NCBI GenBank assembly: GCA_035648735.1
Contig: DASRKX010000061.1
Coordinates: 528-64,527 of the forward strand
Source: Stellaceae bacterium
GTDB lineage: Bacteria > Pseudomonadota > Alphaproteobacteria > ATCC43930 > CGMCC-115725
DNA: 64,000 nucleotides
Reading direction: 5' to 3'
The translations under genes were made by a program, and so were the position numbers. Of this stretch, positions 1 through 64,000 are shown in pieces (within the stretch, counting starts at the first letter, position 1; the number at the start of each line of letters is the position of its first letter). The notes beneath the pieces were generated by a model. It did not search any database and was not told the DNA's origin. It saw nothing but the letters and a program-made list of their open reading frames with translations.

Positions 1-701
1 CCCGCCATGACGATGCGGCCGGCCTCGAGCCAGATCACCCGGTTGCACCATTTCCGGATGATCTCGAGCGAATGGCTGGCCAGGACCAGGATCTTGGATT
101 GTCCGATGAACCCGTCGATGCGCTCGGCCGCCTTCGCCAGGAAATGCGCGTCGCCCGCCATCAGCCATTCGTCCATCAGCAGCAGCTCGGGCTTGGTCGC
201 TGTGACGATCGAGAAGGCAAGACGCAGAAACATGCCCGTCGAATAAGTGCGCGCCGGAAAATGGAGAAACTCCCCCAACTCCGAGAACGCGGCGATACCG
301 GGAGCGAGCGCGCGAATCTCCGATGGGTGCATGCCGAGATAAAGCCCGCGCAGAATGATATTCTCGTAACCGGTAGCATCGAGGCTCAGGCCGAGATTGA
401 CATCGAGCAGCGCGTTGACCGCGCCATCGACCGCGACCCGACCGGCGACCGGCTCGTAAATCCCGGCGATGACCCGCAACAGCGTGGTCTTGCCCGCCCC
501 GTTGCGGCCGACGATGCCGACGCGATCACCGTGGTCGACCTGCAACGAAACGCCGTCGAGCGCACGCACGTAAAGGCCGTGACGATCGCTCGCGAAGTTT
601 TTCTTCGTCGTCACGGAGAGCAGCGTCTTGCGCAGCGAGCGTCCGCCCGTGTGGAAGAGCGGAAAATGAATTGACACGTTGTCGAGCGTGATCGACGCCA
701 T
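1..701 (-). CDS. Polysaccharide-export ABC transporter ATP-binding protein (Wzt/KpsT/TagH type); 3-prime end lies beyond the window start
   Basis: Absent from the ORF track because no stop codon lies in the window. My reverse-strand translation from the ATG at 701 reads MASITLDNVSIHFPLF...GIVGRNGAGKTTL (Walker A), YSTGM (signature-like), LLLMDE (Walker B), ASHSLEIIRKWCNRVIWLEAGRIV. It starts 6 nt after the permease stop at 707. Confidence 0.85.
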   Translation of the reverse strand, partial: MASITLDNVSIHFPLFHTGGRSLRKTLLSVTTKKNFASDRHGLYVRALDGVSLQVDHGDRVGIVGRNGAGKTTLLRVIAGIYEPVAGRVAVDGAVNALLDVNLGLSLDATGYENIILRGLYLGMHPSEIRALAPGIAAFSELGEFLHFPARTYSTGMFLRLAFSIVTATKPELLLMDEWLMAGDAHFLAKAAERIDGFIGQSKILVLASHSLEIIRKWCNRVIWLEAGRIVMA

Positions 702-706
702 CGGAG

Positions 707-1540
707 TCAGAGCCAGTACGGAATGCGGGCGCGGTAGCGCGCGAAAAACCATAGCGTCAGCGACCAGCCCGCCGCCGTCGTCGCGAGGGCGACCGCCCAA
801 TGCAGCGAAGCCACCGGGTCGCCCAGCAGCGGCCCGCGGACGATCTCGATCAGAGCATAGAGCGGGTTGAGGTCGATGATCCAGCGCCGGTTCCATCCGG
901 CGAAGGCGGCGGGCGTCCACAAGATCGGCGTGAGAAGGAAAGCAATCTGCAGCAGCGTGCCAACGATCGGCGCGAAATCGCGGAACCGCGCGCAGATCAT
1001 GCCCAGGAGGAGACACATCCAGGCCCCGTTGACCGTCAGCAGCGCGAGGCCCGGCAGGACGAGCAGGCTGCGCGGGTGCAAGGGTATCTGGAAATACACG
1101 GCAATCACGACGTAGACCACCGCGTTGTGCGCCAGCACGATCAGGTTGCGCAACACCGTGCGATTGACATGCGTCGTGAAGGGCATGCGGATTTGCCGGA
1201 TGATCGGTTCGGCGCTGAGAAAGCAGACGCAACCCTCGTTGGCGACGGTGGAAATGAAACCCCACAACGCCATGCCGAGGCAGAGAAACGGCAAATAGCT
1301 GGCGATGCTCTGGTTCAGCACCTTCGAGTAGAGCAGGCCGACCGATAGGCACATGAACCCGGTGCTGATGGTGAGCCAAAACGGGCCGAGAACCGAGCCG
1401 CGATAGCGCTGGACGATGTCCTGCCACGCCATCGCGGTCCATACCCACCAGTGCGCCGAGCCATCCCAGAGATCTTCGATCGCGCGCCGCCAATTGGCGC
1501 GCGCGGACGTCGCGGCGGCATTATTTGCGAATGACGTCAT
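707..1540 (-). CDS. ABC-2 type polysaccharide export permease (Wzm/KpsM-like)
   Basis: ORF 707..1801 trimmed to the ATG at 1540 (MTSFANNAAATS...). Multi-TM sequence typical of ABC-2 permeases (LGPFWLTISTGFMCLSVGLLYSKV..., C-terminal RYRARIPYWL). The upstream part of the tracked ORF overlaps the preceding gene. Confidence 0.85.
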   Translation of the reverse strand: MTSFANNAAATSARANWRRAIEDLWDGSAHWWVWTAMAWQDIVQRYRGSVLGPFWLTISTGFMCLSVGLLYSKVLNQSIASYLPFLCLGMALWGFISTVANEGCVCFLSAEPIIRQIRMPFTTHVNRTVLRNLIVLAHNAVVYVVIAVYFQIPLHPRSLLVLPGLALLTVNGAWMCLLLGMICARFRDFAPIVGTLLQIAFLLTPILWTPAAFAGWNRRWIIDLNPLYALIEIVRGPLLGDPVASLHWAVALATTAAGWSLTLWFFARYRARIPYWL

Positions 1541-2438
1541 CGATTGTCGTCCAAGGATCGCCGACGGTGATGCCGAACCGCGCGGCCATCGCGCTGCTGT
1601 CCAATGTGGTGTGGCGCGGCGCCGCCCCTTCGGGCAGCGCCAAGACGCGCGCGCTGGTCGCCCGGACCAGGGATGGCGCGGCGCCGACGCGCTCGGCGAT
1701 GTAGCCGGCGGCCTGGGCGTAGGTGATGTCGCGCGGCCCGCTAAGTTGGAATATCCCCGGCTCGGCCTGCGCGAGAAGCGCGCGGATCGCGGCCGCGGCA
1801 AGCGCGATGGGCACCGGCGCCATGACCATGGCGTCGACGGCCTCGATGGATTGCCCGGCCGCCAGGCGCTCCGCCCAGCCGCGCAGCAGCGGCATGCCCG
1901 GGGCCAAGACCTTGGCGACCCGCAGGATCGCGACCGGCGCGCCCGATCCGATCATGCCGCGCAATCGCGCTTCGACGCGGGCATTCTGGCGGCCGTACTC
2001 GCTCATCGGGCAGGGGAGCGCATCGGCCGGCACGGCCGGGCGGCTGCCATCGAACACCTTATCGGTCGACAGGAACGCCACATAGATGCCGCGCGCGGTC
2101 AGCTTCTCGATCAGGCGAAGCATCTGGGTCACGTTGATGAAGGCCGAACCCGCCGGATCCGTTTGACAGTCCATGAGCCGGGAGACACCGGCGAGCATAC
2201 AGGCGGCGCGCGTGTCGGCCGGCGGTTGCCAATCCTCGAGGGGTGCCGCGAGATCGAGGAAGGGCCGATTGGGGCCGACATGTGCCGCGTCGCGCGTGGT
2301 CGCGCAGGAATCCTCATTGAGGTCGCGCAGCTGGCGCAAAATCGCCGATCCGATCTGAGAATCACCGCCAACGATCAGCAACCGCCCTGCCCCCGCAACC
2401 GCGCCGCCAAGCGCACCCTTTTCGAGCCCCGCACCCAT
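1521..2438 (-). CDS. RmlD-like / NAD(P)-dependent sugar-nucleotide reductase-epimerase family (SDR) protein
   Basis: Rossmann start LLIVGGDSQIGSAI. RmlD-like STDKVFDG and SEYGRQNARVE segment, with Asn where the YxxxK lysine is expected. Overlaps the permease start by 20 nt. Confidence 0.7.
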   Translation of the reverse strand: MGAGLEKGALGGAVAGAGRLLIVGGDSQIGSAILRQLRDLNEDSCATTRDAAHVGPNRPFLDLAAPLEDWQPPADTRAACMLAGVSRLMDCQTDPAGSAFINVTQMLRLIEKLTARGIYVAFLSTDKVFDGSRPAVPADALPCPMSEYGRQNARVEARLRGMIGSGAPVAILRVAKVLAPGMPLLRGWAERLAAGQSIEAVDAMVMAPVPIALAAAAIRALLAQAEPGIFQLSGPRDITYAQAAGYIAERVGAAPSLVRATSARVLALPEGAAPRHTTLDSSAMAARFGITVGDPWTTIDDVIRK

Positions 2439-2440
2439 CC

Positions 2441-5116
2441 TTACAGGATTTCTGATTTGGCGGCAGGCGATTTCGGCTCGCAGCAGAGTGCCAGCAGATA
2501 ATGCGCCATCGGATAAAAGCCGGTATGGACCACCTCGTCGTTCATCGAGAACAGGAATACCGTCTTGAAGTGGCGTTCGAGCAGCCGCTTGAGCTCGCTT
2601 CCCGTCTTGCAGTTGATGTGCCCGGCCTTGCTCTGAGGCGAGCCGTAGGGTTGGGATTCGAGCGAGGGGCTCCCGACGATGAGAACGCCGCTCTCGGCAA
2701 GCGATGACGAGAGGTGTCGCAGGTAGGTGTCTTCCCGTTCGGGGGCGATGTGCTCGATCACATCGAGGCTGAAAATCGCGTCGTGACGGCGGGGTAACGG
2801 ACCGGCGAGAATATCGTGGACATGCGCCTCGACCGGCCAGCGCGAGGAATGGCGGCGGCGAATATCCTCGATGAAGAGCGGATCGAAATCGTAGACGGTT
2901 ATTTTTTGCACCTCCTGGAGCACGAGGCGGCTGGCGAAGGCGTCGCCGCAGCCGATTTCGGCCACGTCGCGCCGTCCGCTCAGCATCTTGGAGACGAATT
3001 TGTAGCGCGCGAGGATGAAACCGAGGCGGCGTGGATCGTCATGCCAGATCTGATTCGTCATCAGGCCGAGCGTCGCGATGCCAATTTGGTCGCGGACGTC
3101 GAGCAGATCCTGGTATTGCGGTTCCTTGGTGAGCGTTTCCCTCGCCTTGACGGCATCGACGGGTTTGCGACTCCCGGCCGGCGCGACCCCGCGCTCGACG
3201 CGCAGAACCATATAGGCGCTTGAGACGCGACGTGGCGCTGTCTTGCCGCCCTGGGCGCGCCGAATAGCCGCGTTGCAGGCAAGGCTGACGCCGAGCATGA
3301 CCGGTAGCTTCACCGCCTGCAGCGGCAGCCTGAACAGCATCCGCCATGATCCCGAAACGATGTCGATCAGTTCGCCGACCGAGCGCCGGGAGAGCGAATC
3401 CGAAAGGCCGGCGATCGAGCGGTAAACCATCGAACGCAGGCGGCTTCCCGGCACATAATGCATTTCGAGCGGGGTCACCGTCGGCCGCAGAATGTGCGCG
3501 GCGCTCAGGGCCAGCGCATGGCCGAAGGTCCCGTCGTCGGAAATCCGATGCGGGTTGCGGACGAGAACGAGGATTTGGCTGCCAACCTTCATCGACGGCA
3601 GCACGCGGTCGATAATCTCTTCCACCCGCGCGAGGCCGCACGGCGCAATCTCGATCAGGCAAAGCTCATGGGTGTCCCTCGGCACGACCTCGGATTCATC
3701 GTCGGCGCCAAGCAGCTGCCACACGGGCATCCGGATCGAATGCGGCGCCGCATCGCCGAGCCAATCAGTGAGAATGCTGGGCGTCTCGGAGACGACCAGA
3801 AGACGCCGCGACGGCCCGGCCAGGAACGCCTCAAGCTTGGCGAGCGGCAAGCGGAGATCGGGCCACAGCGGATGCCAAAGCGGCAAATTCGGCGGCGAAC
3901 CCACCACGCGGCGGCGCAGGCGGTCAGCCCAACGCAGCAGGCCGAAAGCCGGACGGCCGCCTGCCCCGCCCGTGGCGTCGGTCTTGTGCCGCGCCGCCGC
4001 TTCGAAAGCCGCGATGGCTCCGCGCCAATAAGGATGGTCGCGATAAGGCTGCGGCTCCGGCGCCATGGCCTGGCCGATTTCGGCGATGAACGCGTCGGCC
4101 GCGGCCGAAATCGCGGGCAGCGCGGCGGGCGGCGCAGCGGCATGGAAGACAAGCCGATAGCCCGCGTTGCGGCGATGCTGGGCCGTCGTCCATTCCGAAA
4201 GATGGGCGGCGAGCGCGGTGGAATCGATCGGCCCCAGGCGCAGGAAGCGCTCCTCGTGATGATAGGGCTGCATCTCGACGACGAGATATTCGTCTGAGTC
4301 CGTCAGCATGGCGATGGTGCCCGACGGACACATCTCGGGTACGAAGGAATAGTCGCAGGACGCGCCGACCACGAATTCGACGATCTCGGGCCGGATGCCG
4401 ATCATGTGCATGAGATAGAAACGGCCGATCATGGTCTCGGCGTCGACCCGCCAGAAAAGCCGGTTGGCATGGCGGGCGTGCGACATCGGCAGATTGACCG
4501 TATTCGCCATCGTCACCGGATGCAGATGGGGCAGCGCCCAGCGCATCAGTTCGCGGGCGGGCAGCGCCAGGACGGGTTCGGCCGGATCGAGGCGCTTGGC
4601 CAGCCACGGCCCGGCGTCCTCCTCGACGATCTGGAAATTGCCGGCGAGCACCGCGCTGGCGCCCGCACGCAGGCGGGCGAGCACCGAGGATAACGAGCCG
4701 TCCGCCATGATGTAGTCCGAGACCAGAAAGATGAAACAGCTATCCACCATCGCCGGACCCACGGCGCGCACCGCGCGGGCATAGGCCAGGGTTACGGTGG
4801 TCGAGTAATTTCCGTCGCTGATAAGATCGTCGATCGGCTCGAAACGGACCGCGCAGATCGCGGCGAGACGACTGAAAGCGCGGTGCGCCCGGATCGTGGC
4901 TTCGTCCCGGCGGCGCGTCAGGAATACGAATTCCGTCGGCAAGGCCTTCGCAAGTCCGGGAATATTTCCGGGTGCCAGGAGGGTCGGAAGGCTGACCGTC
5001 AGGAATTGCTGGATGAACCGCTGCCCCCAGACCGGCAGCAGCAGCTTGACCGCGCTCGGCGGCGGCCGAGTTGCCGCGGACGACGTCAAGCCAAATGCCG
5101 TACGGTCTTCAGGCAT
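2441..5116 (-). CDS. 891-aa multidomain protein: unassigned roughly 600-aa N-terminal region plus C-terminal class I SAM-dependent methyltransferase
   Basis: C-terminus carries VAEIGCGDAFASRL (motif I), IFSLDVIEHIAPE and GVLIVGSP. The N-terminal part (LLLPVWGQRFIQQFL...VSDYIMADGS) matches no family I can name by eye. Its stop is 2 nt from the next start. Confidence 0.8.
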   Translation of the reverse strand: MPEDRTAFGLTSSAATRPPPSAVKLLLPVWGQRFIQQFLTVSLPTLLAPGNIPGLAKALPTEFVFLTRRRDEATIRAHRAFSRLAAICAVRFEPIDDLISDGNYSTTVTLAYARAVRAVGPAMVDSCFIFLVSDYIMADGSLSSVLARLRAGASAVLAGNFQIVEEDAGPWLAKRLDPAEPVLALPARELMRWALPHLHPVTMANTVNLPMSHARHANRLFWRVDAETMIGRFYLMHMIGIRPEIVEFVVGASCDYSFVPEMCPSGTIAMLTDSDEYLVVEMQPYHHEERFLRLGPIDSTALAAHLSEWTTAQHRRNAGYRLVFHAAAPPAALPAISAAADAFIAEIGQAMAPEPQPYRDHPYWRGAIAAFEAAARHKTDATGGAGGRPAFGLLRWADRLRRRVVGSPPNLPLWHPLWPDLRLPLAKLEAFLAGPSRRLLVVSETPSILTDWLGDAAPHSIRMPVWQLLGADDESEVVPRDTHELCLIEIAPCGLARVEEIIDRVLPSMKVGSQILVLVRNPHRISDDGTFGHALALSAAHILRPTVTPLEMHYVPGSRLRSMVYRSIAGLSDSLSRRSVGELIDIVSGSWRMLFRLPLQAVKLPVMLGVSLACNAAIRRAQGGKTAPRRVSSAYMVLRVERGVAPAGSRKPVDAVKARETLTKEPQYQDLLDVRDQIGIATLGLMTNQIWHDDPRRLGFILARYKFVSKMLSGRRDVAEIGCGDAFASRLVLQEVQKITVYDFDPLFIEDIRRRHSSRWPVEAHVHDILAGPLPRRHDAIFSLDVIEHIAPEREDTYLRHLSSSLAESGVLIVGSPSLESQPYGSPQSKAGHINCKTGSELKRLLERHFKTVFLFSMNDEVVHTGFYPMAHYLLALCCEPKSPAAKSEIL

Positions 5117-5412
5117 CGGAGTCCTCGACCGGCTGTTTCCGGCTCACCGCGGCTGTTATGATCGCCTGCCGCGCGATCGAGTAAAACCACGCCGGTAGTA
5201 GCGCGAAGCCCTGGCCTCTCGTCGGTGCACCCGTGCCGGCCGGCTTTACCAAGACCATCTTGCGAGCCATCGATGTCGACGTTGAACCCGCCGTATGCCG
5301 CATCCAGTATCGGATTGCATTCGAGCGACCTTGATAGGGTAGGTCTGAGGCTAGTTCGATGGGTCCCGTATCGGGCGGCGTTTACCAAAGACGAGTGGAA
5401 ATCCGAAGCACG
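5117..5412. promoter_or_regulatory. 296-nt divergent intergenic region (presumed promoters for the 5116<- and 5413-> units)
   Basis: Largest non-coding gap in the window, lying between divergently oriented genes. No promoter hexamers can be called with confidence. Contains GCCGGTAG (5191-5198, plus strand), a 7/8 match to the ops core. Confidence 0.35.
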
Positions 5413-6381
5413 ATGAACAGGTTAGAAGAATTTGTCGATATCTTCAACGGCGTGAAGCCATGGGCCGGCTTTGTTCCGAAAGGCCACCTTGTGGACTTCC
5501 TCGGCACTCTGACCGACGCGCGATTCCAGCCTTTATCGGTGCGTGATCCGTCGTCGCTCGGCGGCGGCCAGATCGAAACCCGCTTGCCGGTCATCGGCGA
5601 CGGCGAGGCGTGGTTCGAGGCAGTCAATTGGATTGCGGCCGCGCGCGCGGCGCGCGAGCGGTTCGTCATGATCACGCTCGGCGCCTGCTTCGGCGCCCAG
5701 GCGGTGGGGAGCTACCGGGCCGTTCAACGCCTCAATCCGCTGCCCTGCCTGCTCGTGGCGGTCGAGCCCGAGCCCGCGAATTTCCAATGGCTGCATCGGC
5801 ATCTGCGCGACAACGGCATCGATCCCGATGCGCATTGGCTGGTGCCGCTGGCGCTGAGCGACGGCAACGATCCGGTATTCTTTCCGGTGGGCTCTCCGGG
5901 CACTGGGGCGCAGAACTGCTTTTCGACCAATCACGCCGACGCGCGGCGCTATTACGCCGACCAGCTGATCGCTTCGCGGAGCCCAAAGGAGGCGTTGCGC
6001 AACCTGCTGATCAAGAACACGACCGGCCTGACCAAGGATCTTGTTCCCGGCGCCAATGTCATGGCCGAGATCAAATCGCTCAGCGCCATCACGCTGCGCG
6101 ACCTGCTCGGCCCGCTGCCGCTCGTCGATTATCTCGAATCCGACATCCAGCAATCGGAAGCCATCGTCTTTCCGCCCTTCATCGATCTCCTGAAGCGCAA
6201 GGTGCGGCGCATCCATATCGGAACGCACGGACTCGACACGCATCGCATGCTGCACGATCTGTTCGCCGAGCATGGCTGGGAGATCGTGTTCAGCTTCGCG
6301 CCCAACGCCAAGCATGACAGCGCCCTCGGCGGCTTCGAGACCAATGACGGCGTGCTGACGGTCCGCAATCGTGATCTCTGA
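5413..6381 (+). CDS. FkbM-family methyltransferase
   Basis: ORF 5359..6381 trimmed to ATG 5413 (MNRLEEF). FkbM-like blocks ITLGACFGAQAV, VAVEPEPANFQWLHRHLRDNGI, VDYLESDIQQSE. Confidence 0.75.
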   Translation: MNRLEEFVDIFNGVKPWAGFVPKGHLVDFLGTLTDARFQPLSVRDPSSLGGGQIETRLPVIGDGEAWFEAVNWIAAARAARERFVMITLGACFGAQAVGSYRAVQRLNPLPCLLVAVEPEPANFQWLHRHLRDNGIDPDAHWLVPLALSDGNDPVFFPVGSPGTGAQNCFSTNHADARRYYADQLIASRSPKEALRNLLIKNTTGLTKDLVPGANVMAEIKSLSAITLRDLLGPLPLVDYLESDIQQSEAIVFPPFIDLLKRKVRRIHIGTHGLDTHRMLHDLFAEHGWEIVFSFAPNAKHDSALGGFETNDGVLTVRNRDL

Positions 6382-6407
6382 CGAATTCCGGCCTTGATCG
6401 GCGCGCG

Positions 6408-7379
6408 ATGACTGCCCCCAGCCTCACGGTAATTCTGACCAACCGCGATCACGGCCGCTTTCTGCCGCAATCGCTTTCGGCGCTGCTGGCGCAGACCCGG
6501 CCGGCCGACGAGATCATCGCCATCGACGACGTCTCAAGCGACGACAGCGTCGCGATCATGACGCGCATCCTGGCGGGCCGCCCCACGGCCCGGATCATCC
6601 GCAATGAAACGCATCTAGGGGTCGTGCGCAGCTTGAACCGCGGATTGGCGATGGCGCGGAGCGACGTGGTGTTTTTCATGGCCGCCGACGATTTGACGTA
6701 TCCAACCCTGTTCGCGACCGGCATGACGCTGCTCGATGCCCATCCGCAAGCGGGCTTGTTCTCGTCGCGCAGCCACGCGATCGACGAGGCCGGGCGGAGC
6801 GAGGGGATCATACCGACGCCCATCCCCCTCTCCCGTGCCGGCTTCATCCCGCCAGCGGCCGCGGCCCGCCTGCTAATGCGCGAGGTCAGCTGGTTCATGG
6901 GCAATACCACGCTCTATCGCCGCGCGGCGCTCGCGGCACCGGGCGGTTTTCCCGAAGAGCTGGGCTCGTTCACCGACGGCTACATCTCGCAGGTGCTGGC
7001 ATTGACCCACGGCGCTTGCTTCTCGCCCGAGGTGCTGGGCGCCTGGCGCCGGCTCGAGGGCGGCTATTCGTGGTCGCTGAGCACCAACGCCGGCGAGGCC
7101 GAGCGCCTGGTCGCGCGCACGGTGGCCCTCATGGCCGCCGCCGGATCGCCGTTTCCCGCCGGCTATGCCGGCCGTTGGCGGCGGCGCTTCTTGTTCGGAC
7201 TCCGCCGCTTCGCGTTGCGGCAGGCGCGCCGCAAGGCCGCCGGGCGCAGCCTCCCGGAACGCCTCGCCGGCGCCGGCGTGGAGCTGGTGGAGACCGCCTG
7301 GCTGATGATGACCTTGCGATTTTGGGATATCGTGGCGGTGGCGCGGCGGCGCCTCTATTATTATTTCGCCGAGCGCTGA
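6408..7379 (+). CDS. Family 2 glycosyltransferase (GT-A fold)
   Basis: N-terminal LTVILTNRDHGRFLPQSLSALLAQTRPADEIIAIDDVSSDDS, then FMAADD (DxD-like). Confidence 0.85.
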   Translation: MTAPSLTVILTNRDHGRFLPQSLSALLAQTRPADEIIAIDDVSSDDSVAIMTRILAGRPTARIIRNETHLGVVRSLNRGLAMARSDVVFFMAADDLTYPTLFATGMTLLDAHPQAGLFSSRSHAIDEAGRSEGIIPTPIPLSRAGFIPPAAAARLLMREVSWFMGNTTLYRRAALAAPGGFPEELGSFTDGYISQVLALTHGACFSPEVLGAWRRLEGGYSWSLSTNAGEAERLVARTVALMAAAGSPFPAGYAGRWRRRFLFGLRRFALRQARRKAAGRSLPERLAGAGVELVETAWLMMTLRFWDIVAVARRRLYYYFAER

Positions 7380-7383
7380 TCGG

Positions 7384-8322
7384 GTGGAAGCCCGCAGCCG
7401 CGCCTCGGACGGAAAGTCAAAGAAAACGATGGCTCTCGGCAGCGACACGATCGATCTTCTGATCCGCTTGCGCGCGGCGGGATGCATCCCGGCTGAGCCG
7501 GCGGTCGTCGAGATCGGCGCCCAGCAATTGGGCGACGGCCTCCTCGCCGCGCGCGCCGAGCTCGAGAATTTGGGAGGCATTTTCGGCGCCGCCGGCGCCT
7601 GTCCGCTGCCGCCGCCACTGCCGACATCCGCCGGCATCGCCCATGGCGAGCTGAAGAAGCTCGATCCCGCCGCCCCCATGGCGCGCGATTTCTGGACCTG
7701 GCTCGGCTTCCAATACGCCGCGATCGACATCGACGGCAGCCCGGGCAGCATTCCCCTCGATCTCAATTTCGACGCGGTGCCCGACGACGCCGCGGGAAAG
7801 TTCGACCTGGTGACGAATTTCGGCACGACCGAGCACGTCGCCAACCAGCTCAACGCCTTCAAGGTGGTCCACGATCTGGCGGCGCTTGGCGGCGTCATGC
7901 TGCACCATTTGCCGGCGCAGGGCATGCTCAATCACGGGCTGATCAATTACAATCCGAAGTTCTTTTGGATGCTCGCGCGCAGCAACGGCTACAAATGGCT
8001 TTACGCCGACTTCACCTGGGCGCCGACCTCCTATGAATTGCCGCGGAATATCATCGAGCATATGACGCCCTTCGCGCCCGACATCGCCGCGCGCCTGCGC
8101 GACTACCGAACCGCCGATTGCGGGATCGTCGTGGCGCTGCAAAAGGTCTTCGATATTCCCTTCGTGCCGCCCCTCGACGTCAACACCGGCACGCGCACGG
8201 ACAATCCGGCGCTGGCGCGGCGCTATTGGACGGTATTCACGCCGCACGCTTTCGCCACGCGTCGCGCCGGCGCGTGGTGGCGCGACAAATTAGGACTGGG
8301 TAGGCGGCGTGGCGGATCTTAG
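7384..8322 (+). CDS. Class I SAM-dependent methyltransferase-like protein
   Basis: VVEIGAQQ..., FDLVTNFGTTEHVANQLNAFKVVHDLAALGGVMLHHLP. The start is ambiguous: GTG 7384 (4 nt after the GT2 stop) or ATG 7429. Confidence 0.65.
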   Translation: MEARSRASDGKSKKTMALGSDTIDLLIRLRAAGCIPAEPAVVEIGAQQLGDGLLAARAELENLGGIFGAAGACPLPPPLPTSAGIAHGELKKLDPAAPMARDFWTWLGFQYAAIDIDGSPGSIPLDLNFDAVPDDAAGKFDLVTNFGTTEHVANQLNAFKVVHDLAALGGVMLHHLPAQGMLNHGLINYNPKFFWMLARSNGYKWLYADFTWAPTSYELPRNIIEHMTPFAPDIAARLRDYRTADCGIVVALQKVFDIPFVPPLDVNTGTRTDNPALARRYWTVFTPHAFATRRAGAWWRDKLGLGRRRGGS

Positions 8323-9133
8323 GCCCCTCCTCGATCGTCTTTATCCGGACGGTGATCCCGGCGCGCCCGACGCGCTGCTGACCCGGCTGGTCAACGATTT
8401 GGCCGAGACGCTGGCACGGACGCACCTCTCGGTGTCCTGGGGCGATCGGCTGCTCACTCTCGACAAGAGCGCCGGCTTCATGGCGGTCCCGGCCTTCGCC
8501 GCCGCCCTGAAGTCGATCCGCGGCAGCCATGTCTACGACCAATATGGCGGACCGGACGGCATCGCCTGGCGGCTCAATACGCTGTGCTGGGCGGCGCGGC
8601 GCGCCTTGCAGGTCGGCGGCGATTTCGTCGAATGCGGCGTCTTCAAGGGCGACATGGCTTATGTGGTGGCGCAAACCATCGGCGCCGCGCGCATCCCGCG
8701 CTTCTGGCTCTACGACAGCTTTGCCGGCTTCTCGCCGGAATTATCGAGCGACGCGGATTTTCCGGACAATCCCGGCTTCATCGGCTTCGCCAACCGTTTT
8801 TATGCCGCCGATGGTCTCTACGAATCCGTGCGCGACCGCTTCGCGCCTTATCCGAATGTCGTCGTCGTCAAGGGATTCCTGCCGCAAGCCCTCGACGAAC
8901 AGGCGCCCGAGCGGATCGGCTATCTTCACGTCGATTTGAATTCGCCGCGCGCCGAGATCGCCGTGCTCGAGCGGCTGTTCGATCGCGTCGTGCCGAACGG
9001 CGTCATCGTCTTCGACGATTACGGCTGGAAGGGATTTCGCAAGCAAAAGGAGGCGGAGGACGCCTTCATGCGCGCGCGCGGCCACGAAATCCTGGAACTG
9101 CCGACCGGCCAGGGGCTGGTGGTGAAGCGCTAA
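8309..9133 (+). CDS. TylF/MycF-family (macrocin-O-methyltransferase-like) sugar O-methyltransferase
   Basis: GDFVECGVFKGDMAYV, LYDSFAGFS, YLHVDLNSPRAEIAVLERLFDRVVPNGVIVFDDYGW. GTG start overlaps the previous gene by 14 nt. Confidence 0.8.
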   Translation: MADLRPLLDRLYPDGDPGAPDALLTRLVNDLAETLARTHLSVSWGDRLLTLDKSAGFMAVPAFAAALKSIRGSHVYDQYGGPDGIAWRLNTLCWAARRALQVGGDFVECGVFKGDMAYVVAQTIGAARIPRFWLYDSFAGFSPELSSDADFPDNPGFIGFANRFYAADGLYESVRDRFAPYPNVVVVKGFLPQALDEQAPERIGYLHVDLNSPRAEIAVLERLFDRVVPNGVIVFDDYGWKGFRKQKEAEDAFMRARGHEILELPTGQGLVVKR

Positions 9134-9136
9134 TAT

Positions 9137-9340
9137 ATGTTTCAAAGTGAAATTTTTACGCGGAGACTCCTTTTCACCCGACTCATCCTGCCGGTGCTTG
9201 GCGCGGTTTTCCTCATCGGCGCGATCGAGCTCGCCATCGAGCTGCATTACCATCCGGCTTCTGGCAAAAAACATCTTGGCTGCTGCATGACCCGTACCGC
9301 GGTGAGCAATTCGATCGGGTCGAGATGTATGAAAGGCTGA
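9137..9340 (+). CDS. 67-aa ORF encoding one TM helix; probably the detached N-terminal membrane anchor of the next gene
   Basis: ATG lies 3 nt after the TylF-like stop. Hydrophobic stretch LILPVLGAVFLIGAIELAI. The frame changes at the A6 run 9266-9271 relative to ORF 9325..10719. Confidence 0.4.
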   Translation: MFQSEIFTRRLLFTRLILPVLGAVFLIGAIELAIELHYHPASGKKHLGCCMTRTAVSNSIGSRCMKG

Positions 9341-10719
9341 GCCACCTGGAAGACAGCGAGCCCGACATTATTTCCGTCGGCGACAGCTCTGGCTTTTTCT
9401 CGCTGCAATCGACAATCGTCAACCGCTACACCAACGGGCTTAAGTTCCTCAGCCTCAATACCGGTGCGAATCAGGCTTTTATCGGCTATCAGGCGATCGC
9501 CGAATACATGCTCCGCCGGTCGAGTCACATAAAATACATCGTCCTTTATCTCTATCCGCAACTGGTCCCCTCGGACATCGTACTTTCGGTCGCCGACCTG
9601 GGACCGATCACCTATGAGGATTTGGTTTCGCTGAAATCCTCTGCTACGCCGCCGAGCGCGTTTCTGTCGCCCTACGCCAAGGCGCTATTGTTTGCCGGCC
9701 AACATTTTCATGCCGGCGACCCGCCGAACAACCATATGCCGTCCTTGCAACTCGCGAGCACCGTCGACGATGCGCTGGGGTGGCTGCCCGAATTCGACGT
9801 CCGTATCGACCGCGTGAACTACCGCGTTCCATTTTACCCCGACACAAGATCGGACTGGTCCAATCTTCTTGGTCTTGGCGATCCCTCATCGGCGGTCGCG
9901 AACCTGAACCTCTTCTACGATATGGTCCGGCGCCATGGCGCGCGGCTGGTGGTCGCCTTCGCCCCGATGCCCAGCAGAGCGCTCGTGCCGGGCGACCCAA
10001 ACGTTCATGCCATCGATCGGGCGCTCGCCCGCTTTCAGAGCGAGCATCCCGACGTCAAACTCCTTTTTCCCTTCGTGACGCGATGGGGCAGCGAAAAATT
10101 CGGCATGTTCAATCATATTTCCCGCGAATACACTTTTTTGAGCTCCGAACGGCTCGGCAGGGCTCTGGGACGATTGGCGACCGACCCCGATTCGATCCCG
10201 CCCTATGAGGCGAGGTTTCAGGATCCCGACTCCCTTCCGTCGATCGAAGCAAAAACGCTAGGACCGCCCGATCCGTCACTGCTCAAACCGGCTCTCGCGC
10301 TCTATCTTTACACTTCGACCGTTGATGAGCAATACAGGCGCCTCATCTCGAAGCGTGTATCGGCGCTCCTCGCCCGAGAACGGGCCTATGGTTTCATGAT
10401 GGAGGATGCGCAGGCGAGAAATGCTTCGCTCGCCAAGCGCGGCATCAAGATCGGCTTCGATCTTTCGCAACTGCATGCGACGCCGGTGCAGGTCACCGGA
10501 ATGTCGTCTTGCAACGCGGGCGCCGGCATCGAATGGGTACAGATCGACGGTACGATCATATTCACCTATACCGCGCCGGGGCTCGACAGCCGGGAGCCGG
10601 TCGTCTGGCCTAAAGGATCGCACATCTACATCCCCACCGTTCTCGAGGACGGGGTGAGGAAGTTCGACGGTTATTGCCCGGAGCCGTCGATGAGCGACGC
10701 CGCGGCGGACAAGGGCTGA
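9325..10719 (+). CDS. GDS(L)/SGNH-like protein, putative periplasmic O-acyltransferase partner of the downstream MBOAT (AlgX/AlgJ/PatB/DltD-like role)
   Basis: DIISVGDSSGFFSLQ near the N-terminus (block I GDS). Sits immediately upstream of the MBOAT gene (15-nt gap). The reading frame is open for 174 nt upstream of the ATG with no start codon. Confidence 0.7.
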   Translation: MYERLSHLEDSEPDIISVGDSSGFFSLQSTIVNRYTNGLKFLSLNTGANQAFIGYQAIAEYMLRRSSHIKYIVLYLYPQLVPSDIVLSVADLGPITYEDLVSLKSSATPPSAFLSPYAKALLFAGQHFHAGDPPNNHMPSLQLASTVDDALGWLPEFDVRIDRVNYRVPFYPDTRSDWSNLLGLGDPSSAVANLNLFYDMVRRHGARLVVAFAPMPSRALVPGDPNVHAIDRALARFQSEHPDVKLLFPFVTRWGSEKFGMFNHISREYTFLSSERLGRALGRLATDPDSIPPYEARFQDPDSLPSIEAKTLGPPDPSLLKPALALYLYTSTVDEQYRRLISKRVSALLARERAYGFMMEDAQARNASLAKRGIKIGFDLSQLHATPVQVTGMSSCNAGAGIEWVQIDGTIIFTYTAPGLDSREPVVWPKGSHIYIPTVLEDGVRKFDGYCPEPSMSDAAADKG

Positions 10720-10734
10720 GGCCGGGCATCCGCG

Positions 10735-12168
10735 ATGACCTTCATTTCCTACGATTACCTTTTCCTGTTCCTGCCGGTCGTCGTCGGCCTCTATTACCTT
10801 TTTCGCAAGACGGTATTCGCCAACGTCATTGTTTTGGCCGCGAGCTACCTTTTCTACGGCCTGACGCACGCCTGGTATCTGATCCCGCTGATCGTCACGT
10901 CGCTGCTCGACTTCTTGGTCGGGATTCTCATGTCGCGGACTGATCGTGCGGCTTATCGCCGGACGTTGCTGATTACCAGCCTGTCCGCCAATCTCGGGCT
11001 CCTTGCATTTTTCAAATATGGGCCGTGGCTGGTCGACAGCGCCAATTTCGGCCTCGCCGCGATGGGCGCGACGATCGTGCTGCCGGCGCTCGCCGTCGCG
11101 CTGCCGCCCGGAATCTCGTTCTACACCTTCCAGACGATGAGCTACACCATCGAGGTCTATCGCCGCGAGATGAAGGCCTCGCGCCACCTGGTCGACTACA
11201 TGGCCTTCGTCACGTTCTGGCCGCATCTCGTCGCGGGGCCGATCATGCGGGCGAGCAACCTGCTGCGTCAGCTCGAGCAGGTGCGTCCGGCGATCTCGGC
11301 CGACGAGACGCGCTACGCGTTCATGCTGATCGCCTGGGGGCTGTTCAAGAAAATCGTGCTCGCCGATAATTTCGGCCATATCGTCGATTCGATCAGCAGT
11401 GTCTTCGCGGGCAAGGGCACCTTCGCCGGCGCGGGCCTGCTCTTCGCCTATGCTTTCGCCGGGCAAATTTACTGCGATTTTTCGGGCTATACCGACATCG
11501 CGCGGGGCTCGGCGAAGCTGATCGGCGTGGACCTGATCCGCAATTTCAACACGCCTTATTTTTCCGCGTCGCCGATCGAATTCTGGCACCGCTGGCACAT
11601 CTCGCTATCGACCTGGCTGCGCGACTATCTCTATATTCCGCTCGGCGGCAACCGGCACGGCCGGTGGACGGAATACCGCAACATCATGATCACCATGGCG
11701 CTGGGCGGCCTTTGGCACGGCGCCGGGATTCTGTTCATCCTGTGGGGCGTCTGGCACGGGCTCATGCTCGTGCTCTACCGCGTTCTGCCGATACATCGAT
11801 ACCTGATCGCATGGCTCGGTCCGGTCGGAAAATGGATCGCGATCCTGATCACCTTCCATATCGTGTGCTTCGGCTGGATCCTGTTTCGCGCTCCCGCCGA
11901 CACGATCCTGCCGCTGCTGAAATCGATCGGTGGCTTGTTCACGCACGGCAGTCTTACTCTGTTCCATATCTATGGCCGTGGGGTCCTTTGGCTGGGCGCG
12001 ATCACGCTGATCTCGGATTATCTCGGTTACCGCAAGGACGGTGAATTCTCCGATCTGTTCAAGACCGTGAATCCCTATCTCTGCGCCGCCTTTGCCGTCG
12101 CCTGTTATTTCGGCATAACGATTTTGGGCAAGCGCGAGGGCGCGCAGTTCGTCTACTTTCAGTTCTGA
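10735..12168 (+). CDS. MBOAT-family membrane-bound O-acyltransferase (AlgI/PatA/DltB-like)
   Basis: MTFISYDYLFLFLPVVVGLYYLF, ISFYTFQTMSYTIEVYRRE, FWHRWHISLSTWLRDYLYIPLGGNRHG (conserved His region). Polytopic membrane protein. Confidence 0.9.
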   Translation: MTFISYDYLFLFLPVVVGLYYLFRKTVFANVIVLAASYLFYGLTHAWYLIPLIVTSLLDFLVGILMSRTDRAAYRRTLLITSLSANLGLLAFFKYGPWLVDSANFGLAAMGATIVLPALAVALPPGISFYTFQTMSYTIEVYRREMKASRHLVDYMAFVTFWPHLVAGPIMRASNLLRQLEQVRPAISADETRYAFMLIAWGLFKKIVLADNFGHIVDSISSVFAGKGTFAGAGLLFAYAFAGQIYCDFSGYTDIARGSAKLIGVDLIRNFNTPYFSASPIEFWHRWHISLSTWLRDYLYIPLGGNRHGRWTEYRNIMITMALGGLWHGAGILFILWGVWHGLMLVLYRVLPIHRYLIAWLGPVGKWIAILITFHIVCFGWILFRAPADTILPLLKSIGGLFTHGSLTLFHIYGRGVLWLGAITLISDYLGYRKDGEFSDLFKTVNPYLCAAFAVACYFGITILGKREGAQFVYFQF

Positions 12169-12286
12169 TCGTCGGCGTTGGACGATTTAAATTTCCTTGC
12201 CGGGCAGGCCCTCACAGCCAATCATGGCTCGGGCAACCGGTCGTCCGCAAACATCAGCTGATGGATCTCGCCGGGATCGGAGCAAC

Positions 12287-13474
12287 ATGACGCCGCCATC
12301 GAAGTTCGTTCTTCATCACGTTGGCGGGCGTTGGGGCAACCGCGTTTTCCCGTTGTTGCCTCGTTTTGAGCGCGATTTCGTGAATGTCCTTTACGAGGCC
12401 GATAGCGACGCAATACCCGGCATATACGAGGCCTGCAAAAACCAGCAGAGCGAGTTGATCGTGCTGCCTTTCTGCCTCGCCGAGGGCGATTCCGATGCGA
12501 CGCTGAACCTCTACCTCAATTCGGGCCTGACATCGCTACGCAGTTTCAGCGCCGCGTTAAAGGACCGGCATCTGCATCTATTTGGCGTCGACTTTGATTT
12601 CGGCGGAGCGGGCGCGCGCCTCTTGAAACGGAAAACGATCGCGACGCGCAGCCTGGACAGTGTGCTTGCATCGTCGGGGGATGCGTGCCCCGCGCCGGAT
12701 TTCCTATCCCTCGACGTGCAGGGCACCGAATACGAGGTTCTGGCCGGCGCGCGGAACGTCCTGCGCGACAAGGTCTGCGGCGTGATCGCGGAGGTCGAGT
12801 TTGGCGAGATGTATGTCGGACAAAAACGATTCCAGGATGTCTATGATCTGCTGAGAGAGTTCGGATTCGAATTCGTGCGCTTTCTGTCGCTCGGCGAGGC
12901 ATCCGGACCGGCGGCACCGCTGGGTTTCCGTTCCTCGGGGTACCAGAGCTGGGCTGATGCGTTATTCCTGCGGCGGCCGGACAGCATCCCGACGAAAGGC
13001 AAAAATTATGCGGATATGCTCCGCAAGCTTTGCTTTGTCGCGATCGTGTTCGGCAATATCGAGCTTGCGATCGATTGTCTCGGGCTGCTGCGGCAACTTG
13101 CGCCCTCGGAAGCGCACGCCTCTTCCGACGTGCTCGCCTATGCGGCATTCATTGCCGAGCTCGCCGAGGTCTACGAACGCACCCAGAAGGTTTGGCCGCC
13201 GGTGTTTTCCCGGATACTGCCGCAACATCGATCGCTCGATTACTCCCGCGCGGGCGGTCCGGAACAATGGCCGGAGATTCTCGAAGGCCTGCGCGACCTC
13301 GATGAGCACTATGTCGGCTCGCTCAAAAAACTACAGAAACCCAGCGATACGGAGTTCGAAGCTCTGCTGCGCCGTTATGGCTTCGTCGAACAGGCTGATC
13401 GCGTCAATCACACGCGGCGACATCAGGCTCACGACATCAGTCAGGCGATTATTGCCGCGCGCCGGAAATCATAG
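12287..13474 (+). CDS. FkbM-family methyltransferase with C-terminal extension
   Basis: ORF 12197..13474 trimmed to ATG 12287 (GGAG 6-9 nt upstream). LSLDVQGTEYEVLAGARNVL and VIAEVEFGEMYVGQKRFQDVYDLLREFGFEFV. Confidence 0.75.
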   Translation: MTPPSKFVLHHVGGRWGNRVFPLLPRFERDFVNVLYEADSDAIPGIYEACKNQQSELIVLPFCLAEGDSDATLNLYLNSGLTSLRSFSAALKDRHLHLFGVDFDFGGAGARLLKRKTIATRSLDSVLASSGDACPAPDFLSLDVQGTEYEVLAGARNVLRDKVCGVIAEVEFGEMYVGQKRFQDVYDLLREFGFEFVRFLSLGEASGPAAPLGFRSSGYQSWADALFLRRPDSIPTKGKNYADMLRKLCFVAIVFGNIELAIDCLGLLRQLAPSEAHASSDVLAYAAFIAELAEVYERTQKVWPPVFSRILPQHRSLDYSRAGGPEQWPEILEGLRDLDEHYVGSLKKLQKPSDTEFEALLRRYGFVEQADRVNHTRRHQAHDISQAIIAARRKS

Positions 13475-13504
13475 GCGGGAAGCGATCCGCATCCGGCCCT
13501 ATCT

Positions 13505-14623
13505 TTAGCCGCGGCGAAATGGCGCGCCGACGACAAAATAATCCCGCAAGACCACGGCGATCCGCGCGGCGGTTTGGCCGTCCCACAGCGCGGGCGGAAC
13601 GTGCTTTTTCCGGCGTCCCGCGAAATCGGCCGCGGTCGCGATGTCGCTGAGGCCGATCAGTCGGTTAGTTCCTTGGGTGACGGTGATCGGCCGCTCGGTG
13701 GTCGAGCGCACGGTCAGGCAGGGAATGCCGAGATAAGTCGTCTCTTCCTGCAAGCCGCCCGAATCCGTTACCACCAGCCCCGCATCGAGAATACAGCGCA
13801 TGAAATCGGCATAACCCAACGGCTCTGACAGGATGAGGCCTTCGGCTGCGGTTAGCTGCCCAAGCAGGGCCGCGCTTTCGAGCCGTTGGCGCGTCCGGGG
13901 ATGAATCGGGAAAATCACCGGCATCGTCTTGCCGAGCGCGCATAGCCCGGCCACCAATTGGCGCAGTTGGTCCGGCCCGTCGACGTTGCTCGGCCGATGA
14001 AAGGTGACGACGGCATAATCCTTTCCGGCCAGTTGCGGGAACGGGTGCGGCCGCCGGCGCACGGCCGGCGCGATCGTCACCAGGCTGTCGATCATGATGT
14101 TGCCGACCAGATGGATGCAGGATTCGGGAACTCCCTCCGCCCGCAGATTGTCGTCGGCATCGGGCGACGGCGTCAGATGCAAATCGCAGATCGCGTCGGT
14201 CACCACCCGGTTGATCTCTTCCGGCATCGAGCGGTCGCGCGAGCGCAGACCGGCCTCGACATGTGCCACGCGCAGATTGAGCTTCTTGGCCGCCAACGCG
14301 CAGGCCAGGGTCGCGTTGACATCGCCGACCACGGTGACGAGATCCGGCGCGCCGCGCCCAAGCAGCGCCTCATAGGCGATCATCACCTTGCCGACCTGCT
14401 CCGCATGGCTGCCACCGCCGATCCCGAGGTGGAAATCCGGCTGCGGCAGATCGAGATCGCGGAAGAACACATCGGACATCTCCGGATCGTAGTGCTGGCC
14501 GGTATGGACCAAGACCGGCGCGCACCAATCCTCACCGCGCAGGCGGTGATAGAGCGGCGCCACTTTCATGAAGTTGGGCCGCGCCGCCGCCACCAGATGG
14601 ATCGTCTTTTTGGTCATGCTCAT
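13505..14623 (-). CDS. wecB: UDP-N-acetylglucosamine 2-epimerase (non-hydrolysing type)
   Basis: TIHLVAAARPNFMKVAPLYHRL, VHTGQHYDPEMSDVFF, HVEAGLRS, TDSGGLQEE. ATGA overlap with the upstream GT. Confidence 0.9.
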   Translation of the reverse strand: MSMTKKTIHLVAAARPNFMKVAPLYHRLRGEDWCAPVLVHTGQHYDPEMSDVFFRDLDLPQPDFHLGIGGGSHAEQVGKVMIAYEALLGRGAPDLVTVVGDVNATLACALAAKKLNLRVAHVEAGLRSRDRSMPEEINRVVTDAICDLHLTPSPDADDNLRAEGVPESCIHLVGNIMIDSLVTIAPAVRRRPHPFPQLAGKDYAVVTFHRPSNVDGPDQLRQLVAGLCALGKTMPVIFPIHPRTRQRLESAALLGQLTAAEGLILSEPLGYADFMRCILDAGLVVTDSGGLQEETTYLGIPCLTVRSTTERPITVTQGTNRLIGLSDIATAADFAGRRKKHVPPALWDGQTAARIAVVLRDYFVVGAPFRRG

Positions 14624-15810
14624 TGCGCGGTTGCGAGGCTTTCGTAGATTTTGCCGAAGAGCGGCAGGGCGGCGCGCCGGCCAAGTCGGGGGGCCGCGGC
14701 CGCAGCGGCGCGCGACCTTTCTTCCACGGATGACGCCGCGACATCAACCGCGACGCCGGCCGACACATGGAGGTCGAGCTGCCGCGCCGCCTCGACGCAG
14801 CCCGGCGGATCCCCTTTCATCACGATTCGCAGGCCGGTCAGGGCGTATTCGGCGAATTTGGTCGGAAATGCCACCCGATTCACCGGCGTCGCATCGCGCA
14901 GCAGCAGGCCGAAATCGGCTGCATTCAAATACGCATTGACCTCAGCGAGCGCCACCGAGCGGCAGAGCACCCGTTCCGCGGGCAGGCCGGAGACCGCCCG
15001 CTGGGCGGCCGCGACCGCCGGCGACAGCACGACCAGCCGCGCCTTGCGACCCGCCGAGACGACGCGCCGGAAGAGGCTCACCACCTCGTCGAAGCCCTGA
15101 TAGGCGGCAAGGCTGCCCGAATAGATATAGACCGCTTCGTCGTCGGCGATGCCGAGCCTCGCGCGCGTGCTCTGCCGCAGCGCCGGGTTGAAGAAAAACT
15201 CATCCTCGAGCGCGAGGCACGGCACCACCCAGCTTGGCTTGCCGTCGAGGTAGGGCGCCATGTGCGCGCGCAACTGCTCGGAAACGAAGGACGCCGCCGT
15301 GCAACCGCGGCCGGCGATCCTCAAATCCCGCCGCGACAACACGGCGCGCAGCGCCGCAAGCGGCCGAAGCAAGGCCCCCTCCCCGCCGATCCGCTCCTGG
15401 AATTCCGCCAGCGTGTCGCCGCGGCAATCCCACAACATCGGCAGGCCGAGTCGGCGCGTCAGGGGGCCGGCCACCGCCGCGGTGTAATCCCCGCGCGCGT
15501 GGATGAAGGAGATGTCGTCCGCCGCCAGCGCGCGTTTCAGCAAATGCCGGTTGGCCGCCAGCGAGCCCGGCCATGCCGGCCGAACGCCGCGCAGAAGTGC
15601 TACCGGACCGCCGGCGATTTGGCGCGCCTGTTCGAGCCGTGCCGACGACATGGCAAAAATCGCCTCGGTGCCAGCGAAGGCAATTACGCGCAGCTCGACG
15701 CCGAGTTGCTCGCGCGCCAACCGCGCATGCGTCAGCACCTGGGAATCGATCACCGTCGGCGGTAAGCCCTCGAACAGGACCAGCGCGCCGGCGCGCTTAT
15801 AACCGGCCAT
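14620..15810 (-). CDS. GT-B fold glycosyltransferase (GT4-like)
   Basis: ORF 14620..16173 trimmed to ATG 15810 (MAGYKRAGALVLFEG). C-terminal FPTKFAEYALTGLRIV resembles the GT4 E-x7-E region. Confidence 0.8.
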   Translation of the reverse strand: MAGYKRAGALVLFEGLPPTVIDSQVLTHARLAREQLGVELRVIAFAGTEAIFAMSSARLEQARQIAGGPVALLRGVRPAWPGSLAANRHLLKRALAADDISFIHARGDYTAAVAGPLTRRLGLPMLWDCRGDTLAEFQERIGGEGALLRPLAALRAVLSRRDLRIAGRGCTAASFVSEQLRAHMAPYLDGKPSWVVPCLALEDEFFFNPALRQSTRARLGIADDEAVYIYSGSLAAYQGFDEVVSLFRRVVSAGRKARLVVLSPAVAAAQRAVSGLPAERVLCRSVALAEVNAYLNAADFGLLLRDATPVNRVAFPTKFAEYALTGLRIVMKGDPPGCVEAARQLDLHVSAGVAVDVAASSVEERSRAAAAAAPRLGRRAALPLFGKIYESLATAQ

Positions 15811-17839
15811 AGCCCTTGCTCGGCTCCGGATCGGTCGCCGGCGCGAAGTCACGGGCCGGCTCGATGATTTCGGTGACGACGATCTCGATCGGCGTGAAGC
15901 GAATGAGGCGCAGGATGCGGCCCCAGGGCGCCTTGATCTCGCCGGCGACGCCGTCCGGCCGCCAAGCGAGGCAGGTCGCGAAGGCCCGATGCGCCAGGTC
16001 GAACAGCTCCCTGCCCGCCGGCGCCACCTCCCAATCGGCCGCGCGCGGAACATCGTGGGCGGCGGCGGCGCGATAGGCGTTCCGCAGCGCGACGCTCGGC
16101 GTATAGACGAAGGAGCCGGGGTCGCGCCGCGACAGCGGGCCCAGGCGGTATTCGATGCCGAGATTGTCGTCATGGGTGTGGCCGCGCGGCGCGGACGGCG
16201 CCAAGCCTTTCAGGCAACGAAACGCGACAAGCAGGCCCGGCTCGTGACGAAAGACGTAAAGGCCGAAATCCGGAAAGGCGCTGCGCTGCCATGCCGCCGG
16301 TTCGATTGGCCGCGGCAGCGCCAACCGTCGCACGCGGCGCGCCGCTTCCGGCAGCGCGGCGATCGCCGCCTCCAGCCTGTCGAGATCGCCGAAATCGGCG
16401 ATTTCTTCTTTTAATTCAATATGCTGTGAGACCGGCGGCGGCGCCAACCGCGCCATCATCACCGCTTCCAGTCGGGCGCCGGACGGTGGGGCATTGAACA
16501 GCGCTTCCACCGCCTGAACCAAACCCGCATGGTCGAGCGGGTTCTCGACGAAAGACGATGCTGCGCCGCCGAAGGATTCCGGCAGCGCCGTCGGATGCAG
16601 CTTGAAGAATCGACCGGAATCCGTGTCGCCGATCTGGACGATGGTGCCGTCATCGCCCTGCACCGCGCGCGACAACGCCGCGACCCGGCGCAAGGTGGCG
16701 AGCAGCTTGCCCGGAATTTCCCGGCCGAGGGTGCGCGCAATCCCGACCGAAAACAGCACCGTCTCGGCCGACAGGCGGTGGTAGCCGGTCGAGCCTTCGT
16801 AATTGCCGCCATCGGGCAGAAACTGCGCGTCGGCCTCCGTGAAGATCTGGTCGATCGCGATGCCAAGCCGGCGGTCGCGTTCGGTGCCGCTTTCGAGAAT
16901 CCAATTCGTCCAGATTAAGCCGGCGAGCCCCGCGAGGTAATGGTTGCTGCGACCGGTCTCGGAATAATCGAGATGGCCGGCGACATGATCGGCGTGATCG
17001 CGCAGCGAACCGAGGACGACCGTTTCGACAACGGGATCGAGCGCCGCGCCCGCGCCCGCCAGCAAGGCCAGGGTCAAGGCGATATTCGCCGCGCGGATCG
17101 CCACGTCCATCGCCCCCATCCAATTGACGCCGAAGCGCGGCGGATTGGTCGCGATGAAATCCATCAGCTGATCGGCGATCTCGCGCCGGTAGCGCTCGGA
17201 AGGATCGAAGCCGAGGCGATCCGCCGCCGCGAGAATGGCGCAGAGCGCCAGTTGCGGCAGATGCTGCAGCCGCCCGAGCTCCCACGGCACCTTGACGTCG
17301 GCGCCGGTATCGACCGGGATGCGCTGGCGATAGCTGTGCCGGCGCCCCGGCCAGCGAAAGCCCGAGCGAAAATCGAGCTGCCAGTCGATCGGCCGGTAAT
17401 CCGCGCCGCCGATCAGCGCCCAGACCTGGCGCGCCCGCACCCGATTGGCGCGGTTGACCACGCGATCAAGGCCGCCGCCATCCCGATCGGGCGCCAACGG
17501 GGCTGCGGGATCGTGCCTGCGCCCGAGAAAGCCATCCGGGCGAAAGCCGTAAGCTGGCGCGACCCACCCCGATCCCAGGAGATCGAAGCGGTGGGCAAGA
17601 TATTCGTTGCCGAGATTCCGCAGCGTCGCTTCGAGCTCGGCGGCAATATCTTCCGCGCCGATGCGGATGCAGGCCGCCGGATTGCGCCGGCCGGTCGGGG
17701 GTCCGTAACTACCGCGCAGGCCGTCGCTGACGAGCCTTATCCTTCGCGCGATGGCGCGAACGCCGAATCCCATCGCTTTGCGCGCCACTTCACGCGGCGG
17801 CAATGCGTGCGCCCGGCGAAGATAGGCGGATAGCGCCAT
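15797..17839 (-). CDS. Heparinase II/III-like protein
   Basis: 680 aa with PWELGRLQHLPQLAL, SNHYLAGLAGLIW, GGNYEGSTGYHRLSAE, which are characteristic of the heparinase II/III family. Confidence 0.75.
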   Translation of the reverse strand: MALSAYLRRAHALPPREVARKAMGFGVRAIARRIRLVSDGLRGSYGPPTGRRNPAACIRIGAEDIAAELEATLRNLGNEYLAHRFDLLGSGWVAPAYGFRPDGFLGRRHDPAAPLAPDRDGGGLDRVVNRANRVRARQVWALIGGADYRPIDWQLDFRSGFRWPGRRHSYRQRIPVDTGADVKVPWELGRLQHLPQLALCAILAAADRLGFDPSERYRREIADQLMDFIATNPPRFGVNWMGAMDVAIRAANIALTLALLAGAGAALDPVVETVVLGSLRDHADHVAGHLDYSETGRSNHYLAGLAGLIWTNWILESGTERDRRLGIAIDQIFTEADAQFLPDGGNYEGSTGYHRLSAETVLFSVGIARTLGREIPGKLLATLRRVAALSRAVQGDDGTIVQIGDTDSGRFFKLHPTALPESFGGAASSFVENPLDHAGLVQAVEALFNAPPSGARLEAVMMARLAPPPVSQHIELKEEIADFGDLDRLEAAIAALPEAARRVRRLALPRPIEPAAWQRSAFPDFGLYVFRHEPGLLVAFRCLKGLAPSAPRGHTHDDNLGIEYRLGPLSRRDPGSFVYTPSVALRNAYRAAAAHDVPRAADWEVAPAGRELFDLAHRAFATCLAWRPDGVAGEIKAPWGRILRLIRFTPIEIVVTEIIEPARDFAPATDPEPSKGYGRL

Positions 17840-17855
17840 GGTGCTGGGATTCGGC

Positions 17856-19310
17856 TCAGCTTTTGGCGAGCACGAAATACCAGGTCGAAACCGCCCAGCT
17901 CGGCAGCCGGTCGGCGATCCGCACGTTCCAATCGACGAAGCGTCGGCCGGCGAAGATCGTGCTGCCGGTCAGATCGGCGCCGACAAAGCCGCCATGGCCG
18001 AACCGCGCGAGCCGCAGCCCCGCCGCGCCGATCATCTGCCGCAAGCTGCGCGGGGTGAAGAACACGACATGGCCGGATTCGCTGTTATAGGGAACGGGTG
18101 GCGGCAGGTTCGGCGGCCGGCCGGCAAGGCGTAGTCCGGCGCGCTTCACCCAGCGCAGCATTTGATAAAGCCGCAAATGTCGGTCGATGAACTTCTCGGT
18201 CTCGCAGGCGCCATAGCCGTTGGGCACCGAGCCGACCACGATGCCATCGGGCGCCAGCTGGCGGACATGGGCGGCGAGCGCAGTTAGTGGATCGTCCAGA
18301 TGCTCGAGCACGTCGGCATAGACGATCGCGTCGAAGGTGATGCCGGGCGGCACCGCTGCCAGGAATTGCGCGTTCGGCGCGGCAAAGCGATCCCGGGCAT
18401 GGGCGAGCGACGGCGCGTGGAAATCAACGCCGACATAGCGCAAACCCGGGCCGATCAAATAGCGGCCGAGCGCCTCGGCATTGCCGCAGCCGAAATCGAG
18501 CACGATGATGTCGCGGCCGAGGCGGGCGCGGTGCGCAGCGATCTCCGTCAGGATGAATTTGAGCTTCTTGGTGTTGCCGAAGATGTCTTCGGCCGGCAGC
18601 GGAATGCCGAGTTGCACCCCGGCAAGCGGCTTGCGCCCCACGATATTCATCAGCGGCCCGCGACAAGGCTCCGGCAATTCGACTGCTAGGCCCGCCTTTG
18701 CCAGTAGATCGGCCCAATGCCTGAGCGCAAAGCGGTTGCGCGAAATCTTCAGATAAGTGGCACCCTCCGCCCAGCGCGTTCGACGCAGCAATCCGGCGAC
18801 GCCCGGGATGCGGAGCACGGCGCGGCGCCAGGATTCAAGCCGGCGCAGCGGATCGCGCGGATCGGGCACCGATATGATTGCAACGCCGCCGGGGTTGAGC
18901 GCGCCGGTCAGCGCCGCGATCGCGGCGCCCGGATCGTCCGAATATTCGAGGACGCTCGAGGCGATAATGCCGTCGAATTGCGACGTCGAGAACGGCAGCG
19001 CGCCATGCTCGAGGAGCAGCCATCGGACGCGGCCGGCTTCGTCGCGCGCCCGCGCCGCCGCGATCATCTCCGGCGTGATGTCGCAAGCCGTGACGCGCCA
19101 GCCCTGCCCGCCCAGGTGACGCGCGATCTCGCCGCTGCCGCAGCCGAAATCGAGAATGCTGCCGCCCGGCGGCAGGCGCGACGACAGCGCGGCGGCGAAA
19201 ATGGCGATGCGGTCGCCCATGCCGCCGCCAGTGTCGTAATTGCGGCTCCATGACGACGCCTTCGCGCGGAAGAAGGCGCGCGCCGCATCGGAATCCCGGA
19301 TCGGTCCCAT
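17856..19310 (-). CDS. Tandem double class I SAM-dependent methyltransferase
   Basis: Two separate motif I regions, ILDFGCGSGEIARHL (N-terminal half) and VLDFGCGNAEALGRYL (C-terminal half). Each is followed by an acidic loop and a motif II-like segment (IIASSVLEY, IVYADVLEHL). Confidence 0.8.
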   Translation of the reverse strand: MGPIRDSDAARAFFRAKASSWSRNYDTGGGMGDRIAIFAAALSSRLPPGGSILDFGCGSGEIARHLGGQGWRVTACDITPEMIAAARARDEAGRVRWLLLEHGALPFSTSQFDGIIASSVLEYSDDPGAAIAALTGALNPGGVAIISVPDPRDPLRRLESWRRAVLRIPGVAGLLRRTRWAEGATYLKISRNRFALRHWADLLAKAGLAVELPEPCRGPLMNIVGRKPLAGVQLGIPLPAEDIFGNTKKLKFILTEIAAHRARLGRDIIVLDFGCGNAEALGRYLIGPGLRYVGVDFHAPSLAHARDRFAAPNAQFLAAVPPGITFDAIVYADVLEHLDDPLTALAAHVRQLAPDGIVVGSVPNGYGACETEKFIDRHLRLYQMLRWVKRAGLRLAGRPPNLPPPVPYNSESGHVVFFTPRSLRQMIGAAGLRLARFGHGGFVGADLTGSTIFAGRRFVDWNVRIADRLPSWAVSTWYFVLAKS

Positions 19311-19314
19311 CGGG

Positions 19315-21444
19315 CTAGCGGGGACTCAGCTGTTCCTCGACCCGCAGCGCGATCTCGGTCGCCTGGATCTGCTGCCAGAGCGGGATCGGCCATTCGTCGC
19401 CCTGGCGCACGGCGCGGGCGAAGGCGAGTAGCTCGGCGCGGTGACCCTTATCGGCGCCGCTTTTGGCGGCGGCAAGCTTGATCCCGGCAGTGCGGAGGCT
19501 ACGGAAATCGTCGATCTCCATCACCTTGCCGTCGACGAAGATCTCGACCCGCTCCTTTGGCACTTCGCTCGTCCCGGCGGCGGTATAGGTCAGGCTGGCG
19601 ATGGAACCGTCGTCGAAGCCGATGCTGGCCGTGAAATTCTCCGAGGGATGAAGAATCTTGCCGCCGGCCGCCACGGCCGATACGGAGCGGACGCGCGCGC
19701 CGGTGAGGAAGGTAAAGAAATCATAGAAATGGCAGGCCTCACCGCGGTTGCGGCCGCCACCTTCGGGCCCGTTGGCCCAGTGGTCGGGCGGCAACGCGCC
19801 CGCATTTACCCGATAGGTCATGGTCAGCGGCCCGGCGCGCCCGCGCGTCACCGCCGCGACCGCTTCGGCATGCGCGGAGAAGCGACGGTTGAACCCAGTG
19901 AGCAGGAGCGGTGTCGGGCCGCCGGCGTCGGCGAAAAATTTCTCGATCGCAGCCAGCTCGACGCGTTCGAGACATAGCGGCTTCTCGACCAGCACATGCT
20001 TGCCGGCCTTGAGCGCACGCAGGACAAGATCGCCATGCGTGTCGTGGCGCGTCCCGATCAGCACCGCCTCGATCTGTGGATCGCCCAAGATCGCGTCGAC
20101 ATCGGTCGTGGCGAAGCGGGCGCCCCATTGCCTCGCGGCTTCCGACGCCGTATGCCCGTGGCGCGCCGCGACCGCCTGCAGACTGAATTGCTCCGGCGCG
20201 GAGGATATGATCGGCAGCAGCGTGCCGCTGACGAAGCCGCCCGGCCCGATGACGGCGAGACGCAGCGCGCCGTCGCGATCGCGGCGGCGGATCGGGGTAT
20301 CGACCCTAGTGGTCGCTGCCTCGGGACGCGGCGGATAATCGAGCAGCACGGCGAGCGGTCGCGGGCTCCCGACTTGCAGCGCGCGATAGGCCTCGGCCGT
20401 CGATCCCACCGGAAAGCGCGCCGAGATCAACACCGCCACGTCAAGCCGACCTTCGCGGATTAAATGCAGAAAGGCCGCCATATTGCGGTTCTCGGTCCAG
20501 CGCACGTAGCCGATCGGGTAGTCGATCCCCTCCTCCTCGTAACACCGGTCATAGCGGCCCGGGCCGTAGGAGGTCGAGACCCGGAAATCGAGCTCCTTCG
20601 CATAGATATCGGCGCGCTTGATATCGAGCCCGACATCGCCCACCAGGACGACGCGTGCCTTGCGGCGGCACATGCCGAAGGCGGTCGAGACGATTTCGTC
20701 GGAGCCACTCGCAGCGGTGATGATGACGCCGTCGGCGCCCGCACCGTCCGTCAGCCGCGCGACCTGATCCTCGGGAGCGGATTCATTCGGACCGATCGCA
20801 GCATCGAGCCCATGCGCCAGCGCGAATTCCACGCGCGCCTTGTCCGGATCGGCGCCGATGACGCGCATGCCGTTCGCCTTCAACAGCTGGACCGTAAGCT
20901 GTCCGATCAAGCCGAGCCCGATGACGACGAAGGTTTCGCCCAGCGTCGGCTCAGCCCGGCGTACGCCTTGCAGCGCGATGGCGCCGATCGTGACCATCGA
21001 CGCCTGATCGCCGGAAACATTCCCGGGAATCGGCACGACGAGGTTGCGCGGCACGCAGATGATCTCGGCATGGAAGGCGCATTGCGCGCCGCCGCAGGCG
21101 ACGTGTTCGCCGATGGCGATGTCGTCGATTCCGGCGCCCACAGCGACGACCGTGCCACTCGCCGAATAGCCTAGCGGATGATGCGCGTCGAGGCGGGTGC
21201 GGATCGCCTGCCATGTGGCGCCGACGCCCTGCGCCACCGCCATGTTGAGTGCCGCGCGCAACTGTTCCGGCCGTTCCAGGACGCGGCGGAATAATGGCTT
21301 GTCGCTCGCCTGGACGCCGCTGAGCTCGGTGCCCGTCGAGATGCAGGAGTGCTCGACGCGGACGAGAACCGTGCCGGGCTGCACTTGGGGCGCGGGAACT
21401 TCCTCGACGGAAATTCCGTCGCGGCCGATCATCACCTGTTTCAT
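19315..21444 (-). CDS. Bi-domain oxidoreductase: MDR/zinc-type alcohol dehydrogenase domain plus Gfo/Idh/MocA domain
   Basis: ORF trimmed to ATG 21444 (ATGA overlap). N-terminal VRVEHSCISTGTELSG...VIGLGLIGQL. C-terminal LAVIGPGGFVSG...GKHVLVEKPL. Confidence 0.8.
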   Translation of the reverse strand: MKQVMIGRDGISVEEVPAPQVQPGTVLVRVEHSCISTGTELSGVQASDKPLFRRVLERPEQLRAALNMAVAQGVGATWQAIRTRLDAHHPLGYSASGTVVAVGAGIDDIAIGEHVACGGAQCAFHAEIICVPRNLVVPIPGNVSGDQASMVTIGAIALQGVRRAEPTLGETFVVIGLGLIGQLTVQLLKANGMRVIGADPDKARVEFALAHGLDAAIGPNESAPEDQVARLTDGAGADGVIITAASGSDEIVSTAFGMCRRKARVVLVGDVGLDIKRADIYAKELDFRVSTSYGPGRYDRCYEEEGIDYPIGYVRWTENRNMAAFLHLIREGRLDVAVLISARFPVGSTAEAYRALQVGSPRPLAVLLDYPPRPEAATTRVDTPIRRRDRDGALRLAVIGPGGFVSGTLLPIISSAPEQFSLQAVAARHGHTASEAARQWGARFATTDVDAILGDPQIEAVLIGTRHDTHGDLVLRALKAGKHVLVEKPLCLERVELAAIEKFFADAGGPTPLLLTGFNRRFSAHAEAVAAVTRGRAGPLTMTYRVNAGALPPDHWANGPEGGGRNRGEACHFYDFFTFLTGARVRSVSAVAAGGKILHPSENFTASIGFDDGSIASLTYTAAGTSEVPKERVEIFVDGKVMEIDDFRSLRTAGIKLAAAKSGADKGHRAELLAFARAVRQGDEWPIPLWQQIQATEIALRVEEQLSPR

Positions 21445-22772
21445 GCGCATGCCGCCGCACGAGTTCGGGCGGCCTCCATCAGGACGGATTGAAACGCCGG
21501 ACGCACGATCACCGCTTCGTGGTGTCGTTCCACGGTCTCTCTCGCTGCCGCGGTCACGCGACGGCGCAGCGCCATATCCTCGATGATCGCGCGCAGGCCG
21601 GTGGCCAGCGCGGCGGGATCGCGCCGATCGACGACATGGCCCCATTTCTCGTTCATGGCGTATTGCACCTGGGTGATGTCGGGCGGCCCATAGACCAGAA
21701 TCGGCGTGCCGCTCACCATATAGGCCGGCAATTTCGCCGGCATCGAATAACGAATGAAGCGAATGCTGTCGGCGTCGAAATTGACCGGGACCAGCAGCGC
21801 GTCGGCGGCGGCGATCCGCTTATAGAAGGTCTCGTCGTCGGCGATCGTCTCCTCGATCCGGATCGCCGGATCGATTGCCAGGCGGCGGCGGTAGCGGTCA
21901 CCATGGCCCGAGGGCGTCGCGATGCTCAATTTGATCGGATAGCCATCACGGCTGAGCTTTGCGACGGCCTCGGCGCAATCGACCAGCGACTGGAGTTGGG
22001 CATTGGGAAAGATCGAGCCGACATAGAGCAGCTCCGCCGGCCGCCCGACTGCGAGATTCACTTTCGCGGCGTGGCGCCAGCGACCGACATCGATGGTATT
22101 CTGGAAATGCCTAAACGGGCGGCCGTAACGTTGCGCATAGGCCTCCGCCATCGCCGGCGAGATCGCTAGACATTCGGCGGCTCGCGCAAAAAGGCGGGTC
22201 AGGCGGCGCTCCATGATTGGGCGCTCGCGCCGGGCCAGCATGCCATGGCGATAGGACGCTTCCGGCCAGTCGTCCATGATGTGGACGACAAGCGGCAGCT
22301 TGAAGCGCTCGCGAATAGCCTCGACCAGTTCCATCATGCCGTTGCTGCCGAGAATGGTGTAGAGAACATCGGGCTTGAAATCGGCGATCCAGCGCTCGAG
22401 CGCGGGCGTCAAATGCGCGCGCTCCGGCAGGCCCGAGCCGAGGAGCCGGACGCCAATCCCCTTCGCCGCCGAGACGAGGGTTACGTCTGATGCGCCGGCG
22501 ACCGGCCTTTGCGATGTCTGATGCTTCGGCTTGCGCAGCCAGTGCCGCAGCATTGCGAATGGCTCGGCCAGATCGAGCTCCGCCGGGCTGAGGGTGAAAT
22601 ATTTCCGGCACACGTCGTAGCTCGTCGGTTCGGGATCGTTATGTACGGTGGCGAGCCGATCGGGGGGCCAGTCACGGAACAAATTGGAAAAAGCGACACC
22701 ACCGCCAGTCACATGATTGAAGGCATGCGGCGTGACGAAGAGGAGACGGGGGAAGTCTCGATTCGACGTCAT
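21441..22772 (-). CDS. GT-B fold glycosyltransferase (GT4-like)
   Basis: Trimmed to ATG 22772 (ATGA overlap). LLFVTPHAFNHVTGGGVAFSNLF, later LLYVGSIFP... and MPAKLPAYMVSGTPILVYGP. Confidence 0.75.
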   Translation of the reverse strand: MTSNRDFPRLLFVTPHAFNHVTGGGVAFSNLFRDWPPDRLATVHNDPEPTSYDVCRKYFTLSPAELDLAEPFAMLRHWLRKPKHQTSQRPVAGASDVTLVSAAKGIGVRLLGSGLPERAHLTPALERWIADFKPDVLYTILGSNGMMELVEAIRERFKLPLVVHIMDDWPEASYRHGMLARRERPIMERRLTRLFARAAECLAISPAMAEAYAQRYGRPFRHFQNTIDVGRWRHAAKVNLAVGRPAELLYVGSIFPNAQLQSLVDCAEAVAKLSRDGYPIKLSIATPSGHGDRYRRRLAIDPAIRIEETIADDETFYKRIAAADALLVPVNFDADSIRFIRYSMPAKLPAYMVSGTPILVYGPPDITQVQYAMNEKWGHVVDRRDPAALATGLRAIIEDMALRRRVTAAARETVERHHEAVIVRPAFQSVLMEAARTRAAACA

Positions 22773-23764
22773 TTGAACAGCGGATAATGACGCAGATTGG
22801 CGCGGCCCCGCACGATGCGCTTGGCATAGGAGAGCCAATTCCGCACCTTCGCCGGCAGCGGCGCCATGCCCAGGCCGTCGACCGGCGCGACACGCTGGAG
22901 CACGGCATACGCCCGCGCGAGAGCGTCAAGATAGGGCGCGTAGATCAAATCACGCACGTCCTTCGGCAGTTTCCACTCGCCGAAATAGAGATCGAGCCAG
23001 TCCCTAGCGAAAACCCGGAAAGACTGGAAATGATAGAGCAGCAACGGCGTATCATTGAGCAGGACTTGGCCGCCCGAACCGGTCACCCGATATTGTCCGA
23101 CGTTCCACGGACCGACGTTCAGGCCGAGATGCGCGTTCCCGGCGCCGGCAGGAAATTCCACCGTCAGCCGCTCGAGATACTTCTGATCGGCATAGGTGCC
23201 ATTCGTGGCGATGGGGGAAACCGATTCGACGCAGAGATCCCGCCACCGCGCGAGCGCGGCTTTGCCCACCCCGCTTGCCCGGAACGCCACATAGCCGGCA
23301 TTGAACGGACCGGCACTCGGCAGGAACTGCGAAAATTCCGGCGCGAAGCGATGCGGCGTCAGCAAGAAATCCGCGGCGCCGGCGTCCTTCAGAGCAATAT
23401 CGGGATCGCCGAAAAACAGCATGTCGGCGTCGACATAGGCGACCCAATCGAGGCCAGCGTTGGTCGTCAGAAGATGCTCCAGCGCGAAAGATTTCGCGGT
23501 CCAGCAATATTCCGAGATCGGCCGCTTGCCCCGCAGCGACAGCAGCGTCGCGCCGGCGAATTCGGATTCTCGGTAGACCCGGCAACGCGGCAGGGCAAGG
23601 GATTCCAGGATCCGCGCCGCCTGCGGATCGATGCAAAAGAACGCAAATTCCGCCGTCCGGTTATGCCGCATAAGCGACGCCGTGAGTGCCAAGGCGCGCG
23701 GCAGGTAAGGCGGCCCGGCACCGCCGTCGGAAGGCCCCAGGATGGTGGCGTAGATGGATTTCAT
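22769..23764 (-). CDS. Putative nucleotide-diphospho-sugar transferase (GT-A / GT8-like)
   Basis: MKSIYATILG...YLPRALALTASLMRHN, VAYVDADMLFFGDP (DxD). The assignment is by resemblance only. Confidence 0.65.
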   Translation of the reverse strand: MKSIYATILGPSDGGAGPPYLPRALALTASLMRHNRTAEFAFFCIDPQAARILESLALPRCRVYRESEFAGATLLSLRGKRPISEYCWTAKSFALEHLLTTNAGLDWVAYVDADMLFFGDPDIALKDAGAADFLLTPHRFAPEFSQFLPSAGPFNAGYVAFRASGVGKAALARWRDLCVESVSPIATNGTYADQKYLERLTVEFPAGAGNAHLGLNVGPWNVGQYRVTGSGGQVLLNDTPLLLYHFQSFRVFARDWLDLYFGEWKLPKDVRDLIYAPYLDALARAYAVLQRVAPVDGLGMAPLPAKVRNWLSYAKRIVRGRANLRHYPLFK

Positions 23765-23785
23765 CGGCTCAAATCGTCCGCATTC

Positions 23786-25420
23786 CTATAAGTCGCGTGC
23801 CAGCAATTCGGGCGTCTTCAATTGCGTCAGCCAATGCGCAAGACGGCCGAGATCCTCGGTCGCCAGCAGGCTTTCGTCCAGGCGGCGATTGGGCAGCACG
23901 TCGTATTTGAAGGTACCGCCCCGGCGGCCGGCGGCATGGTAGTCGAAAGTGAAGGAGCGCATCGGCACCGGCCGTAAATTGAGCGCACCGTGATAATGAA
24001 GGCGGGCGCGGCGGATCGCTTCGTCGGTCAACCGCGGCACGTCCTGGAGCCCAGCCAGCAACGCCGAATACTGCTCCCGCGTCGCCGGATCGATGGTAAA
24101 GCCCCGTCCCGAATAGCGGCCGGTTCCCGCCGTCACCACCGGAATGCCGAAGCAGGGCAGCTCCATGCCGATGGTGCCGCGCACGGTCAGGCCGTAATCG
24201 GCGACATCGAAAAGGGAGAAGGTGTTGATGTCGGTATCGGCCGCCATCAGCTTTACGTGATCGGGCAGCGCGCCGAAATTCTTCTGCAAGGTCTGCGCCT
24301 CGAGCTGGACGAGCGAGGCTCCGTCCATCTTCGAGCGCCAGACGTTCACCGGATGGACCTTGACCACCCAGTTGAGCCGCGGATTGGCTATGGCGGCGCG
24401 GACGGTCTCCACCAGCCACTGCTCATAATCCTCGAATAGGCTCTCGCCATAGAAGAACGTCGCGTCATAGAGGATATGGGTGAAGATCACGGCGGTCTTC
24501 TTCGCCGGGTCCAATCCCAGCCGACGGCGCAACGCGTCAGGAGTCAGGATCGCCTTGCCTTCCTGCAATTGCTGCCGGTTGTACCAGGCGCCCGAGGCGT
24601 AATTGGCGGCGATGCGGTCGGCGACATCCCGGTCATTCTCCGCGGTCCAGGGCATCTTCAACAGCCGCTGCCACATCGTTTCGGACAGGGTCAGCGGGTG
24701 CTCGTTTCGAGTCTCGCGCCCATAGCGGCGGAAGATCAGGCAATCGGATTGCGGCGCGCCGCACCACTGCACGACATCGATGCCCCGCAATATGCAGGCG
24801 TCGAATATCTCCCCCGCCGGCGTATAGCCCCGCTCGACGAACACGGCGATATCCGGGGACTTCTCATCCAGCAGGCGCTCGACGAAGCGCTTGGCCGCGA
24901 GCGAACGGGCTAGGGTCGCGCGCGTCGCAGCGCGGTGGCGCGGATCGTCGTTGTCCAGTCGGCCGACGCGGAATTGCCGCAGCACCATCGATTGCACGTT
25001 GCGGCCGATGCGGAAGCCGTCGATCTCAAGCTTCACCAGCGCGTGAAGATCCTGCGTGCGTGCCACGATCGTATCGGCCACCGTCGTCGCGACAGCCAAC
25101 GCCGATCCATCGATTGCTGATTCAAGATAGATGAATTCGGTTTCGGGCACCGCCGCCCGGAAGATTTCCTCGATCGGCCGATCCGGCCTCTGCAGCAGGA
25201 TCATGGGTCGATAGCCCTTGAGGCGGAGCAGACCCGCCATCAAGGCTTCGACCTTTGCCGTCGCCGGCATGGTCATCAGATTGCAGAACAGGACATTGCG
25301 TGTGGCAGACGGCGGCTTGGCCGAACGCAAGGGGGCCAACACGCGCCGCCATTTGAGCAGATCGCGTTCGATGGTAAGACGGTTCCACGCGCGGCGAAAC
25401 AAATTCGAGCGCGACGTCAT
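23786..25420 (-). CDS. Capsule-polysaccharide-biosynthesis-like protein (possibly KpsC/KpsS-type); function uncertain
   Basis: ORF 23786..25762 trimmed to ATG 25420 (MTSRSNLF). 544 aa with VKVHPVN and GLTVRGTIGMELPCFGIPVVTAGTGRYSGRGF. Family call is tentative. Confidence 0.6.
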   Translation of the reverse strand: MTSRSNLFRRAWNRLTIERDLLKWRRVLAPLRSAKPPSATRNVLFCNLMTMPATAKVEALMAGLLRLKGYRPMILLQRPDRPIEEIFRAAVPETEFIYLESAIDGSALAVATTVADTIVARTQDLHALVKLEIDGFRIGRNVQSMVLRQFRVGRLDNDDPRHRAATRATLARSLAAKRFVERLLDEKSPDIAVFVERGYTPAGEIFDACILRGIDVVQWCGAPQSDCLIFRRYGRETRNEHPLTLSETMWQRLLKMPWTAENDRDVADRIAANYASGAWYNRQQLQEGKAILTPDALRRRLGLDPAKKTAVIFTHILYDATFFYGESLFEDYEQWLVETVRAAIANPRLNWVVKVHPVNVWRSKMDGASLVQLEAQTLQKNFGALPDHVKLMAADTDINTFSLFDVADYGLTVRGTIGMELPCFGIPVVTAGTGRYSGRGFTIDPATREQYSALLAGLQDVPRLTDEAIRRARLHYHGALNLRPVPMRSFTFDYHAAGRRGGTFKYDVLPNRRLDESLLATEDLGRLAHWLTQLKTPELLARDL

Positions 25421-25520
25421 GCGCTGGCGCGTTCCCGCGCATCGGCGACACCGCGGTGTAAAGCTGAGAATGCCATCGAAATATCGTTTATACTTTCGCT
25501 CGCGAGATAGAGGATGCCCG
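25421..25520. promoter_or_regulatory. 100-nt divergent promoter region with an AT-rich imperfect palindrome and a TATACT hexamer
   Basis: CGAAATATCGTTTATACTTTCG at 25477-25498 (CGAAA/TTTCG arms). TATACT at 25489-25494 lies 26 nt upstream of ATG 25521, followed by GAGATAGAGGA (SD-like). Confidence 0.35.
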
Positions 25521-26534
25521 ATGGCTGACGACGACAGACCGGATCGCGTGGTGATTGTCGGCGGCGGCCGATGGGCCCGCGTTCTCGTTCCGGAACTGGT
25601 CGGCTTGCTGGCTCGGGACGTTCCGCTCGCGATCGTCAGCCCCGGCAGCGCTGCAGACATGCAGCGCTGGCTTCGAAAAAATGCCGCTCTGACCGGCCTC
25701 ACGGTCGATATCGGCACGGACTTCCCTGCCTGCGCAAACACCGGTGAATTGGCGCTCGCCATCGTCGCGAACCGGCCCGTGGATCACGTTTCCGCCGCTG
25801 CGGCAATGATCGAGCGTGGCTACCACGTCCTGGTGGAGAAGCCGCTGGCGATCGACCCCGGCGACGCGCGCCGGCTGGTCGCGCTTGGGCAACGTTCGCG
25901 GCGCACCGTCATGGCCGGCCTTACGCAACTTTTTGCGCCCTATATCCAGGCGTTTCGTGAATTGCTGCCGTTTGCGCCCGGTGAAATCGACCGCTTCGAT
26001 CTTGCGTGGCAAGATCCGGCCGAGGAAACCCGCTACGGCGAGATCAAGCGCCCCGACGCGGAAACCGGAATCGCTCTCGATCTTGTGCCGCATGCCTGGT
26101 CCCTGGCGCGCGCCCTGGTCTCGACCGGCGCGCCCATGACGATGGCGCTCAGCAAGTCGAACGACGCCGAAACCGAAATCACCGTCGAAGCCCGCATCGG
26201 CGATTGCGCCGGTACTTTCCGGCTGAGCCGCGCGGCGCCGGCGCGGCGGCGGCGACTCGATCTCTGGACCGCGACGCAGACGGCGACGCTCGATTTCACG
26301 AAAGGCCCGATGATCGCGACGATCGACGGCGCTCCGCCCGTTTTGCTGCCCGAGCGCGTCACCGGTGGCGGTGCGATTGCCCGGGAATGGCGCTATTTCC
26401 TGGCTCGCGCGCGCGACATCCAAGCCGGCATCGAACCGCCCCACCATCCCGCTTGCGGCGCGCAGACGATCGAGGCTGTCGAGCTTGCCTGCGCGATCGA
26501 TCGCGCCGTGCAGGCCCGGCGGCGAACGCGCTGA
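25521..26534 (+). CDS. Gfo/Idh/MocA-family oxidoreductase
   Basis: Trimmed to ATG 25521. VVIVGGGRWARVLVPEL and GYHVLVEKPLAI. Confidence 0.8.
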   Translation: MADDDRPDRVVIVGGGRWARVLVPELVGLLARDVPLAIVSPGSAADMQRWLRKNAALTGLTVDIGTDFPACANTGELALAIVANRPVDHVSAAAAMIERGYHVLVEKPLAIDPGDARRLVALGQRSRRTVMAGLTQLFAPYIQAFRELLPFAPGEIDRFDLAWQDPAEETRYGEIKRPDAETGIALDLVPHAWSLARALVSTGAPMTMALSKSNDAETEITVEARIGDCAGTFRLSRAAPARRRRLDLWTATQTATLDFTKGPMIATIDGAPPVLLPERVTGGGAIAREWRYFLARARDIQAGIEPPHHPACGAQTIEAVELACAIDRAVQARRRTR

Positions 26535-26556
26535 GCGGCGCCGTCGATATTGTATC

Positions 26557-27654
26557 TCAGCCCGTCTCGGCGATCTGCGCCAGCGTGAAAGCGCGCAGAT
26601 CGGACGGCGTCGCCCCCTCGGCGTGGCGCTTGTACCAAGCGGCGCTCATTGCCAAGGCCTGCGCGACCGGGATTTCGCATGTCCAGCCCAGCGATTCGAA
26701 CGCTAGCGTTGAATCGACCGCGAGAAAACCGGCCTCGTGGGCGCCCTCCGGATCGGGATCGTGCTGCCAGCGCCGGTTGTCGCCCCAGGCGCGTGTGAAT
26801 TGGTCCGCAATCTCGCCCACCGTTATTCCGTCTGATTTCGGCCCCAGATTGACGGCGCTTGGACAGGAATCCTTGGCCTCAGCCAATGCCCGCGCCAGCA
26901 TCAGGTAGCCGCGCGTGACGTCGACGACGTGTTGCCAGGGCCGCACGGCCTGCGGCCGGCGGATATGGCCCGGCAGGTTGGCGGAAAATGCCCGCGCCAG
27001 ATCGGGCAGCAGACGGTCCTCCGCCCAGTCGCCGCCGCCGATGACGTTTCCGGCGCGTACCGTCGCCAGAGCGCCACTCGTTTCATCCGGAAAGAAGGAT
27101 CGCCGATAACTGGCGGTGATCAAATCGGCGCAGGCCTTGCTGGCGGCGTAAGGGTCATGTCCACCCAGCGACTCGTTCTCGCGATAGGGCTCGTGCCGCT
27201 CGCGATTCTCATAAACCTTGTCGGAGGTGACGATGACGGCCGCCCGGAGTCGCGGCGCCGATCGGCAGGCGTCGAGGAGCTGCGCCGTCCCGATGACGTT
27301 GGTGGCGATCGTTCCAAGCGGATCGCGATAGGACCGCCGGACGAGCGATTGGGCCGCAAGGTGGAAAACGATTTCCGGGTCGGCCGCGCGAACGGCCGCG
27401 GCGATGTCGTCGTTCTTGCGGACGTCGCCCACCCGATGGGTGCAGAGGGGCGCCAGATCGACGGCTTCAAAGAAATTCGGCGGCCCTTCGGGCGGCAGGG
27501 CCATGCCCCACACCCGCGCCCCCAGCGATGAGAGCCACAGCGTCAGCCAGCCGCCCTTGAAGCCGGTATGCCCGGTAACGAGGACGCGGCGATCGCGCCA
27601 GAATTCGGCGATGGGCCGAAAGCGCGCTTCCGTAGGCAATGCGAGATCTTTCAA
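26557..27654 (-). CDS. rfbG: CDP-glucose 4,6-dehydratase
   Basis: FWRDRRVLVTGHTGFKGGWLTLWLSSLGARVWGMAL, YAASKACADL (YxxxK). TTG start as in the ORF track. Confidence 0.9.
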   Translation of the reverse strand: MKDLALPTEARFRPIAEFWRDRRVLVTGHTGFKGGWLTLWLSSLGARVWGMALPPEGPPNFFEAVDLAPLCTHRVGDVRKNDDIAAAVRAADPEIVFHLAAQSLVRRSYRDPLGTIATNVIGTAQLLDACRSAPRLRAAVIVTSDKVYENRERHEPYRENESLGGHDPYAASKACADLITASYRRSFFPDETSGALATVRAGNVIGGGDWAEDRLLPDLARAFSANLPGHIRRPQAVRPWQHVVDVTRGYLMLARALAEAKDSCPSAVNLGPKSDGITVGEIADQFTRAWGDNRRWQHDPDPEGAHEAGFLAVDSTLAFESLGWTCEIPVAQALAMSAAWYKRHAEGATPSDLRAFTLAQIAETG

Positions 27655-27673
27655 GATTGCTCGGTGCGTCCGC

Positions 27674-28927
27674 TCAGGGTTCGACGATCCGAAGCTCGGG
27701 CAGCGGAATGACCAGCTTCGCCTTCACGCCCCGGCCCCTGAGTTCGGCCATGATCGGCTCCGCATAATGCCAAGCCAGCAGGACGACATAGTCCGATTTC
27801 TCTTCCGTCAGCCGGGCGTTGTTGACGATTGGAATGTGTTTTCCGGGGAGATACATGCCGAGCTTGAGCGACGTCGGCTGCTCGTAGATGTAAGGCATCA
27901 GGCTGCGATCGATACCCGTGTAGTTGATCAACGTGCTGCACCGTCCGGGGCAGGAGTTTCCGACGAGGCGCAACCCGCGCCGCCAGCTATCGAGCGCCAA
28001 TCCCAGCAGATCGGCGCGGGCACGCTGCACGCGGTCGACAAAGTCCCGATAGATTTTGGGCTCGAACAGGCCGAAGCGGATTTCGGCGTCGAGAAGTTCG
28101 CCGACCCTGGCCTGAGCCGCATGCCCGTTGCCCTTGCGGGCCGTCAGGCGGAGCGTGCCCGAGTAGCGGTCCATCACCTCGGCATCCACGACCGTGAAGT
28201 CGTACATGGAAAACAGCATGCAGAGGGATTTCAAACTGTAGGAGCGCAAATGCTCGTGATAGATGCTGTCGTATTGTCCCTTGCGCAGGATTTCGATGAG
28301 ATAGTGGGCTTCGATCACGAAAGCCCCGCCGTCGCGCAACAGGGCCTCCGCCGCGCGCATCACCTCGCCGAGCATCGTCATATGCGCGAACATGTTCGTC
28401 GCCGTCAGCAGATCGGCGTGGCCGTGCTCCTTGACGATGTCGCGCGCCAGTTTCTCGGTAAAGAGCGATTGAACCGTCTCGACGCCCGCGGCACGTGCGA
28501 TCTGCGCGATGTTGGTCGGTTCGACGCCGAGAACGCGCGCGCCGCGGCGCTTGATCGCGCCGAGCAAGGTTCCGTCGTTCGAGCCGATGTCGACGGCGAA
28601 GGCGCCCGCCCCGACCCCCAAGCCGACGACGAAGTCGGCGAGCCCCTCCATGTGCTGGACGACTTCGCGCGTGATGCCGCTGCGGTAGGGATAGGCCGGG
28701 TGATAGACGACGCTGCCGTCGACGGCGTAGTCGAGCTGTCCGAGGCCGCAAACGGGGCATCGGACAAGGCGCAACGGGAATGTGGGCTCCGGCCCGTCCA
28801 ACTGCTCGGCGGTAAGCAGCGAATCGCAAAGGGGTTGATGCCCCAAATCGATGACTGGATCCAACGAATCCGAGCCGCAGACTTGGCAGCGCCTGATCGG
28901 TCCGATCTTGACGTCGTGATCAATCAC
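27674..28927 (-). CDS. NDP-hexose C-methyltransferase family protein (Zn-ribbon + class I MT + C-terminal C-methyltransferase domain), paralogue 1
   Basis: 417 aa. CQVCGS...CPVCGLGQLD, VDIGSNDGTLL, NMFAHM, YHEHLRSYS. GTG start. Confidence 0.85.
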   Translation of the reverse strand: MIDHDVKIGPIRRCQVCGSDSLDPVIDLGHQPLCDSLLTAEQLDGPEPTFPLRLVRCPVCGLGQLDYAVDGSVVYHPAYPYRSGITREVVQHMEGLADFVVGLGVGAGAFAVDIGSNDGTLLGAIKRRGARVLGVEPTNIAQIARAAGVETVQSLFTEKLARDIVKEHGHADLLTATNMFAHMTMLGEVMRAAEALLRDGGAFVIEAHYLIEILRKGQYDSIYHEHLRSYSLKSLCMLFSMYDFTVVDAEVMDRYSGTLRLTARKGNGHAAQARVGELLDAEIRFGLFEPKIYRDFVDRVQRARADLLGLALDSWRRGLRLVGNSCPGRCSTLINYTGIDRSLMPYIYEQPTSLKLGMYLPGKHIPIVNNARLTEEKSDYVVLLAWHYAEPIMAELRGRGVKAKLVIPLPELRIVEP

Positions 28928-28966
28928 GGGAGAGTAGCCTTCGATTTTTTTGTTGCATGGGATACA

Positions 28967-29746
28967 CTACCAGACCTTCCACGGCGCGGTTCCACTCGAC
29001 CATAGGCGGCGCAGCTGGTCGACGTCGCGCTGCGTATCCATGCAGGCCCAGAAGCCGTTATGGCGATAGACCATGAGCTCGCCGGCGGAAGCGAGCTTCT
29101 CCAGGACACCGATTTCGAGATCGCAATCGTCCTCGTCGCGGAGATAGTCGAGGATCTCGCGCTGGAAGACAAAGAATCCGCCGTTGGCGAAATCGTCGAC
29201 CGAGGCAGGCTTCTCGAAGAACGCAGCGACACGGTCGCCTTGGACATTCAATTCGCCGAAGCGCGAGACCGGACGGATGCCCGTCACCGTGGCAATTCGG
29301 CCATGCGCGCGATGGAAGGCCATTAATTTCGTCACATCGACATCGGCCACCCCGTCGCCGTAGGTCACCAGGAAGGCGTCGCTCGTGATATGGCGGGCAA
29401 CCCGCTTGAGCCGCGCGCCCTTCAACGCGGTTTCGCCGGTATCGGCGATGGTGACGCGCCAGCTCTGCTCCTCGACCGAGGGATGATGAATCTCGATGGT
29501 CTTGTTGCGACCGAGTTCGATGGTGACGTCGTTGTCCATCACCTCGTAATGGAGGAAATATTGCTTGATGATCTCGCTCTTATAGCCGGCCGCGAGAATG
29601 AAATCGTGAACGCCGTGGTGGCTATAGAGTTTCATGATGTGCCACAGGATAGGACGATGGCCGATCTGGATCATCGGCTTTGGCCTGAACTCGGTCTCCT
29701 CCCGGAGACGCGTTCCCAATCCGCCGCACAGGATCACTGCTTGCAT
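28967..29746 (-). CDS. rfbF: Glucose-1-phosphate cytidylyltransferase
   Basis: Trimmed to ATG 29746. MQAVILCGGLGTRLREETEFRPKPMIQIGHRPILWHIMKLYSHHG. Confidence 0.9.
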   Translation of the reverse strand: MQAVILCGGLGTRLREETEFRPKPMIQIGHRPILWHIMKLYSHHGVHDFILAAGYKSEIIKQYFLHYEVMDNDVTIELGRNKTIEIHHPSVEEQSWRVTIADTGETALKGARLKRVARHITSDAFLVTYGDGVADVDVTKLMAFHRAHGRIATVTGIRPVSRFGELNVQGDRVAAFFEKPASVDDFANGGFFVFQREILDYLRDEDDCDLEIGVLEKLASAGELMVYRHNGFWACMDTQRDVDQLRRLWSSGTAPWKVW

Positions 29747-29774
29747 GGCTGACTCTCTGTCAAAAAAAGGCGAT

Positions 29775-30464
29775 TCACCCGCGTGCGCGCAATAAATGCT
29801 CGGCGACCTGCAGGTCCTCGAGCGTGTCGATATCGATCGAGCTCTCGGCGTCCATCGCATAAGGAACGAGGCGCCCTCCGAAGACGTACTCCGCCAGCCG
29901 CGCCGTGCGCGTGATATAGATCGCTGCACCGTTGCGGGCGAAGACTCGCGGCTTGTCCTGCCGCCGATGAGGCTGTTGCTGCGGCAGAAACGGCTCGAGA
30001 TAGCCTTCCGCGTTGCGGCGCATCACCGAGAGCGGATGAAAGACATGTGGCACCTCGATGCAGCTCACGAGGCTGTCCGCCTTTGGATCGGCCCCGAACA
30101 GCGCGGCGGCTTCGTCGATATGCGCGGCGGTGCGCAGCGGCGAGGTGGGCTGGAGCGTCAAGACCGCGTCGGGGACGTAGCCCTCCGCCTTGAGTTCGGC
30201 AACGACATGATTCAGGACGTCGCGCGTCGGCGTGTCGTCCTGCGACAACGGGCCGGAACGCAACCGCACCTCCGCGCCGAGGCCCCGACCGATCTCGGCG
30301 ATCTCGGCATCGTCGGTCGAGACAATGATCCGATCGACGGCCTGGGCTTGCCGCGCCGCGTCGATTGAATAAGCGATCAACGGCCGGCCGGCCAGCAAGC
30401 GGATGTTCTTGCGCGGAATCCCCTTCGAGCCGCCGCGGGCGGGAATGATGGCGAGAAGCTGCAC
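29775..30464 (-). CDS. neuA: Acylneuraminate (nonulosonate) cytidylyltransferase
   Basis: LLAIIPARGGSKGIPRKNIRLLAGRPLIAYSI. No in-frame ATG near the family N-terminus. I chose GTG 30464; TTG 30470 (TTGA overlap with the neuC stop) is the alternative. Confidence 0.85.
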   Translation of the reverse strand: MQLLAIIPARGGSKGIPRKNIRLLAGRPLIAYSIDAARQAQAVDRIIVSTDDAEIAEIGRGLGAEVRLRSGPLSQDDTPTRDVLNHVVAELKAEGYVPDAVLTLQPTSPLRTAAHIDEAAALFGADPKADSLVSCIEVPHVFHPLSVMRRNAEGYLEPFLPQQQPHRRQDKPRVFARNGAAIYITRTARLAEYVFGGRLVPYAMDAESSIDIDTLEDLQVAEHLLRARG

Positions 30465-30466
30465 GC

Positions 30467-31621
30467 TCAATAGGTGATGCGCTTCTGGATTTCGACCGGG
30501 CCGAGACCGGCCAGGATTTCGGCGATCTGCTTGCCGGCGCTGCCGTCGCCATAGATGTCTTCCATGGCGTAGCGGCCGTGCTTGCGTTGCGCCTCGATGG
30601 CGTCGGCGATCTCGGTCTCGCCGTGACCGACATCGATCACGTTGCTGCCGCGTTCGCGGGCGGTCTGGCGCGAGCCGACGTTCACCACCGGCGTGCCGAT
30701 GAAGGCACCTTCGCGGATGCCGCTCGACGAATTGCCGACGAGACATGCGGTGCGGGCCATCAGCCGGATATAGGTGTCGGTCGGCAGGTTCTTGAAGAAA
30801 TGCATCTTGTCGGCAAAGCCCTTCTCGCGCCATTTGCGGATGCCGCGGGCGATGTCCTCCGAACCAGCGTCGGCATTGGGCCAGAGCACGATGGCCGGCA
30901 GTCCGATCTTGCGCACGGCGGCAAGCGTGGCCGCGATCTGGCGCTCGCCCGCGCCGTATTCGGTCGTCACCGGATGCTGACTGACAATGACGAAGGGTTG
31001 CGCGGGATCGAGCTTGGCGCCGACGCCGAGATCGAGGCTCGCCGCATCGAGGCGGTTGCCACCTTCGCGCAGGATTTCCGCCACCAGATCGATACGCGGG
31101 CAGCCAACGCGGAACACCATTTCCGGCTTCTCGCCGAGCCTGACGATACGCTCCGCCGCCTCGCGGCTCGCCGGAAAATGGATATGGGCGAATTTGGTGA
31201 CGGCGTGGCGGATGCTTTCGTCGATCGTGCCGGAAACCTCGCCGCCCATGGTATGGGCGACGGGAATGTTCATATAGGCGGCGGCGAGCGTCGTCGCCAT
31301 GGTCTCGAACCGGTCGCCGACGGTGATGACGACGTCGGGCCGCAGCCGGTCGAAGGCGGAAGACAGCTCAATCAGGCCCATACCGGTCGATTTGACCATG
31401 GTCTGCGGCGTTTCGCCCTCGACCAGGATGTGCAGCTTCTCGTCGACCGCGAAGCCGTCCTTCTCGATCAAATTCACCACCTGGCCATAACGGTCGAGCA
31501 GCGCAGAGGCGACACAGACGAGCTGCGGCTTGAGCTCGGGATGGGCCTGGACGGCGCGCATCGCCGATTTGATCGAGCTGTAATTGGCGCGCGAGCCAAT
31601 GACCGTGCAGATTTTTTTCAT
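30467..31621 (-). CDS. neuC: UDP-N-acetylglucosamine 2-epimerase, hydrolysing (NeuC-type)
   Basis: Trimmed to ATG 31621. MKKICTVIGSRANYSSIKSAM, VITVGDRFETMA, AHTMGGEVSGTIDESIRHAVTKFAHIHF. Confidence 0.9.
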   Translation of the reverse strand: MKKICTVIGSRANYSSIKSAMRAVQAHPELKPQLVCVASALLDRYGQVVNLIEKDGFAVDEKLHILVEGETPQTMVKSTGMGLIELSSAFDRLRPDVVITVGDRFETMATTLAAAYMNIPVAHTMGGEVSGTIDESIRHAVTKFAHIHFPASREAAERIVRLGEKPEMVFRVGCPRIDLVAEILREGGNRLDAASLDLGVGAKLDPAQPFVIVSQHPVTTEYGAGERQIAATLAAVRKIGLPAIVLWPNADAGSEDIARGIRKWREKGFADKMHFFKNLPTDTYIRLMARTACLVGNSSSGIREGAFIGTPVVNVGSRQTARERGSNVIDVGHGETEIADAIEAQRKHGRYAMEDIYGDGSAGKQIAEILAGLGPVEIQKRITY

Positions 31622-31628
31622 GTTTTTC

Positions 31629-32636
31629 TCAGGCCAGATCGTCGAAGGAAAGCTTGCGATCCGCCGGCACCGCCTGACGCAGGCGACGACCGACGATCTC
31701 GCGCCAGCGCGACGCTGGAATGCCGTCGCCCGGCTTTTTGAAAGCGAGGTCTTCCCGCACCACGACATGCCCCTGCGCCAGCGCGCGAACGGTGACGACG
31801 CTTTTCTCGAAGACGCGTTTCATTTCCGCAAAGGGACTGAGATCATCCTTGTCGACCGGATGTTCGAGCATCGTCCAGATTTCGTGCAGCCCCTGTGCCA
31901 GGCGGCGGAACTCTTCCGGCTCCATCGCGTTGGCGGCGTCGCTGCCATACATCAGCCGCGAAAAGGCAAAATGCTTTTCGATTACGGTGGCGCCCAGCGC
32001 CGCGGCGGCAAGCGCCGCAGCCGGCCCGGTTGTGTGATCGGAAAAGCCAACTGGCAATTTGTAGCGCGCGCGCATCTCGGCCAGCACGTTGAGCCCCACC
32101 CGCTCCGGCGGACATGGATAGGAGGAGGCGCATTGCAGGATGGTGATTGGGCCGCCCGGCTTGAGGGCGGCCACCGCCGCGTCGAGCTCGGCCCAGTTGC
32201 TCATGCCGGAGGAGAGCAGCACCGGCTTGCCGGTCGTGGCGATTCGCTCAAGCAGAGGAAGGTTGCTGACCTCACCCGACGGCACCTTGTATGCGACGAC
32301 GCCGACCTTTTCCAGCAGATTGACTGCTTCGAGACTGAAGGGCGACGACAGGAAGGCAACCCCGGCGCGCTCGCAGGCGGCGCGCAGTTGCACCCATTGC
32401 TCGGGGGAAAAGGCGGTGCGCCGGAAATATTCGAGGCGCGGCTCGGCGGTGAAATAAGCGGGCATCGGCGCATCCGGCAGCGTTTCGGCCTCGGCGATGT
32501 GCGTCTGGAACTTGACCGCATCGGCACCGCTGGCAGCGGCCGCCTCGATCAGCTTCAGCGCATTGCCAAGCGAGCCGTCATGCCCCGAGCCAATCTCGGC
32601 GATGAGGCGGATGGGTTGGAGTGATTTTGGCGGCAT
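31629..32636 (-). CDS. neuB: N-acylneuraminate (nonulosonate) synthase with C-terminal SAF-like segment
   Basis: IRLIAEIGSGHDGSLGNALKLIEAAAASGADAVKFQTH, GFSDHT, ATVIEKHF. Confidence 0.9.
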   Translation of the reverse strand: MPPKSLQPIRLIAEIGSGHDGSLGNALKLIEAAAASGADAVKFQTHIAEAETLPDAPMPAYFTAEPRLEYFRRTAFSPEQWVQLRAACERAGVAFLSSPFSLEAVNLLEKVGVVAYKVPSGEVSNLPLLERIATTGKPVLLSSGMSNWAELDAAVAALKPGGPITILQCASSYPCPPERVGLNVLAEMRARYKLPVGFSDHTTGPAAALAAAALGATVIEKHFAFSRLMYGSDAANAMEPEEFRRLAQGLHEIWTMLEHPVDKDDLSPFAEMKRVFEKSVVTVRALAQGHVVVREDLAFKKPGDGIPASRWREIVGRRLRQAVPADRKLSFDDLA

Positions 32637-32707
32637 TGAAGATGCTTTCTTGAGCGATTGGGGCGGGTTGCGCCACCTCTACGCGAAATCGTGGCTAACG
32701 AACTCGT

Positions 32708-33127
32708 CTATCGTTTCGGCAAGAACGGACGCAGCGTGGATCTCTCGTCATGCTGCTGGAACTCGATCTTGTTTCCATCCGCATCCTCGATGAGGAATTG
32801 CAGGATGCCGTCGGTACGGCCACGGCGGATGTTCAGGACATAGTTTAGGTGCCTTAAATGTTCCGCCATGGCTTCGATATCGGTGACTTCGAAGCACAGG
32901 TGCCGGAACCGGGACGCCTCCGCCCCGCTCACCGCCGGATCATTGAACAATTCGATGAACGTCCCTTCGCCGACATGAAGAAAAGCGCCGTAGAGTTCGC
33001 CTTTATCGTTCCGGAACTCGTGCGCAATTTCAGCGCCCAGGACGTCGCAATAGAACCGGATGGCGCACGCGAGATCCGGCGTGCTCAGCGAAACATGAGC
33101 CAGACGAAGCGGCTGACGTTGCGTCAT
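32708..33127 (-). CDS. VOC (glyoxalase/bleomycin-resistance/dioxygenase fold) family protein
   Basis: Trimmed to ATG 33127 (ATGA overlap). LAHVSLSTPDLACAIRFYCDVLGAEI, HLCFEVTDIEAM, DADGNKIEF. Confidence 0.7.
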   Translation of the reverse strand: MTQRQPLRLAHVSLSTPDLACAIRFYCDVLGAEIAHEFRNDKGELYGAFLHVGEGTFIELFNDPAVSGAEASRFRHLCFEVTDIEAMAEHLRHLNYVLNIRRGRTDGILQFLIEDADGNKIEFQQHDERSTLRPFLPKR

Positions 33128-34377
33128 AGCTGCCGGACCTCGGGGAGAGGAACCACGACGCGGCCGCCCCGCTCGCAGAATGGACGAAGCTTTCCCATGA
33201 TCGGCTCCGCGTAACGCCACGCCAGAAGAACGATCACACCCGGATCGTTATGATCGATCTCCACCGGAGATACGACCGGAATCCGGTAACCGGGGCCCTC
33301 GATGGCATCGAGCAGCGGCTGGTCATCGAATACGCAGCTCAGTCGCAGGGCTAGATCGAGTTGGTTTATCAGCGTGACGCAACCGACAGACGCGCCCCAT
33401 GCGGCGATACCTTTCCCGCGCGTATGATCCTGGACGAGCTGGCCTGCCAAATCCGTCCGAATGCGTTCCAGGCCATGCCCCATCCGGTCGTAGGCCGGTC
33501 TTGAATACAGGCCGATGGCCTCCTCTTCGGCGGCCATGCGTGCGACGCTCTCCTTGACCGTCCTGGTGCCGCCCCGATGCTGCACGTAACCGCGAATCGA
33601 GCCTCCCTTGGTGCCAATCCGCGATACATCGAACAATTCGAGGCCATGGCGGGCAAAAAACGAGGCGAGCGGCCTGACCATGAAATACGACAAATGCTCG
33701 TGATAGATCGTGTCCAACAGCGTTTTCAGCACCACGTCGCTACCGTAAGAGGTCTCGAACACGAAGACGCCGTCCGGCGCCAGGACGGTATTCAATCCTT
33801 CCGCAACGCTCGCCAGATCGTCGATATTCGCCAGGGTATTATTAGCGATGACGAGATCGAAGCTGCCCCCCGCATTCCGGATATCGCGTGCGCTGATCGG
33901 TTCGAAGAATCCTCTGATCGTGGGAATGCCGCGCTCGATCGCTTGTTCGACGGCGCCGCGCGCCGGATCGATGCCCTGAACCTTCCAGCCGCGCTCCTGG
34001 AACGCGGCCAAAAGCGTGCCGTCGTTGCTGCCGATTTCGAGCACGCGCCCTGATTCGGCCGATTGCGCCGCCGCTAGGATATCGCCGGCGGATCGCCTGA
34101 AATGCTCCGGCAAACCTAACGAAATCGTCGTGACGTATTTGAACTGGTTATACTGAAAGGAGGGATCGATCACCGCCGTCAGCTGCAGCAAACCGCATTC
34201 GGCGCATAGATAAAGATCGGCGGGTACTTCCACCTTTGCCGCACGCTCGTCGTCGGTTTGCAAGTTGGGCGAGACGAGCGGCAGCGGCTTCAGCGGCAAT
34301 ACCCGATCGAGCCGCGCGCTGTCGCAGGCGCGGCAGGTATCCCGGATGCGAAAGTGTCGATCGACCATAATCGTCAT
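33124..34377 (-). CDS. NDP-hexose C-methyltransferase family protein, paralogue 2
   Basis: 417 aa after trimming to ATG 34377. CRACDS...CAECGLLQL, LEIGSNDGTLL, YHEHLSYF. Confidence 0.85.
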   Translation of the reverse strand: MTIMVDRHFRIRDTCRACDSARLDRVLPLKPLPLVSPNLQTDDERAAKVEVPADLYLCAECGLLQLTAVIDPSFQYNQFKYVTTISLGLPEHFRRSAGDILAAAQSAESGRVLEIGSNDGTLLAAFQERGWKVQGIDPARGAVEQAIERGIPTIRGFFEPISARDIRNAGGSFDLVIANNTLANIDDLASVAEGLNTVLAPDGVFVFETSYGSDVVLKTLLDTIYHEHLSYFMVRPLASFFARHGLELFDVSRIGTKGGSIRGYVQHRGGTRTVKESVARMAAEEEAIGLYSRPAYDRMGHGLERIRTDLAGQLVQDHTRGKGIAAWGASVGCVTLINQLDLALRLSCVFDDQPLLDAIEGPGYRIPVVSPVEIDHNDPGVIVLLAWRYAEPIMGKLRPFCERGGRVVVPLPEVRQL

Positions 34378-34388
34378 GCGGCCCGCAC

Positions 34389-35516
34389 CTAGGCGCGCGC
34401 TTTCAAGGCCGCGATGGTCTCGTCGACCATCCGCAGCGCTAGATCGGGCCCGCAAGGCAGATTGAAACCCTCGCGGCCGAACCGCTCGGAATTGGGGAAC
34501 GGTCCTTGCGTCGCGAAATGCGGGGCGGTGTGGCAGCACGGGACGAATTTGCGGGTCTGAATGCCTTGTTCGGCGAGATGGTCCATTAAACGGTCACGTT
34601 GCGGGCTGGTCACTTCGGTCCACAACGCGACCTCGCCCTCACTGACCGCCACCGGCAGAACCGAGACGAATGGCAGCCCGGCCAGACCTTCGACATAGCG
34701 GCGGTAGATCGCATTGACATGCGCGACCTTCTTTTCGCGCCGGCCGATCTGGACCACACCGATGGACGCGGCGATGTCGGTATATTTGAAATTGCCGCCG
34801 GGCCCGAGATAGGCGTGGCTGACGACGTCCGCCACGCCGTTGTCGCGAAAGCGGCGCAGCTTCTCATAAGTGGCCTTGTCACGGGTGACGACCGCACCGC
34901 CCTGCCCGGTCGCGATCAGCTTCACCATGCTGAAAGAGAAACAGCCGGCGTTGCCGATGGTGCCGTGATAGCCGAGCGGATGGCGGGAAAAGAGTCCCTG
35001 GCAGGCATCCTCGACGATGACGAGGCCGTGCTTGCGTGCCAGCGCCATGACTCCCGTCATGTCGGCGCCACGCCCGTTCAAATGCACCGGCATGATCGCG
35101 CGCGTCCGGCTGGTGATCTTGGCCGCCGCATCCTCGACGTCGAGCGTCGGTTGATCGGGAAGGCAATCCACCAGCACCGGCTTGGCGCCGAGCAGAAGCG
35201 CCGCATGCGCCGTGGCAATAAAGGTGCGCGTCGGCACCAGCACCTCGTCGCCCGGGCCGATCCCATGCACCGCCAGGCTCATCAGCAGCGCTGCCGTGCC
35301 GCTCGCCGTGCAGACGGCATAGGGCACTTCGATCTCCCGAGCGATCTGCGCTTCGAAGGCGGCAACGACCGGCCCCAAGCTGAATCGCTTGCGCGCCATG
35401 CTTTCGGCGACGGCGGCGCATTCCTCGGCGCCGATCTCGATGTGCCAAAACGGGATTTCTCCCGCTTCGGTGATGAAGCGGTTGGCCGCGCCGCTATTCG
35501 AAATAGATGAAGCCAT
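34389..35516 (-). CDS. DegT/DnrJ/EryC1/StrS-family PLP-dependent sugar aminotransferase
   Basis: CTASGTAALLMSL, VIVEDACQ, FSFSMVKLIATGQGG (PLP lysine context). Confidence 0.9.
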   Translation of the reverse strand: MASSISNSGAANRFITEAGEIPFWHIEIGAEECAAVAESMARKRFSLGPVVAAFEAQIAREIEVPYAVCTASGTAALLMSLAVHGIGPGDEVLVPTRTFIATAHAALLLGAKPVLVDCLPDQPTLDVEDAAAKITSRTRAIMPVHLNGRGADMTGVMALARKHGLVIVEDACQGLFSRHPLGYHGTIGNAGCFSFSMVKLIATGQGGAVVTRDKATYEKLRRFRDNGVADVVSHAYLGPGGNFKYTDIAASIGVVQIGRREKKVAHVNAIYRRYVEGLAGLPFVSVLPVAVSEGEVALWTEVTSPQRDRLMDHLAEQGIQTRKFVPCCHTAPHFATQGPFPNSERFGREGFNLPCGPDLALRMVDETIAALKARA

Positions 35517-36156
35517 AATCCCCGTTATAGCCGGCTTTGCGGAAAATCCATTCCCAGGCGGCGACGCTGTGGAAGCTCTGGCAGGTCAGCTGCCAGTAGA
35601 GCAAATTCGCCTTCTCCCGCTCGTTGCGCCAGGATTCGACCATGAGATATCCCGGTCCGCGCCCGACCCGCCGGATCTCGGCCAGCGCCTGAAACAACTC
35701 GCCGATCTCCAGATTGTGCAGCGTGGCGAGCGACAGGACAAAATCGAATTCGCCGTCGGCAAAGGGTAACTGGATCGCGTTGCCGACGGTCAGGAACGGC
35801 CGTGCCTCTTCCTTGGCATGCTCGATGCCGTAGGCGGAAATATCGAGGCCGCGGATTTCGATGCCCGGCACCACCTGGGTGAATTCATAGAGCAGATGCC
35901 CCTTGCCGCAGCCAATATCGAGGATGCGCATGCCGGGCTTCAAGCCATAATGCGCCGCCATGCAGTCTGCGACCTTCCGCCAGCGCCCGTCATAGTGGTA
36001 GCCGCCATAGCCGTAGCGGCGGTCGCCGTCCCAATAGTCGTGGCCCCACTGCCGCGCCACGGCGGCGGATTCCGCCTTGTCATGCGCCACCACGCGCTGA
36101 ACGTAGTCGCGCTTGGTCGCGGCGCTCAAGGATTGGATGAAGTCGAGCTGCGCCAT
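35494..36156 (-). CDS. Class I SAM-dependent methyltransferase
   Basis: Trimmed to ATG 36156. WGHDYWDGDRRYGYGGYHYDGRW, then MRILDIGCGKGHLL and FDFVLSLATLHN. Its last 23 nt overlap the aminotransferase start. Confidence 0.8.
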   Translation of the reverse strand: MAQLDFIQSLSAATKRDYVQRVVAHDKAESAAVARQWGHDYWDGDRRYGYGGYHYDGRWRKVADCMAAHYGLKPGMRILDIGCGKGHLLYEFTQVVPGIEIRGLDISAYGIEHAKEEARPFLTVGNAIQLPFADGEFDFVLSLATLHNLEIGELFQALAEIRRVGRGPGYLMVESWRNEREKANLLYWQLTCQSFHSVAAWEWIFRKAGYNGDYGFIYFE

Positions 36157-36158
36157 GC

Positions 36159-36560
36159 TCACAACGCCGTCGGGCAAGACGGCAGCAATTTGCGCACCAG
36201 CCAGATGTCCTCGACGCGCGTCACATCGGCCTCGGAACGCACCGCGATGCCTTCGAGCGCGCCGTGCAGGCTCGCGCCGGCGTCCAGCACACCCCGCCAC
36301 ACCTCTCGGCGACGCACCGGATCGTCCGGCAACATGCCGAGGCTGTAGCAGATAACGCCCTCGATCGCCGGCAGCTCGTCAAGCACCTGCTCCAGCATCA
36401 TGTAACATTCCGGCATGGCGTATTCGGTCGCCGACAGCAGGAAGCTCAGGCCCTTGCGCCGCGCATAATCCCGCACCACGAGATTCTGGACGTGCTGCGC
36501 GGTGCGCTCGCCGGCAATGGGCCGGCTGGCGATATAGCCGCGATAACCCAGCCGCGTCAT
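36159..36560 (-). CDS. 133-aa protein of unknown function
   Basis: Trimmed to ATG 36560 (ATGA overlap). MTRLGYRGYIASRPIAGERTAQHVQNLVVRDYARRKGLSF... I recognise no motif. Tightly coupled on both sides. Confidence 0.6.
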   Translation of the reverse strand: MTRLGYRGYIASRPIAGERTAQHVQNLVVRDYARRKGLSFLLSATEYAMPECYMMLEQVLDELPAIEGVICYSLGMLPDDPVRRREVWRGVLDAGASLHGALEGIAVRSEADVTRVEDIWLVRKLLPSCPTAL

Positions 36561-37357
36561 TCGGCAAAGCCGCCCGGCAGGCGATAGGCCGACCCCAGCC
36601 GCGTCGCCGGGCGGAGCGAGATCGGCTCGAAGAACTCGCCCAGCCGCTTGTCGGCATAGGGCGTGAAGGCGCCCTTGAAGCGGCAATTCATCGACCAGCG
36701 CGTCTCGCGCTCACGGTTCACGCGGTTGCCGTGCATCAGATTTTGCGAGAAGAGCAGGACATTGCCGTAGGGAATGTCGATGAATTTCAGCTCCGGCTCG
36801 ACCGCCTGATAGAGTTTTTCGGTCGAGCCGAACTCCGCCATGCGATCGTGGTAGCGCGCATGCGCGGCGGGGGGTAGCAGGAACATGCTCTTGGTCTTGC
36901 GGCAGTCGACCAGCGGGATCCACAGCACGACCTCGAAAGGCGAATCGCCGTTGAGCACGTCGGCGTGCAGCGGCAGCAGCGATCCCTCGTCGTCCGGCAG
37001 CTGGATCGAAAGATTGAGCCGCAGCTGCATGACCAATTCGTTGCCGACGATCGTCTCGATCGTCCGGCGCGCGGTGGCAAAATAGGCTGGCCGCGCCCAG
37101 TCCATCCCGTTGAGCCCGTCGAACACGGCGAGCCGCAGGGTGTTCAGCGCGTCGGGCGTGACGCGCTCGTGGATGGTGTCGAGGAAATTCTGCGGATTGT
37201 TCGGCGCCGGCAGGCCGAGATGCCGCGCGGCGAACGCCGCCGCATGGTCGCGGATGCGGTCGAGCGCGGCGCGATCCTCAGCCGGAAGGTTGAGGCAGCC
37301 GTCGGCAAGAAACGCCGCCGCCAGGCCTTGCTCTTCCGCCGTCAGGAAATTGCTCAT
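36557..37357 (-). CDS. Putative Fe(II)/2-oxoglutarate-dependent oxygenase
   Basis: Trimmed to ATG 37357 (ATGA overlap). PLHADVLNGD (HxD) and LFSQNLMHGN (distal His). Assignment by motif spacing only. Confidence 0.7.
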   Translation of the reverse strand: MSNFLTAEEQGLAAAFLADGCLNLPAEDRAALDRIRDHAAAFAARHLGLPAPNNPQNFLDTIHERVTPDALNTLRLAVFDGLNGMDWARPAYFATARRTIETIVGNELVMQLRLNLSIQLPDDEGSLLPLHADVLNGDSPFEVVLWIPLVDCRKTKSMFLLPPAAHARYHDRMAEFGSTEKLYQAVEPELKFIDIPYGNVLLFSQNLMHGNRVNRERETRWSMNCRFKGAFTPYADKRLGEFFEPISLRPATRLGSAYRLPGGFAE

Positions 37358-38286
37358 GGCCGGAGATCCGTGATCGTCTTGGCAATGCGCTCGGCGATCG
37401 GCCCGGGCTGGAGCCCCGCGATCTCCAGCAGATCGTCCTGCGAGCCGTAATGGCGCGGGAAGGCGTCGGGCAGCGCCAGGCGCAAAATTGGCGGTAGCGA
37501 GCCGCCGGCCGCCAGCAAGCAATCGGCGACGGCGCTGCCGAGGCCACCGGTGGCCACATGCTCCTCGACCGTCACCAGCAGTCGCAATCCCTGCGCGAAG
37601 CCGCGCACCGCATCGATATCGAGCGGCTTGACCGTGTGGCAATGGAGCACGCCCGCCTCGATGCCCTGCGCGGCGAGCCGGTCGGCGGCGCGCAGGCAGC
37701 GCTCCGTCAGCACGCCGGTCGAGATCATGCCGATCTGTCCCGGCGCGCGCTTGAGGATTGCCTTGCCGATCGCGAAATTCTCGTCATCCCGCGCGATCAC
37801 CGGATCGCCGCCCTTCCCGAGGCGGATATAGACCGGCCCCGGCCGGTCGAGCGTCGCGGTGACGGCGCGCCGCATTTCCTGAGCGTCCGAGGGCGCGATC
37901 ACGGTCATATTCGGCAGCGCGCGCAGAATCGCCATGTCCTCGATCGCGAGATGGGTCGGCCCGAGCGGCGCATAGACCACGCCGCCGCCATTGGCGATGA
38001 GACGGACCGGCAGGTTGTGCAGGCAAAGATCGACCGCCACCTGCTCGAAGCAGCGCCGCGTCAGGAAGGTGGCGATGGTGTTGACGAAGGGGATGAACCC
38101 CTCCATCGCCAGGCCTGCCGCCATGCCGACAATGTTCTGCTCCGCCACGCCTTCCATGAAAAAGCGGTCGGGCATCTCGGCCCGGAATTTGTCCATGGTG
38201 CCGACGCCGAGATCGGAGCCGATGAATACGACGCGCGGATCGCGCCGCGCCAGTTCCGTAACGGTATCGAGCGCGGTCTGGCGCAT
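37354..38286 (-). CDS. Transketolase-family protein, C-terminal (pyrimidine-binding) subunit
   Basis: Trimmed to ATG 38286. VVFIGSDLG, FFMEGVAEQNIVGMAAGLAMEGFIPFVNTIATF. Confidence 0.85.
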   Translation of the reverse strand: MRQTALDTVTELARRDPRVVFIGSDLGVGTMDKFRAEMPDRFFMEGVAEQNIVGMAAGLAMEGFIPFVNTIATFLTRRCFEQVAVDLCLHNLPVRLIANGGGVVYAPLGPTHLAIEDMAILRALPNMTVIAPSDAQEMRRAVTATLDRPGPVYIRLGKGGDPVIARDDENFAIGKAILKRAPGQIGMISTGVLTERCLRAADRLAAQGIEAGVLHCHTVKPLDIDAVRGFAQGLRLLVTVEEHVATGGLGSAVADCLLAAGGSLPPILRLALPDAFPRHYGSQDDLLEIAGLQPGPIAERIAKTITDLRP

Positions 38287-39122
38287 CAGCCGTTCTCCAG
38301 CGCGGCATACATGGCGGCGACCTGCTCCGGCTTGATCTTCGATTTGTGGTGCCAGGCCGCGTCGTTCTCGGCGAAAGGCAGGCCCTTGCCCTTGACCGTG
38401 TGGCAGATCACCGCGAGCGGCTTGGCGGCGCCGCGACGCGGTGCGAAGGCGGCGCGCAACGCCGCTACGTCGTGGCCGTCGACCTCGACGACATCGAAGC
38501 CGAAGGCGCGCCATTTGGCGCCGAGCGGCTCTAGCGGCTGAACCTCGGAAACCGAGCCATAGGACTGCATCTTGTTGTAATCGACGATGGCGGTGAGGCT
38601 GGACAGGCCGTGCTTGCCGGCGCACATCGCCGCTTCCCAAACGCTGCCCTCATCGATCTCGCCGTCGCCCATGGCGACGAAGACGCGGGCATCGGTCTTG
38701 CGGATGCGCGCGGCGAGCGCCACGCCGATGCCGATCGACAAGCCATGGCCCAAGGCGCCGGTGGATGCCTCGACGCCGGGAATCTTGCCGGCTTCGGGAT
38801 GGCCGCCGAGGAAACTGTCGCGCGTGCAGAAATCCGCGAGCTCCGCCGCCGGGAAATAGCCCTTATCGGCCAGGATGGCGTAGAGCGCCAGGCAGCCATG
38901 GCCCTTCGACAGGATGAACCGGTCGCGGCCCTGCCATTTCGGCTCCGCCGGCCGGTGACGCAGCACGTCGTCGTACAGCACGCGCAGGATTTCGATCAGC
39001 GACATCGAGGAACCGATGTGCCCGCGCCCACCGCCGTCAAGCGCCCGGACCACCAAGCGGCGCAGATCGCGCGAGCGGTTGTCGAGCCGAATGGCGTTCG
39101 GCAGGTTTACGGCTTTAGTCAC
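38286..39122 (-). CDS. Transketolase-family protein, N-terminal (ThDP pyrophosphate-binding) subunit
   Basis: GTG 39122 (GTGA overlap). GGRGHIGSSMSLIEIL, ILSKGHGCLALYA, VAMGDGEIDEGSVWEA (GDG...ThDP-Mg motif). TGATG junction with the C-terminal subunit. Confidence 0.85.
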   Translation of the reverse strand: MTKAVNLPNAIRLDNRSRDLRRLVVRALDGGGRGHIGSSMSLIEILRVLYDDVLRHRPAEPKWQGRDRFILSKGHGCLALYAILADKGYFPAAELADFCTRDSFLGGHPEAGKIPGVEASTGALGHGLSIGIGVALAARIRKTDARVFVAMGDGEIDEGSVWEAAMCAGKHGLSSLTAIVDYNKMQSYGSVSEVQPLEPLGAKWRAFGFDVVEVDGHDVAALRAAFAPRRGAAKPLAVICHTVKGKGLPFAENDAAWHHKSKIKPEQVAAMYAALENG

Positions 39123-40705
39123 GGCAGATCCTCGATTGCGGATGCGGTCCGCGCCAGCATGGCCTCGGCCTTGGCGAGCTGGCGCGTCTGGGCGGCGGCG
39201 CGATCGCCGTCGCCGTCGCCGGCGACGGCGCGGCGTGCCCAACGCTCCGGCAGGAATTCATTGAGCAGGATGAGGCACCAGCGCAACGCGTAAAGCGGTA
39301 GCTGCCTCTCAAGCCTTGCACGAAAGTTAGCGTCACCGGCATGAAGTTCGACCATGCCGCGAGCAAAGCGGCGGCGAGCGTCCGGATCGAGAGCCATGCC
39401 GGGATGCAGCAGGAAATCCGCGGTGAGCTTCACCGGATCGTCCCAGCCGAAATATTCGAAATCGACGAACACGATGCGGCCCTCAGCGGTGCGAAGCGCG
39501 TTATGGAAGCCGAAATCTGATGGGCTGAGCGTCCGCTGCGCGATCGGCAATTCCGCGGCCGGACTGTTGCCCGCCGTCAGCGCCGCACGCCGGCCGCACA
39601 GGCGCGCCAGGAAGTCGCGCAGCTGCGTCTCGCCCGCTGCAATTTCCGACAATCTTGTCTCGCGTGCGGCGGTCTGGCGCAGAATTTCCGCCGTCGAGAG
39701 ACAGGTCTCGGAGGCGAGCGGCAGCCCCGCAGCACCCGGCGCAGATCGGTAACCATGCAGCCGGCGCAGGAAATCCAACGCCGCGTCGATGTCGCCGTTA
39801 TTTGGGCTGGCGATGGGCGTGCCATCGATCCATTGATAGAGTGCCGCGCTCATCTCTCGACTCATCGCGATGGGCGCCGGCACGGCATCCTCGCCTTGCG
39901 CCTTGAGGAAGGACAGGGCGCCGTATTCCGTGCCCAGCCGATCGCGCGGATCGTCATCGGGGGACGGATAAGATTTCAGCGCCATGGCGCCATCCGCGCC
40001 GGCCACACGGTAGAGGCGATTATTGCCGCCCTGCAAAACGCGCACGACATCATTCACGGGCGCGCCGTTCAGCATGGCCGCAGCGGCGATCGCCGGATCG
40101 ATGCCCAAAAGATGGTCGGCGATCTCACGATGAGTGCGGAAGGCGCGAAAGCGTCCGCGCGGCAATTCGTCGTAGCCGGCAGCGTAAAGATAGGCACGAA
40201 TGTGGGCGGGAAAGTCCGGCTCGCCAAACACCTCGTCGAGGTCGTCGATGAAATGCGTGCAGCCGATGGACAGAATCCGGCGAATCTTGTCCTGACGCGT
40301 CGGCTCGAAGAACACGTTCTCGCGCGCCACGCCCATGCCGCGCTCGAACAAGCCGTTGGATTCCATCCAGATCATCGCCGCATTTCTAAGATCGGTCTCG
40401 GGATCGAAAGGGCTGAATTGCGTCTTGTGGCTAACGACCGCCACCGGAATGTTCCGCAGGCGGGCGCGTTCGAGCAGGGTCGCGATGCCGTCGGTGAGCC
40501 GCGCCCGGCCGATATCTCGGCCATAGGCGCGGGCCTGCAATTGCTGCCAGGCGATGTCGCCGCCCGGCCCGGCGCGCACCGCGTCGCGCACCGCCTTCTT
40601 GCCGCCGTAGAATGCCGCCGGCACCAATCCCATGTCGCGCGCCAAAGCCAAAAAGCCCTCGTCGTAACAGGCGATCGTATTGTCGAAATCGATTCCGATC
40701 AGCAC
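39119..40705 (-). CDS. Fusion protein: N-terminal HAD-superfamily phosphatase-like domain plus C-terminal APH/choline-kinase-fold phosphotransferase domain
   Basis: HAD motifs IGIDFDNT (DxDxT), VVSHKT, FIDDLDE. Kinase-fold motifs MALKSYP, SPSDFGFHNAL (DxxxxN), VFVDFEYFGWDDP. GTG start. Confidence 0.75.
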   Translation of the reverse strand: MLIGIDFDNTIACYDEGFLALARDMGLVPAAFYGGKKAVRDAVRAGPGGDIAWQQLQARAYGRDIGRARLTDGIATLLERARLRNIPVAVVSHKTQFSPFDPETDLRNAAMIWMESNGLFERGMGVARENVFFEPTRQDKIRRILSIGCTHFIDDLDEVFGEPDFPAHIRAYLYAAGYDELPRGRFRAFRTHREIADHLLGIDPAIAAAAMLNGAPVNDVVRVLQGGNNRLYRVAGADGAMALKSYPSPDDDPRDRLGTEYGALSFLKAQGEDAVPAPIAMSREMSAALYQWIDGTPIASPNNGDIDAALDFLRRLHGYRSAPGAAGLPLASETCLSTAEILRQTAARETRLSEIAAGETQLRDFLARLCGRRAALTAGNSPAAELPIAQRTLSPSDFGFHNALRTAEGRIVFVDFEYFGWDDPVKLTADFLLHPGMALDPDARRRFARGMVELHAGDANFRARLERQLPLYALRWCLILLNEFLPERWARRAVAGDGDGDRAAAQTRQLAKAEAMLARTASAIEDLP

Positions 40706-40716
40706 CCGGACCGAAC

Positions 40717-41724
40717 CTATTTAAGCTTCAGTTCCTGCATCCGCTTGATATTGAAATAGAGCGGATTGTTGAGCGGGTCCTGCAGCTTCCCCGTTTTCAG
40801 CGCGTCGACCAGACCGCCGACGGCATCGGCGATGGTGTATTTGAGCTCGAAGCCGATGTCCTTCCGGATGCGCTTGCCGGAGACGTGATAGGAGCGCGGA
40901 TCGTTGGTCGGCACCGTCTCGATCGCGACATGGTCGCCGACCGCCTTGCGCACCATCGCCGCGAGATCGACGATCGGATGATTCTCGTCGCCGGCGTTCC
41001 AGATCTTGCCGTCGATCGCTTCGTCGGGCTGCGCCAGCAGATGCAGATAGACCCGCGCCATGTCCTCGATATGAATGTTGGGGCGCTTCTGCGTACCGCC
41101 GAAGACCTTGATCTTGCCGGCATGGAAGGCCTGGTTGGTGAAGATGTTCACCACGACGTCCATGCGCTGGCGCGGCGCATAGCCGCACACCGTCGAGGGA
41201 CGGATGGAGCACACCACGAAACCCGGCGCGCGCTCTTCCAGCAATTCCATCTCGCACAACGCCTTGAACTTGGAATAATCGGTCAGCGGCGCAAGCGGCA
41301 AATCCTCATGCACTTCGGGTTCGTCCTTGACGCCATAGACCGACGAGGACGACGCGAAGATGAAACGCTTGACCCCTGCCGCCTTGGAGGCGCGGACCAA
41401 CGGGCGAAACGCCGCGTGGTTGATCGACTTACCGAGCCCCGGATCGAGATCGTAGGACGGGTCGTTCGAGATGCAGGCAAGGTGAAGGACGCAATCGCAG
41501 CCCTTGAGAGCGTCGGCGACAGTCCTCGGATCGCGGATGTCGCCCTTGATCTCGCGCAGGCGCGGATTGCCGCGCACGGCGGCGAGCGCATCGTCGCCAT
41601 ACATATAGAGGTCGAGCACGGTCACCGCGTGCCCCGCCTCGAGCAGCCGGGGAACCAGCACGCTGCCGACATAGCCGGCGCCGCCGGTCACCAGAACGTT
41701 CCATTTTTTCTCGGCGATTGTCAT
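40717..41724 (-). CDS. NAD-dependent epimerase/dehydratase (extended SDR)
   Basis: VLVTGGAGYVGSVL, FASSSSVYG, YSKFK (YxxxK). Confidence 0.85.
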   Translation of the reverse strand: MTIAEKKWNVLVTGGAGYVGSVLVPRLLEAGHAVTVLDLYMYGDDALAAVRGNPRLREIKGDIRDPRTVADALKGCDCVLHLACISNDPSYDLDPGLGKSINHAAFRPLVRASKAAGVKRFIFASSSSVYGVKDEPEVHEDLPLAPLTDYSKFKALCEMELLEERAPGFVVCSIRPSTVCGYAPRQRMDVVVNIFTNQAFHAGKIKVFGGTQKRPNIHIEDMARVYLHLLAQPDEAIDGKIWNAGDENHPIVDLAAMVRKAVGDHVAIETVPTNDPRSYHVSGKRIRKDIGFELKYTIADAVGGLVDALKTGKLQDPLNNPLYFNIKRMQELKLK

Positions 41725-41740
41725 GCCCGATCGGACTCCG

Positions 41741-43303
41741 TCATTTCAGCAGGGTATTGACGAATTTCATCAGCGGAATCTTTTCCACCGACTGCCGGTG
41801 GCCGACGATGCCGACCTTGATGGCGCCGGCGGCGTTGCCGACGAAGCCGACATCGGCCATATGTCCGCCGACGGCGACGAGCGGCGCGGTGACGGCGAAG
41901 AACGCGTCGCCGGCGCCGACCGTGTCGACCACCGTCTTAGTGAAGGCCGGAATGCGGGTGACGCCTTCGCCGGGTGAGTAGGTGTAGCAGCCGGACGATC
42001 CCTGCGTCACGATGGCCTTGCGGCATCCGGTGATGCGCGGCAACACCTCGCCCACCACTTCCGCGATATCGCTGTACTTGTCGCTGGTGGCAAGCCGCGC
42101 CTCAGGCGCATCGATGCAGACGTAGTCCGCGTTCCGATATTTGCTGATCAAATTATAGCCCTGGTTGCCGGCGTTGGTTTGCGCATTGACGGCAAGGAAC
42201 TTCGCATTCTTCCTCAACACATCAACTAGGCCGTGCCCGATCATGCCGTGCCCGAAATCGTTGACGATGACGAGATCAGCCGCTTTGACTTTATCCCGCA
42301 CGAGTTCGGTCAATCCCGCTTCCTCACTTGAAGGCAGCGGCCGGTCATCCATGAAATAGACCTCGAACAGCTTGCGCATATACGAGCCGGGATCGACATA
42401 GCGCAGCTTCCTGGTAGTCGGACGGTCGGTGACCTGGACGACCCCGAGGCGAACATTGGGTTTTATATTCCGGCGGATCATTTCCTCGTAGGGACAATCC
42501 TTCGCCAGCGTGGTGATTACTTCGACCTCGGCACAGAACGCAGCGACATGGTTTGCGGTAGCGACCACGCCGCCGGCGAAGATTTCGGTTCCCTGATACA
42601 AGCTGGCAATGATGTGTTCCTTGGAGGGCTTACCGAGATTTCCGACGTATTGATATTCGTCGATGATCGTGTCGCCCACGATCAGAACCTTCAAACGGCT
42701 CACTTTTTCAATCAACACACGGATGCGTTGGGGACCGCCACCGGCCCGCAAGCCGTCGAGGAAATCGCGCAACGGCGGGTCGTAGACGTCGAGATAGCGA
42801 TTGATCAAGTTCGACGATGAAAAGGTGATATCGCGCGTGAACACCAACCGCCCGCCATGTCGTTCCACCGCCTCGCGTTCGTCGGTGATCTTGCCGGTGA
42901 TGTCTTCCTCAGGATTCTCGTAATCGGATCCCTTGACGTAGACATCGGGCCGGATGGTATCGAGGACCGTTTCGGCGTCGGACGCGTCGTTGATGCCGAC
43001 GTAATCGACGTATTCGAGGGCTGCCAGCATCTCGGCGCGCATCTCCTGGCCGAAGATCGGCCGTCCCGGCCCCTTGTTGACGAAACGGTCGGCGGTAAGC
43101 GTGACGACGAGTACGTCGCCTTCGGCCCGTGCCGCTTCCAGGTGGCGGACGTGACCCATATGCACCAGGTCAAAGACGCCGTGGCAGAGAACGATCTTTT
43201 GCTTGCGCTTGCGGGCTTCATCCGCCAGGCGGCCCAATTCTGCAATGGCATGGATTTTCCGGCGCGCGGGGCGGACCGATGCCGGAACCGTCGAACGCGT
43301 CAC
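41741..43303 (-). CDS. Bifunctional cytidylyltransferase-like (N-terminal) / PfkB sugar kinase (C-terminal) protein; HldE/RfaE-like domains in inverted order
   Basis: N-terminal IVLCHGVFDLVHMGHVRHLEAA (HxGH), EYVDYVG. C-terminal VLIVGDTIIDEY and DTVGAGDAFFAV (PfkB signature). GTG start abuts the upstream TAA. Confidence 0.8.
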   Translation of the reverse strand: MTRSTVPASVRPARRKIHAIAELGRLADEARKRKQKIVLCHGVFDLVHMGHVRHLEAARAEGDVLVVTLTADRFVNKGPGRPIFGQEMRAEMLAALEYVDYVGINDASDAETVLDTIRPDVYVKGSDYENPEEDITGKITDEREAVERHGGRLVFTRDITFSSSNLINRYLDVYDPPLRDFLDGLRAGGGPQRIRVLIEKVSRLKVLIVGDTIIDEYQYVGNLGKPSKEHIIASLYQGTEIFAGGVVATANHVAAFCAEVEVITTLAKDCPYEEMIRRNIKPNVRLGVVQVTDRPTTRKLRYVDPGSYMRKLFEVYFMDDRPLPSSEEAGLTELVRDKVKAADLVIVNDFGHGMIGHGLVDVLRKNAKFLAVNAQTNAGNQGYNLISKYRNADYVCIDAPEARLATSDKYSDIAEVVGEVLPRITGCRKAIVTQGSSGCYTYSPGEGVTRIPAFTKTVVDTVGAGDAFFAVTAPLVAVGGHMADVGFVGNAAGAIKVGIVGHRQSVEKIPLMKFVNTLLK

Positions 43304-44308
43304 TTAATTTTTCCCTCGGCCGAGATACTTGAACCAATCCGCCGTCGCCGCCGCGATGCTTTCCGGCGTCCAGATCGGCGCGTCGCGCCAAAGATCGATG
43401 TTCTCGAGCAGCCGGCCGATGCCCTCTTCCAAGCTCACGCGCGGACGCCACCCCAGACGCTGCTTGATGCGGGAAATATCGGCCCAAGTGCAGTCGGGCT
43501 CGCCGGGGCGCTTCGGAATATAGACCGACTGGCCGCCCAGCAGCTCGACGATGCGGTTGACGCTGTAGGTGCCGTCGGAGCCGACATTCATTATCTCGCC
43601 GGTAAGCGCGCTGGCGGCGGCGGCGACAAAAGCGCCGGTCACGTCAGTCACATAGGTGAAGTCACGCGTCTGGGTTCCATCGCCAACGATGGTGTAGGGC
43701 TTGCCGGCGAGCTTCTGCGCCAGGAACACGCCGAACATGGCGCCATAGCTGCCCGAGGTGCGGTGGCGCGGCCCATAGACATTGAAGAGACGAAGGGACA
43801 ACGCTGGCAGGCCATAAAGCTGCGCCCAATGCAAGACGAGCTCCTCGCCCAGCCGCTTGGTGAGCGCATAGGGATATTGCGGTTGGATCGCGGCGGTTTC
43901 CGGCGTCGGATAGACGTCTGGAATGCCGTAACAGGACGACGAGGCGGCATAAAGAAATCGCTCGACGCGATGGGCGCGCGCCGCTTCCAGCACGGCCATA
44001 GTGCCGTCGACATTGGCGCGAAAATAATCCAGCGGCTGGCGAATGGACGGCACGATGTCGGCAAGCGCCGCGAAATGGAACACCCATTTGACGCCTTCCA
44101 TCGTGCCGTCGAGCGCGCCGGCATCCGCGATATCGGCCACATGAACGGTCAACCGCGGATTGCTGCGATGCTGCACCAGATTGTCCGGCCGACCGGTGAC
44201 CATGTTGTCGACCACCACGACCGCGTGCCCATCGGCGATCAAGCGATCAACCATGTGGCTGCCGATGAAGCCGGCGCCGCCGATGACGAGAGATTTATGC
44301 TGGGACAA
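43304..44308 (-). CDS. NAD-dependent epimerase/dehydratase (extended SDR)
   Basis: No ATG near the Rossmann start. I chose TTG 44308 (AGGA 4 nt upstream), giving MSQHKSLVIGGAGFIGSHMV. ASSSCYG, YALTK. Confidence 0.8.
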   Translation of the reverse strand: MSQHKSLVIGGAGFIGSHMVDRLIADGHAVVVVDNMVTGRPDNLVQHRSNPRLTVHVADIADAGALDGTMEGVKWVFHFAALADIVPSIRQPLDYFRANVDGTMAVLEAARAHRVERFLYAASSSCYGIPDVYPTPETAAIQPQYPYALTKRLGEELVLHWAQLYGLPALSLRLFNVYGPRHRTSGSYGAMFGVFLAQKLAGKPYTIVGDGTQTRDFTYVTDVTGAFVAAAASALTGEIMNVGSDGTYSVNRIVELLGGQSVYIPKRPGEPDCTWADISRIKQRLGWRPRVSLEEGIGRLLENIDLWRDAPIWTPESIAAATADWFKYLGRGKN

Positions 44309-44324
44309 GGAATCCTGTGTCTGG

Positions 44325-45260
44325 TTAAAGGCGAATGCCGTGCTTGGCGAGCAGCGATTCGTTATCGGCACGGTAATAGTCCTTGATCCGGCGGGCCGCC
44401 TCCGGCGAGGGCGTGACGTCAAACTTTTTTCCGCCCACGAGCCAATTGCGGAAAACCGCCTTGAGCGGCGGCGGCAGCAACGGCCCGAGGCCGCGGCCGC
44501 CGGTCAGCCGCGCGCGCAACCGGTTAGCGGTATAGAGCCGCTCCATCTGGTGCTCGTTCTCGCGGACATTCGTCGTTCGCGCCAGGCACGGATCGCGCTC
44601 ATCGATGCCAATGAATCGACAGAGGCGCTGCAAGACGGTAATGGGATCGGCCCGGAAATCCTCGAAGGCATAAACCAGGATGTTCCCCTCGCCCACCAGC
44701 GCCGCGTAGCGATCGATCATGGCCGCATAGCGGAAGCTGTCCAAGAACGCGCCGCAGACATAGCGGAAATGAATGTCGAGATAGTGGTCGAAATCGGGAT
44801 ACCAGTTCTGCCTGGTGCCGGGAATGCCCGTCATCTCGCCGCGATGCTCGGTGAGGTAATTGCTCTTGATCAACGATAGCTGATCGCGCACGCAGAAGAT
44901 CACCCGAAACGGCGCCAAGGGCGCGAAGATATCCATGACGCGCCGCAGCTTGGCCATGCCATCCACGCCGGTGAATACGCTCAGGCCTTCATCCGAAAGA
45001 ACCACGGGCCGCCCGCCGGATTCCCGGGCGACCGATTCGACCAAAATACGCGTTACTTGAGGATCGGGCGCGAAATCGAGACCGCCGGCCTCGATCTGCT
45101 TCATCAGCGCGCCAATTGGCGGAGTCCGCCAGCCCTCGTAGGCGCGCGCGCGATCAACGTTCTTGCCCAGGAAAAACAGCCCGGGATGCGCCGGGAAGAA
45201 CGCGTTTTGCAGCGTCGAGGTCGCGGTCTTTGGCGAGCCGATATGGACGATCAGGGTCAC
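44325..45260 (-). CDS. Putative sulfotransferase-family protein
   Basis: GTG 45260 (GTGA overlap). VHIGSPKTATSTLQNAFF resembles the PAPS 5-prime-phosphosulfate-binding loop (PKxGTT). Tentative. Confidence 0.5.
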   Translation of the reverse strand: MTLIVHIGSPKTATSTLQNAFFPAHPGLFFLGKNVDRARAYEGWRTPPIGALMKQIEAGGLDFAPDPQVTRILVESVARESGGRPVVLSDEGLSVFTGVDGMAKLRRVMDIFAPLAPFRVIFCVRDQLSLIKSNYLTEHRGEMTGIPGTRQNWYPDFDHYLDIHFRYVCGAFLDSFRYAAMIDRYAALVGEGNILVYAFEDFRADPITVLQRLCRFIGIDERDPCLARTTNVRENEHQMERLYTANRLRARLTGGRGLGPLLPPPLKAVFRNWLVGGKKFDVTPSPEAARRIKDYYRADNESLLAKHGIRL

Positions 45261-46426
45261 GGGCCTGGCGGCGGCGAGTACGGCGGCGCGGAGCGCCGGA
45301 TGAAACTGACATATTGTTGGCCCCGGCCGAACAGGCCGAGAAACCGGCCGAAATCGGGAGTCCGGCCGGCCAGAGCGGCGCGCAAGGATGCGACCAGATC
45401 GGCAAAGGACGAAGCGGTTTCCGGCAGCGCCGGCCGCAACAACGCGACGATCTCTTCGATCTTGATAAGAATGGGCGGAATGAGGCCCGGATCGTCGGCA
45501 TCCCACGCCGCGAGGTGAAGTTTGTAGGCTTCGCGGCACAGCGTCTCCAGAAGCGCGCCGTCGCAGCGCGGCTGGGCCACAACCTCCGGATCGGCGCGGC
45601 TGTCGATCAGCAGCGGCAGCCAGCGGCGATATTGCGCCAAGGCCCGCTCGTTATAGGCCTCGCTTCCGGCGATCGCCTTCCACCAGCGCCAGTCGGAGAA
45701 AAAATGGGGATGGCTGGCATAGACGTCGAAATCGTCGGTGAGCGCCGCAACCGCGTCCGGAAAAGGAAAAAAGCGGTCGAGCGGCAGCGGATGGAAGATA
45801 TTGTCGAGCACCCAGTCGTAATGGGTCCGTGCGAAGCCGGGCAGCGCGTCGAGGTCGGGTTTGAACAAAGCAGCCAAGCTTTTCATGCAAGTGTCGAAAT
45901 CCTTATCGCGCGCCATGTAGATCGGCTTGAAAAGCCGGCGGCAGATATCGGCGAAGGACGACACCGGATCGATCGTGGTGATGACGACGATGCCGCCAGG
46001 CCGCGCGAATTCGGCCATGTGGCGGCAAAACGGCTTGGTATCGCTGCGGTCGTGGATCAGCCCTTCCGCAATGACCAGATCGAACCGGCGCGCGTCAGTG
46101 AAGGCAAGGACATCGCTCTCATAGATGTCACAATCGGCGGGGAAGCGGCCGTCGCCGGCCTTGCGCCGCAGCTCCGCAATGCTGACATCGTGGCCATCAA
46201 CAAGAACGAGCGACCCGAGGCCGAAAGAGGCCGTATGCACGGAATTGTCGCCCGAGCCGGGACCGAACTCGATCACATCCCGGCCCTTCAGCAGGCCCGA
46301 CACGATGCCAAGCTGCCGGTAGAGCGCGTCACGCCGGCGGAAATGGAGTGCGCGATGATGTTCGGGAACCTGATTTGGCACGAAATCATGCTGCTTGTAG
46401 AAACTGATGAAAGCCCTGTCTTCCAT
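45257..46426 (-). CDS. Class I SAM-dependent methyltransferase with C-terminal extension
   Basis: Trimmed to ATG 46426. VIEFGPGSGDNSV, LVLVDG, FDLVIAEGLIHD. Confidence 0.75.
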   Translation of the reverse strand: MEDRAFISFYKQHDFVPNQVPEHHRALHFRRRDALYRQLGIVSGLLKGRDVIEFGPGSGDNSVHTASFGLGSLVLVDGHDVSIAELRRKAGDGRFPADCDIYESDVLAFTDARRFDLVIAEGLIHDRSDTKPFCRHMAEFARPGGIVVITTIDPVSSFADICRRLFKPIYMARDKDFDTCMKSLAALFKPDLDALPGFARTHYDWVLDNIFHPLPLDRFFPFPDAVAALTDDFDVYASHPHFFSDWRWWKAIAGSEAYNERALAQYRRWLPLLIDSRADPEVVAQPRCDGALLETLCREAYKLHLAAWDADDPGLIPPILIKIEEIVALLRPALPETASSFADLVASLRAALAGRTPDFGRFLGLFGRGQQYVSFIRRSAPPYSPPPGP

Positions 46427-46437
46427 GTGTGCTTTTT

Positions 46438-47721
46438 CTAGGCGATCGAGCGGCGTGACTTTATGTCTTTGGACACGCCTGTGCTGTACCGGCGAAGCCA
46501 GACCGGCGAAATTCCAGATTTCAAAAATCGGTGCCACGACGTGGGTGGCAAATCGGCGAGAGTGTCGGCGGCGATGCCCCACGGACGCGGCTCGCCCAGA
46601 TGGTCGAGGAAATCGGTCACCGCCTCGCGCAGCTCGTCAGCGTCATTGTCGCGCACGAGGTGCCCCGGAAAGTCATATTCTTCCGCCATTTTCCCCAATA
46701 ACAAGCGTGTCTCTTCGGGCGCGCCGTTCGGCCGCAAGATCGACTTGTAATAGATCGTTCCCCCCGGTGAGGCGAATTCGAAGGGCAGCACGTTGACGAC
46801 CAGATGCGGCATGTTCCGGTAGATCGGCAGCCAGCTTCCGCCGCCGCATTCCAAAACCGCTACATCGCTTTCGAGCGCCGCGTAGAGGTAAAGCAGGTCG
46901 TGCGAGATACCGAGACCTTCAGCATCGACGACACCCTTGCCGAATTTTGCCCTGGTCTCATCGTCCAAAGACCGATCGCCAACGAGCAGGACGAGATAGC
47001 CGCGCGCATTCAGCGCCTGAATAGCCCGCCAATAGGATCGGATCGGCGAGCCGATCCTGCGGATGGAAGATGATTCTCCGTCGCTCGCCTCGCCCTTGCT
47101 GCGGAGATAAAGGCAGCAAAGCTTTTGCCGGCGTGGAGCGCAACGCGCCAGGGCCTGTTCCACCTTTTGCGTCAGCGCCGCCGGCAGGGCTGGCGCGGGC
47201 GCCGAAATTTTTTCCAGGAGCTTGAAATACCCGTAAATATAGTCCGCGGTGAGTCCGCGGCTTTGGGTGGTCTCACTGTGGCGGCGCGCCAAGCCGTAGA
47301 TTTCCTCCGGAGCGAGGACCGTCTTCTGGGGAAAGAGTTTTTTCAACACGCTGCACAGCCAAGGGCTTTTCAAGCCGATGAACCAGGGTATCCGGCGAAA
47401 ATGCCCGGGCCTGCCCCAGGCGAATTCGATCGGCAGGAAGATCAGCCGCACGTCCGGCCAGATCTTTTCGACGAGAGGATTGTGGCGGGTGCGCTGGAAT
47501 AGATAGAGGACCGTGATCCGGCGGCCAGGAAACATCCGGCGCACGAGATCCAAGCCGTGAATTGTATGGCCGAATCCACCTTGATGGAACACGATCAGAA
47601 TTTCGCTTGTGCTAACGTCCCGCCAATGCAGGGTTAGCTTCCCAGCGATCATCGCGGCCGAAAACAATGCGCTCGCGCATTGCATCGACCACCAGATCAT
47701 GGATTTGAAAGGGCGCCGCAT
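46438..47721 (-). CDS. Hypothetical protein (possibly a GT-B-like glycosyltransferase)
   Basis: Long ORF consistent with the operon frame. Start ATG 47721 (MRRPFKSMIWW) chosen because the upstream gene ends at 47780. No motif recognised with confidence. Confidence 0.6.
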   Translation of the reverse strand: MRRPFKSMIWWSMQCASALFSAAMIAGKLTLHWRDVSTSEILIVFHQGGFGHTIHGLDLVRRMFPGRRITVLYLFQRTRHNPLVEKIWPDVRLIFLPIEFAWGRPGHFRRIPWFIGLKSPWLCSVLKKLFPQKTVLAPEEIYGLARRHSETTQSRGLTADYIYGYFKLLEKISAPAPALPAALTQKVEQALARCAPRRQKLCCLYLRSKGEASDGESSSIRRIGSPIRSYWRAIQALNARGYLVLLVGDRSLDDETRAKFGKGVVDAEGLGISHDLLYLYAALESDVAVLECGGGSWLPIYRNMPHLVVNVLPFEFASPGGTIYYKSILRPNGAPEETRLLLGKMAEEYDFPGHLVRDNDADELREAVTDFLDHLGEPRPWGIAADTLADLPPTSWHRFLKSGISPVWLRRYSTGVSKDIKSRRSIA

Positions 47722-47779
47722 CGGTGGATTCGTTTCTCTCTTGCCTAGAGTGTTCGCTGGAAAATCGACGACGCGATCT

Positions 47780-48994
47780 TCACAACCGCGCGTGGCGGAA
47801 TACCTGTCGATGGATCGAAGCTCCGATCCTGTTAAAGGGAAGCGCATGTTCCAGGAACACGGGAAGGAAGAACGCTGTCGCCTTCGAACCCAACGATTTG
47901 TGATTCGCGAGTGTGTCGCGAACCAACGGCCGGTAGTTGAGATGGGCGCCAAGCTCGAGCGCGGCGACGAACGTCGCTATATCGGGCATCCCGCCGCTTG
48001 AGATGCGATCGACGTCCTGCTTCGCCTCGATGAAGTCCTGATCGAGCGCCCGCCACCCATAGCCGAGATCGGCAATCACCTGATACGCGCAAAGCCGCGT
48101 GAACGGATCATCCGGATTAGCGCGCGCGACGTCGCGCATGCCGAGAATCGCTGCCCAGCGATCGCCCAAAAGAAGTCTCTGCCGCAGATCAAGCAATTGC
48201 ATTTGCGCGTCGCAGATTCGGGAAACAACCGCTCCGCATGGACTGCCCTCGAAGATCACGCTTCGCTCCGGAAAACCTTTTCTGGCGGTCAGTGCCGAGC
48301 GTAAGGCGGGCGCAATGCCATGTTCGATATCGGCCACCGCCGCGATCGGCGTTTTTGCGACGGACAGGGCATGAAGAAGGAAAAAAGATTCTCGAATGCC
48401 CGTGATCGGCGCCTTGGGGATCAGCGCGGTGGTTGTGGGATCACGAACGACAATATCGTGCACGAAGCAAAGCTTTGTCCGCGGGACTAGGTTTTTGAGG
48501 TACCAGGCCGCGAACCACGCTTCATGGGCGCTGTCGATAAACAGGAAATCTACGTCGGGAATGTCCGCGGTAATGGCATCTCCTACATGAAGAACGAGCC
48601 GCGACCTATCTAACCGAGAAAGAAGATTTTCCGCGATGACGACTTCGGTCGGCTTGCCGTTCGTCTCCTTGGTGATTTCGAAGCTGAAGACGCGGCCGAA
48701 ATTATTTCTGGTAAGTGCGGCAAGAATGTAATTCGTGCTGTAGCCATGGCACGGCGAAATTTCGGCGATCTTATCCGGCCGCGCCTCGCGCAGCAGCATG
48801 TAGAGGATCTCCGCTTCCATATCCCCGAAATCAGCGCCGTAGCCTTCGGCTAGCATTCTTTCCCGCAGCGGCGCCAGCTCTCGCGTCAATTCCACGAGTT
48901 CGGACTGGTATTTTGAATAGAGCGCCGAAAAATATTCGGCGCTTGAGCCGCGGCTCATCAGATCGCCCGCATCGATGTTGAATGGGATTTTCAT
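47780..48994 (-). CDS. Class I SAM-dependent methyltransferase-like protein with C-terminal domain of unknown function
   Basis: IAEISPCHGYSTNYILAAL, VFSFEI, VDFLFIDSAHEAWFAAWYL (O-MT family 3 / Methyltransf_24-like pattern). Confidence 0.7.
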   Translation of the reverse strand: MKIPFNIDAGDLMSRGSSAEYFSALYSKYQSELVELTRELAPLRERMLAEGYGADFGDMEAEILYMLLREARPDKIAEISPCHGYSTNYILAALTRNNFGRVFSFEITKETNGKPTEVVIAENLLSRLDRSRLVLHVGDAITADIPDVDFLFIDSAHEAWFAAWYLKNLVPRTKLCFVHDIVVRDPTTTALIPKAPITGIRESFFLLHALSVAKTPIAAVADIEHGIAPALRSALTARKGFPERSVIFEGSPCGAVVSRICDAQMQLLDLRQRLLLGDRWAAILGMRDVARANPDDPFTRLCAYQVIADLGYGWRALDQDFIEAKQDVDRISSGGMPDIATFVAALELGAHLNYRPLVRDTLANHKSLGSKATAFFLPVFLEHALPFNRIGASIHRQVFRHARL

Positions 48995-49003
48995 ATCGGG
49001 CCC

Positions 49004-49933
49004 CTAGGCGCGCGCAAAGATTATGTTCGATGCCGGAACATCGGCTTCACGCGAACGTTCGGGCTTCGAGTCCCAAACGCTATAATCCGATACGACGTCG
49101 AAGCCGTGGCTCTTCAGGATATCGATGATCGCCAGATCCCTTAGCGACTTCTTGTTTATCTCGACCAGAAACGACTTCAGCGTTTCCAACTTCAATGTCC
49201 GACGACAGCCGTCGATGATTTCCGGCTCGTTGCCGTCAACATCGATCTTGATGTGGGTGGGCGATGGAAAGCCATGGTTGAGGATGAGATCATCGATGCT
49301 GGTTCCATAATTGACTTGGCGAAACCCGCTTTCGGCAGTTCCCCCCGCGGCCTTGAAGCTTTCTGGCAATTCTCTGCCGGCCGCGTCGGCGGTGTGAAAC
49401 AGGTTGTAGGCGCCGCCAAGGGTCAGATAGCGAACTTGCAACTCGCCATACCCCGGCTTGTTCGTGACCGCTGTGCAAGAAGCGCGAAGACAACCGGTGC
49501 CGAGCTCGTTGATGACCATGTTCCTCATGAGCAAGGCGTAGTTTTGCGCTTCCGGCTCGAAGGCGACGGTCCGACATTTGCGGAATTTGGCGGCATAGAT
49601 GGAATAGAGGCCGACATTCGCACCTATGTCCCAAAACACGTCCGATTCCTTGAAGCTGTCGAGCCATGGAATCGTCGTCGGTTCCTCGGTGTGGAACGTG
49701 AGAGCGCGCCACCGCAGCCGTCCGTGACCGGCATAGCATTTCAGCTTTCCGTAGCGCGTCGGAATCTCGATTATCGGATCGACCGCCTGCGCGATTTCGG
49801 TGGACAGGAAGCCCGCCTTGTTCAATCCCAGAAGCGAAATAATACCGTTTGCCAGCTTGCGCGCCGCCAACTGCTTGTAGGAGCGCGCAACATCGGCGCC
49901 CAGTGCTAACGGGTCGACTGTTTTTTTACTCAT
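49004..49933 (-). CDS. FkbM-family methyltransferase
   Basis: Trimmed to ATG 49933 (ATGA overlap). VFWDIGANVGLYSIYAA, VAFEPEAQNYALLMRNMVINEL, HIKIDVDGNEPEIIDG. Confidence 0.8.
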   Translation of the reverse strand: MSKKTVDPLALGADVARSYKQLAARKLANGIISLLGLNKAGFLSTEIAQAVDPIIEIPTRYGKLKCYAGHGRLRWRALTFHTEEPTTIPWLDSFKESDVFWDIGANVGLYSIYAAKFRKCRTVAFEPEAQNYALLMRNMVINELGTGCLRASCTAVTNKPGYGELQVRYLTLGGAYNLFHTADAAGRELPESFKAAGGTAESGFRQVNYGTSIDDLILNHGFPSPTHIKIDVDGNEPEIIDGCRRTLKLETLKSFLVEINKKSLRDLAIIDILKSHGFDVVSDYSVWDSKPERSREADVPASNIIFARA

Positions 49934-51090
49934 TTTGTCTCGCCATGCTTGTAGCAACTCGCGCAGATATCCGGAATTCGGCCGGCGAGATGATCCGCGC
50001 GGAATTTTCGATAGGTTTCGCCGTGCCAGACATCGCCGAATGATTTAGCGCCCTCGACGTTGCCCAATTCATACACGTCCGGATTCGAAATCATGCAGCA
50101 CGGAACCACCCGCATGTCGGATGACAAAAAACTGCGCTCGAACGGCCAGTTGCAAAGCGTTTCCGGCGACTTGACCGAAAAACGATCGAAAGTCTTCCAG
50201 AACCCCAGGGCGATGTCCAAATCACCGGCGCGGCGGAGCAGCCGATCAAGGCGATCGAGAAAGGCCTCGTCGACCGTGACGCGATCGCCGGAAAGCTGTT
50301 TCTCCCACTTCTCCAGTCCCGCGGCTTCCAAATCCATCCCGAAGCCGACGCTGGTGAAATCAAGCCGCGCGGCCAGTTCCAGCAAATCCTCGAGCTGATG
50401 GACGTTCAGCCGCTGGACCGTGGACCACATCTTGGTTCGCTTGATACCGAGGTCTTTGCAATAGCGATTGATCCTGGCGCAGTTGTCCAAAACGCGCTCG
50501 AAATCGGAACCCTTCCGAATGGCGCAGAAAATCTCCTCCGTGCTGCCATCGATCGAAATCTGAATTTCGTTCGTGCCGGCATCCACCAGCTTCTTATAAT
50601 TGTCGTGCAGGTGAAGCAGGGAGGCATTCGTAGTGGTACGAACCCAAATATGCTGGGAGCGCGCGTAGCGGATCATCTCGAAGACCGTATCGCCTTGCAG
50701 GAGTGGCTCGCCCAATCCCTGGAGCTTGATTTCGATGAGACCGACCTGTTCGTCGATGACCCGCTTGAAATCCTCAAGCGACATATCGCCGGCGCGCTGT
50801 CCTTTCGTCCACTCGCTTACCGAGCACATGGTACAGCGAAAGTTGCAGCGGCTCACATTCTCGATGTCGAGCTTAATCGGCAGGTAATCGAGATCGGTGC
50901 GGCGCGCCCCGGCAAGATAGCGCGCGTAATTCTCGCGACATCCCGAACGCGTTGATAGTGCCAATTCCAGTTCGCGGTCGTACGCCTCCATGCCCGCAGA
51001 AGGCTTCGGCTTCGGCAACGCCTGGAACCTGGCTATGAGAAGCGCAAGCGCCGCATCATCTGTCCCCGAAGTCTGATCGAGAGCGGTCAT
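49930..51090 (-). CDS. Radical SAM enzyme with Cys-rich SPASM/twitch-like C-terminal domain
   Basis: IENVSRCNFRCTMCSVSEW (CxxxCxxC). C-terminal LCNWPFERSFLSSDMRVVPCCM...DICASCYKHG. ATGA overlaps on both sides. Confidence 0.85.
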   Translation of the reverse strand: MTALDQTSGTDDAALALLIARFQALPKPKPSAGMEAYDRELELALSTRSGCRENYARYLAGARRTDLDYLPIKLDIENVSRCNFRCTMCSVSEWTKGQRAGDMSLEDFKRVIDEQVGLIEIKLQGLGEPLLQGDTVFEMIRYARSQHIWVRTTTNASLLHLHDNYKKLVDAGTNEIQISIDGSTEEIFCAIRKGSDFERVLDNCARINRYCKDLGIKRTKMWSTVQRLNVHQLEDLLELAARLDFTSVGFGMDLEAAGLEKWEKQLSGDRVTVDEAFLDRLDRLLRRAGDLDIALGFWKTFDRFSVKSPETLCNWPFERSFLSSDMRVVPCCMISNPDVYELGNVEGAKSFGDVWHGETYRKFRADHLAGRIPDICASCYKHGETK

Positions 51091-52208
51091 CTCAGCGCCT
51101 TTGCCATCTGGATGGCGTCATCGAGGACATCGTCAATGTCGAGAACATAGTCGTATTTGCCCATGCGGCCGATCGAGAATACGCCGTCCGGAATCATCGC
51201 GAGGTATTTCTTCGCTTTTTCGACTTCCGACGAAATCGGTACGGGATAGAGACGGTTGCGCATGGAAGGGATCTCAATCCCGATCAACGTGGTGGGCGAT
51301 TTGTGCAGCGTCAGTTTCTTGTACTCGACGACGCGGGTAACCGGCTGCGCGTTAGCGTAGTAGCAAAAGAAGACGTTCTTCGGAAAAACCTCTTCGATTG
51401 GCAGGACGATCGGATAGAAATCTCGGCCTATGAACCGCAGTTCGCCATGAACGTTGTTGAACAGAACATCGAGCGAAGCCGTGCTGACGATAATGTCGAA
51501 GGTAATCTTTTCGCCGTTCAGCACCACGGTCTTATTCGGTATATCGTATTTCTCGATGCGGGTTTTGAGCAACACCTTGGTGTCCGGTCCCGCCGTAGCA
51601 ATTTTAAAGAAATCGTCGTAGCCGTTAGCAGCATGCGGATAGCACGAAATCCAATCGTGAAAGACCTCGCGCGGCCCACTGGCGATATTCGGTCCCTTGG
51701 GCGACCAATTCTGGACGTTGTGGTCGATCGCCGACGGATCACTGACCTTCCACATCTTATTGTTGTAGTCGTGGATGAATTTCGCATAGAGCGTCGGACC
51801 CACCGAGTTGATCCAATAGTCTTTAAGATTGGCCGCGCCGCTCGGGCCCGGCGCCGCGTCCATTTCGGCGAGCACCTTCGCCGCGTCGGGCATCGAGCGG
51901 ATATCGTCGATGTGGATGGGATAATGGTAGAAGCGCTGATCCTGCTCGACGTAAGTCCAGAACAGATGCTCGTTGCAGCGCCGCAGCGGCACATAGGTGT
52001 TCAGGTACTCGTAGACATGGATCATGTTGGTCAGGAAATGGCGCGGGCCGAAGGTATAGGGGTGGCCGCCCTGATAGAAGGTCTTGCAGCCACCTCCAAG
52101 GAAGGCCGCGGTCTCCACCAGAGTGGTCTGCCAGCCGCCCAGCAGCTCGAGTTGATGGGCGGCGGCGCAGCCGCCGAAACCACCGCCAATGACCAACGCT
52201 TTTTTCAT
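51087..52208 (-). CDS. glf: UDP-galactopyranose mutase-like FAD-dependent protein
   Basis: MKKALVIGGGFGGCAAAHQL...FLGGGC. Blocks that parallel E. coli Glf from memory: YNNKMWK vs YTEKQWG, TRVVEYKKL vs TRIIEHKHF, GRMGKYDYVLDIDDVLDDAI vs GRLAEYKYYDMHQVISAAL. Confidence 0.7.
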   Translation of the reverse strand: MKKALVIGGGFGGCAAAHQLELLGGWQTTLVETAAFLGGGCKTFYQGGHPYTFGPRHFLTNMIHVYEYLNTYVPLRRCNEHLFWTYVEQDQRFYHYPIHIDDIRSMPDAAKVLAEMDAAPGPSGAANLKDYWINSVGPTLYAKFIHDYNNKMWKVSDPSAIDHNVQNWSPKGPNIASGPREVFHDWISCYPHAANGYDDFFKIATAGPDTKVLLKTRIEKYDIPNKTVVLNGEKITFDIIVSTASLDVLFNNVHGELRFIGRDFYPIVLPIEEVFPKNVFFCYYANAQPVTRVVEYKKLTLHKSPTTLIGIEIPSMRNRLYPVPISSEVEKAKKYLAMIPDGVFSIGRMGKYDYVLDIDDVLDDAIQMAKALR

Positions 52209-52259
52209 GGAAGATCGCTTTCTTATTCGAACGATTAAAGATTTTCTTGAGACGGCGTT

Positions 52260-53909
52260 TCAAATCTCGAGCAAGATGGTCGCATAGCGGCGCATCGAAG
52301 CGCGGTGGGAAACCGCTATGATGAGCAGGTCCGGAAAAGTTGCCCTCAACTGCTCCATGATCTGTCGTTCGGTGTCTTCGTCGATATTGGCCGTGGCTTC
52401 GTCCAGCAACAGAACATCGGGTCGGCGCAAGATGCAGCGGGCCAAGGCCAGCCTCTGCTTCTGCCCGGCCGAGATGCCTTCACCGGCCTCTTGCAGCCGG
52501 TGAGAAAGGCCGCCATCCAGGTCGAAGACGAATTCGGCGCGAGCGAGGTGCAGGGCCTTTTTGATTTCCGCATCCGAGACGTGGTTCGACTCAAACCCGA
52601 AGAGCAAATTGGTGCGGATGTCCGCATCGATTAGATAAGGCTCAGGCCCCGCATAGCCGAGACGACGACGCAGCCGCATCGGGTCGATCTTTTCAATCGA
52701 CATGCCGCCCCAGCTGATCGCACCTCCAAGCGGCTTCAGGAGGGCGATGAGCGTCAACAAGAGCGTGGTCTTACCCTTCCCCGATGGACCATGGATGAGG
52801 AGCGTATCGCCGCTGCCGGCCGAAAGGTCGAGCGGCGCGGCCAGGGCGACATCCCGGCCGAAACGAAGATTCTCGGCGACCAAGGGAAAAAGTCTCGGCG
52901 GCATGTCGTCGCCGGGAAGAATGGCGCGATCGCCGGGAAAAAGTTGCGGCAGATGCGTGACCAGTTCGGCGATATAGGGCCGGCTCTCGCCGAGCTGTCC
53001 CGCCGACGCGCCGAGGCTGCTGATGCTGGCCGAGGTGCGGTACAGCAGATAAACCAGCGGCACCAAACCGGCGACCGGAAGGAATTCCAGCCGGGCATTC
53101 AGCCAAAATATGCCCACGATCAGGAACGTTCCCGCGAGGTTCGGCAGATTGGTGCCGAAGGCATGCAAGACGAAATAGCGTTTGAAGGTGCGGATATGGT
53201 TCCGCGAAATCCCGATCAGCCGGTCGGCTTCGATCTCATTGGCGCCGCTAAGCCTCAGCAGATGGCTGTTCCGAATATCCTTGAGAAACGTCACGTTAAA
53301 CTGACGAAAAAGACCATACATGCGTTCGATATGCTTGCCGGCGACACGGCGCAGCAGCAGCAGCGACAGCCCGAGCACCACCGTAATCGCGAGCGCGATC
53401 ACCGTCAGTTGCCAGGAAATGTGGAACAACCCCGCCAGGATCAGGAGCATGAGGCAGAGCCCCACCGCGATCGTGGCCATGGAGTGCACGAAGTCGCCGC
53501 TCTTCGGAATCAAATGGGAAAGCAAATGCGAGGAACCGGCGACCGACATCACCGAGCGCTCGGTGAAGCCGCCTAAAACGTTTCGCACTAACGCCTCGCG
53601 CAGGCGTGCATTGAGTTGTTGGTTTGCAAAGGCCGGCAACATTTGACCCGTGAAGCGGAGAAACGCGGCAAGACAGGTGAAGATCAGGAGTGCCGTCACG
53701 GGAGAGAGCCCTAGGGTCAGATTTGAGGAAATCGGCGAGCCGGACACCAGATGGAAATCCACCAGGACAGCGTACAACACGGTGGCCGTGACGATCTCGA
53801 CCACGCCCAACGACACGCCCACGGGGATAGCGGCGATGAACAGCGTCGCGACTTTCGGCCCGATCAGCCGATAGAGCGCCGTCAATCGTTTAAAATTATT
53901 TTTAAGCAT
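52260..53909 (-). CDS. Fused TMD-NBD ABC exporter (MsbA/PglK-like architecture)
   Basis: 549 aa. N-terminal multi-TM region, then HGPSGKGKTTLL (Walker A), ISAGQKQRLALARC (signature), LLLDEATANID (Walker B). Confidence 0.9.
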   Translation of the reverse strand: MLKNNFKRLTALYRLIGPKVATLFIAAIPVGVSLGVVEIVTATVLYAVLVDFHLVSGSPISSNLTLGLSPVTALLIFTCLAAFLRFTGQMLPAFANQQLNARLREALVRNVLGGFTERSVMSVAGSSHLLSHLIPKSGDFVHSMATIAVGLCLMLLILAGLFHISWQLTVIALAITVVLGLSLLLLRRVAGKHIERMYGLFRQFNVTFLKDIRNSHLLRLSGANEIEADRLIGISRNHIRTFKRYFVLHAFGTNLPNLAGTFLIVGIFWLNARLEFLPVAGLVPLVYLLYRTSASISSLGASAGQLGESRPYIAELVTHLPQLFPGDRAILPGDDMPPRLFPLVAENLRFGRDVALAAPLDLSAGSGDTLLIHGPSGKGKTTLLLTLIALLKPLGGAISWGGMSIEKIDPMRLRRRLGYAGPEPYLIDADIRTNLLFGFESNHVSDAEIKKALHLARAEFVFDLDGGLSHRLQEAGEGISAGQKQRLALARCILRRPDVLLLDEATANIDEDTERQIMEQLRATFPDLLIIAVSHRASMRRYATILLEI

Positions 53910-53921
53910 CTGGTCGTCGGT

Positions 53922-54542
53922 TCAGAACCGAACCCGTCCCAAATGTCCGTCCTCAATGACGGCGTGACGGATGAACTGAGCCAGGACGTGCATCAGGCTT
54001 TGGTGGACATCCTCGGACACGCCGTAATTATCGGCCGCGACGTGGATGCCGATATCCGCGAGCGTCATCGCGGTACCGCCGTCGAAGCCGGTCAGGGCGA
54101 TGGTTGCAACCCTGTTGTCGCGCGCCCAGCGGAGCGCGCGGCAGACATTCTCCGAGTTGCCGGACGAACTGATCGCGATGAGCGCGTCGCCCGACCGCGC
54201 CGCCCGTGAAAGCTGAAACGCGAAGATTTCGGCGTATTCGATGTCATTGGCGATGGCGGTGATGATCTCGACGCCAGTGCTCAGCGACTGGACGCGCGGG
54301 CGCAGGTTGGTATGGGTGGACATGCCCTTGGCGAAATCGCAATGCAGGTGGTTGGAAATCGCCGCCGACCCGCCATTGCCGCAAGCGAAGATCTGACCGT
54401 CCTTTTCGACGGTCTCAATCAACAGACGCGCCGCACTATCGAGTGCTGCGCGGTCCACCGAGGCGAGCGCCCTTCCCACTTCCGCCGCATAGGCATCGAG
54501 ATAGGCGCCGACGCCGGAGAATTTCTGATCAGGGAAGATCAT
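53922..54542 (-). CDS. gmhA: SIS-domain sugar-phosphate isomerase, GmhA (sedoheptulose-7-phosphate isomerase)-like
   Basis: IFACGNGGSAAISNHLHCDFAKG, LIAISSSGNSENV, TIALTGFDGG. Confidence 0.8.
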   Translation of the reverse strand: MIFPDQKFSGVGAYLDAYAAEVGRALASVDRAALDSAARLLIETVEKDGQIFACGNGGSAAISNHLHCDFAKGMSTHTNLRPRVQSLSTGVEIITAIANDIEYAEIFAFQLSRAARSGDALIAISSSGNSENVCRALRWARDNRVATIALTGFDGGTAMTLADIGIHVAADNYGVSEDVHQSLMHVLAQFIRHAVIEDGHLGRVRF

Positions 54543-54551
54543 GTGCGAGTT

Positions 54552-55448
54552 TTAGCCCGCCACGCGACGGATCAACCGGCGAATGACGCTTGGGGAACTC
54601 ACCGGCTTTGGCGCATGAATCGTCTCGGGACCGCGCTCATTGTCGAAGACATAAAGCCGGTCACGATTGGCAGCGGGAACATTCGAAAGCGAAAACATCA
54701 CGGCCGGGAGTCGCGCGCTGAAATCACGACGCGCGAACCAGACGTTCATCACCAATCGCTCCTTCTTCGGCACCTCGGGCCGGTGCAGGCCGTGGGTATT
54801 GAAGAGGATCAGCGTGCCTGCCCTCTCGTTCATCGCCACCTGACGTTCAGGATCGGTGGGCACTTTATCGGACGGGAATAATTCTCCCTCGTGCAGCGGC
54901 ATAAAGACTGGCAGCGCTTCGGATGCCGAATCGAGAATGTAGCCCAGGCCCCCGCTTTCAACATCCGATAAATAGAGGATCGAGCGCAGTCGAACATCGG
55001 GAAACTTGGCGATCCCGTTCAAACTCTTGTTCGAGCCGCAATCGATATGCCAATCGAGAATTGGATCTTCCAGCGGCAAAGAGCGCTGCAACAGGCCGTG
55101 ATGGATGATCGGCCGATCACCGAGGAACTTTTCGACAAGATCGAGAAGAGCGCCGGTCGTGACGATTCGGGCGGCGGTAGCCGATACCAGGAATGGGTGC
55201 GAAAAATCACGCGTTCCTTCACTCATGGCGGTCTTGATCGACAGCTTGTTCGACTCTCCATAGATAAATCCCGGCGTCGTCGCCGTCTCGGCCGTATCGT
55301 GGAGTTGCGCGGCGTCTTGCGCAGGGATAAAACCGCGCAGTGCTGCGACGCCATTCCGCCGCAATGATTCCAGGATCCGCGCGGCTTCGGCCGGGGCCAG
55401 AGAATAAGGCGCTGCAACCTCGGTTGTTACTAGAGAGCGGTCATACAT
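54552..55448 (-). CDS. PhyH-like Fe(II)/2-oxoglutarate dioxygenase
   Basis: DWHIDCG (HxD) and LFNTHGLHRPEVP (distal His/Arg). Assignment by motif. Confidence 0.65.
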   Translation of the reverse strand: MYDRSLVTTEVAAPYSLAPAEAARILESLRRNGVAALRGFIPAQDAAQLHDTAETATTPGFIYGESNKLSIKTAMSEGTRDFSHPFLVSATAARIVTTGALLDLVEKFLGDRPIIHHGLLQRSLPLEDPILDWHIDCGSNKSLNGIAKFPDVRLRSILYLSDVESGGLGYILDSASEALPVFMPLHEGELFPSDKVPTDPERQVAMNERAGTLILFNTHGLHRPEVPKKERLVMNVWFARRDFSARLPAVMFSLSNVPAANRDRLYVFDNERGPETIHAPKPVSSPSVIRRLIRRVAG

Positions 55449-55505
55449 GACGCCACACCATGGAGGTCGTCGATATGCGGTCCAAACGACACATCAATAC
55501 CTCCA

Positions 55506-56528
55506 TTATCGCAATTTCAACGCTTGGAGCAGCCGGTCGGCGGAATGGGGCACGCCTGTCCATGCCGCGCGTAGCCATCGCAGTAAAGGGGGCCGGTTCG
55601 CGAGATCCTCGACAGCTTCGATATCGTTCGATTGAACCGCGCCCGTTTCGCGGATCAGATTCAGACCCAAAGAGTCAAAACCTGCTGACAAGCAGGCCAG
55701 TCCCAGGCGATACATTGAATCGCGGTCGAGCGTGTTGCGATCCGGATCGAGGATGAAAATGGCGTCGCCCGCATAGCGCAAGCGTCGATCGTTCCGCCCC
55801 CGGATATTCGTCGGTTTCCAGCTATAGGGAAAATGGTCGAAATTGATGGCGATTAAGCGATAGCCCAGCTCGTCGAGGAAAACCTGCTGGTGGCCGAGCG
55901 TCACGCGATGCTCGTAAAACGGCAACAGGAGGAATTCGGTAAAGATCAAGAGAGGCTTTTTGGCTTCGAGCAGGCCGCGAGCGCCCTTGAGAACTTCCAG
56001 CTCGCCGCCCTCGACATCGAGCTTCAGAATGTCGACGGTCTCGCCGTTCTCACGCCAAAGCTCGTCGAGCGTGATGCAGTCGACCTCGACGGTGTCGACG
56101 ACGCGCTGCACGCGGTCGTAATAGTTCTGATCACGGTCTTCCTCGCGCCACATGTTGCCGGTCATGCGCTCACTCGCGGGCCCCATCAATGTGACTGCGC
56201 CGGGACCCTGAGTAAGGTAGAGCGTACGTCGGCCCGCCTTGCTCCACAGCGCCTGAGGATAATATTTCTTCTCGCGATAGGATGGCTCGACCAACCCGGC
56301 CGCGCGCGCGTCGGTACGGCCGCTGACCAACTTGTCATATTCCGCCCGGTTGGGCTCGAAGCCGGTGAGGCGCGCGCGCGCGGCGTAGCTTCGCGGCAGC
56401 ATAAAGCTGCCGTTGCGCGCGCCGACGTCGACGAAATTCAGCGTCGTGCCGGCGCGGTCGAGATGCCCGAACACGATATCGGCGACGTTCCGGCCGTCCC
56501 GCAAGGCGCGATCGATCAACGCGCTCAT
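55506..56528 (-). CDS. FkbM-family methyltransferase
   Basis: Trimmed to ATG 56528 (ATGA overlap). FVDVGARNGSFML, TGFEPNRAEYDKLV, ILKLDVEGGELEVLKGAR. Confidence 0.8.
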   Translation of the reverse strand: MSALIDRALRDGRNVADIVFGHLDRAGTTLNFVDVGARNGSFMLPRSYAARARLTGFEPNRAEYDKLVSGRTDARAAGLVEPSYREKKYYPQALWSKAGRRTLYLTQGPGAVTLMGPASERMTGNMWREEDRDQNYYDRVQRVVDTVEVDCITLDELWRENGETVDILKLDVEGGELEVLKGARGLLEAKKPLLIFTEFLLLPFYEHRVTLGHQQVFLDELGYRLIAINFDHFPYSWKPTNIRGRNDRRLRYAGDAIFILDPDRNTLDRDSMYRLGLACLSAGFDSLGLNLIRETGAVQSNDIEAVEDLANRPPLLRWLRAAWTGVPHSADRLLQALKLR

Positions 56529-57823
56529 GCCACGGATTCCGCCAGGACGGGATGGGCTGCGTGCGCGACGCCGATGCGATCGAGAATCTGCGCGACGACC
56601 GGCCGCGCGGTGAATTTCTCGCGGAAGGTGGCGTAGCCGGCCTCGCCAAGCCGCTTTCGCAGAGCGGCGTCCCGGGCCACCAAGGCAACCATGCCGGCGA
56701 TCTCGGCTGCGGAATCGCCGAGCAGACAATTCTCGCCGCTCACCATCTCGGGCATCGACAGCGCCGCGTCGCGATGCGCGACGATGCAACCGCCGAGCGA
56801 CCAGGCGTGCAGATAGCGCGTATGGCCCACCTTGAAGCGGCTCGCATTGTTGAGGCACAGGAAAACGGGTGCCGCCATCAACTCACCGTCGATATCGTCG
56901 ACGAAGCCGCGCAGCCGGAATTCGGATGTGCGCAAAAGGCCTGCAACCGCCGGATGCGGCGTGCCGGCGCCGAAGACATGGATTTCGAACCGCCGGCTTC
57001 CCATCGCGTGGCGCAGCTCCGGCAGCACGTCGCGGCCGAGGATTTCGAGGCCGTGCGTATTGGCCGTGGCGCCCAATTGCCCGAGATTGCCGACGATGAC
57101 GAAGGGGTCGGTGCGCTCGCGTTGACGCGGTTCGAGCCAATGCCTGCCGAAGCGATCGATCCACAGATTGCGAACATAGAAGGCGTTCGGGTGACCGTGG
57201 TCGCGGTAATAGGCGGCATCGTTCGCCGCCACGTCGCCGAGATAGTCGAAGCGCCGCATGATGCCGAGATGGGCGTGCTCGAGCCGTCCGAGCGCGATCC
57301 GTTCGCGCGCATAGGCCAGAAACGAGCCGCCATGCTCGCGCGCGAATTCTGCCCGCGCCAGCCCGGCCTTGGGATCGGGATTGCCGTAATAGGCGAATTT
57401 CTTCACCGGCAGATCGGCGAAGAGCGCGGTGCCGCGCTCACTCCACGGGATGAAGACCATGTCGGGCCGGAATACCATGGCCGCCGCGTTCGCGGCAGAA
57501 CGATGCCGCGCCTCGGGATAGAAATCGGCCTCTTGCGGTGCGAGCCAGCGCGTCAGACGCGGGCGCAGGCTTGGCGGAGACGCATAAACGAAGGGCGGAA
57601 GGAATTCGACGCCGAGCGCGGCAAGCTCCCGCTTGCCCTTTTCCTCGATCTCGGTCGGCGCTTCGGAAGCGGCAGCGCTCAATTTCAAGAAGCCGATCTT
57701 CAGATCAGACTGGCGTGCCAACTCGGCGACGAGCTCGTAGACCACGACATTGGCGGCACGCACGCTGTGCGCCGAATGCGGCCATAGCGGATTGACCACC
57801 AGGATGCGGCGCAACGCGCTCAC
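56525..57823 (-). CDS. GT-B fold glycosyltransferase (GT4-like)
   Basis: GTG 57823 (GTGA overlap). RILVVNPLWPHSAHSVRAANVVVYEL. C-terminal HTRYLHAWSLGGCIVAH. Confidence 0.75.
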   Translation of the reverse strand: MSALRRILVVNPLWPHSAHSVRAANVVVYELVAELARQSDLKIGFLKLSAAASEAPTEIEEKGKRELAALGVEFLPPFVYASPPSLRPRLTRWLAPQEADFYPEARHRSAANAAAMVFRPDMVFIPWSERGTALFADLPVKKFAYYGNPDPKAGLARAEFAREHGGSFLAYARERIALGRLEHAHLGIMRRFDYLGDVAANDAAYYRDHGHPNAFYVRNLWIDRFGRHWLEPRQRERTDPFVIVGNLGQLGATANTHGLEILGRDVLPELRHAMGSRRFEIHVFGAGTPHPAVAGLLRTSEFRLRGFVDDIDGELMAAPVFLCLNNASRFKVGHTRYLHAWSLGGCIVAHRDAALSMPEMVSGENCLLGDSAAEIAGMVALVARDAALRKRLGEAGYATFREKFTARPVVAQILDRIGVAHAAHPVLAESVA

Positions 57824-58860
57824 CGTGCTTTCGCTCTCGGCATCGCGGTCGAACGCGCCTGCGCGCGGATATCGTCGAGCACATGGTCGATCCGTGCGGC
57901 GACGGTAAGGTCCGGCTTAACCGGCGTACCGGCACGAGCGCCGTCGACGAAGCGGCGCATCAGCGACTGCACCGCAGCGAGCCGGTTGTCGCCCGCGGCA
58001 GCGCGTTCCTCATGGAGCAGCTCGGCGGCCGCGCCCAACGCCTGCCGAGTCAGGCGGAATCCGGCGACATAATCTGCGCTCGCATTTTCGAGCACGGCTG
58101 TCGCCGCCTCCCCTTCGACGGTCCAGCGATGAATCGAAGCCCCTGCGTCGGAATTCGACAGCAACGCTTCGATCGCGAAGCCGCCGGCCGCCCGCAGCGA
58201 CAGCCGAACCGTATCCTCGGCCGAGATGGCGCCCGGAGGCGCGAAACCGACCGTGGTGTCGTTCGACGATTCGACCGAGACGATCTCGATCGGTCCTAAC
58301 AGCCATTCCACGAGAAAGACCATATGCGAGCCGAGCATGCTCAGCACGCCGCCGCCATTGCGCGCATCAGTCTTCCAGCTCCATTGCCGGTTGCGCTGCG
58401 CATAGGATTGGGCCGTCCAAGTGACATGAACGGAATGAATCTTTCCAAGCTCGCCCGCGCGCAGTAGGGCGCGCAGACATTTGAAGGTTTCGAGCTCGGC
58501 GAACATGAAATCGACGGCCGTCGTTATTCCCGACGCGGCAGCGGCGAGCTTCGCGGTCGTGGTACCGGCCGGCGAGACCGGTTTCTCGCTCAGCACCGGC
58601 AAGCGGCGCGCCAGCGCCAACGCCAGCGCTTCGCCATTGGCGGCCGACGGCAGAGCGGTCGTGACGGCGTCGAGATCGTCCCGTGCCAGAAGTTCGCGGT
58701 AGCCGCCGCAGGCGTTGGCGATGCCGAGCCGCGCAGCGGCAGCGGCGGCGTGCTCGGCCGTCGAACCGGCGATAGCGACGACCTCCACGTTGGGACACGC
58801 GCGCAAGGCCGGAACGTGAACGTGCGCGCCGAAACCGAGACCGATCACGCCGACCCGCAT
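57820..58860 (-). CDS. Gfo/Idh/MocA-family oxidoreductase
   Basis: MRVGVIGLGFGAHVHVPAL, LPVLSEKPV. Confidence 0.85.
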   Translation of the reverse strand: MRVGVIGLGFGAHVHVPALRACPNVEVVAIAGSTAEHAAAAAARLGIANACGGYRELLARDDLDAVTTALPSAANGEALALALARRLPVLSEKPVSPAGTTTAKLAAAASGITTAVDFMFAELETFKCLRALLRAGELGKIHSVHVTWTAQSYAQRNRQWSWKTDARNGGGVLSMLGSHMVFLVEWLLGPIEIVSVESSNDTTVGFAPPGAISAEDTVRLSLRAAGGFAIEALLSNSDAGASIHRWTVEGEAATAVLENASADYVAGFRLTRQALGAAAELLHEERAAAGDNRLAAVQSLMRRFVDGARAGTPVKPDLTVAARIDHVLDDIRAQARSTAMPRAKAR

Positions 58861-58867
58861 GAGATGC

Positions 58868-60121
58868 TCAAACCACTCGCGGCTCGGGCAACGGGACGAT
58901 GAACCGCCCCGTGAAGCCCTTGCGGCGGAGGATCGGGATTAGCTCGTCGGCGATGTGCCAGGACAACAACAGCGCGTATTCGGGCTGATCCTCGAACAGT
59001 TTTTTCTCGTCGAGCACCGGAATGCGGGTGCCCGGCACGTATTTGCCGAGCTTGTGCGACGAAGATACCTCGAGCACGCAATCGAGGATGCCGTCGTCCA
59101 GCCCGACATAGTTGATGAGCGTGGAGGCGCGCGACGGCGCGCCGATGCCATAGATGCGGGCGCCCTCGCGCTTGATCTTGTCCAGCAACGCCATCAGCCC
59201 GAGCTTCGAGGCGGCGACCCGCTTGCGAAACGTCGCCAGGGCGGAACCGTCGGTGATGCCGGCCTTGTCTTCGGCCGCGAATTGCTCGGCGACGCTCGCA
59301 TCGACGGGGCGCTTGCCCTTGTGCGCGGCATAGACCCGGATCGAGCCGCCATGCGTCGGAATGCGCTTGACGCGAAAAATTTCAAGATCGTGGCGGCTCA
59401 GCAGATGGCGCAGCGCACCCAAGTGATAGTAGCGAAGATGCTCGTGATAAACGGTGTCGTATTGCAGCGTCTCGACCAGCGGCAGGAGGTAGTGCGATTC
59501 CGATACAAAGATGCCGTCCGCGTCGAGCAAATCAGTGATCGCATCGACCACGGCGTGCGGCTCGGCAATGTGTGCGAAAACGTTGGCGGCCGTGATGATC
59601 CGCGCCTTGCCATGGGTCTTCAGCACCTTGGCCGTCGTCGCGCGCGAGAAATACGCCGTCAGGGTTTCGAGGCCGCGCTCGCGCGCGACGGCGCCGGCCT
59701 GGGACGGCTCGATGCCGAGCACCCGGTGCCCGCCTTGCTTGAAGTTCTCCAGCAGCGTGCCGTCGTTCGAGCCGATATCGACGATGAGGCTGTCGGCGGC
59801 CAACGGGATGATGCCGGCGGTCTCTCGATAGAGATCGGCGAAATTCTCGCGCAGGATCCGCGTCGTGCCGCTCAGATAAGGATAGCTATAGGGAAACAGG
59901 ATCTCGGCCGAAACCTCGAGCCCGATCTGGACATGGCCGCAACCGGCACAGCGCAGCATCTCTAGCGGATAGGCGGGCTGTTCGACCGCGACGCTGCCGA
60001 TCTCGGGCATGGTGTTGACCGGCGGGATATAGCCCAAGAACAGCACCGAGTTCAGCTTCTCGGCGCCGCAAATCTGGCAGCGCCGGATCGGCGTCGCATG
60101 AAGCTCTTTGTTAGTCGCCAT
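58868..60121 (-). CDS. NDP-hexose C-methyltransferase family protein, paralogue 3
   Basis: 417 aa after trimming to ATG 60121. CQICGA...CAGCGHVQIG, VDIGSNDGTLL, NVFAHI, YHEHLRYYH. Confidence 0.85.
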   Translation of the reverse strand: MATNKELHATPIRRCQICGAEKLNSVLFLGYIPPVNTMPEIGSVAVEQPAYPLEMLRCAGCGHVQIGLEVSAEILFPYSYPYLSGTTRILRENFADLYRETAGIIPLAADSLIVDIGSNDGTLLENFKQGGHRVLGIEPSQAGAVARERGLETLTAYFSRATTAKVLKTHGKARIITAANVFAHIAEPHAVVDAITDLLDADGIFVSESHYLLPLVETLQYDTVYHEHLRYYHLGALRHLLSRHDLEIFRVKRIPTHGGSIRVYAAHKGKRPVDASVAEQFAAEDKAGITDGSALATFRKRVAASKLGLMALLDKIKREGARIYGIGAPSRASTLINYVGLDDGILDCVLEVSSSHKLGKYVPGTRIPVLDEKKLFEDQPEYALLLSWHIADELIPILRRKGFTGRFIVPLPEPRVV

Positions 60122-60135
60122 GGAATTTCTTTCGC

Positions 60136-61116
60136 TCAAGCCGCCGGCGCCCGTTCGGCGTTCTCGGCGTACCAGCGGACGACGTCCGGCAATCCCTGCG
60201 CCAGGCTTATCTTGGGCGCATAGCCGAGCGTGCGCAGCCGCGCGATGTCGGGACAACGGCGGTCGGTCCCGCCTGCAGGCGCTTCGCTCGGCCGCAGATT
60301 TGCCGTGCAGCCGAAGATCGCAACGACTTGGCGGGCGAGATCGCCGATGCCTACCTCTTCATCGGTGCCGATATTGTAGATCGTCAAATGCCTGCCGTTC
60401 TCGACGACGCGCAAGAGGCCGTCGGTGAAATCGTCGATATGCACGAAGGCGCGGGTCTGCAAGCCGGTCCCCTGGATGGCGAAATCGACTGCCTGCCCCT
60501 TGCGTCCACTTGTCGCCGCCGCGGCGCGTAGCGCGAATTGCGGAATGACATGTTCCCACCCCATGTCGGCGCCATAGACATTGTGCGGCCGGAAGACGAC
60601 GACGCGCTGAAAGCCCGTGCGACCATAGTTCAAGGCGATCAGCTCGCTGATCAGCTTGCCGCCGCCGTAGGAATAGCGGGGATTGAAAACATTGGGCACG
60701 ACGAGCGGCACGGCTTCCGGCGTCGGCACCACATTCGGCGTCTGATAGACCTCGGAGCTCGAGGCAATCACCAGATCGCCGACGCCGTTGGCGCGGCAGC
60801 CGTCGATCACCGAGAGAATGCCGCGCACCGCGACATCGAGCACGGATTCCGGCTTCTGATAGAAGAACTCAGTGCCATTGATGGCGGCCATGTGCACGAC
60901 GCAATCAACGCCCTTGATCGCTTTAGTCACGGCATCGACATTGCGGATATCGCCTTCGATCAATTCGACCTTGCCCGCGCAGGCGGCCAGACGATGCGTC
61001 GCACCGCGCGAATTGTCGTCGAGCACGCGCACCGCATGGCCGGCGGCGACCAGCCGGCGGACGAGCGCCGAGCCGAGAAAGCCGGTGCCGCCGGTGACGA
61101 GATAGCGCCGCGTCAC
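60136..61116 (-). CDS. NAD-dependent epimerase/dehydratase (extended SDR)
   Basis: YLVTGGTGFLGSAL, ASSSEVY, YGGGK. GTGA overlap with the upstream gene. Confidence 0.85.
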   Translation of the reverse strand: MTRRYLVTGGTGFLGSALVRRLVAAGHAVRVLDDNSRGATHRLAACAGKVELIEGDIRNVDAVTKAIKGVDCVVHMAAINGTEFFYQKPESVLDVAVRGILSVIDGCRANGVGDLVIASSSEVYQTPNVVPTPEAVPLVVPNVFNPRYSYGGGKLISELIALNYGRTGFQRVVVFRPHNVYGADMGWEHVIPQFALRAAAATSGRKGQAVDFAIQGTGLQTRAFVHIDDFTDGLLRVVENGRHLTIYNIGTDEEVGIGDLARQVVAIFGCTANLRPSEAPAGGTDRRCPDIARLRTLGYAPKISLAQGLPDVVRWYAENAERAPAA

Positions 61117-62483
61117 GAGGCGACTTTTCTTTCCGTCGCGCTGCGGCCGAGCTCGCCGAGGCCGGTGTAGATGACACCCGTGGGCAATTCGACGTTGGCC
61201 GCGCCGAAATTGTTCCAGAAATCGAAGATCACGCCGGGCCGCGCCATGCTCTCCGCCAGCGCTGATAGCGGCATCTTCTCGAAGCAGGGATGATTATTGG
61301 CGATGACGACCAGGTTTGCGCCGGCAAAGGCGGCGTCGATGGATTCGACCGGGTCGAGCTTGAAGGTGTCGTGAATGGTTTTCGCGGTCACGATCGCGTC
61401 GAAACCGCGGAACCGCGCCGACGGAAAGGTTTCGCGCAGCGCGGCGAGGATCGGTTTGGCCATGGTGCCGCGCAGGTCGTCGGTTTCGGGTCGCCCCTTG
61501 AACGCCACGCCGGCCAGCGTGACGATGGGAGTCGCCGGAAAATTTGTCGACTGCTCGCAGAATTCCTTCAACCGCGAAACGATTTCGCCCGGCTGGCGCT
61601 CGTTCGTCCGCCGCGCCGACATGATGATCTCCGGCGAAATGCCGAAGCGCTTGAGGCCGTTGGCCAGGATATACGAATCCTTTTCCAGGCACGGGCCGCC
61701 GACTGGGCCCGGCATCGGCAGATTGGTGCGCGCATAGCCGAGCTTGCCGGCGCGGATGACTTCAACCGCGGAAACGCCGATCGCATCGGCGATCCGTGCG
61801 ACCTCGTTGGAAAGGCCGAAATGAACGTCGCGCTGAGAATTGTCGATCAACTTGATGAGCTCGGCCGTCTCCAGGCTTGAAACCTGCACCACCGTCGGCG
61901 TGAGGAAGCTGAAAATCTGTGCCGCGCGGATCCGCGAATCCCGGTCGTGACCACCGACGATCTGCGGCAGCTCGCGCAACTCCTGAAGCGCCTGGCCCTC
62001 CAGCGTCCGCTCCGGACAGAAGACGAGATCGTAGGTCCGCCCCGTGCGGTCGAGAATCGGCTTGACGATGGCGCGGGTGGTGCCGAGCTCGACCGTCGAG
62101 CGCATCACCACCATGTCCCCGTCCTTGAGATGGCGCGCGATCTCGCTAACAACGTTGTTCATCATGTCGACCCGGACATGACCAGCCTCATCGAGCGGCG
62201 TGCCGACAGTGACGACGAAAACCGTCACCTGCGCGTTTTCGGGGATGTGCTGCGTCGCCGAAAACCGGCCGGATTTGGTGACACGGCTCAAGCGCCCGTC
62301 AAGACCTGGTTCGTGGAAATGCGCCTTGCACTGGGCGAGACCGCTCACGACCTCCGGACGGATCTCGACGCCGTGCACGCGGAATCCCACATCGGCCATG
62401 ACCACGCCGAGCGTGAGGCCGACATATCCCAGCCCCATGACGCAGACTTCGCGGTCGCGGAAGCTGTCGGGAAATGCGCTCAT
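61113..62483 (-). CDS. Nucleotide-sugar dehydrogenase (UDP-glucose/GDP-mannose dehydrogenase family)
   Basis: Trimmed to ATG 62483 (ATGA overlap). VCVMGLGYVGLTLG, FCPERTLEG, GGPCLEKD (catalytic Cys). Confidence 0.9.
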   Translation of the reverse strand: MSAFPDSFRDREVCVMGLGYVGLTLGVVMADVGFRVHGVEIRPEVVSGLAQCKAHFHEPGLDGRLSRVTKSGRFSATQHIPENAQVTVFVVTVGTPLDEAGHVRVDMMNNVVSEIARHLKDGDMVVMRSTVELGTTRAIVKPILDRTGRTYDLVFCPERTLEGQALQELRELPQIVGGHDRDSRIRAAQIFSFLTPTVVQVSSLETAELIKLIDNSQRDVHFGLSNEVARIADAIGVSAVEVIRAGKLGYARTNLPMPGPVGGPCLEKDSYILANGLKRFGISPEIIMSARRTNERQPGEIVSRLKEFCEQSTNFPATPIVTLAGVAFKGRPETDDLRGTMAKPILAALRETFPSARFRGFDAIVTAKTIHDTFKLDPVESIDAAFAGANLVVIANNHPCFEKMPLSALAESMARPGVIFDFWNNFGAANVELPTGVIYTGLGELGRSATERKVAS

Positions 62484-63082
62484 GCGCGTGCCTTTGCATG
62501 CGGCCACGGCATCGGACCGAAAGCCGGGACCGCGCCGCGCAGAATCGCGAGGCCGAGCGCGGCTATATGCATTGCGTGATTGAAGCGTCCATCGGCGATC
62601 AACCGCGGAGCCTCAGCCACCGGCACCAGAACCCGCGCGACCTCGGATTCCGCGGTGAAGTTGGGCACCGGCACGAGATCGCGTGCAACGAAGGCCCAGA
62701 AGCGGTTCTCCAGCCGTCCGGTATCGGGATAGAAGCAGCCGAGCGCAATTGGCGATGACGCCGGGCGGAATCCGGTCTCCTCGGCAAGCTCGCGCACCGC
62801 GCAATCCAGCGGCGCCTCGTCCGCGCCGAGCATTCCGGCGGGCAGTTCCAGCGTGACCGCATCGACCGCCGGCCGGTATTGGCGGACGCAGACGAGATCG
62901 TTCTTCGGCGTCACCGCGACGATGCAGACGTAATCGGTTTGGGCAAATGAATGAAACACGGCGTCGTCCGCGCCATCGGTGGCGACAGTGCGTTCCACGA
63001 GACGCACCCAGGGCGACAGCGCGTGCTCGGCGCGCTTGACGGTCCGGCGTCCCATTGTGGGAGTGTTTTGCAATTTTTCCAT
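62480..63082 (-). CDS. NUDIX hydrolase
   Basis: Trimmed to ATG 63082. Complete Nudix box GMLGADEAPLDCAVRELAEETGF (Gx5Ex7REUxEExGU). Confidence 0.8.
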   Translation of the reverse strand: MEKLQNTPTMGRRTVKRAEHALSPWVRLVERTVATDGADDAVFHSFAQTDYVCIVAVTPKNDLVCVRQYRPAVDAVTLELPAGMLGADEAPLDCAVRELAEETGFRPASSPIALGCFYPDTGRLENRFWAFVARDLVPVPNFTAESEVARVLVPVAEAPRLIADGRFNHAMHIAALGLAILRGAVPAFGPMPWPHAKARA

Positions 63083-63091
63083 GCTACCGCA
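63080..63091 (-). promoter_or_regulatory. ops-like element (candidate RfaH recruitment/pause site)
   Basis: The minus strand reads TGCGGTAGCATG, versus E. coli ops GGCGGTAGCGTG. That is a 10/12 match, with the contiguous G2-C9 core plus T11 and G12 conserved. It overlaps the ATG of the first operon gene and lies 72-83 nt after the NusG-paralogue stop. Confidence 0.35.
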
Positions 63092-63162
63092 CTCCGGGTG
63101 ACTCGCTTCTTTCCGGAGCAACTGAAGTTGGATGGCACGGCCGCCGCTTTGCGGCCGGTCTG

Positions 63163-63663
63163 TTACGCCGCGGCGACCGCCGTGACGGGTACGACGGCCC
63201 GCACCGCGCGGCCGAGAAGTGAGAACAGCAGCACCACGCGGTGCGCGTCGTGCATTTCCTGGAAGAGGCCGTCGCAATCGGCGAACGGCCCCTCGAGCAG
63301 GCGCACCGCTTGGCCACGCGCGAACGCCGGCGGCGACAGCTTGACCGCGCCGGTCTCGTCCTGCCGCGCCATGATTTCATCGATAATCGTATCCGACACG
63401 CGGCGCGGCAGATCCCCGTCCGTCAGGATGTAGCGCACGCCGACGGTGCCGTTGATCGAGCGCCAGCGAGTCTCGGCCGGGTCGAGGCGGACGAAGAGAT
63501 AACTCGGGAACAGCGGCCGCAGCACGGTGGCGAGGCGGCGGGCGTGCCGCACGCGCCGCTGATAGCGCGGCAGGTAGGGCGTGAAACCCTGAAAGCGAAG
63601 ATGCCGCATCGCCTTTTCCTCGGCGCGCGGCTGCGTCTGCACGACGAACCAAGCGGCGCCCAT
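63163..63663 (-). CDS. NusG-family transcription antiterminator paralogue (RfaH-like)
   Basis: 166 aa. NGN-like WFVVQTQPRAEEKAMRHLRFQGFTPYLP...LFPSYLFVRLD. KOW-like FARGQAVRLLEGPFADCDGLF. Located in a polysaccharide locus rather than a secE-nusG-rplK context. Confidence 0.8.
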   Translation of the reverse strand: MGAAWFVVQTQPRAEEKAMRHLRFQGFTPYLPRYQRRVRHARRLATVLRPLFPSYLFVRLDPAETRWRSINGTVGVRYILTDGDLPRRVSDTIIDEIMARQDETGAVKLSPPAFARGQAVRLLEGPFADCDGLFQEMHDAHRVVLLFSLLGRAVRAVVPVTAVAAA

Positions 63664-64000
63664 CAGGCTGTCTCCCCGCCGGTTGCCGGCCGCGGCGAAA
63701 TCCGCAGAATGGGCGGCGCGAAAACCCGCCGGTGCCCGAGCACGGCGACCAGCCCGTCATAAGATTCCTGCGGCTTGCGCCCTTCGGTAATGACAACGAC
63801 GTCATCGGGTCCGACATCCTCGAAATCGCGCACGACCGGCAAGCCCGCCACGCGCGGCTGATTAGTCGTCGGATCGAAAACGCTGAGCAATTCGACGCCG
63901 GCTCCTTCCGCCGCCAGCATGGCGATCTCCGCCAATTCGCCAGCGCCGTAGAGGATGACCCGCTTGTTTCCGGCCGCGGCGCAGCGCGCGAAAACGTCGG
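63663..64000 (-). CDS. Partial CDS (5-prime end outside the window); Rossmann-like C-terminal segment, possibly a Rex-like/CoA-binding-type regulator domain
   Basis: My translation shows the frame is open to the window edge: DVFARCAAAGNKRVILYGAGELAEIAMLAAEGAGVELLSVFDPTT...GLPVVRDFEDV. TGATG junction with the NusG paralogue. Function uncertain. Confidence 0.6.
   Translation of the reverse strand, partial: DVFARCAAAGNKRVILYGAGELAEIAMLAAEGAGVELLSVFDPTTNQPRVAGLPVVRDFEDVGPDDVVVITEGRKPQESYDGLVAVLGHRRVFAPPILRISPRPATGGETA

What the first reader, a model, noticed from the sequence alone, without database searches (positions are those of the whole stretch)
36159..39122. Tightly coupled cassette with no assignable chemistry: split transketolase, 2OG oxygenase and a 133-aa orphan inside a sugar operon
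Four genes are chained by 1-4 nt stop/start overlaps: TktN-like 38286-39122, TktC-like 37354-38286, putative Fe(II)/2OG oxygenase 36557-37357, and a 133-aa protein 36159-36560. This suggests they are co-translated as a unit. The transketolase halves keep the ThDP motifs (GHIGSS, GDGEIDEG, EGVAEQN), so they look catalytically competent. This is not a pentose-phosphate context. ThDP enzymes are known to add two-carbon branches to keto-sugar nucleotides; examples are YerE in yersiniose biosynthesis and the pyruvate-dehydrogenase-like pairs in branched-sugar antibiotic pathways. A transketolase-type enzyme acting on a sugar nucleotide, or extending a sugar chain towards a higher-carbon sugar, would be unusual chemistry. 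From memory, TIGRFAMs describes 'sporadic carbohydrate cluster' families (a LIC12192-type small protein and a 2OG-Fe(II) oxygenase) without assigned function. This cassette may be an instance, but I cannot verify that here.
Basis: partly seen in the sequence, partly recalled or inferred. Interest (0 to 1): 0.8.

Follow-up and report, generated by a model that had tools for sequence, protein, structure and literature searches.

The report
Transketolase-based unusual sugar pathway cassette
The four overlapping genes are real and sit inside a widespread, catalogued but uncharacterised cluster of about ten genes that probably builds and decorates an unusual activated sugar for bacterial surface or flagellar glycans, using a transketolase whose substrate pocket has been rebuilt.

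Summary
TktN, TktC, a 2OG oxygenase and a 133-aa protein lie at the stated coordinates on the minus strand, joined by 1, 4 and 4 nt overlaps.

The four genes are not the evolutionary unit. In 80 related genome loci they straddle two modules.

- Module A is an HldE-like nucleotidyltransferase+PfkB kinase, a GmhA-like isomerase, SDR(s), a HAD phosphatase, an APH-like kinase, TktN and TktC.
- Module B is the 2OG oxygenase, the LIC12192 protein and a methyltransferase. It is adjacent in 80/80 loci and fused in some organisms.

Each module can occur alone.

The transketolase keeps its cofactor and catalytic residues. Four of the five canonical acceptor/phosphate-binding residues are replaced, and this is family-wide (Ser→Gly, His→Gly, Asp→Leu, Arg→Lys).

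Best reading, by inference: a specialised transketolase makes a non-standard ketose. This is phosphorylated, isomerised and nucleotide-activated as in the ADP-heptose and lincomycin GDP-octose pathways, then hydroxylated and O-methylated by module B. I found no published function. I rate it a new variant of a known pathway logic, of moderate interest.

The parts
38286..39122 (-). TktN: N-terminal (ThDP diphosphate-binding) half of a split transketolase-like enzyme, 278 aa, GTG start.
   Evidence: PF00456 at 167.5 bits. Closest solved structure is the split transketolase of C. hydrogenoformans, 6yak, E 7e-75. H35, H75, H108, H258, G152-D153-G154 and N183 are invariant in 57 orthologs. Family-specific invariant residues are H126 and H259.
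37354..38286 (-). TktC: pyrimidine-binding plus C-terminal half of the split transketolase-like enzyme, 310 aa, with a remodelled acceptor pocket.
   Evidence: PF02779 + PF02780. PDB 6yaj at E 1e-54, with an alignment to human TK 4kxu. Glu49 and Arg2 are kept. Ser345→Gly29, His416→Gly100, Asp424→Leu108 and Arg474→Lys158 (human numbering) hold in 55-62 of 62 orthologs (Gly29 55, Lys158 61, Gly100 and Leu108 62). The YAPLG motif is in 120/120 nearest database homologs.
36557..37357 (-). Fe(II)/2-oxoglutarate oxygenase, PhyH-type fold, 266 aa.
   Evidence: TIGR04324 at 287.6 bits against cutoff 150. H131, D133, H209 and R220 are invariant. AF2 model has pLDDT 87. Foldseek hits are ThoJ, SyrB2, GriE, PtlH, SnoN, PhyH, HygX and AviO1, at E 1e-10 to 1e-8.
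36159..36560 (-). LIC12192-family small protein, 133 aa, with a three-layer alpha/beta fold. Obligate partner of the oxygenase.
   Evidence: TIGR04323 at 156.4 bits against cutoff 55. AF2 pLDDT 93. Best fold matches are serine-recombinase catalytic domains, TM 0.62, E 3.5e-4, with no sequence-level relation. It follows the 2OG gene in 80/80 loci. It is fused to an MT220-type methyltransferase in P0430.
35494..36156 (-). Class I SAM methyltransferase (MT220). Third member of the tailoring trio (module B).
   Evidence: Pfam Methyltransf_31/11/25. Directly downstream of LIC12192 in 53 of the 70 loci where it was found. 42% identical over its full length to the C-terminal part of the natural LIC12192 fusion P0430.
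39119..40705 (-). 528-aa fusion. N-terminal HAD-type phosphatase (about residues 1-200) plus C-terminal APH/choline-kinase-like small-molecule kinase. Overlaps TktN by 4 nt.
   Evidence: No Pfam, NCBIfam or PDB hit for the whole protein. HAD motifs D6-x-D8-x-T10, S92, K140 and D154-D155 are conserved in 24 sequences. The kinase profile hits corramycin phosphotransferase 8agy at E 1.9e-7 and choline kinase. Catalytic-loop residues D202/H206/N207 and D220-F-E are invariant. Orthologs carry PF01636 APH. In many genomes the two halves are separate genes. The kinase gene directly precedes TktN in 48/57 loci.
40717..41724 (-). SDR335: NAD-dependent sugar epimerase or reductase of module A.
   Evidence: PF01370 at 150 bits. 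Weak matches to GalE, LegB and heptose 6-epimerase models. Found in 43 of the 80 loci and in all three TktC-seeded loci.
41741..43303 (-). HldE-like bifunctional protein with reversed domain order: N-terminal nucleotidyltransferase plus C-terminal PfkB sugar kinase, 520 aa.
   Evidence: PF01467 + PF00294. rfaE_dom_II at 118 bits and rfaE_dom_I at 113.8 bits, both below cutoff. Present in 46 of 80 loci.
43304..44371 (-). SDR355: 4,6-dehydratase/epimerase-type SDR at the head of the conserved cassette.
   Evidence: PF01370 at 198 bits and PF16363 at 190 bits. GalE, LegB and RmlB models all below cutoff. Gene call. 59-71% identical orthologs precede the HldE-like gene in other loci.
53922..54542 (-). 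GmhA-like SIS-domain sugar-phosphate isomerase. Lies about 15 kb upstream in the same island. The in-cluster equivalent sits between the HldE-like gene and SDR335 in 25 other loci.
   Evidence: PF13580 SIS_2 at 80 bits. TIGR00441 gmhA at 110 bits, below the 209 cutoff. The G-N-G-x-S and S-S-S-G-x-S loops are conserved with the in-cluster family. Family 9 is described.

Best explanation
The four genes are the middle of a conserved cluster of about ten genes that makes and tailors an unusual nucleotide-activated sugar for a surface glycan: LPS or capsule here, flagellin in several alphaproteobacteria.

Module A builds the sugar.
1. The split transketolase-like enzyme TktN/TktC transfers a two-carbon ketol unit onto a non-standard aldehyde acceptor. 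This gives a ketose that central metabolism does not supply: a modified heptulose or a longer, C8-type ketose.
2. The APH-like kinase encoded immediately upstream phosphorylates it.
3. A GmhA-like isomerase converts it to the aldose phosphate.
4. The PfkB domain of the HldE-like protein phosphorylates C1.
5. The HAD phosphatase removes the distal phosphate.
6. The nucleotidyltransferase domain makes the NDP-sugar.
7. The SDRs epimerise, dehydrate or reduce it.

This is the logic of the ADP-heptose pathway and of the lincomycin GDP-octose pathway. Here a transketolase takes the place of the carbon-carbon bond-forming transaldolase LmbR.

Module B tailors the sugar. The 2OG oxygenase works with its obligate small partner LIC12192 to hydroxylate a C-H position. 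The adjacent (elsewhere fused) methyltransferase O-methylates it.

What is shown: gene content, order, coupling, co-occurrence, domain identities, retained catalytic residues and the remodelled transketolase pocket.

What is inferred: the order of steps, the substrates, the role of each kinase, the hydroxylate-then-methylate role of module B, and the identity of the final sugar.
For: Cluster composition and order were tabulated in 80 loci seeded on LIC12192 and in 3 loci seeded on TktC.

Together with the in-cluster GmhA-like gene (25 loci; a GmhA-like gene lies 15 kb upstream in this window), module A carries every activity of the ADP-heptose route:
- SIS isomerase.
- PfkB kinase plus nucleotidyltransferase, with best matches to the rfaE domains.
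- HAD phosphatase with intact motifs.
- SDR.

It then has exactly two extras: the Tkt pair and an APH-like kinase. These two are the tightest neighbours, with the kinase directly upstream of TktN in 48/57 loci and a 4-nt overlap in this window.

L087 has module A alone, ending at TktC and followed by housekeeping genes. L040, L051 and L068 have module B alone.

The transketolase keeps its cofactor and catalytic residues. These include the two His that bind the donor's C1 hydroxyl, so ketol transfer is the likely chemistry. The residues that clamp the acceptor's phosphate and 2-OH in canonical enzymes are replaced in 55-62 of 62 orthologs, depending on the residue, and in 120/120 nearest homologs. 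The role of those residues is established knowledge from the yeast transketolase-erythrose-4-phosphate complex.

Transketolases can make octulose 8-phosphate. LmbR makes the octulose 8-phosphate that feeds lincomycin's octose.

For module B:
- 2OG→LIC12192 adjacency is 80/80.
- A natural LIC12192-MT220 fusion is preceded by a 2OG gene.
- The facial triad and 2OG-binding Arg are intact.
- The fold family includes sugar-modifying oxygenases SnoN, HygX and AviO1.
Against: - There is no biochemical or glycan-structure data for any member. Seven literature searches found nothing on this cluster.
- The GmhA-like gene is in-cluster in only 25 of 80 loci. In this window it lies 15 kb away, so its link to the cassette here is weaker.
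- TktC still has Arg2 and Lys158 and gains an invariant Arg77. A phosphorylated, perhaps longer, substrate cannot be excluded, and the APH-like kinase might do something else.
- 11 of 68 loci with enough flank have no Tkt gene within 10 kb. The 2OG/LIC12192 pair therefore does not strictly need the Tkt product. In L033 the pair sits next to GDP-mannose 4,6-dehydratase.
- LIC12192 has no assignable activity.
Confidence: 0.45

Rival explanations
1. Distal chain extension on an already activated sugar. The HldE-like, GmhA-like and HAD enzymes make an ordinary NDP-heptose. An SDR or the 2OG oxygenase creates an aldehyde at its far end, for example after 6-deoxygenation. The transketolase then adds two carbons there, giving a C9 NDP-sugar.
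For: Asp→Leu at the position that reads the acceptor's alpha-hydroxyl fits an acceptor with a CH2 next to the aldehyde. The two Gly substitutions enlarge the pocket, as a bulky nucleotide-sugar would need. A 4,6-dehydratase-type SDR heads the cassette. TktC is directly followed by the 2OG gene in 45/61 loci.
Against: Module A occurs without any 2OG gene nearby (L087). The APH-like kinase, the tightest partner of the Tkt pair, is left without a role. No enzyme that would make the aldehyde has been identified. There is no precedent for a transketolase acting on a nucleotide sugar.
Confidence: 0.15
2. Two-carbon branching of an NDP-4-keto-6-deoxy sugar. The enzyme would work like YerE/ErwE or the E1-like pairs of antibiotic pathways, followed by reduction of the branch by an SDR.
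For: ThDP enzymes do add acyl branches to CDP-4-keto-3,6-dideoxyglucose (YerE, ErwE). Dehydratase-type SDRs are in the cassette. This window also encodes a CDP-glucose 4,6-dehydratase at 26557-27654. The acceptor pocket is remodelled.
Against: TktN/TktC are transketolase/DXS-type, not the decarboxylase type of YerE. The only match there is a 16.7-bit sub-threshold hit to TPP_enzyme_C. The His residues that hold the donor's CH2OH are retained, which points to ketol transfer rather than acetyl transfer. The CDP-hexose genes are not conserved with the cassette: the NTP transferase appears in 1/80 loci. The strong linkage to kinase, phosphatase and isomerase points to sugar phosphates.
Confidence: 0.12
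3. An ordinary split transketolase that simply boosts the local supply of sedoheptulose 7-phosphate for a heptose pathway.
For: The cluster has the full heptose-activation enzyme set. The nearest solved structure is a genuine split transketolase. All cofactor and catalytic residues are present.
Against: Ser, His, Asp and Arg of the canonical phosphate and 2-OH binding site are replaced in essentially every ortholog. The combined NCBIfam score for the two halves, 259.7 + 215.3, is below the transketolase equivalog cutoff of 488. The extra APH-like kinase would be unnecessary if the product were already phosphorylated.
Confidence: 0.1
4. A glycolyl or dihydroxyethyl donor system, like the two-component transketolases of quinocarcin/naphthyridinomycin biosynthesis. 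It would supply an N-acyl group for an amino sugar or for the nonulosonic acid also encoded in this window.
For: Split transketolases that divert a C2 unit from ketose phosphates are known (my own knowledge: QncN/QncL, NapB/NapD). The window encodes NeuC, NeuB, a CMP-synthetase and an aminotransferase downstream. Some loci insert two DegT-type genes right after TktC.
Against: No acyl carrier protein, lipoyl/E2 partner or acyltransferase is found among the co-occurring families. NeuB and NeuC are near the cassette in only 3 and 1 of 80 loci. Most loci lack an aminotransferase within the flanks.
Confidence: 0.05

Closest known systems
TIGRFAMs/NCBIfam 'sporadic carbohydrate cluster' (TIGR04323 LIC12192 family; TIGR04324 2OG-Fe(II) oxygenase)
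   Same: Both proteins score well above the curated cutoffs. NCBI and JGI already annotate the identical and related proteins with these names. The pair is adjacent, as the family definition implies.
   Different: The family names carry no function. This analysis adds three points: the pair forms a trio with a methyltransferase (fusions); it is separable from the transketolase module; and the small protein has a resolvase-like alpha/beta fold.
ADP-L-glycero-beta-D-manno-heptose pathway (GmhA, HldE, GmhB, HldD)
   Same: The same five activities are encoded together: SIS isomerase, PfkB kinase, HAD phosphatase, cytidylyltransferase-like nucleotidyltransferase and SDR. Best model hits are to the gmhA and rfaE domains.
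   Different: All scores are below the equivalog cutoffs. The HldE-like protein has the reverse domain order. The HAD matches no curated model. A transketolase and an APH-like kinase are added, and 2OG/methyltransferase tailoring follows.
Lincomycin GDP-octose pathway (LmbR transaldolase, LmbN isomerase, LmbP kinase, LmbK phosphatase, LmbO nucleotidyltransferase)
   Same: The logic is the same. A dedicated carbon-carbon bond-forming enzyme makes a higher ketose phosphate, which is then isomerised, phosphorylated at C1, dephosphorylated and nucleotide-activated. The gene functions are listed, and LmbR's formation of the octulose from ribose-5-P.
   Different: Here the bond-forming enzyme is a transketolase (C2 transfer), not a transaldolase (C3 transfer). 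The kinases belong to different families. The cluster sits in glycan, not antibiotic, loci. There is no sequence homology to LmbR.
Split transketolase of Carboxydothermus hydrogenoformans (PDB 6YAJ/6YAK) and human transketolase (4KXU)
   Same: Same two-gene architecture and fold, at E 7e-75 and 1e-54. The ThDP/Mg motif, cofactor-activating Glu and four catalytic His are conserved.
   Different: The canonical substrate residues are replaced: Ser345→Gly, His416→Gly, Asp424→Leu, Arg474→Lys. New invariant residues appear: TktC R77, D86, E137, D161 and TktN H126, H259.
YerE/ErwE ThDP enzymes that branch CDP-4-keto-3,6-dideoxyglucose
   Same: They are ThDP-dependent carbon-carbon bond formation in LPS sugar biosynthesis.
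   Different: They belong to a different ThDP enzyme superfamily branch (decarboxylase type, single chain). They use 2-keto-acid donors and a ketone acceptor on a nucleotide sugar. None of these features is indicated here.
PhyH-type 2OG oxygenases acting on sugar moieties (SnoN, HygX, AviO1)
   Same: Same fold class (Foldseek E 1e-9 to 1e-8), with an HxD...H triad and an Arg for 2OG.
   Different: TM scores are only 0.5-0.6 and identity 14-20%. The family profile finds no sequence match in the PDB. None of the known enzymes has an obligate resolvase-fold partner.

Membership tests
TIGR04323 (LIC12192 family sporadic carbohydrate cluster protein) | HMM score at or above the curated cutoff (55 bits), full-length match | tested here: met
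   156.4 bits, residues 5-126 on model positions 1-122 of 122.
TIGR04323 (LIC12192 family sporadic carbohydrate cluster protein) | Encoded next to a TIGR04324 oxygenase in a carbohydrate cluster | tested here: met
   4-nt overlap in the window. 80/80 related loci.
TIGR04324 (sporadic carbohydrate cluster 2OG-Fe(II) oxygenase) | HMM score at or above the curated cutoff (150 bits) | tested here: met
   287.6 bits. An identical protein is so named by NCBI.
Fe(II)/2-oxoglutarate oxygenase superfamily | HxD/E...H iron triad and a basic residue for the 2OG C5 carboxylate, on a jelly-roll fold | tested here: met
   H131, D133, H209 and R220 are invariant in 18 and 28 sequences. Foldseek places the model among PhyH-type oxygenases.
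Transketolase (EC 2.2.1.1) | ThDP/Mg2+ binding motif (GDG...N) and cofactor-activating Glu | tested here: met
   G152-D153-G154 and N183 are invariant in 57 orthologs. TktC Glu49 is in 61/62.
Transketolase (EC 2.2.1.1) | Catalytic and donor-binding histidines (human His37, His77, His110, His258) | tested here: met
   H35, H75, H108 and H258 are invariant in 57 orthologs.
Transketolase (EC 2.2.1.1) | Sugar-phosphate and 2-OH binding residues (human Arg318, Ser345, His416, Asp424, Arg474) | tested here: not met
   Only Arg318 (Arg2) is kept. The others are Gly29, Gly100, Leu108 and Lys158 in 55-62 of 62 orthologs. 0/120 nearest homologs are canonical.
Transketolase (EC 2.2.1.1) | NCBIfam equivalog score cutoff | tested here: not met
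   Best model is NF004559. The two halves score 259.7 + 215.3 bits against a cutoff of 488.
Transketolase (EC 2.2.1.1) | Xylulose-5-P + ribose-5-P ketol transfer activity | not testable with these tools
   Needs an enzyme assay.
ADP-heptose-type activation pathway (GmhA/HldE/GmhB/HldD) | All of isomerase, C1 kinase, phosphatase, nucleotidyltransferase and epimerase encoded together and matching the equivalog models | tested here: inconclusive
   All activities are present. Every score is below the equivalog cutoff, the domain order in the HldE-like protein is reversed, and in this window the isomerase lies 15 kb away.
YerE-type branched-sugar ThDP carboligase | Decarboxylase-type ThDP enzyme (TPP_enzyme_N/M/C domains) | tested here: not met
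   Only a sub-threshold 16.7-bit hit to TPP_enzyme_C. The domains are Transketolase_N, Transket_pyr and Transketolase_C.
Glycolyl-ACP-forming two-component transketolase (QncN/QncL type) | Carrier protein or lipoyl-E2 partner encoded in the cluster | tested here: not met
   No such family appears among the co-occurring families in 80 loci or in the window.
Serine recombinase (resolvase) catalytic domain | Sequence-level homology, with a nucleophilic Ser in the conserved motif and a DNA-binding domain | tested here: not met
   There is fold resemblance only (TM 0.62). The protein is 133 aa with no extra domain.

The most novel reading that the evidence does not exclude
TktN/TktC found a new transketolase subfamily. 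Its rebuilt acceptor pocket lets it make a ketose that no known pathway supplies, for example an octulose or a 4-modified heptulose. This would open a de novo, transketolase-initiated route to a new higher-carbon or otherwise unprecedented nucleotide sugar, used on LPS and on flagellins of many environmental bacteria. The 2OG oxygenase, with a resolvase-fold adaptor protein and a methyltransferase, would form a new three-part hydroxylation/O-methylation machine for sugars.
Probability: 0.35. Interest if true: 0.75.

Novelty: new variant of a known kind. Interest (0 to 1): 0.55.

Why it matters
Bacterial surface and flagellar glycans contain many rare sugars whose biosynthesis is unknown. This cluster has been catalogued for years as a 'sporadic carbohydrate cluster' with no chemistry assigned.

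This analysis shows that it combines a complete heptose/octose-style activation pathway with a transketolase whose substrate-binding residues are systematically replaced. That turns a vague annotation into concrete experiments: which acceptor, which ketose, which NDP-sugar.

If the model is right, it would add a transketolase-initiated route to non-standard sugars, alongside the aldolase (NeuB) and transaldolase (LmbR) routes. It would also provide a naturally evolved transketolase with altered acceptor scope, of interest for biocatalysis. The same positions (E. coli Asp469, His461, Arg520) are the ones engineered in the laboratory to widen acceptor range; this is my own knowledge. Finally, it would assign roles to two function-less protein families.

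If the enzyme turns out to be an ordinary transketolase, the finding is routine.

Tried and rejected
- **Literature.** Searches for the TIGRFAM names, LIC12192, and transketolase combined with nonulosonic acid, O-antigen, flagellin glycosylation, Leptospira rfb and phosphoheptose isomerase found nothing on this cluster. The one recurring hit, a Clostridium butyricum genomics paper, mentions transketolase only as a pentose-phosphate gene. The Sasaki 2012 LmbR/LmbN paper is not held.
- **Plasmids.** A search of the plasmid collection with the LIC12192 protein found no match.
- **The 528-aa protein.** Sequence searches against Pfam, NCBIfam and the PDB found nothing. Its two domains were recognised only from motifs, an ortholog profile and Pfam hits of orthologs.
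- **The 2OG family profile** found nothing in the PDB by sequence. Only the fold search was informative.
- **LIC12192 as a diverged serine recombinase.** Rejected at the sequence level (hhalign probability 0.1%). The fold match is modest (TM 0.62).
- **The cassette as part of the nonulosonic acid pathway.** Rejected. NeuB and NeuC are near the cassette in only 3 and 1 of 80 loci.
- **P0501, an apparent 2OG-LIC12192 fusion.** The linker looks like out-of-frame translation across the overlapping genes, so I did not use it.
- **Promoter/terminator scan of 26000-45900.** Fewer sites than the shuffled expectation, so it was uninformative.
- **Leptospira.** I could not reach the founding LIC12192 locus.

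Full report
**Observation.** The minus strand of the window carries four open reading frames at exactly the stated coordinates. Each is in frame with a single terminal stop.

- TktN: 38286-39122, GTG start, 278 aa.
- TktC: 37354-38286, 310 aa.
- 2OG oxygenase: 36557-37357, 266 aa.
- Small protein: 36159-36560, 133 aa.

The junctions read TGATG, ATGA and ATGA, giving overlaps of 1, 4 and 4 nt. The coupling continues on both sides. The upstream 528-aa gene overlaps TktN by 4 nt (GTGA). The downstream methyltransferase begins 2 nt after the small gene's stop. A simple terminator scan of 26000-45900 gives fewer hits than shuffled sequence, so nothing suggests an interruption.

**Family assignments.** Pfam assigns Transketolase_N to TktN and Transket_pyr + Transketolase_C to TktC. 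It finds nothing for the other two proteins. NCBIfam places the oxygenase in TIGR04324 (287.6 bits, cutoff 150) and the small protein in TIGR04323, the LIC12192 family (156.4 bits, cutoff 55).

The same DNA occurs in three public metagenome assemblies. NCBI annotates the identical proteins, from a Stellaceae MAG, as 'sporadic carbohydrate cluster 2OG-Fe(II) oxygenase' and 'transketolase C-terminal domain-containing protein'.

**Surroundings in the window.** In transcription order the operon reads as follows.

1. Methyltransferase.
2. 311-aa unknown protein.
3. SDR (4,6-dehydratase/epimerase type).
4. 520-aa protein with an N-terminal cytidylyltransferase-like domain and a C-terminal PfkB kinase. 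Its best matches are the two HldE (rfaE) domains, but in reverse order.
5. A second SDR.
6. The 528-aa protein.
7. TktN, TktC, the 2OG oxygenase and LIC12192.
8. Methyltransferase, then a DegT aminotransferase.
9. Sugar C-methyltransferase, then a VOC-fold protein.
10. NeuB, NeuC, a CMP-sugar synthetase and an NTP transferase.
11. A second C-methyltransferase, then CDP-glucose 4,6-dehydratase.

The rest of the 64-kb window is also polysaccharide biosynthesis. It holds glycosyltransferases, many methyltransferases, an MBOAT, an ABC transporter, a GLF-like mutase, a radical SAM/SPASM enzyme, UDP-glucose dehydrogenase and a GmhA-like SIS isomerase at 53922-54542. There is no flagellin.

**Co-occurrence.** A profile of the small protein recovered 217 relatives in the species-representative genome collection. 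I fetched the 80 best loci with 10-kb flanks. They are mostly Alphaproteobacteria (Azospirillum, Skermanella, Paramagnetospirillum relatives, Reyranella). Acidobacteriota, Geothrix, Bdellovibrionales, a cyanobacterium, Methylococcales and others are also present. The distribution is indeed sporadic.

tblastn with the window's proteins, plus all-against-all clustering of the loci's ORFs, give a conserved order:

SDR – HldE-like – (GmhA-like isomerase, 25 loci) – SDR – HAD – APH-like kinase – TktN – TktC – (two DegT-like genes in some) – 2OG – LIC12192 – (radical SAM in 16 loci) – methyltransferase – (second methyltransferase) – RmlD-like reductase.

| Adjacent pair | Loci |
|---|---|
| 2OG → LIC12192 | 80/80 |
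| TktN → TktC | 56/57 |
| LIC12192 → methyltransferase | 53/70 |
| Kinase → TktN | 48/57 |
| TktC → 2OG | 45/61 |

Tkt genes lie within the locus in 57 of 68 loci that have at least 3 kb upstream. They are absent in 11. NeuB and NeuC are near the cassette in only 3 and 1 loci, so the cassette does not depend on the nonulosonic acid genes that follow it here.

**Two modules.** The four genes straddle a boundary.

Module B (2OG, LIC12192, methyltransferases, RmlD-like reductase) occurs without any Tkt or HldE-like gene:
- directly after the housekeeping genes scpA/scpB and next to flagellin, FlaF/FlbT-like genes and a TPR-glycosyltransferase of the FlmG type (L040, L051, L068);
- after GDP-mannose 4,6-dehydratase (L033);
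- as the bare 2OG/LIC12192 pair among Lon, ClpX and YihY (L059).

Conversely, sampling seeded on TktC homologs found one locus (L087) where module A ends at TktC and is followed by an ABC transporter, Tat genes and SerS. There module A is HldE-like – SIS – SDR – HAD – kinase – TktN – TktC. Two other TktC-seeded loci carry the full cluster.

A natural fusion protein, P0430, joins a LIC12192 domain to a methyltransferase that is 42% identical to the window's MT220 over its whole length. A 2OG homolog precedes it. Another fusion, P0401, joins LIC12192 to a different class I methyltransferase. So the Tkt pair belongs with the kinase/phosphatase/isomerase/HldE-like set. The oxygenase and the small protein belong with the methyltransferase.

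**The transketolase.**

*What is kept.* The closest solved structures are the two chains of the split transketolase of Carboxydothermus hydrogenoformans (E 7e-75 and 1e-54) and human transketolase. In 57 TktN orthologs the following are invariant:
- the ThDP/Mg motif (G152-D153-G154, N183);
- the four active-site histidines H35, H75, H108 and H258, equivalent to human His37, 77, 110 and 258.

TktC keeps the cofactor-activating Glu49. Two of those histidines hold the donor's C1 hydroxyl in canonical enzymes (established knowledge). Transfer of a dihydroxyethyl (ketol) unit therefore remains the likely chemistry.

*What is replaced.* In the yeast enzyme-erythrose-4-phosphate complex, five residues bind the acceptor's phosphate and its 2-hydroxyl: Arg359, Ser386, His469, Asp477 and Arg528. 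The human equivalents are Arg318, Ser345, His416, Asp424 and Arg474 (established knowledge). Only the first survives, as Arg2. The others are Gly29, Gly100, Leu108 and Lys158 in 55-62 of 62 orthologs.

The resulting motif is N-G-G-G-x-V-Y-A-P-L-G-P-T-H, in place of T-H-A-G-x-x-x-G-E-D-G-x-S-H. It is present in all 120 nearest database homologs, and none has the canonical form. New invariant residues appear: TktC Arg77, Asp86, Glu137 and Asp161, and TktN His126 and His259. A paralogous TK-like gene in a second sugar cluster (L043) is also non-canonical.

This is not an ordinary pentose-phosphate transketolase. It fails a defining feature of that family and also the NCBIfam equivalog cutoff.

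**The other unknowns.**

*The 528-aa protein* has no hit in Pfam, NCBIfam or the PDB. It is nevertheless a fusion. Residues 1-200 carry all four HAD phosphatase motifs (D6xD8xT10, S92, K140, D154-D155), conserved in 24 sequences. The C-terminal part is an APH/choline-kinase-type phosphotransferase. Evidence for the kinase:
- catalytic-loop and DFE residues are invariant;
- the profile hits corramycin phosphotransferase at E 1.9e-7;
- orthologs carry PF01636.

In many genomes the two halves are separate genes.

*The oxygenase* has an invariant H131-x-D133...H209 triad and Arg220. Its model (pLDDT 87) matches PhyH-type oxygenases, including sugar-modifying SnoN, HygX and AviO1. TM scores are only 0.5-0.6.

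*LIC12192* models confidently (pLDDT 93) as a three-layer alpha/beta domain. Its best structural matches are serine-recombinase catalytic domains (TM 0.62). A profile comparison with gamma-delta resolvase shows no sequence relation. Its family is modest in size (513 clusters at E<=1e-10) and almost always stand-alone.

**Mechanism.** Together with the GmhA-like isomerase, module A contains every activity of the ADP-heptose pathway: SIS isomerase, PfkB C1-kinase, HAD phosphatase, nucleotidyltransferase and SDR. That isomerase is in-cluster in 25 loci and lies 15 kb upstream in this window. Module A then has exactly two additions, the transketolase and an extra kinase, and these two are each other's tightest neighbours.

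The simplest reading that gives every enzyme a job runs as follows.

1. The specialised transketolase makes a ketose that central metabolism does not provide.
2. The APH-like kinase phosphorylates it.
3. The SIS enzyme isomerises it.
4. The PfkB domain phosphorylates C1.
5. The HAD domain removes the distal phosphate.
6. The nucleotidyltransferase activates it.
7. The SDRs modify it.

This is the logic of lincomycin's GDP-octose pathway, where the transaldolase LmbR makes the octulose that feeds an isomerase, kinase, phosphatase and nucleotidyltransferase. Transketolases are known to make octulose 8-phosphate from hexose phosphates.

The pocket changes fit an acceptor that is longer, unphosphorylated, or not hydroxylated at C2. 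Two glycines replace His and Ser, and a leucine replaces the Asp that reads the 2-hydroxyl. The changes do not say which of these applies.

Module B most plausibly hydroxylates and then O-methylates the sugar, with LIC12192 as a substrate-binding or adaptor subunit.

All of these steps are inferred. What is shown is gene content, linkage, domain identity and residue conservation. I put 0.45 on this model as a whole. I put more, about 0.75, on the weaker statement that the Tkt pair is a specialised sugar-building enzyme of a heptose/octose-style NDP-sugar pathway.

**Rivals.**

- Chain extension at the far end of an already activated heptose (0.15). This fits the Asp→Leu change and the enlarged pocket. 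It leaves the kinase idle and needs an aldehyde-forming step that is not identified.
There are precedents in LPS sugars. The enzyme type differs, the retained histidines argue for ketol rather than acetyl transfer, and the CDP-hexose genes of this window are not conserved with the cassette.
- An ordinary transketolase topping up sedoheptulose 7-phosphate (0.10). The family-wide loss of the canonical substrate residues contradicts this.
- A glycolyl-donor system like the quinocarcin two-component transketolase (0.05). No carrier-protein or E2 partner is present.

**Novelty.** The cluster is catalogued (TIGR04323/TIGR04324) and the very proteins are annotated, so as a gene family it is known. 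I found no publication on its function in seven searches of the held library.

In terms of mechanism it is best described as a new variant of the heptose/octose nucleotide-sugar pathways. It is initiated by a transketolase subfamily with a rebuilt acceptor site and finished by an oxygenase/adaptor/methyltransferase trio.

Interest is moderate. It gives glycobiologists and ThDP enzymologists a concrete, testable target and is likely to lead to a new sugar. It extends known logic rather than overturning anything.

Noticed in passing
window 26557-29746 (minus strand): A separate CDP-hexose branch: CDP-glucose 4,6-dehydratase (26557-27654; TIGR02622 at 416 bits, above cutoff), a TylC3-type sugar C-methyltransferase (27674-28927) and an NTP transferase (28967-29746). 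It suggests that a C-methylated 6-deoxyhexose is also made in this island.
   Followed up: partly
window 29775-32636 and 13505-14743 (minus strand): A nonulosonic-acid set directly downstream of the cassette: CMP-sugar synthetase, NeuC (TIGR03568 at 397 bits, above cutoff) and a NeuB-like synthase (342 bits, below the 400 cutoff). A second UDP-GlcNAc 2-epimerase-type gene lies at 13505-14743. These genes are not conserved with the cassette elsewhere.
   Followed up: partly
window 27674-28927, 33124-34377, 58868-60010: Three paralogous sugar C-methyltransferases (Methyltransf_13/14 domains) in one island, plus at least eight other methyltransferases (TylF, FkbM, class I). This points to an unusually heavily methylated glycan.
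   Followed up: no
window 44325-45260 (minus strand): A 311-aa protein between the first methyltransferase and SDR355 has no Pfam hit. By eye, its N-terminus (IGSPKTATSTL) resembles the PAPS-binding loop of sulfotransferases. This was not tested.
   Followed up: no
window 49930-52208 (minus strand): A radical SAM/SPASM enzyme (49930-51090) and a GLF-like flavoenzyme (51087-52208) lie side by side. 52-56% identical homologs of both recur together downstream of the cassette in several other loci (L019, L035, L048, L055). They may be further tailoring enzymes of the same sugar.
   Followed up: partly
L015, L016, L027, L028, L037, L040, L068 (downstream of the cassette); L086, L087: In many alphaproteobacterial loci the cassette lies next to flagellin genes, FlaF/FlbT-like genes, a roughly 985-aa TPR + glycosyltransferase protein of the FlmG type, or a FlaEY-domain protein. 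This suggests that the sugar decorates flagellin in those organisms. The window itself looks like an LPS or capsule island.
   Followed up: partly
L043 19214-20110 (minus strand): A paralogous transketolase-C-like gene (36% identity) sits in a second sugar cluster of the same contig, beside SDR, DegT and NTP-transferase genes. It also lacks the canonical His and GEDG motif (its motif is GYDHATLTH). This hints at a wider clade of glycan-associated transketolase-like enzymes.
   Followed up: partly
P0430 (contig L084 584-1645), P0401, P0361: Natural fusions of the LIC12192 domain: to an MT220-type methyltransferase (P0430), to another class I methyltransferase through a Cys-rich linker (P0401), and a tandem duplication (P0361).
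   Followed up: yes
L086 6948-8117 and 12356-13525: Two copies of a DDE transposase (DDE_Tnp_1/DUF4372) are inserted inside the cluster. One lies between the kinase and TktN, the other after the DegT pair. The operon is interrupted in that genome.
   Followed up: no
L036 4092-4880; L066 16167-16952: A second, divergent paralog of the 2OG oxygenase (31-34% identity, triad intact) sits without a LIC12192 partner, next to a C-methyltransferase in L036.
   Followed up: no

Follow-up and report, generated by a model that had tools for sequence, protein, structure and literature searches.

Genes at the locus

The window, i.e., the whole stretch of 64,000 nucleotides analysed here, contains a gene for a radical SAM enzyme that is coupled on both sides to genes for other putative sugar-modifying proteins (Table 1). 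The open reading frame is intact, its translation running from an ATG start to a TGA stop, and its boundaries are matched by the independent gene calls of the public contig. On the plus strand the letters 'tcat' at positions 51087–51090 constitute an ATGA start/stop overlap with the GLF-like gene upstream, and the same letters at 49930–49933 an ATGA overlap with the FkbM gene downstream, as an earlier note on this DNA had already described. From 36.5 to 63.3 kb, neighbouring genes on the minus strand overlap or are separated by gaps of at most 57 bp. The earlier note had also seen no precursor-peptide reading frame nearby, and this observation holds: the short gaps and overlaps leave no intergenic room for such a gene beside the radical SAM gene.

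Table 1. Features of the radical SAM locus and of functionally related genes in the window (positions in the window)
Feature	Coordinates	Strand	Basis
Radical SAM/twitch-domain enzyme gene, 386 aa	49930..51090	minus	ORF and translation, Pfam, homologues, AF2 model
Conserved N-terminal three-helix extension (aa 1–70)	50881..51090	minus	conserved alignment columns and AF2 model
CNFRCTMC (C82, C86, C89; aa 82–89), site of the SAM-cleaving [4Fe-4S] cluster	50824..50847	minus	100% conserved in 77 homologues
Twitch domain (aa 313–379); C313, C331, C376 and C379 putative ligands of one auxiliary [4Fe-4S] cluster, C332 extra	49954..50154	minus	invariance and BtrN alignment
Divergent UDP-galactopyranose-mutase-family flavoenzyme (GLF-like), coupled upstream of the radical SAM gene	51087..52208	minus	PF03275, NAD_binding_8, UGM alignment
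FkbM-family methyltransferase, 309 aa from ATG at 49933, coupled downstream of the radical SAM gene	49004..49933	minus	PF05050, TIGR01444, public-contig gene call
Fused TMD-NBD ABC exporter (MsbA/PglK-like)	52260..53909	minus	ABC_tran, ABC_membrane; MsbA/PglK-type NCBIfam models below cut-off
GmhA-like SIS sugar-phosphate isomerase (heptose-pathway entry)	53922..54542	minus	SIS_2 80 bits; gmhA-type models 110–114 bits, below cut-off
Extended SDR, NDP-sugar 4,6-dehydratase/epimerase-like	43304..44422	minus	Pfam and NCBIfam
HldE-like bifunctional enzyme, reversed order (N-terminal nucleotidyltransferase, C-terminal PfkB kinase)	41741..43303	minus	Pfam; rfaE domain I/II models below cut-off
Extended SDR epimerase/reductase	40717..41724	minus	Pfam and NCBIfam
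Split transketolase, N- and C-terminal subunits	37354..39242	minus	Pfam and NCBIfam
Class I SAM methyltransferase co-occurring with the radical SAM family	35494..36300	minus	Pfam

The GLF-like protein matches the Pfam family GLF with 93 bits, which is above the cut-off, as well as NAD_binding_8, and it has the N-terminal FAD-binding Rossmann element of this family. It aligns over its full length to the UDP-galactopyranose mutase (UGM) of D. radiodurans (3hdq; phmmer E 1.9e-22, 82.8 bits) and keeps the UGM motifs TRV...YPVP...GR..Y.Y. However, compared to solved UGMs the match is weak for an enzyme of the same family, and the equivalog model TIGR00031, with a cut-off of 304 bits, is matched with only 85. 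The protein probably acts on an NDP-sugar other than the UGM substrate, possibly a heptose. The ABC transporter further upstream likely exports a glycan or lipid-linked glycan. The window does also carry divergent enzymes of the NDP-sugar dehydrogenase and GFO/IDH/MocA families.

Domain architecture of the radical SAM protein

The product of the gene is a member of the radical SAM superfamily, on which the cysteine motif, the Pfam match, the fold elements and the structural neighbours agree. Pfam Radical_SAM (PF04055) matches with 69.7 bits against a cut-off of 29.5. The CxxxCxxC motif, which the earlier note had picked out as CNFRCTMC, is present at residues 82–89 and invariant in all 77 homologues aligned, and among the window's open reading frames that reach 150 aa the radical SAM gene alone encodes such a motif. 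It is followed at residues 124–129 by QGLGEP, which we take to be the glycine-rich SAM-binding 'GGE' motif after strand β2; G125, G127, E128 and P129 are each conserved in at least 97% of the homologues. In the AF2 model (pLDDT 80.8, pTM 0.84) β- and α-elements alternate, and all Foldseek matches to the model are radical SAM enzymes.

The radical SAM core is preceded by an extension with the family motif LPxPEPSAG...Y.RE..LAL. AF2 places helices at residues 11–22, 33–46 and 50–60, with a mean pLDDT of about 80–94 for 10-residue blocks over residues 11–70, and the model contains no β-strand before residue 72. As modelled, this extension is not an RRE.

Pfam SPASM matches the protein with 41.5 bits against a cut-off of 21.5, a model that also matches twitch proteins. 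The conserved C-terminal cysteines occur in the contexts LC313NW, PC331C332M and C376ASC379. C313, C331, C376 and C379 are, like the three cysteines of the CxxxCxxC motif, conserved in 100% of the 77 homologues, and C332, which directly follows the putative ligand C331, in 76 of them (99%), whereas all remaining cysteines are conserved in at most 90%. The seven-cysteine SPASM motif CX9-15GX4C ... CX2CX5CX3C ... C has no counterpart among the cysteines conserved in the 77 homologues, and the CX2CX5CX3C element is absent. Since just five C-terminal cysteines are invariant or nearly so, the domain is of the one-cluster twitch type, and a full two-cluster SPASM domain is rejected. When a profile of the C-terminal region was compared to the PDB, BtrN was the sole match, albeit a weak one (E 0.009), and BtrN C169, C187, C232 and C235 align at equal spacing with C313, C331, C376 and C379. 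These four BtrN residues are its auxiliary-cluster ligands. The BtrN cluster is ligated by four cysteines, i.e., it is fully Cys-ligated. By this alignment the C-terminal region is a BtrN-type twitch domain with one putative auxiliary cluster. The description of the C-terminus as cysteine-rich and SPASM-like in the earlier note thus stands for the cysteines but narrows from SPASM to twitch, and of the comparators named there (peptide maturases, anaerobic sulfatase-maturating enzymes and BtrN) BtrN remains. In addition, R81, R99, K122, R144, R151, R319, R364 and H367 are invariant among the 77 homologues; so many invariant basic residues would fit an anionic, nucleotide-linked substrate.

Family and relatives

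A sequence search retrieved 899 homologues at E ≤ 1e-3 with a top match of about 1e-159, so that the radical SAM match is far beyond chance. Clustering at 90% identity divides the family into more than 1,300 groups, and its members are about 50–57% identical across Alphaproteobacteria, Acidobacteria, Verrucomicrobia, Myxococcota, Bdellovibrionota, Planctomycetota and cyanobacteria. Azospirillum cavernae K2W22B-5, A. rugosum, Paramagnetospirillum caucaseum SO-1, Skermanella aerolata, Bradyrhizobium manausense and Nibricoccus sp. are among the carriers that can be cultured. No characterised member was found in the literature on radical SAM enzymes acting on sugars and glycans. None of the NCBIfam radical SAM models reaches its cut-off; the best matches are TIGR04317 (102 bits, cut-off 380) and NF033640 N_Twi_rSAM (93.6 bits, cut-off 170). 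The best Foldseek TM-scores are 0.5–0.6, and no solved structure shares more than 22% identity with the protein. Because these scores are spread over many radical SAM subfamilies, they allow no specific transfer of function. The structural neighbours acting on sugars, sugar nucleotides or nucleotides include DesII, BlsE, viperin and MoaA; the twitch enzyme SkfB is also among them.

How does the protein compare to radical SAM enzymes of known function? So far, almost all known examples of radical SAM enzymes that work on sugars belong to antibiotic biosynthesis (BtrN, DesII, NeoN, HygY, AprD4). Like our protein, BtrN, the 2-deoxy-scyllo-inosamine dehydrogenase of butirosin biosynthesis (PDB 4M7T/4M7S), consists of a radical SAM core and a C-terminal twitch domain, and its substrate is carbohydrate-like, as proposed here. 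However, BtrN has about 250 aa compared to 386 aa, lacks the conserved 70-residue helical N-terminal extension and the longer linker between barrel and twitch domain, has a phenylalanine at the position of C332, and belongs to an aminoglycoside cluster instead of a set of nucleotide-sugar and surface-glycan genes. Full-length orthology with this DOIA dehydrogenase was not found; the phmmer match is limited to residues 313–380 (E 5e-3), and outside the twitch domain the likeness is at superfamily level only. In the twitch epimerases NeoN (neomycin) and HygY (hygromycin B), the configuration of an unactivated sugar carbon is inverted with the help of an essential cysteine that donates the hydrogen atom (Cys249 in NeoN); for HygY, exchange of the cysteine is reported to shift the outcome from epimer to ketone. 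The one extra near-invariant cysteine of the family, C332, may correspond to this catalytic cysteine, a resemblance that serves as a lead, albeit the substrates of HygY and NeoN are free pseudo-oligosaccharides, not NDP-sugars. DesII, the TDP-4-amino-4,6-dideoxy-D-glucose deaminase/dehydrogenase (PDB 8HZV), does act directly on a nucleotide sugar and has the highest query-normalised TM-score among the Foldseek matches listed (0.60 over about 374 columns, 16% identity), but serves a macrolide deoxysugar pathway and is not known to have a set of auxiliary-cluster cysteines. The SPASM maturases anSME, PqqE, SuiB and CteB share the Pfam SPASM match and appear among the Foldseek and PDB matches. 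Compared to them, the family has the cysteines for one auxiliary cluster, no RRE, no precursor gene and sugar enzymes as neighbours.

Gene context across related loci

Genes for nucleotide-sugar enzymes lie within 10 kb of the radical SAM homologue in 62 of 77 loci, representing at least eight phyla. A GLF-like gene is found at a distance of at most 10 kb in 45–48 of 77–81 loci. In 23 loci it is the immediate same-strand neighbour of the radical SAM gene, and in 12 an FkbM-like gene adjoins the radical SAM gene, again on its strand. Outside the window, the complete triad of GLF-like, radical SAM and FkbM genes recurs in three phyla, with occurrences in Paramagnetospirillum, Microcoleus and Planctomycetota. 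The surroundings of the homologues also commonly contain genes of the heptose pathway, SDRs and numerous methyltransferases. Orthologues of the HldE-like enzyme are present in 28 related loci, those of the dehydratase/epimerase-like SDR of the window in 36 (about 56% identity), those of the epimerase/reductase SDR in 38 (about 50% identity) and those of the class I methyltransferase in 41–43. Both subunits of the split transketolase occur in 34 loci and a transaldolase in about 13, and SIS genes recur as well. A short RmlD-like SDR gene adjoins the radical SAM gene in 16 loci, typically where no GLF gene is adjacent. Moreover, other radical SAM enzymes, including B12-dependent ones, are often encoded in similar clusters, suggesting that unusual C-C or C-methyl chemistry is common there. 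Among the conserved neighbour families, which cover the open reading frames of the related loci from 100 aa upwards, no peptide-related or small-ORF family was found.

In 15 of the 77 loci the copy is an orphan with no sugar genes nearby; several of these lie on short contigs. Neighbours of the orphans are genes for glyoxalase, SDR, glutamate dehydrogenase, MFS transporter, phosphodiesterase and ECF sigma factors, and no alternative functional lead emerged from these neighbourhoods. In a Thalassobaculaceae clade the orphan gene is divergently oriented beside an ECF sigma/anti-sigma pair, and other orphans are located beside unrelated housekeeping genes. The orphans are polyphyletic, are nested among glycan-linked members and keep the invariant residues.

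Proposed function

The family sits beside a mutase and a methyltransferase in surface-sugar clusters of many phyla, so that the target of its radical chemistry is probably a sugar building block and not a peptide. The earlier note had suspected a sugar or sugar nucleotide as substrate from the two gene overlaps, a notion that comparative genomics now backs strongly with the 62 loci carrying sugar genes and the 23 adjacent GLF-like genes. The grouping with a peptide-modifying subfamily that it had named as the opposite outcome did not emerge, as the NCBIfam maturase models stay far below their cut-offs, no PqqD or RRE is present and the N-terminus is helical. What these data support directly is the fold class, the pattern of cluster ligands, the conservation of sugar-pathway genes in the neighbourhood and the absence of features typical of peptide maturases. 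Our proposal, which is tentative and to which we give a little short of an even chance, is that this twitch radical SAM enzyme tailors a nucleotide-activated surface-glycan sugar, probably derived from heptose or 6-deoxyheptose, by epimerisation or oxidation. Against this proposal speak the weak similarity to BtrN, the low identity and TM-scores to solved structures, the 15 loci lacking sugar genes and the frequency of other radical SAM enzymes in clusters of this kind.

How could such a reaction proceed? The identity of the sugar, the carbon that is attacked and the choice between epimerisation and oxidation are what we infer in the following scheme. The radical SAM enzyme, the GLF-like pyranose/furanose mutase and the FkbM O-methyltransferase would share one segment of a pathway. 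C82, C86 and C89 would carry the SAM-cleaving [4Fe-4S] cluster and C313, C331, C376 and C379 a fully Cys-ligated auxiliary [4Fe-4S] cluster. Reductive cleavage of SAM would yield a 5'-deoxyadenosyl radical, and this radical would abstract hydrogen from a carbinol carbon of the sugar that is not activated. The resulting substrate radical could be quenched from the opposite face by the thiol of C332, so that the carbon is epimerised; C332 may thus be the hydrogen donor by analogy to HygY and NeoN. Alternatively, the auxiliary cluster could oxidise the radical as in BtrN, and the keto-sugar could then be processed by a partner SDR or the methyltransferase.

The family is large, strongly conserved and embedded in surface-glycan clusters, where it repeatedly shares an operon with a divergent mutase of the UGM type. 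If its reaction were solved, a new way of modifying nucleotide sugars would be defined, a new LPS or capsule sugar would probably come to light, and more than 1,000 proteins annotated as 'PqqE/MoaA-like radical SAM' would obtain a function. Such work would also test whether an extra cysteine beside an auxiliary-cluster ligand leads to an epimerase rather than a dehydrogenase outcome in twitch enzymes.

Alternative explanations

Instead of inverting or oxidising a carbon, the enzyme could use its radical to form a C-C bond or rearrange the skeleton of a nucleotide sugar (carbocycle formation, a branched chain, ring contraction), the product being a higher-carbon or branched sugar like caryose, caryophyllose, bradyrhizose or the 4-C-branched sugar of R. 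palustris, and the auxiliary cluster handling the redox balance as in MoaA. This seems rather unlikely to us, although several observations fit it: chain-extending enzymes are conserved neighbours (the split transketolase in 34 loci, transaldolase in about 13), further radical SAM enzymes abound in related clusters, the structural neighbours include the twitch enzyme MoaA, which makes a C-C bond on a nucleotide, and the O-antigens of Bradyrhizobium and Rhodopseudomonas are known to contain unusual sugars of carbocyclic and C-branched structure. In addition, loci of Bradyrhizobium, Azospirillum and relatives contain a pair of an NDP-sugar-dehydrogenase-like and a GFO/IDH/MocA protein, which in our view resembles the lincosamide octose pathway. 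However, transketolase and transaldolase may merely supply sedoheptulose-7-phosphate, the transaldolase, NDP-sugar dehydrogenase and GFO/IDH/MocA proteins of the Bradyrhizobium type have no close homologues in the window, and the search yielded no family member from the bradyrhizose-producing photosynthetic Bradyrhizobium strains. Moreover, the auxiliary cluster of MoaA has an open iron site that binds the substrate, whereas the cluster of the family appears fully Cys-ligated as in BtrN. The narrower version, in which the substrate is a nucleotide-activated (furanose) sugar with seven or more carbons and the radical step forms a C-C bond or rearranges the ring, we regard as unlikely. If true, it would supply the missing enzyme type for carbocyclic and C-branched higher O-antigen sugars in Alphaproteobacteria and other bacteria, and the first radical SAM enzyme assigned to synthesis of a primary LPS or capsule building block. 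Only a slim chance is given to a radical dehydratase, deoxygenase or deaminase similar to AprD4 or DesII, the keto-deoxy product of which would be reduced by an adjacent SDR. The high rank of DesII among the Foldseek matches is in line with such an activity, as are the 16 loci in which a short RmlD-like SDR directly adjoins the radical SAM gene, an arrangement that mirrors the dehydratase-reductase pairing of AprD4 and AprD3; but the window has no orthologue of this short SDR, DesII is not known to have an auxiliary cluster, and the gene clusters already hold conventional 4,6-dehydratase-type SDRs for deoxygenation.

Could the family have a role apart from glycan building blocks, acting on a small metabolite or cofactor, with its location in sugar clusters reflecting recruitment? 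The 15 orphan copies, including the ECF-sigma clade of Thalassobaculaceae, might be seen in this light. Their polyphyletic origin within the glycan-linked members and their unchanged invariant residues, the short contigs on which several of them lie, and the tight coupling to GLF-like and methyltransferase genes that recurs across phyla make this highly improbable. Least credible of all, with a very small chance, is a SPASM-type peptide or protein maturase with its precursor encoded elsewhere, a role suggested by the Pfam SPASM match and by partial NCBIfam matches to putative maturases such as TIGR04317. Apart from the low scores of these models and the missing precursor gene, for which conserved neighbours were covered from 100 aa upwards, the protein has five of the seven SPASM cysteines without CX2CX5CX3C, no PqqD/RRE match in Pfam and an all-helical N-terminus. 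The peptide-maturase reading was rejected for its lack of an RRE and of a precursor gene and for its NCBIfam scores below cut-off.

In the Bradyrhizobium-type locus the radical SAM gene is convergent with an 11-gene sugar operon, which recalls the 'gdh' operon, likewise of 11 genes, that photosynthetic strains need for bradyrhizose. A link of the family to bradyrhizose was considered and found unsupported: a search with the B. manausense protein together with a cluster look-up yielded members from B. manausense and metagenomes and none from ORS278, BTAi1 or ORS285.

A radical SAM enzyme of a new twitch-type family

The gene under study is an intact reading frame from ATG to TGA for 386 residues, in which CNFRCTMC (residues 82-89) forms the CxxxCxxC motif that the earlier note had described; Pfam Radical_SAM matches with 69.7 bits (cut-off 29.5), and among all ORFs of 150 aa or more in the 64-kb window, only this one contains such a motif. 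The SPASM-like, Cys-rich C-terminus proposed there (LC313NW, PC331C332M, C376ASC379) has to be narrowed: Pfam SPASM scores above its cut-off (41.5 versus 21.5 bits), but in an alignment of 77 homologues the cysteine pattern is that of a one-cluster twitch domain. C82, C86, C89, C313, C331, C376 and C379 are 100% conserved, C332 99%, and C204, the next most conserved cysteine, 90%. Compared with the seven-cysteine SPASM motif, the C-terminal set would, judged by sequence, supply the ligands for one cluster plus one extra cysteine. A profile built from the last 94 residues matched a single family in the PDB, BtrN (E 0.009), whose C169, C187, C232 and C235 align with C313, C331, C376 and C379 and which has Phe188 in place of C332. 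Four cysteines ligate the auxiliary cluster of BtrN, taken here to be C169/C187/C232/C235 (numbering of Goldman et al. 2013).

None of the curated NCBIfam models reaches its own cut-off, the best being TIGR04317 (102 bits, cut-off 380); NF033640, "twitch domain-containing radical SAM protein", scores 93.6 bits (cut-off 170). Foldseek neighbours of the AF2 model (pLDDT 80.8, pTM 0.84) have TM-scores of only 0.5-0.6 and include the twitch enzyme SkfB, DesII, which acts on a TDP-sugar, BlsE, SuiB, PqqE, viperin and MoaA. From the sub-threshold models, the cysteine pattern, the profile match to BtrN only and the low TM-scores it therefore follows that the protein represents a new twitch-type family outside every characterised one. 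Its 899 relatives (top match 65% identity, most others 53-60%) are about 380 aa long and are annotated in no more than general terms ("PqqE", "MoaA/NifB/PqqE/SkfB family"); a further search, started from a Bradyrhizobium member, gave 1,304 clusters at E <= 1e-50, and a literature search found no characterised relative. The protein would work like the twitch type of BtrN and, by analogy, of HygY and NeoN, yet is a member of none of them, differing in size, in its own conserved N-terminal extension and in its setting, primary cell-surface glycan clusters beside a UGM-like mutase.

Conserved coupling to nucleotide-sugar genes

On the plus strand, tcat occurs at 51087-51090 and at 49930-49933: the stop codon of the upstream GLF-like gene and the ATG of the radical SAM gene overlap as ATGA, and the TGA of the latter shares bases with the start codon of the FkbM gene that follows it downstream. 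Independent gene calls on metagenome contig ENA ERZ27294416 k141_554339 (79 kb; identical protein) give the same boundaries, bearing out the overlaps described earlier. The GLF-like protein lies above the Pfam GLF cut-off and below that of the UGM equivalog model (85 versus 304 bits), can be aligned over its full length with D. radiodurans UGM (phmmer E 1.9e-22) and keeps the motifs TRV, YPVP and GR..Y.Y; a pyranose/furanose mutase is its probable function, with a substrate other than UDP-galactose.

The whole window is a glycan super-locus (63% GC, nearly all minus strand) in which no housekeeping gene is present. Besides the tabulated genes it encodes a NUDIX protein, an NDP-sugar dehydrogenase, SDR epimerases and dehydratases, a GFO/IDH/MocA oxidoreductase, a DegT aminotransferase, a sulfotransferase-like protein, two 2OG-oxygenase-like proteins (one matching TIGR04324), about ten methyltransferases (two of them TylC3-type C-methyltransferases, three of FkbM type), a GmhA-like SIS isomerase, assigned with the HldE-like enzyme and the split transketolase to heptose entry and chain building, a nonulosonic-acid branch (NeuB, UDP-GlcNAc 2-epimerase, CMP-transferase), glycosyltransferases, an MsbA/PglK-like ABC exporter, an MBOAT acyltransferase and a heparinase II/III-like protein. 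Since both halves of the HldE-like enzyme score well under the rfaE cut-offs, the sugar it activates may differ from canonical ADP-heptose.

Features by position, with counterparts within 10 kb of the radical SAM homologue in related loci
Feature	Locus	Position	Strand	Remarks
Class I methyltransferase, ~230 aa	window	35494-36300		41-43 loci
TIGR04324 "sporadic carbohydrate cluster 2OG-Fe(II) oxygenase"	window	36557-37642	-	286 bits, cut-off 150; adjoins split transketolase
Split transketolase	window	37354-39242	-	both halves in 34 loci
528-aa ORF	window	39119-40705	-
HldE-like bifunctional enzyme	window	41741-43303	-	N-terminal nucleotidyltransferase, C-terminal PfkB kinase (reversed order); 28 loci
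FkbM methyltransferase	window	49004-49933	-	24 loci, adjacent in 12
Radical SAM/twitch gene	window	49930-51090	-
GLF-like gene	window	51087-52208	-	45-48 loci; same-strand adjacent in 23, upstream in 17 of these
Extended SDRs	window			33-38 loci
Short RmlD-like SDR	related loci			22 loci, adjacent in 16
11-gene operon	L025	11200-21052		Bradyrhizobium manausense
Glyoxalase/VOC-fold gene	L005	8248-8658
Glyoxalase/VOC-fold gene	L086	740-1174
Further radical SAM genes	L081	7699-8862, 12015-13589
Further radical SAM genes	L076	1942-3876, 4486-5493, 7854-9476
Further radical SAM gene	L033	2611-3675

Operonic coupling to nucleotide-sugar enzymes is conserved. A homologue at 45-57% identity is present in 80 loci from species-representative genomes, and two analyses, tblastn with the window proteins and de novo ORF clustering, agreed on the neighbour counts (radius 10 kb). 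The hosts are alphaproteobacteria (Bradyrhizobium, Azospirillum, Magnetospirillum, Paramagnetospirillum, Skermanella, Thalassobaculum) as well as Acidobacteria, Verrucomicrobia, Myxococcota, Bdellovibrionota, Planctomycetota and the cyanobacterium Microcoleus. The window's exact GLF-radical SAM-FkbM triad is found again in Paramagnetospirillum, in three genomes of Microcoleus and in two MAGs, one from Planctomycetota and one unclassified. Around the closest homologue (65% identity) the order is glyoxalase, GLF, methyltransferase, radical SAM, methyltransferase, one unannotated gene, transaldolase, FkbM, NeuB and UDP-GlcNAc 2-epimerase. The two loci that most resemble the window encode a glyoxalase/VOC-fold protein of 136-144 aa directly upstream of the GLF-like gene, a position at which the window has no counterpart.

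Substrate and chemistry

What does the enzyme act on? The earlier suggestion of a sugar or sugar nucleotide gains support from the recurring triad and the frequency of GLF-like neighbours. Because SIS, kinase-nucleotidyltransferase, 4,6-dehydratase-like SDR and NUDIX genes co-occur, and because many Arg, Lys and His residues are invariant, we infer a nucleotide-activated sugar, probably heptose- or 6-deoxyheptose-derived, on which the FkbM methyltransferase and the mutase would also act. The leading candidate for the chemistry, though held at somewhat less than even odds, is hydrogen abstraction from a sugar carbinol carbon followed by epimerisation or oxidation. In this scheme the 5'-deoxyadenosyl radical would strip hydrogen from an unactivated carbinol carbon, whereupon either the C332 thiol would quench the substrate radical from the opposite face, giving epimerisation by analogy with NeoN/HygY, or, as in BtrN, oxidation through the auxiliary cluster would yield a ketone. 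Formation of a C-C bond or rearrangement of the skeleton, yielding a higher-carbon or branched sugar, is unlikely but the most credible of the other reactions. The split transketolase could supply sedoheptulose-7-phosphate or add two carbons to a sugar. An 11-gene operon convergent with the radical SAM gene in Bradyrhizobium-type loci (L020, L025, L027, L030, L032, L035, L042) may produce a higher-carbon sugar or else a small molecule. It encodes a transaldolase, two SDRs, an HldE-like enzyme, a GFO/IDH/MocA protein, an NDP-sugar dehydrogenase, two methyltransferases, a split transketolase and a short SDR, a set similar to that of the lincosamide octose pathway (LmbR/N/P/O/M/L/Z). Genes for a TonB receptor, PepSY_TM and rhodanese flank the operon, and neither a glycosyltransferase nor a GLF gene is encoded within 10 kb. 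An assignment as bradyrhizose operon found no support from the search with the Bradyrhizobium member and a cluster check. Dehydration, deoxygenation or deamination of the sugar seems more doubtful still.

A function not tied to glycans is improbable. Copies without sugar genes nearby occur in 15 of 77 loci and are polyphyletic; in a star-like tree they nest among members linked to glycan genes. In Thalassobaculaceae and relatives (L004, L006, L010, L054, L059, L066), with no sugar genes within 10 kb, the homologue is divergent from an ECF sigma/zf-HC2 anti-sigma pair, and in T. fulvum an HD-domain protein follows it. Least probable is a peptide or protein maturase: radical SAM core and one-cluster twitch ligand pattern come without peptide-maturase features. 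The conserved N-terminal extension comprises three helices, and since the AF2 model has no beta-strand before residue 72, an RRE-like winged helix is absent. As noted earlier, there is no small precursor ORF nearby; minus-strand neighbours between 36.5 and 63.3 kb overlap or are separated by gaps of at most 57 bp, leaving no slot for a precursor-peptide gene.

Other genes of the related clusters

Radical chemistry is unusually abundant in these glycan clusters. About one third of the related loci contain other radical SAM genes, up to three around the GLF-radical SAM pair, among them a second twitch-like radical SAM/SPASM family (7 loci; C297-x17-C315 ... C360xxC363), a 354-aa radical SAM protein (11 loci) and B12-binding radical SAMs, probably C-methyltransferases. 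Neither Pfam nor NCBIfam matches the 528-aa ORF, which appears, from alignment, to be a fusion of two conserved proteins encoded separately in related loci: nt 40184-40699 match a ~205-aa protein (39% identity; separate gene in ~11 loci) and nt 39155-40030 a ~342-aa protein (47%; ~15 loci), both of them candidates for uncharacterised parts of the same sugar pathway.

Follow-up and report, generated by a model that had tools for sequence, protein, structure and literature searches.

RfaH and its ops element are the textbook case of a regulator that is recruited by non-template DNA. The central bases C3–G8 of ops are required for RfaH recruitment and T11–G12 for pausing (PMC5995543). In the JUMPstart arrangement of gammaproteobacteria, a stem-loop precedes ops upstream of polysaccharide genes (PMC2864571). 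UpxY signals extend over about 40 bp, in which a hairpin for pausing is combined with duplex DNA upstream and with a DNA hairpin of the non-template strand (PMC11685472). Wang et al. 2020 found that RfaH-like genes amount to 18% of all rfaH genes in Alphaproteobacteria, that the alphaproteobacterial genes adjoin cell-envelope genes, and that one RfaH cluster, compared here as cluster 'CL4', is associated with an HTH regulator; their survey reported no recruitment sites (PMC7593976). A literature search for RfaH or ops in alphaproteobacterial taxa, or for the motif string, returned nothing past this 2020 survey, a weak negative in that subscription journals are mostly uncovered. For cis-encoded beta-type RfaH homologues, a recent preprint puts forward a recruitment that does not depend on ops (PMC13015549).

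Here, we describe a locus in which an ops-like 12-mer is probably the core of a conserved element, about 40 nt long, at which the adjacent RfaH-like paralogue is loaded onto RNA polymerase. The locus lies in a stretch of 64,000 nucleotides (hereafter the window) on a contig, L001, of a Stellaceae bacterium, and its regulator gene, paralogue gene, hairpins, 12-mer and gene array are all on the minus strand. The regulator gene, of which the 3' part (63663..64000) is inside the window before it runs off the end, occupies 9345–10001 of L001 in full and encodes 218 aa with a MarR_EPS-like winged-helix N-terminus and a Rossmann-like C-terminus; the protein scores 55 bits (E 6.7e-15) against TIGR04176 MarR_EPS, whose cut-off is 88. 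Its stop codon overlaps the ATG of the gene for the RfaH-like NusG paralogue (NusG-SP; 63163..63663) by 1 nt (TGATG), and 74 of 80 related loci have a MarR_EPS-like gene directly upstream of the paralogue and in the same orientation. The paralogue thus comes second in a conserved regulatory module of two genes, and is not the head of the cluster as proposed in the preliminary description.

The stop codon of the paralogue (TAA, 63165–63163) and the next ATG (63082–63080) leave the gap of 80 nt that had been described. Directly after the stop codon, a GC-only hairpin (63138..63157) is formed by pairing of CGGCCGC (63157–63151) with GCGGCCG (63144–63138) through seven G-C pairs, and the centroid fold agrees with the earlier account of 7 bp and no U-tract. 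About 20 loci with longer spacing have analogous post-stop hairpins of other sequences, in a few cases followed by a T-run. The GC hairpin may act as a leaky terminator, or it may stabilise the 3' end of the regulator transcript. The gap also holds a second hairpin (63092..63118), seen in the centroid fold and through covariation, and the gap and the adjoining ATG together hold the ops-like 12-mer (63080..63091) on the non-template (sense) strand, with a predicted pause at U11 (63081). The whole hairpin–ops element, as delimited by a covariance model built in this analysis (R1), covers 63077..63120. The first cargo gene encodes a NUDIX hydrolase (62480..63082; L001 10582–11184; Pfam NUDIX 4e-13), and its start is ambiguous between the ATG at 63082 and an in-frame ATG at 63055. 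Beyond it, a sugar-nucleotide and polysaccharide array (13505..62507) of about 49 kb comprises, by ORF tiling, about 42 co-directional, tightly packed genes. The preliminary description counted 35 co-directional genes, whereas the region from 13.5 to 63.1 kb is tiled by about 43 minus-strand ORFs with a length of 150 aa or more. Pfam matches in the array include UDP-sugar dehydrogenases, epimerases, C-methyltransferases, glycosyltransferases, SIS, an ABC transporter, HldE-like PfkB and cytidylyltransferase, and UDP-GlcNAc 2-epimerase. This array is the presumed target of the RfaH-like factor.

To judge from its sequence, the paralogue is RfaH-like, yet it is no RfaH of the E. coli type. The coordinates, the length of 166 aa and the NGN domain given earlier are borne out (Pfam NusG NGN, 1.7e-17), whereas the KOW domain has no Pfam call. 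A KOW-type C-terminal domain is nevertheless accepted because the NCBIfam RfaH model aligns with residues 5–163, NusG C-terminal-domain PDB chains match residues 111–157, and the AF2 model (pLDDT 89.6) forms a beta-barrel in this domain (pLDDT 81–89). The earlier assignment to the RfaH type holds with respect to family and structure. Among the NusG-family models, RfaH scores best (TIGR01955, 115.9 bits), against 76.6 for UpxY, 55.9 for NusG and 43.3 for LoaP, the UpxY and LoaP scores being below their cut-offs of 100 and 125, respectively. The top PDB match is E. coli RfaH (5OND, E 7e-12), and the N-terminal domain superimposes on that of RfaH (8PEN/5OND) within 1.6–2.3 Å over 94 residues; an NGN domain of RfaH-like fold with a single KOW-type C-terminal domain is the domain plan of RfaH. 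The assignment does not hold with respect to the equivalog thresholds, which are missed for both TIGR01955 (cut-off 144.5) and NF006534 (81.3 bits, cut-off 124), and several contact and autoinhibition residues are missing.

The equivalents of RfaH H20, Q24, F56, T72, G74, V75 and R138 are retained. At the ops-contact positions, the window protein has Q11 for K10, K17 for R16, H21 for H20, F24 for R23 and V74 for R73. Across 65 relatives, the K10 equivalent is Q or H and the R73 equivalent is always hydrophobic (V, I, F or L), so that two of the four ops-contacting side chains of E. coli are replaced in the paralogue family; the H20 equivalent is H in 50 relatives, the R23 equivalent is R in 48, and 57 have K or R in place of R16. 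At the position of E48, the window protein has R49 and the relatives have A or R, never E. The Rho-contact loop reads L-L-G in the paralogue, which is ambiguous between the I-F-G of NusG and the L-I-N of RfaH. The C-terminal domain is predicted to be a beta-barrel without the autoinhibitory helical hairpin, although AF2 can overlook alternative folds.

The 12-mer TGCGGTAGCATG is identical to E. coli ops (GGCGGTAGCGTG) at 10 of 12 positions, including positions 2–9, 11 and 12. This match at 63091–63080 was correctly reported in the preliminary description, as was its overlap with the first ATG of the array (63082–63080), because positions 10–12 of the 12-mer form the annotated start of the NUDIX gene. 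The same description held that the match itself is not the signal, and within the window the 12-mer alone is indeed not significant, since 17 matches with up to two mismatches occur as compared with 10.7 ± 3.3 in shuffled sequences. The 8-mer GCGGTAGC occurs in 8 copies where 2.3 ± 1.4 are expected, not the roughly 5 chance copies estimated before; the additional copy noticed at 731–738 is present on the plus strand, and no copy other than that at 63083–63090 is in the sense orientation of the array.

Lack of conservation of the 12-mer in related genomes had been named beforehand as a finding that would refute the interpretation, and the outcome is clearly in favour of the 12-mer. Among 80 species-level alphaproteobacterial loci, whose paralogues are 46–79% identical to the window protein, an exact GCGGTAGC is present within 400 nt past the paralogue stop codon in 64 species, whereas the background rate predicts it at this position in less than one locus. 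The branch includes members of Bradyrhizobium, Pseudolabrys, Xanthobacteraceae, Rhodospirillales and Stellaceae. In 59 of the 65 loci counted together with L001, the 8-mer is located 48–81 nt past the stop codon, with a median spacing of 59 nt; elsewhere in these loci, 33 further copies occur in 1.25 Mb on both strands. The bases of the 12-mer outside the selected 8-mer are also kept (T1 in 62/64, T11 in 52/64 and G12 in 49/64), and 49 of 65 loci have a YG dinucleotide at positions 11–12. The cargo genes differ among the loci, and the pair of paralogue and element is constant: a NUDIX gene directly follows the element in only 1 of 80 loci, that of the window, and the overlap of the 12-mer with an ATG start codon is likewise peculiar to this locus. 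The element is absent within 400 nt past the stop codon in 15 of 80 loci, one of which (L016) has a copy 2.9 kb downstream; L063 was left out of this tally, its contig ending at the gene. At the mapped residues, no difference is seen between proteins from loci that have the element and proteins from loci that lack it. When metagenomes are scanned starting from the DNA motif, the paralogue is directly upstream in 58 of 99 testable matches, and about 15 genuine-looking copies have no paralogue directly upstream. Additional copies of the element, always on the sense strand, are found in the leader of a divergent operon (L059) as well as at the downstream site in L016. The L059 copy and the orphan copies imply that the paralogue may have some capacity to act in trans.

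Rather than a bare 12-mer, the signal comprises a hairpin and the ops-like sequence, together about 40 nt long. The hairpin comes first and is followed by T-GCGGTAGC-N-TG, which is directly abutted by the 3' arm of the hairpin, a nearly invariant TCACCCGG box. In the window, the arms are CTCCGG (63118–63113) and CCGGAG (63097–63092), and the 3' arm falls inside the nearly invariant box TCACCCGGAG (63101–63092). The spacing between box and core is constant, columns 30–56 of alignment A2 being gap-free, and each of positions −9 to −3 (TCACCCG) is kept in 57–64 of 64 loci. In many loci, the hairpin begins about 20 nt past the paralogue stop codon. Over 66 sequences, 81.4% of cells are paired, compared with 75.8 ± 0.7 in shuffles and 33–51% when the partner arm is slid, and double-change cells number 50 as opposed to 22 ± 6; a separate permutation test agrees with this covariation. 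Because there are compensatory changes and U-G wobbles, a single-stranded structure of the sense strand fits the data and a duplex palindrome does not. The 3' arm is conserved beyond the need for pairing (A−7 in 64/64, its partner U in only 33/66). This conservation could instead reflect RNA recognition. RNAalifold on a plain MAFFT alignment recovered only a GC/GC mini-stem, since loops of differing length put the 5' arm out of register; the hairpin was recovered by a register-anchored script and by the covariance model. R1 matches the window once in 64 kb on both strands (53.9 bits, E 1.7e-11).

No Rfam family exists for the hairpin–ops element, no description of the element was found, and in 16 related loci every Rfam family stays below its gathering score. 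JUMPstart (RF01707) matches 63080–63108 with 12.5 bits, under its gathering threshold of 35, and matches to Hrs13, mir-995 and P36 were rejected as being at chance level and in the wrong strand or region. Other functions of the same sequence were also considered and rejected. Between the paralogue and the element, no promoter-like (sigma-70-like) site was found, which removes a sigma-70 promoter reading. A sigma-54 promoter does not fit a GG-to-GC spacing of 9 nt rather than 10 and a variable second G, and the arms do not fit −35/−10 elements, given a loop length of 1 to 25 nt. A duplex palindromic operator disagrees with the U-G wobbles, with a spacing that varies and with arms that are unequally conserved. 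A leader peptide or conserved start at ops positions 10–12 was discarded since just 14 of 65 loci have a long ORF that begins at NTG, and there is mostly a better internal ATG.

Because the element is conserved at this very spot in dozens of distant alphaproteobacteria, it is very probably the loading site of the factor. The best reading of the locus is a cis-encoded RfaH/ops system with a hairpin-assisted pause, akin to the UpxY/opsX architecture of Bacteroides. We infer the promoter used, as well as pausing, binding, loading and antitermination by the element and the paralogue, as follows. Transcription would start at a sigma-70-type promoter outside the window; the promoter of the array is likely situated past the end of the window and upstream of the MarR_EPS-like gene, where a candidate promoter has the form TTGAC-N17/18-TATGTT, and GTTCA-N5-TGAAC sequences at the promoter appear to be the real operators. 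RNA polymerase would then traverse the regulator and paralogue genes, and a part of it would pass the post-stop GC hairpin and arrive at the element. Because the 3' end of the second hairpin is 11 nt upstream of U11 (63081), the nascent RNA hairpin can form at that point, and the polymerase would be held by this hairpin and by the bases of the consensus pause (G at −10, T-G at −1/+1). In the open bubble, the non-template GCGGTAGC may fold as the mini-hairpin of E. coli ops, with G2:C9 and C3:G8 pairs and a GGTA loop, to be read by the NGN domain of the paralogue; the invariant TCACCCGG box would at this moment be in the just-rewound upstream duplex and is probably read too. The loaded factor would remain on the polymerase and exclude NusG and Rho through the array of about 49 kb. 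Several points speak against this loading reading: the match is not significant when the window is taken alone, K10 and R73 are replaced, R23 is F in the window protein, 15 of 80 loci have no element within 400 nt past the stop codon, the AF2 model is without an autoinhibited state, and ops-independent recruitment has been proposed for such cis-encoded beta-type homologues (PMC13015549).

The hairpin could also be recognized as RNA. In this LoaP-like mechanism, which we regard as rather unlikely, the nascent RNA hairpin and, after it, the single-stranded GCGGUAGC are what the paralogue binds, and the likeness to ops is partial or convergent. RNA-hairpin recognition has been proposed for LoaP (cited in PMC11685472), and the covarying hairpin with its sequence-conserved 3' arm directly before the core, the lack of conservation of K10 and R73, which are key DNA contacts in E. 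coli RfaH, and the resemblance of the paralogue model to a 'NusG-RNA complex' as well (8F5G, TM 0.58) would agree with it. However, the core equals E. coli ops at 8 of 8 positions 2–9 with the pause dinucleotide in register, the similarly placed hairpin-coding region of UpxY signals is read as upstream duplex DNA and not as RNA (PMC11685472), and the LoaP family model gives only 43 bits. It is quite improbable that the element is an operon leader signal independent of the paralogue, such as a pause or attenuator, an RNA-processing site or a site that sequesters GGAG and thereby controls how the first gene is translated, and that both simply mark the heads of clusters. The orphan metagenomic copies and the 15 loci that have the paralogue and no element within 400 nt of its stop could be explained in this way, and the 3' arm in the window does hold GGAG 9 nt ahead of the ATG; but only about half of the loci have GGAG (33 with G and 27 with C at position 0), NTG at positions 10–12 is usually no gene start, paralogue and element form a fixed pair beside cargo genes that vary, and the core is the known loading site of the closest characterised relative of the paralogue. 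The idea that the 12-mer is a mere spacer between a Shine-Dalgarno sequence and the NUDIX start in a GC-rich genome is almost certainly wrong and has already been refuted: the near-background number of two-mismatch matches in the window would suit it, but the 12-mer is conserved in 64 of 80 species against less than one locus expected and is kept whatever gene comes next, and R1 has its single window match here.

The loading of the RfaH-like paralogue at this element would provide a concrete candidate recruitment site for a large alphaproteobacterial branch of the RfaH family, with a GCGGTAGC core common to alpha- and gammaproteobacteria although half of the contact residues differ. It would link three systems that have been treated separately, namely E. 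coli ops through the core, JUMPstart through the stem-loop and Bacteroides opsX through the pause hairpin and upstream box. R1 can be used for regulon mapping, and the element bears on the end-to-end transcription of giant polysaccharide operons (about 50 kb) in soil bacteria. It is conceivable, though on balance doubtful, that the MarR_EPS-like regulator, a non-autoinhibited beta-type RfaH-like factor and the hairpin–ops site form an undescribed, widespread alphaproteobacterial cassette that still depends on the ops core. Specificity would then come from the hairpin-stabilised pause and from a site about 60–85 nt past the stop codon of the factor itself, so that the new protein would be released beside the polymerase it modifies. 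In that case, recognition of ops would predate the metamorphic (autoinhibited, trans-acting) state, which would make the cassette an evolutionary intermediate between NusG and E. coli RfaH, and the idea of ops-independent cis-encoded beta-type RfaH homologues would be contradicted.

The system shares with E. coli RfaH a two-domain NusG paralogue of about 165 aa, and with ops the identity of G2–C9 and T11–G12 on the non-template strand ahead of a long polysaccharide operon. However, E. coli RfaH comes from a monocistronic gene and works in trans, whereas the paralogue is encoded in cis, within the operon and 80 nt before its putative site; K10, R73, E48 and the HTTT motif are replaced, and the C-terminal domain is an alpha-hairpin in E. 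coli RfaH and a predicted beta-barrel in the paralogue. E. coli ops is a 5' leader site with G at position 1, whereas the window site has T and is located about 1.3 kb into the transcript, after two genes, and its signal includes a covarying hairpin and a conserved upstream box. As in JUMPstart (RF01707), a conserved stem-loop closes 0–1 nt before ops, ahead of polysaccharide genes. In contrast to JUMPstart, to which it scores 12.5 bits against 35, the element has a different stem sequence (GGGTGA/TCACCC), is alphaproteobacterial and follows a coding gene rather than a promoter. Like UpxY of Bacteroides, the paralogue is encoded in its own presumed target capsule/EPS operon and its gene is paired with a second regulator gene, and like opsX, the signal is multipartite over about 40 nt, with a putative pause hairpin, an upstream region of specific sequence and a putative DNA hairpin in the non-template strand (PMC11685472). 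However, opsX precedes upxY while the window site comes after the factor gene, a MarR_EPS-like DNA-binding protein takes the place of UpxZ as partner, the paralogue reaches only 76.6 bits against the UpxY cut-off of 100, and the core is of the E. coli type, GCGGTAGC.

The RfaH-like NusG paralogue of 166 aa is encoded on the minus strand at 63663–63163, and its ATG has one base in common with the stop codon of the preceding regulator ORF (TGATG), the 3' part of which extends on the same strand from 63663 to beyond 64000 and continues past the window end. The paralogue stop codon TAA (63165–63163) is followed on the minus strand by a GC hairpin of 7 bp consisting exclusively of G-C pairs (63157–63138), by a second hairpin in which CTCCGG (63118–63113) pairs with CCGGAG (63097–63092), and by the ops-like 12-mer TGCGGTAGCATG (63091–63080). 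The first cargo gene, a NUDIX hydrolase ORF on the minus strand (62480–63082), begins at the ATG of the 12-mer or alternatively at an ATG at 63055. The region from 13.5 to 63.1 kb is covered, with small gaps, by about 43 ORFs of 150 aa or more on the minus strand, and the products of this array have sugar-nucleotide and polysaccharide functions. The preliminary description reported the paralogue, the gap, the 12-mer, the GC hairpin and a second copy of the core correctly.

The 12-mer by itself is no better than chance inside the window: with at most 2 mismatches it has 17 matches, compared with 10.7 ± 3.3 in shuffles, and a degenerate ops pattern has 3 matches compared with 3.6 expected. The 8-mer core GCGGTAGC is somewhat enriched (8 copies versus 2.3 ± 1.4 in shuffles). 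Its seven further copies, on the plus strand at 731, 21888, 37491, 39295, 42555, 55174 and 58696, are antisense to minus-strand genes in all three frames, and none of them has either a TCACCC box or a match to R1, a covariance model of the element. This excess is probably compositional. The caution, voiced beforehand, that the match alone carries no signal agrees with the window counts for the 12-mer; it is the comparison of related loci that settles whether the 12-mer is a chance match.

The comparison set consists of 80 loci from 80 species-level genomes, each encoding a relative of the paralogue at 46–79% identity. The proposal that orthologous loci keep the 12-mer at the same position holds, as the exact core is found 3' of the paralogue stop on the same strand in 64 of the 80 loci. 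As background, GCGGTAGC occurs 33 times across 1.25 Mb of these loci, both strands counted, so that about 0.01 copies are expected per 400-nt interval. When the public contig containing the window (L001) is included, the spacing from stop to core has a median of 59 nt and lies between 48 and 81 nt in 59 of 65 loci. Conservation extends beyond the core used for selection to T1 (62/64), T11 (52/64) and G12 (49/64) and, upstream, to T-9, C-8, A-7, C-6, C-5, C-4 and G-3, each present in 57–64 of the 64 loci; the flanking intergenic DNA of the aligned loci has no consensus. Among the other loci, L043 carries a variant core (T6 to C), and in L016 the complete motif is displaced downstream by a further 2.9 kb. 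No element was found within 4 kb downstream in L005, L009, L024, L035, L036, L038, L041, L045, L069, L072, L075, L077 and L082, and these 13 loci still keep the regulator–paralogue pair. In L009, L036 and L038 the next gene starts almost immediately after the paralogue, and the version in L075, TCACCCGGCACACGCGGTAAGG, is degenerate. At the mapped residues, paralogues from loci without the element are no different from the others.

The nearly invariant box TCACCCGG forms the 3' arm of the second hairpin. The 5' arm is variable, with the consensus yCGGGTGA, and the loop is mostly 4–9 nt long. A register-anchored script found 7.89 of 10 positions paired, compared with 7.47 ± 0.07 when arms were swapped between loci and 6.75 ± 0.09 when the upstream sequence was shuffled. 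R1, built from 16 loci of standard geometry, gave 67 matches in a total of 689 kb, nearly always one per locus, with a single match in the window (63077–63120, minus strand, 53.9 bits). In the alignment of these matches, 81.4% of cells are paired versus 75.8 ± 0.7 in column shuffles, of which 0 of 500 reach the observed value, and double-sided changes number 50 cells versus 22 ± 6; this alignment is fitted to R1, and hence its figures are biased towards structure, and the independent script is concordant with them. Pairing in the same alignment falls to 33–51% once the partner is slid. One hairpin pair occurs as CG 30, UA 18, UG 12 and GC 3 times, with only 2 unpaired cells. The U-G wobbles and the variation in loop length argue against a palindrome bound by protein as duplex DNA and favour folding of the sense strand as a single strand. 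A-7 is invariant, yet only 33 of the 66 sequences have a U as its partner. Because the 3' arm is conserved more than pairing needs, the box is probably recognised as sequence in addition to pairing.

The overlap of the 12-mer with an ATG, described previously as a property of the site, is present at this locus but is not general among relatives. In 43 of the 65 loci, positions 10–12 of ops read ATG, GTG or TTG; an ORF of 100 codons or more begins there in only 14 of 65, and an internal ATG is usually the more plausible start. In L003, the closest relative, the frame from positions 10–12 ends after 8 codons, and GGAAAA 3' of ops is conserved as DNA in several loci. By contrast, the sole NUDIX homologue in the set begins MNKVQSN, versus MEKLQNT here. 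The NUDIX start in this window may therefore be either 63082 or 63055.

The regulator gene (L001 9345–10001) encodes 218 aa. In 74 of 80 loci it immediately precedes the paralogue. The cargo 3' of the element differs between loci, NUDIX occupying this position only here (1/80). The regulator N-terminus matches TIGR04176 (MarR family EPS-associated regulator) at 55 bits, under the cut-off of 88, and its C-terminus is Rossmann-like. Most of the loci L003–L082 share cTTGACGTTCA-N5-TGAAC...TATGTTCA-N5-TGAACA 5' of the regulator gene. Its sequence is that of a sigma-70-type promoter, with two GTTCA-N5-TGAAC palindromes lying over the -35 and -10/+1 regions. This strongly conserved promoter/operator lies at L001 9273–9320, about 350–390 nt past the window end (approximately window 64345–64391), with hexamers located by consensus scan at L001 9273–9302, and it looks like a promoter autorepressed by the MarR_EPS-like protein. 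Between paralogue and element no promoter-like site was found, and many loci have no space for one. Together with the shared promoter this suggests a single transcription unit of promoter, regulator, paralogue, in some loci a GC hairpin, hairpin–ops and cargo; alternatively, an internal promoter may lie inside the coding sequence. A GC-rich hairpin right behind the paralogue stop recurs, with differing sequences, in about 20 loci of longer spacing, and a T-run follows it in a few (L008, L006, L033, L042 and L066). The one at 63138–63157, like its counterparts, may terminate leakily or stabilise the 3' end, and so set the regulator-to-cargo transcript ratio. Beyond the window, 5' of the cassette on the other strand, L001 6496–9188 encodes a CysD-like PAPS_reduct protein and a CysN/APS-kinase fusion; these adjoining divergent sulfate-activation genes hint that the polysaccharide is possibly sulfated.

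A motif-first scan of metagenome contigs for TCACCCGNNNTGCGGTAGC gave at least 120 stretches. Among the 99 listed with at least 650 nt upstream, the paralogue is directly upstream on the same strand in 58, elsewhere in the locus in 5 and absent in 36. About 25 of the 41 non-adjacent matches are chance matches, since they lie inside long open frames and have no 5' arm; about 15 are genuine-looking intergenic copies. L059 has a second hairpin–ops copy (2840–2883, minus strand, opposite to the first) in a divergent operon leader, 47 nt 5' of a sugar-nucleotidyltransferase gene (MKVVILCGGKGTRIR), with no paralogue gene directly upstream. The usual arrangement is therefore cis-adjacent, but the factor appears able to act in trans on sites not directly 3' of its own gene.

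The top family model for the paralogue is RfaH TIGR01955 (115.9 bits, below the cut-off of 144.5), with UpxY, NusG and LoaP lower, and the closest solved structure is E. coli RfaH (E 7e-12, full length). An AF2 model from 72 homologues (pLDDT 89.6) has an N-terminal domain that superposes on RfaH at 1.6–2.3 Å. In contrast to the alpha-hairpin of autoinhibited E. coli RfaH, the C-terminal domain is predicted to be a beta-barrel. Autoinhibition of RfaH requires E48 (PMC7593976), which is replaced by R or A; the HTTT motif is replaced by R-W-R-S and N147 by G. The RfaH side chains K10, H20, R23 and R73 contact ops G5 and T6, and ops C3–G8 is needed for recruitment and T11–G12 for the pause (PMC5995543). 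Equivalents of H20, Q24, F56, T72, G74, V75 and R138 are retained, R16 is K or R, and R23 is kept by 48 of 65 relatives but is F in the window's protein, whereas K10 is replaced by Q or H and R73 by V, I, F or L. Thus, the DNA core agrees fully with that of E. coli, but only half of the reading head is conserved.

RfaH-like genes in Alphaproteobacteria were surveyed in 2020 (18% of rfaH genes, one cluster with an HTH regulator); that survey gives no recruitment sites and says that only the recruitment mode of E. coli RfaH is known (PMC7593976). No family in Rfam 15 covers the element, and no published description was found in the literature searched, an absence that is weak evidence because most subscription journals lay outside that library. 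The finding leaves the category of the system unchanged; it concerns transcription-elongation specialists and is directly testable.

If the RNA ends at U11, the hairpin would close 11 nt upstream of that 3' end, which is the geometry of a his-type (class I) hairpin-stabilised pause. G2 would be at -10 and T11–G12 at -1/+1, in agreement with the consensus pause, and GCGGTAGC would lie inside the bubble with TCACCCGG in the duplex immediately behind. The factor would load near its place of synthesis, which fits the tight stop-to-site spacing and the predicted absence of autoinhibition. A preprint considers such loading for beta-type RfaH homologues encoded in cis and expects these proteins to be ops-independent (PMC13015549). 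However, the core conserved behind the paralogue argues against ops-independence for this branch. In the Rfam model of JUMPstart (RF01707), the stem likewise ends one base before ops (PMC2864571), but the present element reaches only 12.5 bits with that model. In Bacteroides, the UpxY/opsX signal of about 40 bp has three parts: a pause hairpin stabilised by NusA, a stretch of upstream duplex DNA recognised by the NGN domain, and a hairpin in the non-template DNA (PMC11685472). The element described here would have the same architecture, which is experimentally shown in Bacteroides and predicted here from sequence, joined to an E. coli ops core.
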